Origin: an uncultured Candidatus Kuenenia sp.
GTDB lineage: Bacteria > Planctomycetota > Phycisphaerae > Sedimentisphaerales > CAMDDF01
Assembly (NCBI GenBank): GCA_964542055.1
Contig: CAZITB010000024.1
Location: 1-26,980 of the forward strand
Reading direction: 5' to 3'
DNA length: 26,980 nucleotides
Shown: positions 1-26,980 of the stretch, piece by piece
How the letters are laid out: every line of letters begins with the position of its first letter
Numbering within the stretch: position 1 is the stretch's first letter
Notes under the pieces: generated by a model
What the model saw: the letters and a program-made list of their open reading frames with translations, nothing else
The model's database searches: none
What the model was told of the DNA's origin: nothing
Position numbers and translations under genes: made by a program

Positions 1-1311
1 GTTGACACCTTGATTGAGAACTTAGAAAAACTCATTACTAAAAAACGAGACATCAAATTAGCTGCTATGCAGCAACTGCTTACCGGTAAAACTCGTCTGC
101 CCGGATTTACAGGGAAATGGGAAGAAATGACTTTAGGTGATGTAATATATGGCTGTTCAAGTGGCGCAACTCCTTCTCGAAGCAGACCCGAATTCTATAG
201 AGGTAATATTAGGTGGATTACAAGCGGTGAATTAAACTATGGTCGAATTTATGATACCGTAGAAAAAATAACAAAATTAGCAGTCCAATGCACGAGTCTT
301 AAAATCATTCCTGCTGGTACATTTTTAATGGCGATTACAGGTTTAGAAGCAGAGGGAACTCGTGGCAACTGTGGTATTGTTGGTGCTGATGCCGCGACTA
401 ATCAATCATGTATGGCGGTTTTTCCATCCGAAAAGTTATTGACCGAGTACCTGTTTTGTTATTATGTTCTAAGAGGGAAGTCACTTGCAATTCAATATTG
501 TCAAGGAACTAAACAACAGAGTTACACTGCAAAATTAGTAAAAATACTTCCTATATCTATGCCTGTTGATATTCAGGAACAAACCGCAATCTCTAATGTT
601 CTATCCGACATGGACGCTGAAATCCAAGCATTAGAAAAACGGCTTTCAAAAACCAGAGCAATAAAACAAGGTATGATGCAGGAGCTGCTGACGGGAAGAA
701 TCCGTTTAATCAAGCCTGAATCCAAATCAACTGAATCTCAAAAGAAACATAACTGGGCAATTGATGAAGCTGTAATAATCTCAACCCTAGTTGAAAAATT
801 TGGCTCAGAACAATACCCGTTGGGACGAAAGCGTTACACGAAAATGTCTTATCTGTTCCATCGCTATATTGACGGCAAAGCTGAAGGCTATGTAAAAATG
901 GCTGCTGGCCCTTACAATCCCAAGACGAAATACGGTGGAGTTGAAACTCTTGCAACAAAGAACAACTACATAAAGAATCACAAGAGTGGGCCGATGCAGG
1001 GATTTATCTCGTCAGATAATGTGCAGCAGGCTATTGACTATTTCAATAAATGGTATGGCGAAGATGCCCTGAAATGGTTGGAACAATTCCGCTATGAGAA
1101 AAACGACATTCTTGAATTATGGGCAACTGTGGATATGGCTGTAGAGGACTTGAGAAACACCCAAAAAGATATAACGGTGGCAAATGTCAAAACAGTCATT
1201 CGAAATAATAAAGAATGGAAGCCAAAGCTGAAAAGAGAGATATTTTCAGATGAGAATATTGAAAAAGCAATAAAAAAGACCCAGCAGTTATTTGCGGAGG
1301 GACAAGTATGA
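1..1311 (+). CDS. hsdS: Type I restriction-modification specificity subunit HsdS. The 5' end is cut by the window edge and the protein carries an extra ~195-aa C-terminal domain.
   Basis: Frame 1 is open from position 1 (VDTLIENLEKLITKKRDIKLAAMQQLLTGKTRLPGF), the HsdS central conserved coiled-coil repeat. A TRD-like region follows (~nt 100-580). The distal conserved repeat comes next (AISNVLSDMDAEIQALEKRLSKTRAIKQGMMQELLTGRIRL, ~nt 580-720). The ORF then continues ~195 aa beyond the normal HsdS end. The stop overlaps the hsdR start (ATGA at 1308-1311). Confidence 0.85.
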   Translation, partial: VDTLIENLEKLITKKRDIKLAAMQQLLTGKTRLPGFTGKWEEMTLGDVIYGCSSGATPSRSRPEFYRGNIRWITSGELNYGRIYDTVEKITKLAVQCTSLKIIPAGTFLMAITGLEAEGTRGNCGIVGADAATNQSCMAVFPSEKLLTEYLFCYYVLRGKSLAIQYCQGTKQQSYTAKLVKILPISMPVDIQEQTAISNVLSDMDAEIQALEKRLSKTRAIKQGMMQELLTGRIRLIKPESKSTESQKKHNWAIDEAVIISTLVEKFGSEQYPLGRKRYTKMSYLFHRYIDGKAEGYVKMAAGPYNPKTKYGGVETLATKNNYIKNHKSGPMQGFISSDNVQQAIDYFNKWYGEDALKWLEQFRYEKNDILELWATVDMAVEDLRNTQKDITVANVKTVIRNNKEWKPKLKREIFSDENIEKAIKKTQQLFAEGQV

Positions 1312-4300
1312 GCAGCGTCGGACAGAAGGAACGGATTACTCAGAACAGAATCATAGATCTGTTTCAAAACAAACTCAAATATGATTATCTGGGTAATTGG
1401 GTTGATCGTGATAACAACACTAACGTTGAAGAAAATCTTCTGAAAGACTGGCTGAAAAGGCAAGGCCACAGCGACAAAATCATCACAAAAGTGCTGCGTG
1501 AACTGGATCAGGCCAAAGCCATCGGCGGCGGTAAACGTCTTTACGAAGCAAATAAGGAAGTGCACGATAAACTCAGATATGGTGTGAAAGTAAAAGAAGA
1601 TGTCGGTCAGAAAAACCGTACAGTCTGGCTGATTGACTGGAAGAATCCTGATAAAAACGACTTTGCTATTGCTGAAGAAGTATCTATTAAGGGCGAGCAT
1701 AAAAAAAGGCCTGATGTTGTCATTTATGTCAATGGAATTGCTCTTGGTGTTTTGGAACTAAAGCGTTCAATCGTCTCTGTCGCAGAAGGTATTCGGCAGA
1801 ACCTTGATAATCAGAAAAAGACCTTTATCCGTCCTTTCTTTGCTACTGTTCAATTGGTCATGGCAGGTAATGACACGGAAGGTTTGAGATATGGTGTCAT
1901 AGAAACACAGGAAAAATATTATCTGCGATGGAAAGAACCGAATTGCATTGAAAATCCACTCGACAAAGAACTATGCCAGATCTGCAACAAAGCTAGATTC
2001 TTAGAACTGATACACGATTTTATTGTTTTTGATGCGGGGATCAAGAAAATCTGTCGGCATAACCAATACTTTGGTGTACATGCTGCTCAAGACCACGTGA
2101 GAAGACGAGAAGGTGGGATCATATGGCATACTCAAGGCAGTGGTAAAAGTTTGACGATGGTCTGGCTGGCTAAATGGATTCGTGAAAATGTAAAGAATTC
2201 CAGAGTGCTGATCATCACAGACCGGACAGAACTTGACGAGCAGATCGAAAAGATATTTAAGGGTGTAAGTGAAGACATCTACAGGACAAAAAGCGGAGCT
2301 GACTTGGTAAATGTGCTCAATGCAAATGCAGAATGGCTAATCTGTTCATTGGTACATAAATTTGGCAGACAGGAAGAAGGCGATGTTGATGAATTCATCA
2401 GAGACATCAAAAGCCACTTACCCAAAGACTTCTATGCAAAAGGTGAGATATTTGTGTTTGTAGATGAGTGCCATCGAACCCAATCGGGAAAACTGCACGA
2501 AGCGATGAAGGCAATTTTGCCGGGCGCGATGTTTATTGGCTTTACAGGCACACCACTTCTAAAAAAAGATAAAAAGAAAAGCATTGAGGTATTTGGGCCT
2601 TATATCCACACCTATAAATTCAACGAAGCTGTAAAAGATGAAGTCGTCTTGGATTTACGGTACGAAGCACGGGATATTGATCAAAATATCACATCTGAGC
2701 ATAAGATCGATCAATGGTTTGAATGCAAAACAAAAGGGTTAACAGATGTTGCTAAAGTTCAGCTAAAACAAAGATGGGGTACTTTGAAGAAAGTGCTCAG
2801 TGCACGCTCTCGATTGGAGAAGATTGTAGCTGATATCCTTATGGATATGGCCACCCGTGACCGTCTCGAAAGCGGAAGAGGAAATGCAATTCTGGTATCG
2901 GGTAGTATATATCAAGCGTGTCGTTTTTTTGAACTCTTTTCCAAAACTGATTTGGCCGGAAAATGTGCAATCATTACATCTTACAAGCCCTCTCCTGCTG
3001 ACATAAAAGGCGAAGAGTCAGGTGAGGGTATGACTGAAAAACTTCGCCAATATGATATTTATCGAAAGATGCTCGCAGAATTCTTCGACGAAAGTGAAGA
3101 AACTGCTATCAATAAAGTGGAGACATTTGAGCAGGCGATCAAGAAAAAGTTTATTGAGGAGCCAGGTCAGATGAAACTTTTGATCGTTGTGGATAAGCTG
3201 CTGACAGGTTTTGATGCTCCACCAGCAACGTATTTGTATATTGATAAGAAAATGCGAGACCACGGGCTGTTTCAGGCTATTTGTCGAGTTAATCGTTTAG
3301 ATGGCGATGACAAAGAATATGGTTACATTATTGATTATAAGGATTTATTCAAATCTCTCGAAAGGTCTATACATGACTATACTAGTGAAGCTCTTGATGG
3401 ATATGATCCCGAAGATGTTGATGGTTTGCTGAGTGACCGCCTTGAGAAAGCAAAAGAGCGATTGGAGGATGCGCGGGAGGCTATTAAAGCATTGTGCGAA
3501 CCTGTAGAAGCTCCTTATGACACTCAATCCTACCTGCGATTCTTTTGTACTTCTGATACATCTGATGTAGATATTTTGAAATCAAATGAGCCTAAACGTA
3601 TTGCGCTGTATAAAATGGCAGCAAGTCTAATCAGGGCATATTCAAATCTGGCAAATGAGATGCAGGAAGCTGGCTATACAGATGATGAAATTAGAACTAT
3701 AAAATCTGAGGTTGATCATTATGAAAAAGTTCGTACTGAAGTAAAAATGAATAGCGGAGATTATATTGATCTGAAATTATATGAGCCAGCGATGAGACAT
3801 CTTCTCGACACCTATATTCGAGCAGAAGATAGTGAAAAATTGTCCGCTTTTGATGACATGTCTTTGGTTGAGTTAGTAGTTGAACGAGGAGAGGATGCTT
3901 TCAATGAACTTCCACAAGGATTGCGTAATACAGAAGCGATGGCTGAAACTATTGAAAACAACGTTCGAAAAGTTATCATTGATGAAATGGCTGTTAATCC
4001 TAAGTATTATGAAAAAATGTCTGAATTGCTTGATGCTTTGATTCAAGAACGTAAGAAAGAGGCTATAGATTATAAAGCGTATTTGGCAAAGATTGTCGAA
4101 CTAACAAAACGAGTCAAAAAACCTGAAGCTAGCTCATATCCTAAAAATGTTGATACACCTGCAAGAAGAGCACTATACGATAATCTTGGCAAAGATGAAG
4201 AAGTTGCGATTTTAGTAGATACTGCTGTGAGAGAAAATAAGGAGCATGGCTTTAGGGGTAATCGTTTCAAAGAAAAGAAACTGATCAATGCCATAAAAAC

Positions 4301-4370
4301 TGTACTAAAGGATGATGAAAGCCTAGCTAAATCGGTATTAGAAATTGTCAAAAAACAAAATGAATACTAA
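1308..4370 (+). CDS. hsdR: Type I restriction enzyme R subunit HsdR (PD-(D/E)xK nuclease plus SF2 helicase motor).
   Basis: 1020 aa. N-terminal nuclease core PDVVIYVNGIALGVLELKRS. Helicase motif I WHTQGSGKSLTM, motif II/DEAH VFVDECHRTQSG, motif III FTGTPL. Size and order are typical of HsdR. 4-bp overlap with hsdS. Confidence 0.95.
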   Translation: MSSVGQKERITQNRIIDLFQNKLKYDYLGNWVDRDNNTNVEENLLKDWLKRQGHSDKIITKVLRELDQAKAIGGGKRLYEANKEVHDKLRYGVKVKEDVGQKNRTVWLIDWKNPDKNDFAIAEEVSIKGEHKKRPDVVIYVNGIALGVLELKRSIVSVAEGIRQNLDNQKKTFIRPFFATVQLVMAGNDTEGLRYGVIETQEKYYLRWKEPNCIENPLDKELCQICNKARFLELIHDFIVFDAGIKKICRHNQYFGVHAAQDHVRRREGGIIWHTQGSGKSLTMVWLAKWIRENVKNSRVLIITDRTELDEQIEKIFKGVSEDIYRTKSGADLVNVLNANAEWLICSLVHKFGRQEEGDVDEFIRDIKSHLPKDFYAKGEIFVFVDECHRTQSGKLHEAMKAILPGAMFIGFTGTPLLKKDKKKSIEVFGPYIHTYKFNEAVKDEVVLDLRYEARDIDQNITSEHKIDQWFECKTKGLTDVAKVQLKQRWGTLKKVLSARSRLEKIVADILMDMATRDRLESGRGNAILVSGSIYQACRFFELFSKTDLAGKCAIITSYKPSPADIKGEESGEGMTEKLRQYDIYRKMLAEFFDESEETAINKVETFEQAIKKKFIEEPGQMKLLIVVDKLLTGFDAPPATYLYIDKKMRDHGLFQAICRVNRLDGDDKEYGYIIDYKDLFKSLERSIHDYTSEALDGYDPEDVDGLLSDRLEKAKERLEDAREAIKALCEPVEAPYDTQSYLRFFCTSDTSDVDILKSNEPKRIALYKMAASLIRAYSNLANEMQEAGYTDDEIRTIKSEVDHYEKVRTEVKMNSGDYIDLKLYEPAMRHLLDTYIRAEDSEKLSAFDDMSLVELVVERGEDAFNELPQGLRNTEAMAETIENNVRKVIIDEMAVNPKYYEKMSELLDALIQERKKEAIDYKAYLAKIVELTKRVKKPEASSYPKNVDTPARRALYDNLGKDEEVAILVDTAVRENKEHGFRGNRFKEKKLINAIKTVLKDDESLAKSVLEIVKKQNEY

Positions 4371-5088
4371 ACATCATCACATTGAGGTAAATGGAATACC
4401 AGTGGAGATTGTCCGTAAGGACATAAAGAACCTTCATTTGGCGGTATACCCTCCTCATGGCCATGTAAGGGTAGCAACACCATTGCGGCTTGATGATGAA
4501 GCGGTTCGTCTAGCAGTGATTTCTCGTCTTGGTTGGATTCAGCGGCAGCAGGCCAATTTCAAAGATCAAGATCGTCAATCTGATCGTGAAATGGTCACAG
4601 GCGAAAGCCATTATGTCCAAGGCAAACGATATCGACTGGATGTAGTTGAGAAAAATGAGCCACCTGTAATAAGCATACGAAATAACAATACATTGGAATT
4701 ACAGGTGCGTCCCAATACAACACGAGTTAAGAAGCAGGAACTCTTGCAGGAATGGTATCGTCAGCGATTAAAAGAGCAGATTCCTTCCTTGGTTGTTAAA
4801 TGGGAACCGATTCTTGGGGTCTCGGTAGCTGAGTGGGGTGTAAAAAAAATGAAAACACACTGGGGCACTTGTAACATCCAAGCCCGAAGAATCTGGCTGA
4901 ATCTGGAATTAGCCAAGAAGTCTGTCGCTTGCCTCGAATATATACTAGTCCACGAAATGATTCATTTATTGGAGCGGCTGCACGATGAAAATTTCCAAGA
5001 ACTCATCGATTATCATATGCCTCAATGGAAATATTACAAGGATCAGCTTAATAGTATGCCGCTGGCCCATGAGGATTGGTTGTATTAA
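4360..5088 (+). CDS. DUF45 / M48-like (YgjP, SprT-like) zinc-dependent metal hydrolase, translationally coupled to hsdR.
   Basis: HExxH motif HEMIH near the C-terminus (LEYILVHEMIHLLERLHDENF) and a WGTC motif, both typical of COG1451/DUF45 proteins. The ATG at 4360 overlaps the hsdR stop (4368-4370). The ORF track extends to a TTG at 4345. Confidence 0.8.
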   Translation: MNTKHHHIEVNGIPVEIVRKDIKNLHLAVYPPHGHVRVATPLRLDDEAVRLAVISRLGWIQRQQANFKDQDRQSDREMVTGESHYVQGKRYRLDVVEKNEPPVISIRNNNTLELQVRPNTTRVKKQELLQEWYRQRLKEQIPSLVVKWEPILGVSVAEWGVKKMKTHWGTCNIQARRIWLNLELAKKSVACLEYILVHEMIHLLERLHDENFQELIDYHMPQWKYYKDQLNSMPLAHEDWLY

Positions 5089-5336
5089 GTAAGTCTTAAC
5101 CTTTGTTCTAAATATTTTGAATAGGAATATATATGGCTTTTAAGAAGATAACTAAAAAGCGATTTTTTCAAGAACTTGATGATCAACAAGATACCTATGA
5201 ACTCACAACTAAGGGCTATGGATTAGCAAATAAGCACAATGTAATAATGTAATTTTCTTTCTGGAAGGATCGGGTAGTTCAGGATATATATTACAGAAAA
5301 ATAGCCCAGAATGATAATATCATTTATTAATGCAAC

Positions 5337-5342
5337 TATAAT
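5337..5342 (+). promoter_or_regulatory. Possible -10 element (TATAAT) for gajA. No good -35 was found.
   Basis: TATAAT lies 12 nt upstream of the gajA ATG, inside a 265-bp AT-rich spacer. This would imply a very short leader. No Shine-Dalgarno sequence is present. Confidence 0.3.
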
Positions 5343-5353
5343 ACGAAATATCT

Positions 5354-7030
5354 ATGAGAATTAGCAAAATAAATATCGAAAATTACAAATGCTTCCAAGG
5401 TAAATTCACCTTAGAGCTTAATCCTGATGTAAATATTCTTGTCGGCAACAATGAATCTGGCAAGTCGACAATCTTAGAGGCTATCAACCTTGCACTTACA
5501 GGCATACTTAACGGGCGATATTTGAAGAATGAGCTAAGCCCATATCTTTTCAATCATCAAACAGTTGTTGATTACATTCAAAGCATTTCAAATGAATCAG
5601 TTAAAACACAGGCTCCTCCCTTCATCAGAATCGAAGTCTTTTTGAACTGTCCTGATGCCGCACGTTTTGAAGGAAATGGGAACAGCGAAAAAATTAATGC
5701 ATCCGGTGTTTCACTAATGATAGAATTTGATCCTGACTATCAATCTGAATATGAGGAGCTAATCAAATCAGGGGAACTCAAAGCAATTCCAATCGAATAT
5801 TATCGTATCTCATGGCAATCATTTGCGAGAGAGACAATTACTGCTCGCAGTATTCCTTTCAAATCTGTTTTAATTGACTCATCATCAACACGCTATCAAA
5901 ATGGATCAGATATTTATATTTCTCGGATAATTCAGGCAGATCTTGACGATACTGACAAAGCGGCCATTTCGCAAGAGTATCGAAAAATGAAAGAGATGTT
6001 CGGAGAGGCTGATGCGGTAAAAGCTATTAATGAGAAGATTAAATCTAAATCTAAAATTTCAGATAAGTCATTGTCTATTTCTGTTGATTTGGCCACTCAT
6101 AATTCCTGGCAAACATCACTAATGACATATATTGACGAAATACCGTTTCACCATGCAGGCAAAGGCGAGCAATGCGTTGTAAAAACCAATCTTGCACTGG
6201 GACACAAAAAAAGCCAAGAAGCCAATCTGATACTTTTGGAAGAACCGGAAAATCACCTGTCTCATACGCGACTCAATCAGCTTTTGAAAAATATTGAGGA
6301 TGAATGCAAAAAATGCATAAAGAAACCGGATGACTGCGAGAAGTGCGAAAATTGCAAAAACAAACAGATCATAATTTCAACTCACAGCAACTTTGTTGCA
6401 AATAAATTAGGAATTGGAAATCTTATCTTCCTAAATGACCATGCATCATCAAGGCTTACAGACTTAAGTGACAGTACTTATGAATTTTTCAAAAAACTTC
6501 CAGGTTACCAAACTCTTCGTCTGTTATTATGCAGAAAAGCAATTTTGGTTGAAGGCCCATCAGATGAGTTGGTTTTTCAAAAGGCATATATGAACGCTAA
6601 TGGTGGGAAGTTGCCTATCGAAGACGGTATAGATGTCATATCAGTTGGTTTGAGCTTTAAACGGTTTCTTGAAATAGCAAAAGCTGTAAATCAGCAAGTA
6701 GCTGTTATAACTGACAATGACGGGGATTTTGCAAATAATATCACTAAGAAATATGATGATTACAAAGATATCACATTTATTTCGATATTTTCTGATCAGA
6801 GAAATGCCCTGAAAACTCTCGAACCTCAGTTTGTTGAGGCAAATAAAGATAATTTGACTGAATTATGTCAAGCCATAAAATTAGATAACAACTCCTATGA
6901 CACAGAAGCCAAAGTCTCTGATTACATGGAAACACATAAAACAGATTGGGCACTATGTGTATTTGAATCAGATGCAAATTTAGCCTTTCCAAAATATATT
7001 ACTGATGCTGTGGTATGGTGTAATGAGTGA
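5354..7030 (+). CDS. gajA: OLD-family ATP-dependent endonuclease, GajA-like (N-terminal ABC-type ATPase plus C-terminal Toprim).
   Basis: Walker A GNNESGKST and ABC signature-like AGKGEQ. Walker B LILLEEPENHL and H-loop ISTHS. Toprim motifs LVEGPSDE and VITDNDGD. 558 aa. A UvrD-like helicase gene follows immediately and overlaps it, which is the class 2 OLD / Gabija arrangement. Confidence 0.75.
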   Translation: MRISKINIENYKCFQGKFTLELNPDVNILVGNNESGKSTILEAINLALTGILNGRYLKNELSPYLFNHQTVVDYIQSISNESVKTQAPPFIRIEVFLNCPDAARFEGNGNSEKINASGVSLMIEFDPDYQSEYEELIKSGELKAIPIEYYRISWQSFARETITARSIPFKSVLIDSSSTRYQNGSDIYISRIIQADLDDTDKAAISQEYRKMKEMFGEADAVKAINEKIKSKSKISDKSLSISVDLATHNSWQTSLMTYIDEIPFHHAGKGEQCVVKTNLALGHKKSQEANLILLEEPENHLSHTRLNQLLKNIEDECKKCIKKPDDCEKCENCKNKQIIISTHSNFVANKLGIGNLIFLNDHASSRLTDLSDSTYEFFKKLPGYQTLRLLLCRKAILVEGPSDELVFQKAYMNANGGKLPIEDGIDVISVGLSFKRFLEIAKAVNQQVAVITDNDGDFANNITKKYDDYKDITFISIFSDQRNALKTLEPQFVEANKDNLTELCQAIKLDNNSYDTEAKVSDYMETHKTDWALCVFESDANLAFPKYITDAVVWCNE

Positions 7031-8159
7031 GAATAGACTTGTTATTGCGGCAGCCGGTTCAGGCAAGACAACATATCTTGTTAATGAATCAATGAAAAGA
7101 GACGGAAAAGTCTTGATTCTTACTTACACACTATCTAACGAAGATGTAATAAAAAGACGATTAATTCAGAAAGCTGGTTGCATACCTCAAAATATAACAG
7201 TTAATACATGGTTTTCTTTTTTACTTCAGCATGGCGTGAAGCCTTATCAGGGCAGCATTGATGATTCAATGTTTGACTATCATATCCGCGGAATGCTACT
7301 TGTAAATAAGCAATCTGGATTTCGCTGTAAAACAGGAAAACATCCTGTTTATTGGAAAGAAAGCAACATAGATAAACACTATTTCAGCAAAAGAAATAAA
7401 ATCTATTCTGATAAAATTTCAAAATTTGTATTCAAATGTAATACTCAGTCGGGCGGAGCAGTCATTGATCGACTTGCTCGTATATACGATCATGTTTTCA
7501 TTGATGAAGTTCAGGATTTAGCAGGATACGACCTAGAATTGATCAAATTATTATTCAGTTCTTCAATTTCAGTCCTGCTTGTTGGTGACCCGCGACAAGT
7601 AACCTATCTGACACATTTAGAACGAAAACACGCAAAGTATCAAAACGGTAAAATTCGCAAATTCGTAGAAAATGAACTTGAAAAAAATATTATTTGCAAC
7701 ATAGACGAATCAACACTTCAAGCATCTCATCGATGTTGTGATCCAATCTGTAAATATGCATCTCGACTTTATCCGGATATGCCGGAAACAACTTCTTGTT
7801 CATGTTGTGGCCAAAGTACAATCAATCATCAAGGGATATTTTTGGTTAAGCCAGATCAAATACAAGAATACACTCGAAAATATAATGTAACACAATTAAG
7901 GTGGGATAGAAAGTCAGGCGTTCTTCCTTCTATACCGGTAATGAATTTCGGGGAAGCCAAAGGAGAAACCTTCGACAGAGTTCTTATATACCCAACGAAA
8001 GATATGGCAAAGTGGGTCGAAAATGGTTCTACGTCTTTATCTGATGCTTCGAGGGCAAAATTTTATGTTGCAATCACGCGTGCTCGTTACAGTGCAGCTA
8101 TAGTTTTGAATTATGATTCAGCTCAAAGTTATGAAGGAACCAGTATGTATGTGTCTTGA
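7023..8159 (+). CDS. gajB: UvrD/PcrA-like SF1 helicase, GajB-like, compact (~378 aa).
   Basis: Motif I AAAGSGKTT, motif II FIDEVQDL, motif III VGDPRQ and motif VI VAITRAR. The start is taken as the ATG at 7023 (MSENRL...), overlapping the gajA stop in an ATGAGTGA context. An upstream in-frame ATG at 7005 is also possible. Confidence 0.7.
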   Translation: MSENRLVIAAAGSGKTTYLVNESMKRDGKVLILTYTLSNEDVIKRRLIQKAGCIPQNITVNTWFSFLLQHGVKPYQGSIDDSMFDYHIRGMLLVNKQSGFRCKTGKHPVYWKESNIDKHYFSKRNKIYSDKISKFVFKCNTQSGGAVIDRLARIYDHVFIDEVQDLAGYDLELIKLLFSSSISVLLVGDPRQVTYLTHLERKHAKYQNGKIRKFVENELEKNIICNIDESTLQASHRCCDPICKYASRLYPDMPETTSCSCCGQSTINHQGIFLVKPDQIQEYTRKYNVTQLRWDRKSGVLPSIPVMNFGEAKGETFDRVLIYPTKDMAKWVENGSTSLSDASRAKFYVAITRARYSAAIVLNYDSAQSYEGTSMYVS

Positions 8160-8529
8160 CATATAGCAACTCTTTTTCTCTCCCCGTTAACCGCCTCCAT
8201 CTCTGTTTTTCTAAAACACCCAGAAATCGCCCGTGTCGAGAGAGGTTTGTATCTCGCCTATACACTCGAGTTCGGATCGATGGGCTATCCTGACCGGCTT
8301 TCTGGCGGTCATGTGGAAGATTGGATGTTAAGTCGTTGCCAGATAAGCATTAATCTGGCAGTTAACAGGTTCGAAATCGGGTGTTTGAAATGATCTCAAA
8401 TGCATGTGTTAGAACTGGTATGGTTCGGGGAGCTTTTTTATGCGCTAAAAACGGGGTTTAGGGTTTACTTACTTTTGACAAAGGATGCAATGCCTTAAAA
8501 TTTTAAATCATTCGGTGGCAGTGAAGGCT

Positions 8530-9009
8530 TTATGGAAATGGACTTGGCCGGTTGGGGTATTTTCGTAAAATGGCAAAGCGAGGAAATTTTCCTGGGGGGA
8601 CGCCTTGGTGTTCTAGTTTTTGGGGGCTTTTGAAGCCGAATCGCTGGTAAAAATTTGGATCGCCGACAAGAACGCAACCTTTTGCACCCCTGTCCTTTAA
8701 AATGCGGATACCTTCATTTATCAGCTTTGTTCCGATGCCTTGCCGCTGGAGGGCAGGTATTACAGATATCGGGCCTATGCCGTACCAGTTCAGGCTGCTA
8801 TCTGTAAACGTTACCGGTGAGAAGGCGATGTGCCCTACAACTTTACCATCCGTCTCGGCTACAAGAGAAAGGCTCAGGGCATCGGCGGCTCGCAAGGCAT
8901 TTATAATAAATTGCTCGGTGTTACGGCTGTATGGATGATTTTCAAATGCGGCCTTGGTAATTTCCGTAATTTGATCCCAATCGTCAGGGGTTTCGGGGCG
9001 GATCATCAT
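8530..9009 (-). CDS. GNAT family N-acetyltransferase.
   Basis: 159 aa. Acetyl-CoA binding motif A QRQGIGTKLINEG and the conserved fold pattern VVGHIAFSPV ... GCVLVGDPNFYQRFGF. Confidence 0.8.
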   Translation of the reverse strand: MMIRPETPDDWDQITEITKAAFENHPYSRNTEQFIINALRAADALSLSLVAETDGKVVGHIAFSPVTFTDSSLNWYGIGPISVIPALQRQGIGTKLINEGIRILKDRGAKGCVLVGDPNFYQRFGFKSPQKLEHQGVPPGKFPRFAILRKYPNRPSPFP

Positions 9010-9107
9010 TTTTTAAACCTTTCCTAGAGCTTGTTGAAGATATAAAGTATCTACAGGGCATACTATACATTTGGTTCTATTTGTTGCAAGCAGATTTGTT
9101 TTTGAAT

Positions 9108-9299
9108 TTATTCAATAATGTCAATCGCGTTTGAAGGACAAGAACGTTGAGCCTTTCGGCATGCGGACTTTTGCTCTTCTGATATCGGTTGCTGGTAAAC
9201 CTGCATGGCTCCCTCTGTGCCTTCCCCAAAAACATCCGGACAAATCTTCTGACAAATTCCTGTTAATCTACAAATTTCCTTATTTATGAATACTTTCAT
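9108..9299 (-). CDS. Small single-cluster 4Fe-4S (or 3Fe-4S) ferredoxin.
   Basis: 63 aa with the cysteine pattern CxxxGxCxxxCP...CP (ICRLTGICQKICPDVF ... SCPSNAI), typical of ~60-aa bacterial ferredoxins. Confidence 0.75.
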   Translation of the reverse strand: MKVFINKEICRLTGICQKICPDVFGEGTEGAMQVYQQPISEEQKSACRKAQRSCPSNAIDIIE

Positions 9300-9416
9300 C
9301 TCTGAAACTCATTTAAAAATCTTTAATACTCCTTGTAATTTATATTATAACAATATTTTTTTTCCAAAAAATAAGGGATTTCCTGAAAAGAGAGTATCCG
9401 AATGCTTTAGTTTCCT

Positions 9417-10067
9417 TTAAGACAAATCGACGGAAGTTATACCTTCTTTTATGGCATACTTTGTGAGATTTGCCAGGCTGTCCAGATCAAGCTTGTTCAT
9501 TATTCTTGTTCGGTGGCCTTCTACGGTTTTTGGGCTGATGTGGAGAATCATGCCTATTTGTTTGGTCGTCTTGCCTTCGGCGAGCAACTGAAGGACCTCA
9601 CGCTCCCGGTCGGATAACTTCGCAAAGACATTTGAATTGGCTTCGCTATTGATCATATAATTTTCGACAACGATACCGGTTATGGCTGGGCTGATGTAGT
9701 TTTTGTCATCGACTACTATTCTAATGGCATCAATCAGTTCCTGGTATTCACAATCTTTAAGTAGATATCCCTTTGCGCCGGCCCTGAACATTTCATGTAT
9801 CATCTTTTTATTAGAGTGCATCGATAAGGCTATTATCCTGGTATTTGGGAACTCTTTTGAAATCTGGCGTGTCGCCTCTATTCCGTTTAGTTCGGGCATG
9901 GCGATATCCATGATCACCACGTCTGGTGAAGTTTCTTTAACCATCTGCAGAATCTGATGGCCATTTTCCGCTTCTCCAATTACCTGCATATCGTTTTCGT
10001 TATCAAATGCCTGAGCCAATCCATGTCTTAAAACTTTGTGGTCATCTGCCAAAGCTATCCTGATCAT
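9417..10067 (-). CDS. NarL/FixJ (LuxR-type HTH) two-component response regulator.
   Basis: REC domain with the DD...D...K pattern (IALADDH, VVIMDIAMP, IIALS, AKGYLLK). C-terminal LuxR HTH (LSDREREVLQLLAEGKTTKQIGMILHISPKTVEGHRTRIMNKL). 19 bp downstream of the kinase gene. Confidence 0.9.
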   Translation of the reverse strand: MIRIALADDHKVLRHGLAQAFDNENDMQVIGEAENGHQILQMVKETSPDVVIMDIAMPELNGIEATRQISKEFPNTRIIALSMHSNKKMIHEMFRAGAKGYLLKDCEYQELIDAIRIVVDDKNYISPAITGIVVENYMINSEANSNVFAKLSDREREVLQLLAEGKTTKQIGMILHISPKTVEGHRTRIMNKLDLDSLANLTKYAIKEGITSVDLS

Positions 10068-10086
10068 CCTGACATCCTTTCTGTTA

Positions 10087-13000
10087 TTAAAAATCGGCGG
10101 GCACAGATAGATTTACCTCGGTGCCTTTGCCTTGTACTGATTCAATTTTCACTTTTCCTCCCACATTGCTGATCCTTTCTTCCAAACTGAAAAGCCCGTA
10201 TCCTCTTGCTTTCTTTTTCGAGTTTAATCTTTTTACATCAAAGCCCCTGCCGTTATCTTTTACACGAACTTTTAGCTTTCCATCCAGACAAGCGAGGGCA
10301 ATTTGAACTTCACTGGCCTGGCTGTGTTTGGAGACATTGACAAGAAGTTCCCTAATAGTCCTGTAAATCAGAATTTTCAGTTCCTCGGAGATATCCTTCA
10401 TATCGCCGCTGCTGTGGAAATGTATTTGATATTCATTTTTATTAGAAAACTCTTCGGCAAGTTCTTCAATGGCAGCTTCAAGACCTAACGTATAAAGAGT
10501 AGCTGAGCTCAAGTCAAAAGTCAATGTCCTGGTCTGGTTAACGGCTTCTTTGATTTGCATCCACACCTCTTCAAGTGAAGGCCTGATATCTTCGGGGGCT
10601 TTTTTCATTATGATGCCAAGTTCCTTCTTAGAAAATGACAGTAACTGCCCGATCGAATCGTGAAGTTTTAGTGCGAAGTCTCTCTTTTCTCTTTCTTCTG
10701 CAAAGATCAGTTCTGAAGAAAGGTCTCTTAGCCTGGTTTGGTTTTCAAGTAATTTCTTCTCAGCCTCTACCCTGGACAAAACTTCATCCTGGAGAACTTC
10801 TACTGTTTTTTGCAGCTGGTAAGTCCTGTCGCGTACACGTGATTCAAGGACTTTATTGAGATCCCTTAGCTTTTGTTCGCTTTGGCGCAATGCTACTTCA
10901 GCTTTGTGTACTTGCGTCATATCAATAGCGATACTTACGTGGAAATCCTGGCCGGGATCCACTAATGCTGCAGCACCTAGATATGGAGTTTGACCGCCGT
11001 CAGGTTTGATAAATACTCTCTCATATCCAGCTATTTTACCCTCTCTGAAAAGCTTTTCTGTAAAGTACTTTTGTTCAGCCAGCGATTCAGGGGCTAAGCA
11101 TTGGACCCAGTTTATTTTACCCGCCTCGTAATCCTCTCGGGTGTAGCCCATCATCCGAAGCATTTCGTCATTTACATAAGAGATGTTTCCATCGGTATCC
11201 CCAAAAGCAACTCCTATAAGATTAGCATCTGCGATTCGTCGATATATGGCTTCACTTCTTTTCAAGGCTTCTTCGGTTTCCTTGCGCTGAGTTATATCCT
11301 GTGTTGTCCCAAAGCCGCTTATAATCTGGCCGTTTTCCCCATATTCCAGTTCTGCCCTTTCCAAGACCCATTTGATTTCGCTGCCTACAACAATACGATG
11401 TTCTAAATAGTAGTAGTCCTGATTTAAAGACTTCCAAATATCATTAATCATTTCCCTGTCATCAGGATGAACGATATTTAAAAAATCTTCATAGGTAACT
11501 TTTTGTCCTTTTGGTATTCCAAAGATTCGATAAGTCTCATCTGACCAGCTAAACTGCTTTGTCTTAATATCAAATCTCCAACTGCCCAATTTTGCTACTT
11601 TTTGGGCGGTCTTTAAATCATCAGTGCTACTTTGGAGTTTTTTCTCCATCTGTCTGGATTCAGTAACATCTCGGATGATTTTCAGTTTAGAAGGTTGATC
11701 GGCTCCAAGCTGCAGAAAAGGTACTTCTACGGCATCATAAATTCTGTTATTTGAGGGACAGGTAAATTCTCGTATTATGTTCTTTCCTTGAATTACTTCT
11801 TCGAAGGCACAGTTTTCGCATGGTTGTGAATAACCGTAAAGATACTCAAAACATTTACGATTGTTTATAGAGCCGAAAATTTTTCGCATAGCTGGATTTA
11901 TGTATTCAATTTTATGCTCTTGATTGACTATATAAATTCCATCGGGTATAGCGTCGAGGATTTTTCTGGTTTTTTCGTACTCGTCATAAATTGCTTTAGT
12001 ATTAAGAAAATCCCTCAAACTTATGTTAATTAACTCGTTAAAAGCTGATATAAGTCTAAGATCATTTTTATTGAATGTTTCTTTTCTGGCAAGGGCGAAA
12101 ATTCCACAGACCTGTTCATTTATCAGCAGTGGAGATAAAGCCAAGTTTAAACTTGCATTTTCCTTGCCTTGAGCTCTGATGACCATTTTTTTATATTCGA
12201 CGACTTCATTTATATATGTTTTTAAATCCTGGCTGTTTAGCTTTTCTTTAAACGAATCTTCATTCGGAACATAAACATCGGTGTAATTTTTTTTGTAATT
12301 TGAAAGCATTGTTATCGCTGAATTGTCAATATTTAAAAGTTTGTTACAATCTTTCAAAATCGACTGAGCAACAGTTTCGAATTTCTGGCCGGTTAGAACG
12401 TGTCGGTTTGACGTTAGAAGAGCTTCAACTTCAGAAGTTCTGGATTTGGCTGCCTCAAGGGCTTTGTTTAATACGATTTCATTTTTTTTAAGATCACCAA
12501 ACAGTGTATTATAAGGATTTTCAAGTTGCGTCTTGATCAGGGCCCGGTAAAGCAGATAGAAAGCTACAATCTTAAAAAAATGACCTAATATTATGATGTA
12601 CTCGTAAACATTGGTGTATAAGGTGAAGAAAATTTCTGAAGCAGTGGAAAATAACAGGCTTAATACCAAATATATTGATATGGATTTTTCGAAACGGCTT
12701 CGGTTAAAAAAAATAAGGATCGCTGCTGAAACGAAAATCGCGCAAATGATATATTCACTGATAATTTTAAAAGTTGTCAGCCCCTGTCCTTCGATCAGGC
12801 AGTCTGGGAAAATTTTCCAGTTAAAAATGGAAAGGATTATCAATGTACATATAATCGAATAAGACAGAAAAACTGCATGTTTGTTGACTTTCCTGCTAAA
12901 GTAAAAAGAGGCAATCAAAAAAGTTAAACCATGTATGTATCTTGCTGCTATCCAAAGCTGAGTTGGGGTATTTGCTTCTTCGGCAAAAACTCCCATTCCT

Positions 13001-13254
13001 TCATAAGAAAGTGTATGCAGAAGATCAAAAATTCCAATAAAGAAAAAAGCAATACCTATAAATGTCAGAAAGCTGTTTTTGGCGAATTTCTGGCTGCTCC
13101 AGACAATTACAAACATCGCAACTGCAACTGCAATGCTAAACAGTTCCACAATAGTATGAAAAAGAAGGAAGTTAAACGTGCTGATCCAGTAAAGCAACCA
13201 TAAGAAAACAGCAGAGTAAAATAAAAACCATAATTTGTCTTTTTTGACTTCCAT
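10087..13254 (-). CDS. Large hybrid-architecture sensor histidine kinase: polytopic membrane sensor domain, GAF, multiple PAS domains, HisKA_3 and HATPase_c.
   Basis: ~8 hydrophobic helices at the N-terminus. A GAF-like segment and at least three PAS-like segments follow. H-box KLHDSIGQLLS is NarL-partner HisKA_3 type. ATPase motifs DNGRGFD and GYGL. The start is placed at the ATG at 13254 (MEVKKDKL...) because the predicted promoter (-10 at 13313-13318) lies inside the longer 13377 ORF extension. Confidence 0.85.
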   Translation of the reverse strand: MEVKKDKLWFLFYSAVFLWLLYWISTFNFLLFHTIVELFSIAVAVAMFVIVWSSQKFAKNSFLTFIGIAFFFIGIFDLLHTLSYEGMGVFAEEANTPTQLWIAARYIHGLTFLIASFYFSRKVNKHAVFLSYSIICTLIILSIFNWKIFPDCLIEGQGLTTFKIISEYIICAIFVSAAILIFFNRSRFEKSISIYLVLSLLFSTASEIFFTLYTNVYEYIIILGHFFKIVAFYLLYRALIKTQLENPYNTLFGDLKKNEIVLNKALEAAKSRTSEVEALLTSNRHVLTGQKFETVAQSILKDCNKLLNIDNSAITMLSNYKKNYTDVYVPNEDSFKEKLNSQDLKTYINEVVEYKKMVIRAQGKENASLNLALSPLLINEQVCGIFALARKETFNKNDLRLISAFNELINISLRDFLNTKAIYDEYEKTRKILDAIPDGIYIVNQEHKIEYINPAMRKIFGSINNRKCFEYLYGYSQPCENCAFEEVIQGKNIIREFTCPSNNRIYDAVEVPFLQLGADQPSKLKIIRDVTESRQMEKKLQSSTDDLKTAQKVAKLGSWRFDIKTKQFSWSDETYRIFGIPKGQKVTYEDFLNIVHPDDREMINDIWKSLNQDYYYLEHRIVVGSEIKWVLERAELEYGENGQIISGFGTTQDITQRKETEEALKRSEAIYRRIADANLIGVAFGDTDGNISYVNDEMLRMMGYTREDYEAGKINWVQCLAPESLAEQKYFTEKLFREGKIAGYERVFIKPDGGQTPYLGAAALVDPGQDFHVSIAIDMTQVHKAEVALRQSEQKLRDLNKVLESRVRDRTYQLQKTVEVLQDEVLSRVEAEKKLLENQTRLRDLSSELIFAEEREKRDFALKLHDSIGQLLSFSKKELGIIMKKAPEDIRPSLEEVWMQIKEAVNQTRTLTFDLSSATLYTLGLEAAIEELAEEFSNKNEYQIHFHSSGDMKDISEELKILIYRTIRELLVNVSKHSQASEVQIALACLDGKLKVRVKDNGRGFDVKRLNSKKKARGYGLFSLEERISNVGGKVKIESVQGKGTEVNLSVPADF

Positions 13255-13291
13255 GGATAGCACATATTCAAAAAATTTAGAGACCGTTAAA

Positions 13292-13312
13292 ATCCTGAAT
13301 CCTGAATCCTGA
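13292..13312. repeat. Perfect tandem heptamer (ATCCTGA)x3. On the minus strand this reads TCAGGAT x3.
   Basis: It was read directly in the sequence, immediately adjacent to the kinase -10 element in the divergent kinase/trpB2 intergenic region. Confidence 0.9.
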
Positions 13313-13340
13313 ATTATACCACAATTATCGAATAAATCAA
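13313..13340 (-). promoter_or_regulatory. Sigma70-like promoter for the sensor kinase operon (minus strand): TTGATT, 16 bp spacer, TGgTATAAT extended -10.
   Basis: The reverse complement of 13335-13340 is TTGATT. The reverse complement of 13313-13318 is TATAAT, preceded by TGG. The predicted TSS falls inside the heptamer repeat at 13292-13312. Confidence 0.5.
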
Positions 13341-13376
13341 CATATAAGAAGTTGACAATTTTTCTCTGATAAATCA

Positions 13377-13405
13377 TTGAATTATCAATTGAAATACTGT
13401 ATAAT
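13377..13405 (+). promoter_or_regulatory. Sigma70-like promoter for trpB2: TTGAAT, 17 bp spacer, TATAAT.
   Basis: TTGAAT at 13377-13382 and TATAAT at 13400-13405. The ATG is at 13443. Confidence 0.55.
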
Positions 13406-13442
13406 TTTTCGAAATTTGATTATTTCTGAATTGGAGTTATTT

Positions 13443-14831
13443 ATGGATAGAAAAATTCTTTTAAATGAAAAGGATATTCCGCGTCAATGGTATAATCTGG
13501 CTGCTGACCTTCCAAATCCTCCTCAGCCGCCGCTGGGACCTGATGGCAAACCTATCACTCCTGAAATGCTTGCACCTGTATTTCCGATGAATATTATCGA
13601 ACAGGAAGTCAGTACTCAAAGATGGATAGATATACCGGAAGAAATACTTGATATTTTATACAGATGGAGACCGGCACCTCTCAGGCGAGCGGTTTACCTG
13701 GAAAGGTATCTCGATACTCCGGCAAAGATATACTACAAGGATGAAAGTACTTCACCGGCGGGCAGCCATAAACCCAATACTGCCGTTGCCCAGGCCTGGT
13801 ATAATAAACAGTTCGGTATTGAAAGGATCACCACTGAAACCGGAGCCGGGCAATGGGGATCTGCACTTGCTTTTGCGTGTCAGCTTATTGGCCTGGAATG
13901 TAAGGTTTTCATGGTGCGGATCAGTTTTGATCAGAAACCGTTTAGAAAATTTATGATGAATGTCTGGGGTGCTAATTGTGTGGCAAGCCCAAGCAGTGAG
14001 ACTAAAACCGGGCAGAAGATACTGGAAGAACAACCTGATACTCCGGGTTCACTTGGAATTGCTATTTCAGAAGCTGTTGAACAAGCAGTTACTGATGAAA
14101 CCGGCAAAACCAAATATTCGCTTGGTAGCGTTTTGAATCATGTAATGCTCCACCAAAGTATTATTGGGCTGGAAGCGAAAAAACAGCTTGCGATGGTTGG
14201 CGTGGACAAGCCAGATATTGTAATTGGCTGTGCAGGGGGCGGAAGTAATTTTGCGGGTATTTCGTTCCCGTTTGTAGCGGATAAAATCAATGGAGCCGAT
14301 ATCGAGATCATACCGGTGGAACCGACAGCATGTCCGACATTGACCAAGGCACCTTTTGCTTATGACCATGGCGATACGGCATGTATGACTCCTCTGCTTG
14401 CGATGCATTCGCTCGGTCATGCGTTTGTACCGGCACCTTTCCATGCCGGCGGGCTGCGTTATCATGGTATGGCACCGCTTGTGAGCCAGGCTGCAGTGGA
14501 AGGGCTTCTTACGCCAAGGTCTTATAATCAGCTGAAATGTTATGAAGCTGCGATGACCTGGGCAAATACTGAAGGAACGATCTGTGCTCCAGAAACCAGC
14601 CATGCCATTGCAGGTGCCATTGATGAAGCACTAAAAGCCAAAGAAGAAGGCAAAGAAAAGAATATTCTGTTCTGTTATTCGGGACATGGCTTGATGGACC
14701 TTACCGGATATGATGCTTATCTATCTGGTAAACTTACCGATTATGAACTTTCTCAGGAAGATTTTGATAAGTTCACATCGTGTTTTAAAGATATGCCAAA
14801 GCCGCCTGTTAATAAAAGTGGTAAGTGGTAA
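13443..14831 (+). CDS. trpB: TrpB2-type tryptophan synthase beta-like PLP-dependent enzyme, stand-alone.
   Basis: PLP-lysine motif SPAGSHKPNTA. A glycine-rich loop GCAGGGSNFAG. Length ~462 aa with the N-terminal extension typical of TrpB2. GGAG RBS 7 nt upstream of the ATG at 13443. No trpA is adjacent. The ORF-track start at 13377 is upstream of the predicted promoter. Confidence 0.85.
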   Translation: MDRKILLNEKDIPRQWYNLAADLPNPPQPPLGPDGKPITPEMLAPVFPMNIIEQEVSTQRWIDIPEEILDILYRWRPAPLRRAVYLERYLDTPAKIYYKDESTSPAGSHKPNTAVAQAWYNKQFGIERITTETGAGQWGSALAFACQLIGLECKVFMVRISFDQKPFRKFMMNVWGANCVASPSSETKTGQKILEEQPDTPGSLGIAISEAVEQAVTDETGKTKYSLGSVLNHVMLHQSIIGLEAKKQLAMVGVDKPDIVIGCAGGGSNFAGISFPFVADKINGADIEIIPVEPTACPTLTKAPFAYDHGDTACMTPLLAMHSLGHAFVPAPFHAGGLRYHGMAPLVSQAAVEGLLTPRSYNQLKCYEAAMTWANTEGTICAPETSHAIAGAIDEALKAKEEGKEKNILFCYSGHGLMDLTGYDAYLSGKLTDYELSQEDFDKFTSCFKDMPKPPVNKSGKW

Positions 14832-14851
14832 AAAGATTTTATTAAAAGCAT

Positions 14852-14893
14852 AAACCCCTGTGAGATTAATTTCTTTCAGGGGTTTTCTTTTGA
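14852..14893. terminator. Bidirectional rho-independent terminator between the convergent trpB2 and DEAD-box helicase genes.
   Basis: Stem AAACCCCTG (14852-14860) pairs with CAGGGGTTT (14877-14885) across a 16-nt loop. TCTTTTG follows on the plus strand and an A-rich run (TTAAAAGCATAA) precedes it, giving a U-run on either strand. The helicase stop codon lies in the loop. Confidence 0.6.
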
Positions 14894-16095
14894 GTAGATT
14901 TATTTTTTCTTTTGAATGGTCCCGACCTTTTCTTGCCTTTGAAAGTCCTTTTACTGCTTTTCTTGCCGGTCCTTACATTTTCCAGATCAGGTTTTTCGCC
15001 GATCCATTTGGGAGTTATATTACTGTTTTTGATGATAGATTTTAGAACACTTAAGTCACTGTTGCCATAAAAGGTTACTGCCGTTCCCTTTCTGCCCATT
15101 CTGGCGGTTCTGCCTGTTCTATGGGTGTATATTTCTGGATTGTCCGGGAAATCATAATTTATGACATGTGTAACTTCGCTGAAATCGAGCCCCCTGCTTG
15201 CGATATCGGTTGCGACGATGTACTGAATCTTTTTCTTTTTAAATCTATTGAAAATTGAACTTCTTTTGCTCTGCTCAATGCCGCCATGTATCATTTCGCA
15301 AGATGAAAACTTTTCTTTCAACTGGTCATAGGTTCTTTCGCAGTTAGACCTTGATTTACAGAAAATTATTGCCTGCTCAGGCTTTTCGCTGTCGAGGTAA
15401 TTGCATAATTTTTCAATTTTTTTTCGGCCGAACGCTTTTAGAAAGACATGATCCAAACTCTGAGGGGATACCTGATCTAAATTCAATTCAACAACAACAG
15501 GGTCTTTGAGATATTTCTTTGCTAATTTTTTTATGCTTTCGGGCATTGTAGCAGAAAAAAGAAGAGTTTGATGTTCGTGGACCAAACATGAAAATATAAA
15601 TTCAATATCGGTTAAAAAACCCATATTCAGCATTTCATCTGCTTCATCGAGAACAAATGTTCTAACCTCTGACAGACTTAAAGGGCTGTTGTAGAGCAGG
15701 TCTATCAAACGTCCGGGAGTAGCAACAAGGACATGTACTCCGTGTTCGAGTTTCGCCTTTTGTGTATGAATAGAAAATCCACCGTAAACCGCAAATGGTG
15801 CAATTTTATTGAATTTGCATAGATCAGCAATCGAGCTTACATATTGCAAGGCAAGCTCACGCGTTGGAACCATTACGAGTGCCTGAACAGCTTTAAGATC
15901 GGGATCGACAGCTTGTACTATCGGGACCCCGCAAGCGGAAGTTTTTCCTGAACCGGTTTCAGCCAGACCGATCATATCTTTGCCGGCAATTATTTCACTG
16001 TAAGTCTTCTCCTGTATAGGGGTCAGGTCTTCATAGCCAAGCTTTTCCAGCGCTTTTAAAATCTCGGGCTTAAGTTCTAAATCTGTGAATTTCAT
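14866..16095 (-). CDS. DEAD-box ATP-dependent RNA helicase with a basic C-terminal tail.
   Basis: Q-motif region (FTDLELKPEIL...TPIQ), motif I AETGSGKT, motif II VLDEADEM, motif III SAT and motif VI HRTGRTAR. Lys/Arg-rich C-terminus. The start is placed at the ATG at 16095 (MKFTDLEL...), since the longer ORF has no support. Confidence 0.9.
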   Translation of the reverse strand: MKFTDLELKPEILKALEKLGYEDLTPIQEKTYSEIIAGKDMIGLAETGSGKTSACGVPIVQAVDPDLKAVQALVMVPTRELALQYVSSIADLCKFNKIAPFAVYGGFSIHTQKAKLEHGVHVLVATPGRLIDLLYNSPLSLSEVRTFVLDEADEMLNMGFLTDIEFIFSCLVHEHQTLLFSATMPESIKKLAKKYLKDPVVVELNLDQVSPQSLDHVFLKAFGRKKIEKLCNYLDSEKPEQAIIFCKSRSNCERTYDQLKEKFSSCEMIHGGIEQSKRSSIFNRFKKKKIQYIVATDIASRGLDFSEVTHVINYDFPDNPEIYTHRTGRTARMGRKGTAVTFYGNSDLSVLKSIIKNSNITPKWIGEKPDLENVRTGKKSSKRTFKGKKRSGPFKRKNKSTQKKTPERN

Positions 16096-16127
16096 GAAAT
16101 TCTTGTTTCCAGTTTTATATGTGAAAT

Positions 16128-16155
16128 TACCTCCGGCTAATATCAACCGGAGGTA
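16128..16155 (-). other. Stable 9-bp stem-loop (TACCTCCGG ... CCGGAGGTA) lying 3' of the flotillin gene, in the leader of the DEAD-box helicase gene.
   Basis: Perfect inverted repeat with a 10-nt loop. It lies 33 nt upstream of the helicase ATG and 11 nt past the flotillin stop. It is followed by an AU-rich stretch rather than a clean U-run. Confidence 0.5.
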
Positions 16156-16166
16156 TAACAATTACA

Positions 16167-17663
16167 TTATTTATTTTCGGTTTTCTTTATCATATCTTTC
16201 AAAAGCGTTCCCATCAAAGCATCTGGGACAGTTCCACTCGAACCGCCAACCATTACATCAGGAGTGATATCTATTTTTTCCTGGGCAACCAACTTAATTA
16301 TCTCTAATAAAGCCGCATTGTCAGAACCCAAAACTTCGGATACTTTCTTATAAGCTTCAGCTTGTGCCTGTGCAACTGTTTTGACTTTTTCAGCCTCGGC
16401 TTGGGCATCTATGATCATTTGCTGTTTACGTTGTTCAGCAACTTTAACCGCATAGCTGGCAGTGGCTAAAGTTTTTTCTTCTTCAGCTTCCTGCTTGGTT
16501 CTTGTAAGCTGTTTTTCCTGTTCAGCAGCTTTTTGCTCTTCTTTGAAAGTTTCCTGCTTTTGGCGAGCGATTTCTCTGTCGGTTTGGGTCTTTAACAGTT
16601 CTCCAAGCGTTTTTTCATCACCGATATCACCGATACGAACTGCTAAAATATCTATCCCATACTGAGCCAATTCTTCTTTCAGCTCAGAAGTACTTTGCTG
16701 TTCTTGTTTAGAACGGTTCTGAACATAATCCAAAGCTTTGACCTGTTCGGCGTTATTTCTGAAACTTGCTCTAACTGAAGGCGTTATCAATTTATTCAAC
16801 ACAAGTTCATCGTTACCGACTGTCGCAACTACTTTTGGTGCGTTTTGTTTTTCTATTCTATAACTGACCCTTACATCTACAGGGAAAGTATATCCATCCT
16901 GACTTCTTACCGTTATAGGTTTAAGAGCCTGAATTTTACCTTCGCCCAATTCCTGCTCTGCAGTGTAGCTGACTTTCTGTTGACGGGTATCGATCATTGT
17001 AACTTCATAAGCACTTGTATTTAGGTAATATTCCTGGGGCAGCAAAGGCTCTCTCCATATACCTCGCTGGTCGCGATCTACTAATCCATCTGAACTTTCA
17101 ACTCTTTCGCCGACATTGCTTTTTATAACAGCTACTGATCCAACCTCAACGTTAGTTACAGGAACTTGCTTTACCTCGAATAGACCGGTATGTATCTTAT
17201 ATTTACCGGGCTTAAGAACAGTGAGTTGAGGCCCTTTATAGCCGTTACCTTCAGTGAGGAAATATTTGGCATCATTTATCATTTGATCAGGATCTTCCCA
17301 CCTTGGTGCATAAATTTCACCTTCAGGAAGAGATTTTCCATCTTTTGCAATAACTAACCCAACACTACCAGGATCAACTTCGGTATCTTTCACTGTAGAA
17401 ATGTCATACTGCCATTTCCAATACCACAGGTGCCAGCCCGGCATTAGAACATCAGCTTGATAACCGTTTTCACCATCAACTCCGATTATTCGACCTTCGG
17501 GCATTTTACCGCCACCGAATTTCTTCGATACAATACCTACTTCGTCCGGCCCGATATTAACAATTGAGGTTCCAACAGCCGCAACGAAAACTACAAGCAA
17601 GACAACTACAGCTATAGCTATCCCTGTTGCTTTACTGGGAACTTTAGTTTCATAAACACTCAT
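16167..17663 (-). CDS. SPFH/Band-7 flotillin-like membrane protein (FloT/YqiK-like).
   Basis: N-terminal TM helix (IAIAVVVLLVVFVAAVG) and an SPFH domain. A long Glu/Ala/Lys/Gln-rich coiled-coil tail (KQETFKEEQKAAEQEKQ...AQAEAEKVK) is typical of flotillins. AAGGAG RBS 6 nt upstream of the ATG. Confidence 0.85.
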   Translation of the reverse strand: MSVYETKVPSKATGIAIAVVVLLVVFVAAVGTSIVNIGPDEVGIVSKKFGGGKMPEGRIIGVDGENGYQADVLMPGWHLWYWKWQYDISTVKDTEVDPGSVGLVIAKDGKSLPEGEIYAPRWEDPDQMINDAKYFLTEGNGYKGPQLTVLKPGKYKIHTGLFEVKQVPVTNVEVGSVAVIKSNVGERVESSDGLVDRDQRGIWREPLLPQEYYLNTSAYEVTMIDTRQQKVSYTAEQELGEGKIQALKPITVRSQDGYTFPVDVRVSYRIEKQNAPKVVATVGNDELVLNKLITPSVRASFRNNAEQVKALDYVQNRSKQEQQSTSELKEELAQYGIDILAVRIGDIGDEKTLGELLKTQTDREIARQKQETFKEEQKAAEQEKQLTRTKQEAEEEKTLATASYAVKVAEQRKQQMIIDAQAEAEKVKTVAQAQAEAYKKVSEVLGSDNAALLEIIKLVAQEKIDITPDVMVGGSSGTVPDALMGTLLKDMIKKTENK

Positions 17664-17752
17664 TTAAACTCCTTTTACAAATAAATTCCAATTTAAACAA
17701 TGATTCTAAACTAAAATCAGCCCAATTCAAACCTTTTTCTCAAAATCTTACA

Positions 17753-19942
17753 TCAATCTAACATCCCTTTGAATCTCAAAGCCATTTGCTTTAGCATAAC
17801 TAAATCAAGTTTGCCCGAACCAAGAAATGGAAGCTGATCAACTTTGAAATAATTTTCTCCTTTTGGTTTGTATATATTCCCCAGATTACTGTTATTTATA
17901 ACATTCTTGACTTCATCAATATCCACGCTATCATTGCAGATAACCACAAGCTGTTCACCTTTGTTTTCATCTGGAATACCCGTGACAGCTATAATTTGAT
18001 CCCCGTTTCCAATTTTATCATTAACCACGTTTTCGACTTTCGAATGTGAGACCATCTCCCCGCCGATTTTGCTGAATCTTGAAAGCCTGTCGCTTACAGT
18101 TAGATATCTATCTTCATCTAAATGACCAATATCACCGGTATCATACCACCCTTCTACGAAAACCGATTTTGTTAAATTCTCTTCATCAAAGTAACCTCTC
18201 ATTACCGATGGGCCTGTTAGAAAGATTTTACCCTGATCACCGGGTTCACATTCATTACCGGTTTCAAGATCGATAATCTTAACACTTGTGCCCGGAAGCA
18301 CAAAACCAACGCTGCCGATTTTGTTGCCTTTGCCGATTGCAAAATTATTGTCCGGATTAACAGATACAACCGGAGATAGCTCTGTAGTTCCGTAACCTTC
18401 TCTTGGTTCTACGCCGAATTTATCTTTAAAATCAATGGCTATATTTGGCTTTAACTTTTCGGCCCCGGCAATAACTCGCTGCAGACTTGTAAATTTCTGG
18501 CTTTCAATTCGATGGCTGTATGTTTTCAAAAAAGTGGGTGTGCCAAATAAAATAGTGGCTTTATGATCTTCAACCGCATTGGCAACCTCGCTGCTGTCAA
18601 GGGGATTGGTTACATAGTACGTCCCAACGCCTGTAAGCATTGCAAGCCACAGAGAAACAGTATAGCCGAAAGAGTGAAAAAACGGCAAAACTCCGCAAAG
18701 TTTGTCCGTATCGTAGATTTTGAATATTTTCGTCATCTGTTCTATATTAGAGATGATGTTATGGTGGCTTAGCACAACACCTTTAGGGTCACCGGATGAG
18801 CCGGAAGTAAAGAGTATGGCCGCTGTAGAATCACTATTAAAATCTTTAGTCCCGCTTAATGTTTTGATTGGCAAGAAGTTGGCTTTAAACCATCCTCTCA
18901 GTTTTTCATATCTGGTAAGATTTTTAACAAAATCTTCGATAAAAATGAATCTCTGATCGTCTGGTGCGAAATTGATTCTTTTTAAGAATAGCCTTGAAGT
19001 AATTATTTTTTCAATGCCTGTTTTGTTTGCCGCAAATTGCCAGTCGCCATCACCGGTTGAATAATTTAAATTAACGACTATTTTTCCAAGCAAATTCATG
19101 GCAAAATTAGATATGACACCAGCTACACTTGGCGGAAGTAAAATTCCAACATATCTATGTTCCCCGACATATTTTTTCAACTTGTCGGCGGCTATAATTA
19201 CAGCTGCTAATGTTTGTTTATAGTTTAACTTTTTGCCGGTTTTATCTCTTATGCATTCTTTTACAATATGCTTCCTGGCGGCCTTTATGAAATACTCGAT
19301 CAACGGTCTTCGGAATTTTTTTAAATCTTCATAATAGTTTGACATCATCTGAGATATACTTCGTCTGAGCTTCCAGAGATCATTTTCAAAACTATGAACC
19401 TTCGCGAAATTAACTGAGATCACCTTATTAGTATTACCAATATCCGGGATCATAACGTTGAAATAAAATCTGCTGTCTGATTTTGTCCCACCTATAAAAA
19501 TAGGCATGATTTTGAGAACTTCTCTTCTGGAAAATTTGTGAAAAGCTTTAACGAAACTTTCGACGTTATCATCAGGTACGATTCCACAACCGCTCAAAAA
19601 ACATATCTTCTTACCCAACCCTACATCTTTACCCAATGTAGTCATCAATTTAATTTTTTTCTCAGGGCTGTCATCTGCTCCAAAAGCTCTGTATCCTAAA
19701 ATCTTCCATAAAAACTTTAATTTTAAAGAATCAAAATACTGTCTTTCGAATACAAATCTCAACTTCATACCTGTAATTAAACTTAGAACCATTGCCCCAA
19801 ACAGGCCGCTGTTGTTGCCGATCATAATGAAATCATTTTGCTGATCGAAGTTCCACTTGCCATATAAAAAAACTTTGTATTTAACAGCAAACCAGCCTTT
19901 GAATATCAGTTTGTCAATTCTCAAAATATCGCGTAATTTCAT
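17753..19942 (-). CDS. aas: Aas-like bifunctional protein (2-acyl-glycerophosphoethanolamine acyltransferase domain plus acyl-ACP synthetase). The N-terminal LPLAT motifs appear degenerate.
   Basis: The C-terminal AMP-binding domain has ILFTSGSSGDPKGVVLSH, LPFFHSFG, WYDTGD, KIGGEMVS and a terminal LPFLGSGKLD. These resemble E. coli Aas as recalled (not a database alignment). In the N-terminal ~200 aa, the PlsC HX4D position reads NNSGLFG and the FPEG position reads FLSG. Confidence 0.8.
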   Translation of the reverse strand: MKLRDILRIDKLIFKGWFAVKYKVFLYGKWNFDQQNDFIMIGNNSGLFGAMVLSLITGMKLRFVFERQYFDSLKLKFLWKILGYRAFGADDSPEKKIKLMTTLGKDVGLGKKICFLSGCGIVPDDNVESFVKAFHKFSRREVLKIMPIFIGGTKSDSRFYFNVMIPDIGNTNKVISVNFAKVHSFENDLWKLRRSISQMMSNYYEDLKKFRRPLIEYFIKAARKHIVKECIRDKTGKKLNYKQTLAAVIIAADKLKKYVGEHRYVGILLPPSVAGVISNFAMNLLGKIVVNLNYSTGDGDWQFAANKTGIEKIITSRLFLKRINFAPDDQRFIFIEDFVKNLTRYEKLRGWFKANFLPIKTLSGTKDFNSDSTAAILFTSGSSGDPKGVVLSHHNIISNIEQMTKIFKIYDTDKLCGVLPFFHSFGYTVSLWLAMLTGVGTYYVTNPLDSSEVANAVEDHKATILFGTPTFLKTYSHRIESQKFTSLQRVIAGAEKLKPNIAIDFKDKFGVEPREGYGTTELSPVVSVNPDNNFAIGKGNKIGSVGFVLPGTSVKIIDLETGNECEPGDQGKIFLTGPSVMRGYFDEENLTKSVFVEGWYDTGDIGHLDEDRYLTVSDRLSRFSKIGGEMVSHSKVENVVNDKIGNGDQIIAVTGIPDENKGEQLVVICNDSVDIDEVKNVINNSNLGNIYKPKGENYFKVDQLPFLGSGKLDLVMLKQMALRFKGMLD

Positions 19943-20939
19943 TAAAAACTTCCGTTCTCAATTTCACTTGTTCATTTAAAAGTTCGTGCATTGCACCTTC
20001 AATCATTACTACATCGATATTATCAAACTTCTTTTGCAGGAACATTATATTATACTCACCATCTACGGTTCGATCCTGAGTTCCCTGCAGCATTTTTATA
20101 TGTTTGTCGCTTTTTGGGCAATCTTCGATCTTTTCATTCCATTGATATAACTTTTCCAACCACCCGAAAGGTACTTCTTTGACGATTAACGGATCGCTTC
20201 TGACAAATTCTATATATTCCACATCCTCGCTGTTTTTGAAATACATATTTGGTATTCGCTCCAAAATCCAGCTTGTCAGGTCATAACCGAATCTTGAAGC
20301 TTTCCAGCCATAACTATGAACAAGGGGAGCCGCCAGAAGAACCTTGTCAACTTTATTACCGCCGCCATTACATAAAATGTAGTCTATAACCGCTGAACCG
20401 CCGGTACTAAAACCGATAAGATGCTTTTTCCCTGTAAACCTTTCATCTATGATATTTATATATTTTGCAAGAACTTTTGAATAGGTATCGAAGCTATCTA
20501 TACCGCCCCGCTGGCCGCTTGACAGGCCATGGCCCGGCAGATCAAAAACCCCAACTGCAAAACCCTGGTCAGTAAGTTCCACGATCAGCTTTTTCATTTG
20601 AGCGACATGGTTCATGTAGCCATGTACCGCTATGACGATATCTTTGCTTGGCTGCTCTGGTTCAAAAATCTGACCTACAATTTCGAACCCGCTGCAGTCA
20701 AATTTGAATATGTGATGGTCCAGCCCTTCTAAATCCAAACCGTAATAGTCTATATAAACCTGAAATTTCTTTATTTGGTTAGCATCCGCAAAAACAACCG
20801 GCTGTTCAATTGAATCGACCATTTCTTGATAAGGACAAACTGTCATCTGGTTGCCTCCGCAGCCTTTTACTATCAAAATCGAAACTGTCAAGGCAACACA
20901 AAAACCGCCAATTCCATACTTTATTTTACTCTTGATCAT
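19914..20939 (-). CDS. Secreted or lipoprotein alpha/beta-hydrolase (lysophospholipase or monoacylglycerol-lipase-like).
   Basis: Signal peptide with a Cys-containing lipobox-like end (LTVSILIVKGCGG). HG oxyanion motif (IAVHGYMNH) and nucleophile elbow GFSTGG. A C-terminal His (GAMHELL). It overlaps the aas start by 29 bp, suggesting an operon. Confidence 0.75.
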   Translation of the reverse strand: MIKSKIKYGIGGFCVALTVSILIVKGCGGNQMTVCPYQEMVDSIEQPVVFADANQIKKFQVYIDYYGLDLEGLDHHIFKFDCSGFEIVGQIFEPEQPSKDIVIAVHGYMNHVAQMKKLIVELTDQGFAVGVFDLPGHGLSSGQRGGIDSFDTYSKVLAKYINIIDERFTGKKHLIGFSTGGSAVIDYILCNGGGNKVDKVLLAAPLVHSYGWKASRFGYDLTSWILERIPNMYFKNSEDVEYIEFVRSDPLIVKEVPFGWLEKLYQWNEKIEDCPKSDKHIKMLQGTQDRTVDGEYNIMFLQKKFDNIDVVMIEGAMHELLNEQVKLRTEVFNEITRYFEN

Positions 20940-21028
20940 TTGTTTCTTCCAAAATTATATATCTTTTAATTTAACTTAAAACCGCCATTTCTACAAGCTA
21001 ATATCCTGAAATATCAATAATTGGCCGC

Positions 21029-21057
21029 TTGATTTACATACAACGTTTTGATATGAT
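21029..21057 (+). promoter_or_regulatory. Sigma70-like promoter for miaB: TTGATT, 17 bp spacer, TATGAT.
   Basis: TTGATT at 21029-21034 and TATGAT at 21052-21057. The ATG is at 21089. Confidence 0.45.
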
Positions 21058-21088
21058 AATCGTTTTGAAAATTCAGGGAAATTTAGCC

Positions 21089-22480
21089 ATGAAAACCCGA
21101 ACAGTATGTATAAAAAGCTTCGGCTGCCAGATGAACAAGCTTGATACCGCCTTGGTATCTTCGGCCTTACGCGATCTAGGCTGTACATTCATAGATTCTT
21201 ACAGCGAGGCTGATATTGTTTTGATAAATACATGCTCCGTTAGAGAGCACGCCGAAAACAGGGTTTTCTCTCACCTTGGCCATCTTCAGCATGCCAAAAA
21301 AACTCGCCCCGACGTTATAGTTGTGGTCTTTGGATGTATGGCACAAAGGCTAGGAGCTAAACTTCTTGAACACCCTGCTGTTAATATTGTCGCAGGCCCT
21401 GCTCAGATTCCAGAAATTCCAACCCTCATCGAGCAAGCAATACACGATTTCAAACCGCGGGTTTTAATTACCGAAAAAATACGTCAGAAACCTGATGTGT
21501 CAAATGCAACTGAGCTTGAGGATTTTGAATCCATTCATGACAGTGATGATAAACAAATACCCGGCCAGGCATTTATCCGTGCTATGCGAGGGTGTAATAA
21601 GTTCTGCACATATTGTATAGTGCCTTACGTACGCGGTCCTGAGATTTCAAGACCGCCACAAGCAATTGTGTCCCAAGCCAAAAACATGGCGAATCAAGGG
21701 ATTAAGCAAATAACCCTGCTGGGCCAAACTATCAATCGCTACAGCTGCACTGATAATAATAGAACATATAATCTTGGTGATATTCTCGAAATGGTTTCCC
21801 AAATAGAGGGCATACAGTGGGTGCGTTTCATTACCAGCCACCCTGCCGATTTTGATGATAATATCCTTCATGCCATTGCAAATAACGAAAAGTTATGTCC
21901 TTATCTTCACGTTCCTGCACAATCGGGATCAAATAAAATCCTCAAAGCCATGAACCGTGACTACACCGTTGAGCAATATTTAGGTCTTATCAACCGGGCA
22001 AGAAAAATTGTTCCGGGGATTTCAATTTCTTCAGATTTTATTGTAGGTTTTCCAGGCGAAACCCATGAGGATTTTGAACAAACCCTCCAATTGATCCAAA
22101 AAGCGAGATTTAAAAATTCATTTATTTTCAAGTATTCGCCTCGACCGGGCACTACCGCGGTGAATCGCCTTGAAGACGATATTTGCGAAGAGGTAAAGAA
22201 GCAGCGAAATTCAAAATTATTGGAAATTCAGAACAAAATTTCTGAAGAGGATAATGCCGCTTTGCTTGGCAAAACAGTAACGGTACTCGTTGAAGGCCTA
22301 AGTAAAAAACCGCATTTGAATATGGCTCAAAACCAAAATAATCCGCAACTAATAGCTCGTACCGCTCACGATCATATTGTAGTTTTCAATGGCCCGGAAT
22401 CGCTTACCGGCAATTTTGCAGAAGTAGAAATCACAAAAACCGCATCTTTGACCTTATTCGGGCAGCTTGCCTCTGATTAA
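21089..22480 (+). CDS. miaB: MiaB-family radical-SAM methylthiotransferase (tRNA ms2i6A synthase-like).
   Basis: MTTase N-terminal domain with KSFGCQMN and NTCSVRE. Radical-SAM CNKFCTYCIVP. C-terminal TRAM domain. The start is placed at the ATG at 21089 (MKTRTVC...), downstream of the predicted promoter. Confidence 0.8.
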   Translation: MKTRTVCIKSFGCQMNKLDTALVSSALRDLGCTFIDSYSEADIVLINTCSVREHAENRVFSHLGHLQHAKKTRPDVIVVVFGCMAQRLGAKLLEHPAVNIVAGPAQIPEIPTLIEQAIHDFKPRVLITEKIRQKPDVSNATELEDFESIHDSDDKQIPGQAFIRAMRGCNKFCTYCIVPYVRGPEISRPPQAIVSQAKNMANQGIKQITLLGQTINRYSCTDNNRTYNLGDILEMVSQIEGIQWVRFITSHPADFDDNILHAIANNEKLCPYLHVPAQSGSNKILKAMNRDYTVEQYLGLINRARKIVPGISISSDFIVGFPGETHEDFEQTLQLIQKARFKNSFIFKYSPRPGTTAVNRLEDDICEEVKKQRNSKLLEIQNKISEEDNAALLGKTVTVLVEGLSKKPHLNMAQNQNNPQLIARTAHDHIVVFNGPESLTGNFAEVEITKTASLTLFGQLASD

Positions 22481-23568
22481 ATCCACTTTTTCTTTCTGAA
22501 ATATACCAGCATACCGATTGTAACCAGTGCCATTATTCCAAGCACTGCAAAATAAGCCCACCTCCATTGGAGTTCGGGCATGTACTTGAAATTCATTCCA
22601 TATATACCCGCGATAAAGGTAAGCGGGATAAAAATCGTTGCAATAATTGTCAAAACTTTCATCACAGAATTCATCCTGTTGCTGACTACCGACAAATACA
22701 TTTCCATCAAACCTGAAACAACATCCCGAAACGATTCCACTGTATCCATTATCTGGATTGAATGATCATATATATCACCAAAATATCTTTTAGTCTCAGC
22801 GGTTATCAGCTTCGACTCTCCCCGGATAATGCCGTTCAAAAGCTCTCTCAATGGCCAAATCGATTTCCGTACAAAGATCATTTCTCGCCTGAGGGCATGT
22901 AGCATTCGCAAATGGTCTTCCTGCGGGTCATACATAAGGCGCTCTTCCAAATTTTCTATCTTTTCTGCCAATTTTTCAAGCACCACGAAATAATTATCGA
23001 CTATCGAATCTATCAAACAATAAAGCAGGTAATCGGCTCCCATTTTTCGAACTTTGCCCTTATTGTTCCTTATTCTCTCTCGCACCCTGTCGAAAACATC
23101 TCCACGTTTTTCCTGGAAAGATAAAACACTGCTGTCAGTTATGATAAAACTAACCTGCTCGGCATCAACCGTTTGCAGCTTATCATCAAACATCAGCATC
23201 CGCAAAACCACGAAATTATAAGTCCCGGAATCCTCATACTTTGCCCGCTGATTTACATGCAGTACATCCTCCATTGTGAGTGGATGTATATCAAAACCTT
23301 TGCCAATTTTCTCCATCAACTGCGCATCATTCAAACCATCAATGTTTATCCAGCTTACTGTCTTTTGATGCTGAAGCCCGAAAGATTGCTCAATTTCAAT
23401 CTGTTTTTCTGTAAAATCCTTAATATCGTAGTCGATTGCCGTTATCCTTACTGGTTCATCCGACTTTTCACCGGCAAAAACCGGCGTCCCCGGCGGAGTT
23501 ACCGTTGGCTTGAAGCTGATTTTCGAAAGGCTTGGCAACTTGATTGGAAATTTAACTTTCATTTTCAT
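22477..23568 (-). CDS. corA: CorA magnesium/cobalt transporter.
   Basis: C-terminal two TM helices with the signature YGMNF (GIYGMNFKYMPE). A cytoplasmic N-terminal domain. 363 aa. Confidence 0.9.
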   Translation of the reverse strand: MKMKVKFPIKLPSLSKISFKPTVTPPGTPVFAGEKSDEPVRITAIDYDIKDFTEKQIEIEQSFGLQHQKTVSWINIDGLNDAQLMEKIGKGFDIHPLTMEDVLHVNQRAKYEDSGTYNFVVLRMLMFDDKLQTVDAEQVSFIITDSSVLSFQEKRGDVFDRVRERIRNNKGKVRKMGADYLLYCLIDSIVDNYFVVLEKLAEKIENLEERLMYDPQEDHLRMLHALRREMIFVRKSIWPLRELLNGIIRGESKLITAETKRYFGDIYDHSIQIMDTVESFRDVVSGLMEMYLSVVSNRMNSVMKVLTIIATIFIPLTFIAGIYGMNFKYMPELQWRWAYFAVLGIMALVTIGMLVYFRKKKWI

Positions 23569-23722
23569 TTTTGATCAATTCCATTTAATCTAAAAGCTTG
23601 AATTTCACTTATTTACATAATACAATACTTTTTCTAATATGAAAATCTTTTTCATAAGGAGGATTAAATTACATGCTCCAAAGTTATCACTTTTGAGCTG
23701 AATTTTTGTTTTTTTTGGTTAT

Positions 23723-23751
23723 TTGACAAAATTATGCAATAAATTTATAAT
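23723..23751 (+). promoter_or_regulatory. Consensus sigma70 promoter for the TolC-MFP efflux operon: TTGACA, 17 bp spacer, TATAAT.
   Basis: TTGACA at 23723-23728 and TATAAT at 23746-23751. The ATG is at 23791. Confidence 0.6.
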
Positions 23752-23790
23752 CTTAAACGTTTGTTTGAATAATTGAAGAATATTTTTGGA

Positions 23791-25656
23791 ATGAATAACA
23801 GAGGGATTTTGAGAAATAATATATTATTACAGACCTTTTTATTGTTAATCTTTATCTGCGGCTGTAAGTCTCCTCTGCAATACAGACTTGAAGCAGATAG
23901 AGTCGCAAACGCAATAGTAGAAAACAAACTCCATGAACTCGGAAAAGATGAGGATTTCACTATTGAACGGCCCAGTGATATTTTCCGCCGTCGGCTTTTG
24001 ATCGAACAAAATTTGCCTGTGTCGGGTCCGGCTTCTTTCGGTACAGATTACCTTGAACCGATCGATTATTGGCCAGATTCCAACTATCTTGAGCCGAGTT
24101 TTTCAGAAATTCCGCCGTTAGTTGAGCTTCAACCCGACCGAGTTCCCAAACTTTCTATGATTGAGGCTTTGCAAATAGGCGCTCGCAACAGCTTTGAATA
24201 CCAAAACCGCAAGGAAGATATTTTTCGGGCAGCCCTGGGGCTGGACCTTGAACGAAATGAATTTCGAAATATTTTCTTCGCCCAAGCCGATACACTTGTT
24301 CAATCCGACATGACCACCGGAACCACTGTTTCGGGCACAGAAACCGGGGTTGCTGCTGGTGTTTCCCGCCAGTTGCCTTCGGGGACAATAATTACCGCTG
24401 ATATTGCCGCAACACTTGCAAACCTGCTTACCGGCAGCAAAGCTTCGGCTTTTGGTATTTCAAGTGACGCTTCTGTTTCGATCCCTCTTTTGAGGGGCAG
24501 TGGTGAGCATATCGTAATGGAACCGCTGATCCAGGCAGAAAGAAACGTTGTTTACGCAATTTACGACTTCGAGAGATTCAGAGAAAGTTTCGCTGTAAAC
24601 GTTGCGGCTGAATATCTTGGGGTGCTAAGGCAGCTTGATATTATTAAAAACAATGAAGAAAACTACAGGGGTCTGGTACTTTCTGCACGCAGAGCCCGCA
24701 GGTTGGCTGACGCAGGACGCCTTACCGAAGTTCAGATTGACCAGGCAGTTCAGGATGAACTTTCTGCACGTGATCGATGGATTTCTGCAATCGAAACCTA
24801 TAAAAGAAGGCTTGATTCTTTCAAAAATCTGATAGGTTTGCCTCCAGATGCCCAGATCGAGCTTGACAGGGTTGAACTGGAAAAACTCGCTGAATATTCT
24901 CGTAAGTTCGCTCTGGATGATGAAATGTCAGATTCCGCTAACGGCAGTCCGGCTTCTGCAGATGAACCGGTAAAACTGGTCCCTCCCGATATGGAAAATG
25001 CAGGGCCTTTGGAAATTGCCCCGGAACTTGCTGTTAAAATTGCACTTGAAAACAGGGTGGACCTTATTACTGCTCAGTCCCAGGTTTTTGACGCCCAAAG
25101 GCTGGTTGTCGTTCTGGCTGATTCCCTTGAGGCAGAGTTAACCTTGCTTGGAAGCGCCCGGACAGGCGGAACCAGATCGATAAATTCAGCGATTCTGGAC
25201 GATATCGAACTAGAATTTGATCGAGGTGTTTATTCCGCACTGCTGACTATGGATTTACCGCTTGAGCGTACAGCCGAAAGGAACGCCTACAGAAACAGCT
25301 TTATCGCTCTTGAAAGAGCAGTTCGAGATGTGCAAATTCTCGAAGATAACATAAAAATAGGCATCCGCAACGATCTTCGAAACCTGCTTGAATCCCGCGA
25401 AAGCCTGTTAATACAGGCTAGAAGCGTCACTTTGGCTCAGAAACGTGTTAAAAGTACGAATCTATTTTTGGAAGCGGGCAGATCAGAAATTCGTGACCTG
25501 CTCGAAGCCCAGGAAGCACTTCTTTCTGCCCAAAATGCACTCACCGCAGCCATAATCAACTACAGAATCGCAGAATTGGAACTCCAGCGTGATATGGGCG
25601 TACTGATTGTTAATGAAAAAGGTTTGTGGACTGAATTTACTCCCGGAGAAATGTAA
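23791..25656 (+). CDS. TolC-family outer-membrane efflux protein (OEP), probably a lipoprotein.
   Basis: Signal peptide with LLIFICGC. Two repeated OEP-type coiled-coil/beta halves. Length ~620 aa. Its stop overlaps the start of a membrane-fusion protein gene (ATGTAAATG). The start is taken at the ATG at 23791. The ORF track starts at a TTG at 23773. Confidence 0.8.
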   Translation: MNNRGILRNNILLQTFLLLIFICGCKSPLQYRLEADRVANAIVENKLHELGKDEDFTIERPSDIFRRRLLIEQNLPVSGPASFGTDYLEPIDYWPDSNYLEPSFSEIPPLVELQPDRVPKLSMIEALQIGARNSFEYQNRKEDIFRAALGLDLERNEFRNIFFAQADTLVQSDMTTGTTVSGTETGVAAGVSRQLPSGTIITADIAATLANLLTGSKASAFGISSDASVSIPLLRGSGEHIVMEPLIQAERNVVYAIYDFERFRESFAVNVAAEYLGVLRQLDIIKNNEENYRGLVLSARRARRLADAGRLTEVQIDQAVQDELSARDRWISAIETYKRRLDSFKNLIGLPPDAQIELDRVELEKLAEYSRKFALDDEMSDSANGSPASADEPVKLVPPDMENAGPLEIAPELAVKIALENRVDLITAQSQVFDAQRLVVVLADSLEAELTLLGSARTGGTRSINSAILDDIELEFDRGVYSALLTMDLPLERTAERNAYRNSFIALERAVRDVQILEDNIKIGIRNDLRNLLESRESLLIQARSVTLAQKRVKSTNLFLEAGRSEIRDLLEAQEALLSAQNALTAAIINYRIAELELQRDMGVLIVNEKGLWTEFTPGEM

Positions 25657-26980
25657 ATGTCGAAAAAGAAATTATATACAATTATAGGTTTAATAGTAGT
25701 AGTGTTCACTTTAGTTCTGGTTTCAGGATTATTTGGTAAAAAGAAAGGCCTTGAATTCGAGGGTCCAACATTCGAAGTAGCCCGAGGACCCCTGACTATA
25801 AGCTTTGTGGAATCGGGAACTATCAAAGCCCGCGACCAGATCATAATCAAAAATGAACTTGAAGGCCGCACTTCGATAATCTCGCTTGTACCTGAAGGCA
25901 CAAAAGTGGAAAAAGGAGAATTACTTGTCGAACTCGATGCCAGCACCTTAGAAGATTCCAGAATTGACCAGGATATCAGGGTTCAAAATACCGAAGCGGC
26001 CTATGTAGGAGCAAAAGAAAAACTTGCTGTCTCAGAAAACCAAGCTAAAAGCGACATCGACCTTGCAGAGCTTGAACTTGAGTTTGCTAAACATGATTTG
26101 GATAAATATTTAAATGGTGAGTACCCTTATGAACTGGATAAAGCAGAAGCAGATATCACATACGCCCAGGAAGAACTTGCACAAGCACGCGAAACCTTAA
26201 AATGGTCAAACCAGCTTTATGAAGATAAATACATTTCGCAAACTGAACTTCAAAAAGATGAACTTGCCGAAAAGAAAAAGGCTCTTGATGTTCAGCTGAC
26301 CGAAAAAAGTAAAGACCTTTTAACCCAATATACTTACAAACGCACACTTGTTCAGTTAAAGAGTGATGTTTCCCAGGCCGAAATGGCACTCGAAAGAACC
26401 CGGCGCAAAGCAAAAGCGGATGTTATTCAAGCTAACGCTGACTTAAAAGCAAAAGAAGCTGAATATTTACGTCAGAAAGATAAGCTTCAAAAGATTTTAG
26501 ACCAACTCGAAAAAACTAAAATATATGCCCCTGCTGATGGGCTGGTAATCTATGCTACAAGCGCAAACAACAGCAGCTGGCGCGGTAATTCAGAACCTCT
26601 CGAAGAAGGTTATCAGGTTCGTGAACGCGAAGAACTGATTTACCTGCCTACGGGAAATTCGGCAAATGCTGAAATTTCAATCCATGAATCGAATTTGAAG
26701 AAAACCCGCATCGGTCAGCCTGCTGTCATAAATATAGATGCTCTTCACGGCAGTACTTTCTATGGTACAGTAAACAAGATCGCCCCCCTGCCCGACGCAC
26801 AGAGTTTTTGGATGAATCCTGATTTAAAAGTTTACAAAACCGAAATTTACATCGACGGTGAAAATGAAAATCTCCGAACCGGGATGAATTGCCAGGCAGA
26901 AATAATTATCGAACAATACCCCGATGCTTTGTATGTGCCTATACAAGCTGTTATGTTGGTAGGTAACCAGCCTACTGTTT
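25657..26980 (+). CDS. HlyD/MacA-type periplasmic adaptor (membrane fusion protein), 3' end cut by the window edge.
   Basis: N-terminal TM anchor (LYTIIGLIVVVFTLVLVSGLF) and a long coiled-coil hairpin. Beta-barrel and lipoyl-like segments (IYAPADGLVIY, GQPAVINID). Not in the ORF track because no stop is reached before 26980. Confidence 0.8.
   Translation, partial: MSKKKLYTIIGLIVVVFTLVLVSGLFGKKKGLEFEGPTFEVARGPLTISFVESGTIKARDQIIIKNELEGRTSIISLVPEGTKVEKGELLVELDASTLEDSRIDQDIRVQNTEAAYVGAKEKLAVSENQAKSDIDLAELELEFAKHDLDKYLNGEYPYELDKAEADITYAQEELAQARETLKWSNQLYEDKYISQTELQKDELAEKKKALDVQLTEKSKDLLTQYTYKRTLVQLKSDVSQAEMALERTRRKAKADVIQANADLKAKEAEYLRQKDKLQKILDQLEKTKIYAPADGLVIYATSANNSSWRGNSEPLEEGYQVREREELIYLPTGNSANAEISIHESNLKKTRIGQPAVINIDALHGSTFYGTVNKIAPLPDAQSFWMNPDLKVYKTEIYIDGENENLRTGMNCQAEIIIEQYPDALYVPIQAVMLVGNQPTV

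Follow-up and report, generated by a model that had tools for sequence, protein, structure and literature searches.

The window, as the whole 26,980-nucleotide stretch of DNA analysed here is called, begins with the 3' part of an hsdS gene, whose product is a true Type I specificity subunit with an extra domain at its C-terminus. This C-terminal extension is demonstrably homologous to the DarT-binding C-terminal domain (CTD) of the antitoxin DarG. The reading proposed here, to which a probability of about 0.5 is assigned, is that the HsdS-fused homologue of the DarG CTD stems from an event at the hsdS|hsdR junction and is now a tethered binding arm of the methyltransferase core.

Type I specificity subunits are, to our knowledge, regarded as minimal proteins of two target-recognition domains (TRDs) and two helices, and a literature search found no description of the extension domain in HsdS. 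An additional HsdS domain that is conserved like the subunit-contact helices makes for an unusual architecture.

The hsdS gene and its C-terminal extension

Frame 1 of the forward strand has no stop codon from base 1 until the TGA at 1309–1311. The window opens within hsdS, so that the ORF listed as 433 aa is its 3' portion only; intact relatives encode 600–670 aa. The part present (1–717, + strand) comprises the central conserved helix, TRD2 and the distal conserved helix ending ...QGMMQELLTGRIRLI. It matches Methylase_S (PF01420; E 1.8e-17) and the PADLOC Specificity_I model (E 6e-84), and in the AlphaFold2 (AF2) model its helices at residues 2–26 and 191–231 lie around a mixed alpha/beta TRD. 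A TRD between conserved coiled-coil helices ending ...LLTGxxRL is what a Type I HsdS possesses, and the operon context agrees: the ATG of hsdR at 1308 forms an ATGA overlap with the hsdS stop codon, and hsdM lies directly 5' of the extended hsdS in nearly all related loci. The hsdM of the operon in the window is upstream of the window.

Both the Pfam and the PADLOC models stop at residue ~236–240 of the 436-aa window translation (nt ~717), which is where HsdS usually ends (here …LLTGRIRLI). The HsdS of M. jannaschii (structure 1YF2) terminates with ...LLTGKVRVK and that of E. coli EPEC with ...LLTGKTRLI; exactly at this point the window protein runs on with KPESKSTESQKKHNW..., and the frame stays open for 197 codons more (residues 240–436, nt 718–1308). 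The in-frame continuation of ~195 aa described in the original prediction is therefore real. The frameshift or gene fusion against which that prediction had cautioned is effectively refuted. Of the 74 ORFs from related loci, about 65 have a length of 550–670 aa and bear the domain at their very C-terminus, and an HsdS of ~610 aa ending in this domain is encoded in at least 65 independent genomes.

The extension starts with a flexible linker (718–750, + strand; KPESKSTESQK...), which is about 10 residues long in the window and has a column conservation of 0.28. In the family the linker has a median of 25 aa (quartiles 22–28), and its sequences are unrelated and of low complexity. The first subdomain (751–1011, + strand) is predicted to be winged-helix-like and is strongly basic, with the motifs PLGRKRYTKxSYLxHR and KKAAGPYNP. 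The AIDxAxxII and LxxxKxxKxxYLF helices and the GPxxP turn that had been read from the sequence correspond to WAIDEAVIISTLVEKF and RKRYTKMSYLFHRYID, both predicted helical, followed by AAGPYNP. The second subdomain (1012–1308, + strand) is modelled as a helical bundle (AF2 helices 341–435), carries the motifs WLEQFR, LELLATVDMA and EWKxKLxRxxFSD, of which (L/M)ELLATVD and (K/R)xxxF(S)D are common to the DarG CTD family, and reaches the C-terminus of the protein. From the end of the domain to the stop codon the median distance across the family is 1 residue.

The AF2 model of the extension domain has a pLDDT of 93 and a pTM of 0.88, and the possibility raised beforehand, that the extension is of low complexity or disordered, was not upheld. 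The model of all 436 aa has a pLDDT of 92, with values below 50 only at residues 240–246, but a pTM of 0.60 for its two modules. This low pTM, together with the variable disordered linker, points to a separate, tethered module. The models thus show a predicted domain of ~185 aa that folds independently on a disordered linker.

Mean pairwise identity is 0.54 in the extension, 0.52 in the conserved helices and 0.18 in TRD2, and 24 of the 26 invariant columns lie within the extension. GC content is 0.39–0.41 on both sides of the junction between hsdS proper and the extension. The antisense ORFs at 710–958, 805–981 and 1092–1700 are taken as spurious, because they lie opposite strongly conserved coding sequence of the + strand. 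RNA, promoter and terminator signals sought in 1–1600 did not exceed shuffle expectation, and no Rfam family was found across the whole window.

[quoted passage not shown]

A Pfam scan gave no model that matches the extension, and sequence searches of the PDB (phmmer and profile) did not retrieve DarG; structure comparison alone retrieved it. With Foldseek, the extension matches the CTD of DarG (DarTG2; PDB 7YK3 chains B/D) with a probability of 1.0 and TM of 0.57–0.59. Profile comparisons agree. In hhalign the extension family aligns with the DarG CTD family end to end over 163 columns (92%, E 6e-7) and with EPEC DarG alone at 94% (E 9e-8). The PADLOC DarG model matches the extension with an E of 1e-6, and the NCBIfam model (NF048014) with an E of 4e-5 over model positions 160–337 of 338, at 22.9 bits, where the cut-off is 250. 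By BLASTP the identity with DarG is ~22% (E 0.006), so the homology rests on the profiles and the structure. The two domains are of the same size (~190 aa) and have in common the motifs K..L..R, GPY, (L/M)ELLATVD and (K/R)xxxFD. The extension thus has both the fold and the sequence features of the DarT-binding domain, which in EPEC DarG comprises residues ~127–330 in the numbering of PMC7003065 and ~170–355 of the 355-aa RefSeq annotation.

The likeness does not extend to the remainder of the toxin–antitoxin system. The DarG CTD is joined to an N-terminal ADP-ribosyl-glycohydrolase macrodomain, whereas the extension is joined to HsdS, and the macrodomain is absent from both the window protein and the loci. 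No darT was found among window ORFs of at least 90 aa or by tblastn of the whole window, and neither darT nor the macrodomain was found within 10 kb in 86 related loci. A single marginal DarT match proved to be an OmpH protein.

The two domains also differ in charge. According to a passage of PMC11481870 that cites Deep 2023, the DarG CTD acts as an acidic mimic of ssDNA and fills the DNA groove of DarT. When net charge alone is compared, such an acidic surface is not seen in the extension: the median pI is 9.1 (net +5) in the extension family and 5.5 (net -4) in the DarG CTD. The winged-helix part accounts for about +8. The pI within the extension family ranges from 5.5 to 10.0, and some members are acidic.

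Relation to the Panacea domain

The extension had originally been likened to the DUF4065/Panacea antitoxin-type domain. What stands of this is the antitoxin-type relative, which is the DarG CTD, and a signal in the motif region that had been pointed out; a direct match does not. Even at a threshold of E ≤ 10, PF13274 (DUF4065/SocA_Panacea) matches neither the extension nor a single one of 55 homologues, although the same model matched ten of ten phage Panacea proteins used as a positive control. Foldseek of the extension against the phage proteins of BFVD gave no match. A first hhalign comparison with a small alignment of verified Panacea proteins was not significant and aligned an irrelevant insertion; with larger, trimmed alignments of ten Pfam-verified Panacea proteins the probability is 5% (E 0.007), and positions 19–63 of the extension are placed on Panacea 14–64, which is exactly the region of the predicted motifs. 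In this low-probability alignment the K(L/M)xYL helix, the beta hairpin and the GP(Y/V)xP turn fall in register with the core of the Panacea domain (PanA, SocA, GepA).

The DarG CTD itself is a borderline Panacea relative. Its hhalign probability with Panacea is 21% (E 1e-3). PF13274 gives EPEC DarG 21.5 bits (E 4.8e-4), short of the cut-off of 25.7, and matches three of a set of 40 DarG relatives. DUF4065 proteins are stated to be homologous to the DarG CTD in a 2026 paper (PMC13621843). As the DarG CTD falls just under the PF13274 threshold, the resemblance of the extension to Panacea, judged from sequence profiles, is probably transitive through the DarG CTD and confined to the superfamily level. 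Panacea and DarG-type domains are alike in being protein-binding modules of toxin–antitoxin and defence loci. The extension differs in being larger (~185 aa compared with ~110–150 aa), with an additional beta hairpin and helical bundle, and in having no dedicated toxin partner: a bicistronic pairing with a toxin was not found, the next gene being hsdR in the window and either hsdR or diverse cargo in the relatives.

Distribution and genomic context

With proteins clustered at 50% identity, an exhaustive search of representative sequences gave 822 clusters at E ≤ 1e-3, of which 316 reach E ≤ 1e-30, and the best 150 of the 822 all have the domain at the C-terminus. HsdS proteins with the extension occur in more than 150 GTDB species of many phyla; Terracidiphilus gabretensis S55 and Dyella marensis are examples of cultured bearers. 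These data show that the fusions form a large family that crosses phyla and belongs entirely to one Type I lineage. Second and third searches for homologues yielded mostly short or truncated gene calls and the closest relatives, with no other domain architecture, and tblastn of the extension against plasmids gave no match.

The hsdS of the window is followed by hsdR (1308–4370, + strand; 1020 aa; Pfam HSDR_N, SWI2_SNF2 and T1R_D3-like) and by a YgjP-like or M48-type metallopeptidase gene (4345–5088, + strand; Pfam YgjP-like, E 8e-56), which is the conserved last gene of the operon. The general order in the lineage is hsdM (~810 aa)–hsdS–[0–5 cargo genes]–hsdR–M48 peptidase, and the M48/YgjP peptidase follows hsdR in 59 related loci and also in E. 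coli relatives. The extended hsdS is directly followed by hsdR in 21 of these loci, as in the window, and in the other 38 is separated from it by Fic/Doc, Shedu, McrBC, GmrSD, PDC-S39 or similar cargo.

This arrangement is that of the EPEC RptR-RMS-DarTG-M48 (RRDM) island, in which the gene order is hsdM-hsdS-darT-darG-hsdR-M48 (PMC12255303). Over the full length of the protein, the window HsdR has 61% identity with that of the island, the distal helix of HsdS is nearly identical, and both the terminal M48/YgjP peptidase and the cargo slot between hsdS and hsdR are shared. Given the HsdR identity, the extension occupies the very genomic slot of DarG, directly 5' of hsdR in a single Type I operon lineage. 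The junction likewise takes up defence cargo in the EPEC island and in E. coli operons with embedded GmrSD/DUF262. In contrast, the HsdS of the E. coli systems is of ordinary length (453–463 aa), and the DarG CTD, where present, is in a separate two-domain antitoxin beside DarT; in the window the CTD-like domain is within HsdS, and hsdR comes next. DarTG is found in none of the 86 extension loci (10-kb scan), as against 12 of 54 RptR-linked Type I loci (PMC12255303). In a crude neighbour-joining tree of HsdR, the E. coli systems without the extension are nested inside those that bear it.

The homology to the DarG CTD, in the slot that DarTG holds in E. coli, connects a restriction enzyme with a toxin–antitoxin system and suggests the exchange of modules in situ at the hsdS|hsdR hotspot.

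Origin and function of the extension

The extension and the DarG CTD would share their ancestry through an event at the hsdS|hsdR junction. The most likely route would be an in-frame capture of the 3' half of darG with the loss of darT and the macrodomain, and the reverse direction is possible. The acidic ssDNA mimicry of the DarG type would then have been abandoned, the winged-helix-like half having turned strongly basic. It is suggested, with low certainty, that the extension serves the M2S methyltransferase core as a tethered binding arm, because it is conserved like the helices that hold HsdM, is indifferent to TRD specificity and to cargo, and tracks HsdM and not HsdR. The divergence of the extension correlates with that of HsdM (Mantel rho 0.54, p 0.0005) and not with that of HsdR (rho 0.04), although the former correlation could simply arise because hsdM and hsdS lie together on the same flank of a recombination hotspot. 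The arm would grip a single conserved ligand and would serve the restriction–modification (R-M) complex in recruitment or sensing rather than act as the antidote of a neighbouring toxin. That this ligand may be a nucleic acid or an acidic protein is a low-certainty suggestion, drawn from the net charge and the modelled winged-helix-like topology. Should DNA, a phage factor or a toxin prove to be bound by the domain, a new level of control or sensing would be added to Type I R-M systems.

Two narrower roles were considered and rejected. Docking of specific cargo is at odds with the equal conservation of the domain with and without cargo, and a regulator specific to HsdR is at odds with an HsdR that is collinear with that of extension-less systems and does not co-vary with the domain.

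The extension might instead neutralise DarT without a toxin of its own, by sequestering a DarT-type ADP-ribosyltransferase whose gene lies at another genomic locus, is carried by an incoming element or belongs to a phage. The homology to the DarT-binding domain spans the whole extension, including the K..L..R, GPY and ELLATVD core motifs; the CTD of EPEC DarG is sufficient to bind DarT and to rescue cells (PMC7003065); phages and other elements are known to encode orphan proteins that are DarG-like or mimic antitoxins (PMC11481870, PMC11825919, PMC13309987); and the extension and DarTG appear mutually exclusive at the junction. However, the charge is opposite to that of the DarG CTD, above all in the equivalent N-terminal half, darT is absent within 10 kb of any member, and an antitoxin would not usually be strongly conserved across phyla without its cognate toxin in cis. 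Such a neutraliser is therefore rather unlikely. It would render the R-M module immune to, or anti-addicted against, DarTG cassettes that compete for the hsdS|hsdR slot. The related suggestion that a neutralisable toxin activity, or a sensing module, is built into the R-M complex stays conjectural: the window has no neighbouring toxin gene, and the basic charge argues against neutralisation in the manner of DarG.

A restraining role, in which a Panacea-type antitoxin or sensor would hold a cargo gene or the toxicity of HsdR in check until a phage trigger, draws on the use of the hsdS|hsdR gap as a cargo hotspot (38 of 59 loci) and on the transitive relation to Panacea through the DarG CTD (PMC13621843). 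Panacea domains are paired with many unrelated toxins and have been proposed to be sensory (PMC8832971, PMC10440598). This role must be held quite unlikely in view of the failure of the direct PF13274 test, the equal conservation of the domain in the 21 cargo-free loci and in the window, and a cargo too diverse for a single conserved surface. Moreover, the extension lacks the sequence variation typical of partner-specific antitoxins, does not co-vary with HsdR (rho 0.04), and faces an HsdR that is collinear with the extension-less E. coli HsdR and has no matching extra domain. Models for such restraint are PrrC masked by EcoprrI and sensing of the PanA or CapRel type. PrrC, an anticodon nuclease, has its gene inside a Type I operon, and the R-M complex masks it. 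It is the precedent for a Type I complex coupled, physically and functionally, to a latent toxin from the same position within the operon, and differs in that PrrC is a separate protein and is itself the toxin, with no antitoxin-fold domain on HsdS; a masked toxin is not indicated in the present case.

Equally doubtful is a guard or sensor function, in which the basic face would trap an acidic factor from a phage or plasmid, or a phage nucleic-acid structure, and thereby switch the Type I complex or the cargo. Candidate acidic factors would be a DNA-mimic anti-restriction protein of the Ocr/ArdA type or a DarG-like counter-defence protein. Were this the case, the restriction enzyme would have a built-in infection sensor derived from a toxin–antitoxin system.

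Finally, a decaying, non-functional remnant of a lost darG that is in frame by chance, or a fusion produced by an assembly or sequencing error, would account for the position of the extension, which is exactly that of the darG 3' end in EPEC, and for the frequent splitting or truncation of such hsdS genes by public gene callers, but is effectively refuted by the continuous ORF that recurs in dozens of independent assemblies spanning many phyla, by a mean pairwise identity of 54%, 24 invariant columns and a predicted fold of pLDDT 93 that are incompatible with decay, and by the lack of a compositional break at the junction.

Gene callers often split or truncate hsdS genes with the extension in public data, and its presence accounts for these mis-split calls. 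The extension is, in addition, a clean marker of the operon lineage.

The C-terminal extension of HsdS and its relation to DarG

In frame 1 of the + strand, no stop codon occurs from base 1 until the TGA at 1309-1311, and the listed ORF (10..1311, 433 aa) takes the first TTG as its start, the window opening inside the gene. The length of 433 aa in the original prediction is therefore that of an ORF lacking the 5' part of the gene; the true HsdS with its extension has about 610 aa. In the 436-aa translation, the matches of Methylase_S (Pfam) and of many PADLOC Specificity_I models extend over residues ~1-240 and no further. The solved structure of M. jannaschii HsdS ends in ...LLTGKVRVK and the E. 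coli EPEC HsdS in ...QGMMQELLTGKTRLI; the HsdS of the window reads ...QGMMQELLTGRIRLI at the usual end, followed by KPESKSTESQKKHNWAIDEAV... for 197 more residues (nt 718-1308). The start codon of hsdR (ATG at 1308) overlaps the hsdS stop codon. The coordinates, sequence and ATGA overlap originally given are all correct.

No Pfam family matches the extension. The NCBIfam DarG model matches it with E 4e-5 (model positions 160-337 of 338), and the PADLOC DarG model with E 1e-6 (positions 153-326 of 329). The extension profile matches EPEC E2348/69 DarG with 94% probability (E 9e-8, DarG residues 189-352 of 355), and the two families, represented by 147 extension and 118 DarG sequences, align end to end with 92% probability (E 6e-7). 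Pairwise identity is 22% (BLASTP, E 0.006), and the motifs strongly conserved in the two families alike are K..(Y/W)L..R, GPY, (L/M)ELLATVD and (K/R)xxxF(S)D. By sequence comparison, then, the demonstrable family of the extension is the DarG C-terminal domain (CTD), the DarT-binding half of this antitoxin.

AlphaFold2 folds the extension alone (55-sequence alignment) with pLDDT 93 and pTM 0.88; the disorder or low complexity that had been considered for it is confined to the linker. In the first part of the model, a beta hairpin and two helices are arranged in the manner of a winged helix; the remainder consists of a second hairpin and a six-helix bundle. The whole 436-aa fragment gives pLDDT 92 and pTM 0.60, with residues 240-246 below pLDDT 50, and across the family the linker (median 25 residues) is of low complexity and unrelated sequence. 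Therefore, the extension is a separate module, a domain of the DarG CTD fold flexibly tethered to HsdS.

Many database proteins of ~200 aa (P0277, P0306, P0360 and others) comprise a DarG-type CTD only, one of 199 aa being a "hypothetical protein" in NCBI; these may represent either orphan antitoxin domains or gene calls that were cut short. The extension (718-1308) also weakly matches the PADLOC model PDLC03039 (MTase_I; E 8e-4, positions 518-656 of 708) in the C-terminal part of this long HsdM model; some Type I methyltransferase subunits may bear a related domain.

Genomic context

hsdR (1308-4370, +) lies directly 3' of hsdS, and its 3' end is overlapped by 26 nt by a gene for a YgjP-like/M48-type metallopeptidase (4345-5088, +; HExxH, with a SprT-like match as well). 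This peptidase is the conserved last gene of the operon lineage (59 related loci and E. coli), and the literature consulted gave no tested function for it. A complete Gabija system (5354-8159, +) follows directly, with GajA at 5354-7030 (PADLOC E 1e-212) and GajB at 7005-8159 (E 3e-144), both on the + strand; the first 8 kb of the window are therefore a defence island. GC content, ~0.36-0.41 in the island, has climbed to ~0.47 by nt 8400-9000. Beyond the island, the window (9417-13377 on the - strand, and 13377-25656) resembles ordinary chromosome, encoding a MASE3-PAS histidine kinase with a LuxR-type response regulator, a PLP enzyme, a DEAD-box helicase, an SPFH protein, an AMP-binding enzyme, a hydrolase, a MiaB-like radical-SAM enzyme, CorA and an outer-membrane efflux protein.

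Over its full length, the window HsdR shares 61% identity with that of the EPEC RRDM island, a Type I operon with the order rptR-hsdM-hsdS-darT-darG-hsdR-M48 (EPEC E2348/69 locus; PMC12255303). In this sister operon the DarG CTD is encoded immediately 5' of hsdR, where the window has the extension. Given the HsdR kinship and this gene order, the extension occupies the slot of DarG's own CTD.

The core of the related loci consists of hsdM (~813 aa), extended hsdS (~623 aa), hsdR (~1028 aa) and the peptidase (~238 aa). hsdR directly follows the extended hsdS in 21 loci, as in the window, and 1-5 ORFs intervene in 38. The cargo includes Fic, RhuM-Fic, Shedu SduA, McrBC, GmrSD, PDC-S39 (DUF7380/DUF4209), a NucS-like nuclease and a DUF4062/HATPase_c_4 protein, the middle part of which resembles pAgo-associated domains; in other E. 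coli relatives, this gap holds DUF262/GmrSD genes. Thus, the hsdS|hsdR junction is a hotspot for embedded defence cargo.

Conservation, charge and possible role

The extension has a mean pairwise identity of 0.54, compared with 0.52 for the distal conserved helix and 0.18 for the second target-recognition domain (TRD2), and of the 26 invariant columns in the full-length alignment (n = 62), 24 fall within the extension. It is therefore under strong constraint and not a decaying remnant. The extension is a fixed part of one Type I lineage, and its variation follows neither DNA specificity nor cargo.

In 39 complete related loci, extension divergence tracks that of HsdM (Mantel rho 0.54, p 0.0005) and of the M48 peptidase (rho 0.30), and does not track that of HsdR (rho 0.04, p 0.28); HsdM and HsdR divergences are themselves correlated (0.55). 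Either co-evolution with HsdM or recombination at the junction that holds the cargo could lie behind the tracking of HsdM without HsdR. Systems without the extension have an HsdR collinear with that of the window, and nothing points to an HsdR-specific partner. In a crude HsdR NJ tree, extension-less E. coli systems are nested among extension-bearing ones, and the extension may have been either gained or lost.

The DarG CTD is acidic (median pI 5.5, net -4), which fits its role, as described in PMC11481870 citing Deep et al. 2023, as an ssDNA mimic plugging the DNA groove of DarT. With a median pI of 9.1 (net +5), the extension family is basic, and about +8 is concentrated in the winged-helix-like part, where, for example, PLGRKRYTK of the extension corresponds to ECSLLEIQK of DarG. 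Given this opposite charge, the extension is unlikely to plug a basic DNA groove as DarG does. No darT or macrodomain was found in the window or within 10 kb at any of the 86 related loci; one marginal DarT match was rejected, the protein being OmpH. With a basic extension and no DarT encoded in cis, neutralisation of a DarT in trans, to which the DarG kinship would point, is a minor possibility.

We favour a shared in-situ origin of the extension and DarG at the hsdS|hsdR junction. The extension would have been repurposed to serve the methyltransferase core as a binding arm, with a single conserved ligand that is presumably a nucleic acid or else an acidic protein; recruitment or sensing may be its task.

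Literature searches yielded no description of a DarG-CTD-like domain fused to HsdS. Type I operons hosting DarTG and other cargo (PMC12255303) and the DarG CTD are already known, and therefore the fusion is a variation on known parts rather than a new category. It would be of interest to specialists in restriction-modification and toxin-antitoxin systems, since it shows modules passing between such systems at a defined hotspot and places an antitoxin fold on a specificity subunit.

Relation to Panacea

The original prediction likened the extension to DUF4065/Panacea (PF13274). Direct membership did not hold: the PF13274 profile matches neither the extension nor any of 55 family members, even at E ≤ 10, but does match all of ten phage Panacea proteins used for comparison. 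hhalign of the family against these ten gives 5% probability (E 0.007), and no BFVD structure matches the extension. The sole alignment pairs extension 19-63 with Panacea 14-64, exactly the motif region originally pointed out (RKRYTKMSYLF...AAGPYNP with LKLQKLVYY...WxYGPVVP). The DarG CTD aligns to the same stretch (21%, E 1e-3); EPEC DarG (6645-7709 of its locus, L099) reaches 21.5 bits against PF13274 (cut-off 25.7, E 4.8e-4, residues 191-274); and DUF4065 proteins are homologous to the DarG CTD according to a 2026 paper (PMC13621843). The resemblance therefore appears to be a genuine but remote signal, transitive through DarG. It would be the ground for seeing in the extension an antidote or sensor of Panacea type, directed at cargo or HsdR; given the invariance with cargo and the lack of tracking of HsdR, such a role is rather improbable. 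PF13274 matches 3 of 40 DarG relatives, and the sub-threshold match of canonical DarG supports a DarG-CTD/Panacea superfamily without Pfam annotation.

Reality of the fusion

A homologue search with the extension alone yielded 54 clusters, those with a source name being labelled S subunits. A scan of one genome per GTDB species gave at least 150 relatives in Planctomycetota, Chloroflexota, Nitrospirota, Proteobacteria, Bacteroidota, Acidobacteriota, Firmicutes, Spirochaetota and others, the closest among those listed being a Sedimentisphaerales MAG (75% identity). When 1.8 billion representatives were searched exhaustively, 822 clusters matched at E ≤ 1e-3 and 316 at E ≤ 1e-30, with the domain C-terminal in all of the 150 best. 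In the related loci it forms the extreme C-terminus of an unbroken ORF, of 550-670 aa in the large majority of 74 matched ORFs. GC content is continuous across the hsdS/extension junction, where no RNA family, promoter excess or terminator was seen.

The fusion is real: the alternative of a separate gene fused by error is countered by the same continuous ORF in loci of many phyla, and that the extension is a remnant or an artefact is extremely improbable.

Public gene callers often clip these genes, and therefore many database entries resemble small stand-alone proteins; P0012, for example, is called as 222 aa within a 625-aa ORF. A frameshift as the cause was rejected, since the ORF is continuous and the problem is one of annotation. 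At two related loci (L002 8792-10669 and L001 8954-10732) the public calls reduce the gene to its last ~220-240 aa, the TRD part being uncalled or called on the wrong strand.

Follow-up and report, generated by a model that had tools for sequence, protein, structure and literature searches.

Few defence systems are commoner than type I restriction-modification (R-M) and Gabija, and the two are frequently found side by side. HsdS is the type I subunit that guides an M2S1 methyltransferase to a bipartite site, and the addition of HsdR gives a translocating endonuclease which cuts unmethylated foreign DNA. A type I complex can also have a second effector, one of abortive infection, in its keeping; the precedent is PrrC-EcoprrI, in which a type Ic R-M complex keeps an anticodon nuclease latent. 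Gabija of Bacillus cereus VD045 is a two-gene operon, in which GajA combines an ABC ATPase with a TOPRIM nuclease. Among the hallmarks of Gabija are protection against phage, a 4:4 GajA-GajB complex and a nuclease that nucleotides gate. The pairing of an OLD gene with a UvrD-like gene is the definition of Class 2 OLD/Gabija, and Class 1 OLDs are stand-alone genes; Class 2 proteins are said to exceed Class 1 proteins by ~50 aa, which they owe to a helical insert in TOPRIM, and they differ among themselves in biochemistry, as tabulated in the same work (PMC10568477). GajB of B. cereus (BcGajB) carries an accessory subdomain at 314-416 (PMC10681800). DarG's C-terminal domain binds and sequesters DarT (PMC7003065).

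The window analysed here is a complete contig of 26,980 bp from a Sedimentisphaerales-like planctomycete. Its left 8 kb is an ordinary anti-phage defence island, consisting of a type I restriction operon and a compact Gabija-type cassette. Five consecutive plus-strand ORFs were obtained by ORF scan (1/10..1311, 1308..4370, 4345..5088, 5354..7030 and 7005..8159), encoding in this order HsdS (cut at its 5' side), HsdR, a YgjP/DUF45 protein, an OLD-family ATPase-TOPRIM nuclease and a UvrD-like SF1 helicase. A type I R-M system and a Gabija-type pair are found inside 8.2 kb, and the GajAB cassette occurs in varied contexts across domains. Very probably, 1-8159 is the visible right-hand part of an island with two independent DNA-targeting immune modules. 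An earlier reading of the letters alone (the sequence-only reading) had described five consecutive genes with overlapping or close boundaries and a left border outside the window. Both points hold: the overlaps are 4, 11 and 8 nt, the sole sizeable intergenic gap among the five genes is that between DUF45 and GajA (265 bp, 5089-5353), and hsdS runs off the left end of the whole contig, which leaves the left border of the island out of view.

This gap is an AT-rich spacer between the modules (5089..5353, plus strand). It contains a 39-aa ORF (5133-5252) without family match and a weak promoter-like site at 5290-5318; the promoter scan gave 18 sites against 15 ± 4 expected, which is not significant, and no Rfam family was detected in the spacer. 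On the right the island is followed by 370 bp of non-coding DNA (8160..8529), which precedes a convergent GNAT gene. This right border has no tRNA, no Rfam family and no terminator-like site, and shares no repeat with the spacer. When the island borders were searched for tRNA, tmRNA, Rfam families, terminators and flanking repeats, the result was likewise negative. The other genes of the window encode the GNAT protein, a ferredoxin, a LuxR-type response regulator, a MASE3 histidine kinase, a TrpB-like enzyme, a DEAD-box helicase, an SPFH protein, an AMP-binding enzyme, a hydrolase, a MiaB-like radical SAM enzyme, CorA and an outer-membrane efflux protein. In the PADLOC search none of these genes gave a specific defence match (generic helicase-core or CorA matches only); they are housekeeping genes, in line with the core-metabolism or envelope functions of the sequence-only reading.

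The type I call of that reading was borne out by Pfam and PADLOC for both hsdS and hsdR, and by TIGR00348 for hsdR. The hsdR gene (1308..4370, plus strand) encodes a restriction subunit of 1020 aa which comprises a nuclease domain at the N-terminus, an SF2 translocase and a C-terminal domain (Pfam HSDR_N, E 1.8e-42; SWI2_SNF2, E 4.7e-72; T1R_D3-like, E 2.8e-37). Residues 1-1008 match positions 1-1022 of the 1034-position PADLOC REase_I model PDLC03044 with 1540 bits, and TIGR00348 is matched with 559 bits (E 1.5e-167) against a cut-off of 284.55. Its start shares 4 nt (ATGA) with the end of hsdS, and a GGAGG motif stands upstream of it. Of hsdS, the 3' part is present (1..1311, plus strand; stop codon 1309-1311). 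Frame 1 is free of stop codons from position 1, so that the ORF continues beyond the left contig end. The window opens inside the central conserved region (residues 1-36), which is followed by the target recognition domain TRD2 (~nt 115-645), the C-terminal conserved helix (~nt 610-720) and an extra domain. The protein scores E 1.8e-17 with Pfam Methylase_S and E 3e-82 with PADLOC Specificity_I, and its residues 2-234 align with the C-terminal half of several HsdS profiles. Both conserved regions can be read in the translation, and of the TRDs only TRD2 lies inside the contig. The homologue at locus L025, a 654-aa ORF (6768..8732), has the layout TRD1, conserved region, TRD2, conserved region, extra domain. 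Since hsdM lies upstream of hsdS in related loci (L025 and the plasmids pL4046hy and pEu2), we infer that it is present off the contig here as well. By analogy with these loci, the order of the first module would be hsdM (off contig), hsdS, hsdR, SprT/DUF45, and the type I system is assumed to be complete, with hsdM and TRD1 beyond the contig end.

The gene after hsdR encodes a YgjP-like/DUF45 (SprT-family) zinc metallopeptidase (4360..5088, plus strand). Its ORF is open from TTG 4345 and the likely start is ATG 4360, which gives an overlap of 11 nt with hsdR. The DUF45 call of the sequence-only reading was upheld by PF01863 (E 7.7e-56, 189.8 bits against a gathering cut-off of 26), SprT-like was matched with E 6.7e-8, and the zinc site HExxH is intact (HEMIH). 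An intact protease motif of this kind in a defence context could point to a third, independent anti-phage function. PADLOC, however, has no model for DUF45, and comparison of loci argues for another role. Plasmid homologues with 51-58% identity are annotated as SprT family metalloproteases, and 6 of the 12 top matches also overlap an hsdR feature. The plasmids pL4046hy (Pseudomonas juntendi) and pEu2 (Euhalothece) have the order hsdM ... hsdS ... hsdR, SprT, so that hsdS, hsdR and DUF45 follow one another as in the window; identity of DUF45 to type I operon plasmids such as these is 54-58%, and on pL4046hy the 11-nt overlap between hsdR and the SprT gene is identical. At L025 the order is hsdM, DUF1016, hsdS with the C-terminal domain, two inserted genes, hsdR and YgjP; the YgjP-like gene follows hsdR and has 68-71% nucleotide identity to DUF45 of the window. 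In Pseudomonas, cyanobacteria, Rhodococcus and Mycolicibacterium, and at L025, DUF45 recurrently closes hsdM-hsdS-hsdR operons.

Because of this recurrent terminal position in hsdM-hsdS-hsdR-SprT operons, DUF45 is counted here as a predicted accessory of the type I system and not as a separate defence system, and a third independent function is highly improbable. Where the sequence-only reading spoke of two or three anti-phage functions, two stand, and the third candidate, DUF45, is dropped as a type I operon accessory without PADLOC model. The peptidase is a conserved operon passenger, translationally coupled to hsdR; that it might regulate or clear the HsdR complex is a guess. A literature search on a link of DUF45/YgjP to type I R-M returned nothing relevant (the matches concerned DUF450), and the link is drawn from the locus comparisons. 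The pL4046hy locus resembles the window also in that a Gabija pair adjoins the type I operon. That pair, however, is of another subfamily (PDLC04168/PDLC04173) and lies upstream of hsdM, whereas the pair of the window lies 3' of DUF45.

The unexpected detail of the island is a DarG-antitoxin-like domain on the C-terminus of the specificity subunit; this domain stands, unannotated, at the end of hundreds of HsdS families. The ~195 C-terminal residues of the HsdS ORF are not HsdS sequence and form a separate domain, fused in frame to the HsdS end (724..1308, plus strand, 195 aa). This module is built from a winged helix at its N-terminus and a bundle of helices, and has the fold of the DarT-binding C-terminal domain of DarG. 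Identity to that domain (PDB 7yk3; NCBIfam NF048014) is ~14%, and the NF048014 model gives 23-26 bits against a cut-off of 250; the relationship to the DarG C-terminal domain is supported. The sequence-only reading did not mention the fusion. In DarG the domain is carried on a glycohydrolase, whereas in the window it is carried on HsdS, without the macrodomain. At L025 and L026 the HsdS fusion has SLFN/AlbA_2-HATPase_c_4 proteins after it. Neither a DarT (DUF4433) gene nor a DarG macrodomain was detected by Pfam and NCBIfam among the window ORFs or in three related loci, and the HsdS-fused module is not a DarTG system. The domain family comprises 755 clusters at 50% identity, mostly HsdS fusions of ~600 aa; the HsdS proteins of the related plasmids are ~404-415 aa long and do not have the C-terminal extra domain of the window. 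No match to the domain was obtained in the plasmid and phage collections, Pfam has no model for it, and a PDB sequence search with the domain profile returned only the HsdS helix of 1yf2. A Panacea/SocA (DUF4065) identity, suspected from the motif pattern, was rejected, as neither the extension nor 18 relatives gave a Pfam match.

As the window lacks DarT, the HsdS domain would most likely serve to dock proteins on the methyltransferase core. One may go further and suppose that the domain is a functional docking or antitoxin-type module, which tethers an effector or a protein of its own operon to that core, so that the R-M complex doubles as a guard. By the logic of PrrC-EcoprrI, a phage anti-restriction factor which disables the R-M complex would then release a second response. 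The PrrC-EcoprrI precedent makes a keeper role for a toxin-binding-like domain on HsdS conceivable, as a lead only. Beside hsdS of the window, however, neither a PrrC-like gene nor one for another toxin was detected. We regard the guard function as distinctly unlikely; if true, it would make of these fusions a widespread class of 'armed' specificity subunits not described so far.

The second module is a compact Gabija-type (Class 2 OLD) cassette, in which GajA is translationally coupled to a short GajB. GajA (5354..7030, plus strand, 558 aa) is an OLD-family ATPase-TOPRIM nuclease by PADLOC, Pfam and fold match, and GajB (7023..8159, plus strand, 378 aa) is a short GajB-type UvrD-like SF1 helicase/ATPase. 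The reading of 5354-8159 as Gabija/OLD had been made dependent on HMM calls, and PADLOC matches GajA and GajB end to end. Residues 1-554 of GajA align with positions 1-530 of the 532-position profile PDLC00102 (E 1e-212), and GajB matches positions 1-358 of the 369-position PDLC00148 (E 2.9e-144). Pfam identifies AAA_15 and OLD-like_TOPRIM (E 1.3e-12) in GajA, and UvrD-helicase, AAA_19 and UvrD_C in GajB. GajA has its Walker A motif (GNNESGKST) at G31-T39 and its Walker B motif within LILLEEPE (292-299), and the TOPRIM residues are E400, D404/E405 and the D454-N-D456 triad; these motif residues are invariant across 21 homologues. In GajB the SF1 motifs I-VI are intact (I, AAAGSGKTT; II, IDEVQD; III, GDPRQ; V; VI, VAITRAR), and four cysteines form a cluster (C243, C259, C261, C262). 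Motifs and Cys cluster of GajB show no variation among four orthologues, which come from both bacteria and archaea. The window pair therefore keeps Walker A and B, the TOPRIM Glu and the DxD triad of B. cereus GajA together with the SF1 motifs I-VI of GajB. The GajB ORF is open from 7005; given the start at ATG 7023, GajA and GajB overlap by 8 nt, and in homologous loci the overlap is 8-11 nt. In each of the five other contexts examined a UvrD-like gene accompanies the OLD gene, which makes six loci with the window; the pairing is seen at L019-L024 and L046.

The pair belongs to a Gabija subfamily of compact build, in which GajA has ~540 aa and GajB ~380 aa. GajA is 558 aa long here, and family members typically have 540-542 aa. 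GajB of the subfamily has 378-388 aa and a conserved 4-Cys cluster, against 494 aa in B. cereus; the window GajB is ~116 aa shorter, the deficit lies in the C-terminal half, and the C-terminal accessory subdomain is probably missing. The literature searched contained no characterised member of this subfamily. As to the mode of action, the analogy with B. cereus suggests that GajA and GajB form a complex; nicking or cleavage of phage DNA by GajA would be gated in it by nucleotide state and by DNA ends. Because GajB is shorter and carries a Cys cluster not known in BcGajB, the geometry and regulation of the complex may differ from those with BcGajB.

The pair might also be an OLD nuclease with an SF1 ATPase which PADLOC files under Gabija and which works differently, as a separate compact variant. 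It could have another stoichiometry, no nucleotide sensing, or a non-specific exo/endonuclease activity like that of the Burkholderia and Xanthomonas Class 2 OLDs, and the biochemical heterogeneity of Class 2 OLDs already gives room for this (PMC10568477). Fold comparison speaks partly in its favour. An AlphaFold2 model of GajA was obtained with pLDDT 66 overall and 84-93 in TOPRIM, the ATPase half being of low confidence. B. cereus GajA (8u7i_A, Foldseek E 1e-13, ~14% identity) is its best fold match, and the Class 1 OLD of Thermus scotoductus (6p74, E 5e-13), which has the same ATPase-TOPRIM fold and a similar length, comes second and about as close; 8x5i and 8sm3 were also retrieved. Neither phmmer nor the 21-sequence family profile detected GajA or GajB chains in the PDB at E ≤ 1, and the best OLD hit of the profile there was 6p74 (E 3.4e-7), not GajA. 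In addition, GajA at 540-558 aa falls in the size range of the 528-aa Thermus chain, whereas Class 2 proteins are said to be longer; the GajA model does show several helices after the DxD motif. Finally, GajB has its conserved Cys cluster where BcGajB has the accessory subdomain.

Against this, the gene context fits the Class 2/Gabija definition in six of six loci; the Class 1 OLD is stand-alone, whereas GajA of the window is coupled to a UvrD-like gene, as in all six. The ATPase, TOPRIM and helicase motifs are all retained, and GajA also matches the longer GajA model PDLC00078 (580 positions) over its full length (E 2.7e-42). A differently working pair is thus a possibility to be kept in mind, which we consider rather doubtful, and the compact Gabija-type cassette is preferred. 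'Gabija-like' is the right wording for it, since identity to the validated B. cereus GajA is ~14% and PDB sequence searches miss the pair.

The origin of the cassette can be followed through its homologues, which have 60-82% identity and come from Methanosarcina, Methanogenium, Pontiella and metagenomes. GajA is 75% identical to a Methanosarcina protein, and the host is a planctomycete. Each homologous pair stands in a different neighbourhood, five unrelated contexts in all, and nucleotide homology to the other GajAB loci extends from the GajA ATG (5353/5354) to inside the GajB 3' end. At locus L021 a cassette of the same subfamily is placed inside a type I operon. The 75%-identical archaeal GajA and the homology ending at the ORF boundaries together argue for transfer of at least 5354-8159, and the cassette, an exact unit of two genes, is mobile and passes between bacteria and archaea. 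Type I operons with DUF45 occur on conjugative plasmids. The sequence-only reading had regarded the whole block as horizontally acquired; this is well supported for the GajAB cassette only.

Alternatively, the block may be a long-resident part of the lineage genome, which looks accessory for want of relatives. No syntenic relative was found in the genome and metagenome collections. Look-ups of the exact HsdR and GajA proteins gave no match, and the response regulator was met only on a Logan contig of 1.7 kb. The TrpB-like protein, from which the host is assigned, is 88% identical to that of Limihaloglobus sulfuriphilus and 80-84% identical to those of Phycisphaerae MAGs, and the two nearest homologues (88% identity) have unrelated neighbourhoods. 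A Desulfobacterales host, suggested by the kinase matches, was rejected for Sedimentisphaerales/Phycisphaerae, since the TrpB-like matches are much stronger. The histidine kinase has no orthologue in the genome and metagenome collections (best partial matches, 59-66% identity), and none of the other window genes was matched at the genome-collection loci of these kinase matches. Long residence is favoured by composition, in that the island genes have codon-usage distances of 0.12-0.18, inside the span of the other genes (0.09-0.30), and the tetranucleotide correlation of the island is close to the rest of the contig. It is also favoured by the visible border, where no integrase, tRNA, transposase or flanking repeats were seen. 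The archaeal GajA and the sharp ends of the cassette homology speak against it, however, as do the five unrelated neighbourhoods and the plasmid-borne DUF45 and type I operons. So does GC3, which is lowest in the window for GajA (0.31) and GajB (0.27), these two alone being low. The comparison with flanking genes that had been suggested as a check thus shows a slight dip in GC and GC3 for the cassette, while codon usage stays inside the native range, and the compositional signal for foreign origin is weak. Long residence of the block is unlikely, and horizontal acquisition of the GajAB cassette is the preferred reading.

As a defence island the locus is routine, its members belonging to already known kinds of system. 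The compact GajAB pair offers a minimal natural version for asking which parts of GajB are needed. The HsdS domain may explain the frequent intertwining of DarTG with type I R-M loci; alternatively, it may point to an accessory function that is new for type I methyltransferase complexes.

Five successive plus-strand genes, tightly packed as the sequence-only reading had described them, occupy the left end of the window: ORF 1 (hsdS, 10..1311), ORF 2 (hsdR, 1308..4370), ORF 3 (DUF45, 4345..5088), ORF 4 (GajA, 5354..7030) and ORF 5 (GajB, 7005..8159). The genes to the right of this block lie on mixed strands. The hsdS/hsdR overlap consists of ATGA and is preceded by a GGAGG motif. DUF45 most likely starts with the ATG at 4360, 11 nt within hsdR, and GajB most likely with the ATG at 7023, 8 nt within the GajA gene; the latter overlap agrees with those of 8-11 nt at homologous loci. 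The sole real gap among the five genes is 5089-5353. Within this spacer a 39-aa ORF (MAFKKITKKRFFQELDDQQDTYELTTKGYGLANKHNVIM, 5133-5252) was found, which has no Pfam or PADLOC match and lies outside the conserved GajA-GajB cassette.

Frame 1 is already open at the first base, and its translation starts inside HsdS's central conserved region (…KKRDIKLAAMQQLLTGKTRLPGF), followed by one target-recognition domain, the C-terminal conserved helix (…AIKQGMMQELLTGRIRLIKPE) and 195 further residues, referred to here as the extra domain. HsdS is matched by Methylase_S (E 1.8e-17) and by PADLOC Specificity_I (E 3e-82). HsdR contains HSDR_N, SWI2_SNF2 and T1R_D3-like domains, and is matched by PADLOC REase_I end to end (1540 bits) and by TIGR00348 (559 bits). 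At the related locus L025, a 654-aa ORF has all the parts, in the order TRD1, conserved region, TRD2, conserved region and extra domain, and the operon runs hsdM, DUF1016, hsdS with the extra domain, two inserted genes, hsdR and a YgjP-like gene. Since that operon starts with hsdM, the missing hsdM would be expected just beyond the contig's left end. The window spans the whole contig, and the left border of the island lies outside it.

The DUF45 protein matches the YgjP-like family (PF01863, E 7.7e-56), with HEMIH present. By tblastn, homologues were found in 55 annotated plasmid records at 51-58% identity, where they are named SprT family zinc-dependent metalloprotease, and for 6 of the 12 best plasmid hits there is an overlap between the DUF45 match and an HsdR feature. 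Pseudomonas juntendi pL4046hy and Euhalothece pEu2 both have the order hsdM … hsdS … hsdR, SprT, with SprT last, and the hsdR/SprT overlap on pL4046hy is the identical 11 nt. Because no PADLOC model exists for DUF45, and because of these HsdR overlaps on plasmids and the terminal position of SprT, the preferred reading of DUF45 is as a member of the type I operon rather than a separate defence function. Of the "two or three" functions originally proposed, therefore, type I R-M and the Gabija-type pair stand, while DUF45 does not count as a third. A literature search found no paper on a link between DUF45 and type I systems; COG1451 was reportedly linked with such systems in earlier defence-island surveys.

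The Gabija call for 5354-8159 was upheld, with the PADLOC models for GajA (PDLC00102, E 1e-212) and GajB (PDLC00148, E 2.9e-144) both matching over full length. In GajA, an OLD-type ATPase-TOPRIM protein, Walker A (GNNESGKST), Walker B (LILLEEPE), the TOPRIM E400 and the DND triad at 454-456 are invariant across 21 homologues. The UvrD-like GajB retains the SF1 motifs I (AAAGSGKTT), II (IDEVQD), III (GDPRQ), V and VI (VAITRAR). By gene pairing the two qualify as Class 2 OLD/Gabija, and the OLD/UvrD-like pairing is kept in all five other contexts. GajA also carries a 16-residue Cys-rich insertion (KKCIKKPDDCEKCENC, window 6314-6361, residues ~321-336) just ahead of the conserved C-K-x-K-Q…STHS segment. 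Of the family members compared, the closest homologue (P0002) alone shares this insertion, which 19 others lack; its confidence in the predicted model is low.

The pair is distant from the validated Gabija of B. cereus. Neither phmmer nor the family profile retrieved GajA or GajB chains from the PDB, and the best PDB OLD match of the sequence searches was the Class 1 Thermus enzyme 6p74. The GajA model, of moderate quality (pLDDT 66 overall, 84-93 in TOPRIM), matched two structures almost equally well, BcGajA (8u7i_A, E 1e-13) and 6p74 (E 5e-13), with ~14% identity. GajB is ~116 aa shorter than BcGajB (494 aa), in which residues 314-416 form an accessory subdomain (PMC10681800). Motif spacing puts this deficit in the C-terminal half, from which we infer that the window GajB would lack the accessory subdomain and have a Cys cluster in its place. 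This cluster (C243, C259, C261 and C262, with H269; window 7749-7829, residues ~243-269 from ATG 7023) is invariant in four bacterial and archaeal orthologues, and may be a zinc site replacing the subdomain of longer GajB proteins. Given the distance to B. cereus Gabija, the earlier wording "Gabija-like" was exact. In published accounts of Gabija, GajA and GajB form a complex; GajA is its DNA-nicking component, and nucleotides restrain the nicking (PMC10568477). By analogy, the window proteins would form a GajA-GajB complex, with GajA nicking DNA under nucleotide restraint.

Horizontal acquisition, proposed for the whole block, is well supported for the GajAB cassette, which has homologues in archaea and other bacteria, varied neighbourhoods and similarity confined to two ORFs. 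At 60-82% identity, GajA has homologues in Methanosarcina sp. Mfa9 (75%), Methanogenium cariaci (63%) and Pontiella agarivorans (61%), and also in many metagenomes. Among related loci, the cassette follows SNF2 and DUF4391 genes (L019/L020), lies within a type I operon between hsdM/DUF1016 and RhuM/hsdR (L021), adjoins AbiEii (L024, Methanosarcina), or stands between RecQ and DEAD helicase genes (L046, Pontiella). Nucleotide similarity to other cassettes starts at 5353/5354 and ends at ~8105-8117, that is, it covers the two ORFs alone. In L021, GajA is preceded by a 192-aa ORF (9426-10004) with only a weak partial Methylase_S match. Possibly this ORF is a truncated HsdS or one of half size, suggesting that the cassette there was inserted into or beside hsdS.

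The compositional signal for foreign origin is faint. GajA and GajB (GC 0.36) have the lowest GC3, 0.31 and 0.27, and the tetranucleotide correlation of the island is slightly lower than that of the rest, but the island's codon-usage distances (0.12-0.18) fall inside the spread seen for the other genes (0.09-0.30). GC in the window is lowest, at 0.33-0.35 and below that of the island, in the MASE3 membrane-sensor half of the histidine kinase gene (11500-13400); therefore low GC alone is no mark of foreign DNA here. Neither an orthologue of the flanking kinase, whose matches are weak and partial, nor a syntenic relative was found. The visible border showed neither a tRNA nor an integrase, an Rfam element or a flanking repeat. 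The 370 bp between GajB and the convergent GNAT gene (8160-8529) lack a convincing ORF and any tRNA, terminator or Rfam family, and could be a scar of the island junction.

The remaining genes encode a GNAT protein, a small ferredoxin, a LuxR-type response regulator with a MASE3-PAS kinase, a TrpB-like enzyme, a DEAD-box helicase, an SPFH protein, an acyl-AMP ligase-like protein, a hydrolase, a MiaB-like radical SAM enzyme, CorA and an outer-membrane factor. PADLOC matches within this group are limited to generic helicase-core or CorA ones. For the TrpB-like protein, identity is 88% with the Limihaloglobus sulfuriphilus protein and 80-84% with many from Phycisphaerae MAGs; these matches place the host among the Sedimentisphaerales/Phycisphaerae planctomycetes and outweigh a Desulfobacterales affinity that rested on the weak partial kinase matches. 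The database copy is 462 aa long, whereas the longest ORF, from TTG 13377 (13377-14831), would give 484 aa. The true start is probably ~22 codons downstream, so that the 1-nt abutment with the opposite-strand kinase gene would vanish.

The five genes are confirmed, and the reading of positions 1-8159 as a defence island is supported; it is an ordinary one, a type I R-M operon with a SprT/DUF45 tail plus a compact Gabija-type cassette. The three ingredients occur together on pL4046hy, which supports the island reading; the order differs there, and the Gabija is of a different, non-orthologous subfamily. On that plasmid (NZ_CP146692.1 56097-67823; L047, and L049 6098-9191) the pair, GajA (572 aa, PDLC04168) and GajB (462 aa, PDLC04173), is directly upstream of hsdM-hsdS-hyp-hsdR-SprT.

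The extra domain has no Pfam match, alone or among 18 relatives. It matches the C-terminal half of the NCBIfam DarG model (positions 161-337 of 338, E 5e-5), a region matched by 13 of 19 relatives, down to E 1.6e-7. Its AlphaFold2 model, built with 51 homologues, reached pLDDT 94.4, and Foldseek against the PDB gave only two significant matches (E 1.5e-4, probability 1.00, TM 0.58-0.60), both to chains of DarG in the M. tuberculosis DarT-DarG complex 7yk3. DarG uses the corresponding domain to bind the DarT toxin and sequester it (PMC7003065; PMC11543638), and DarTG is reportedly often inserted within type I R-M operons (PMC8883491). The locus is not a DarTG system, because neither macrodomain nor DarT was found in the window or beside three related genes; it shares with DarTG the DarG C-terminal-like fold only.

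A profile search of 1.84 billion representatives recovered 755 clusters with E <= 1e-3, of which 322 reach E <= 1e-30. Among 145 new top representatives, 115 are 500 aa or longer (median 606), the extra domain being C-terminal, and Methylase_S is present in seven of the eight proteins scanned; a minority (e.g. P0166, P0175) have other N-termini. The HsdS fusion is a common and widespread architecture. The domain was not found in plasmid or phage collections, and a literature search found no paper describing it or its fusion to HsdS. In L025 and L026 the gene after the HsdS fusion encodes a protein of SLFN/AlbA_2-HATPase_c_4-wHTH type (L025 8729-10996, HATPase_c_4, wHTH and DUF4062; L026 1064-2452, HATPase_c_4, wHTH and SLFN/AlbA_2). 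This protein, absent from the window, could be a partner of the extra domain. In L028 (7276-8867), P0175 (288 aa) has the domain without the HsdS part and shares 4 nt with the ORF before it, which has 195-242 aa and no Pfam match; the two may be a separate two-gene module.

The island's components are fresh members of already known kinds, and its most interesting element is the DarG-C-terminal-like domain on HsdS, missed by the sequence-only reading. A winged-helix DNA role is the alternative for this domain; the reading we favour is that of a putative protein-docking module on the methyltransferase core.
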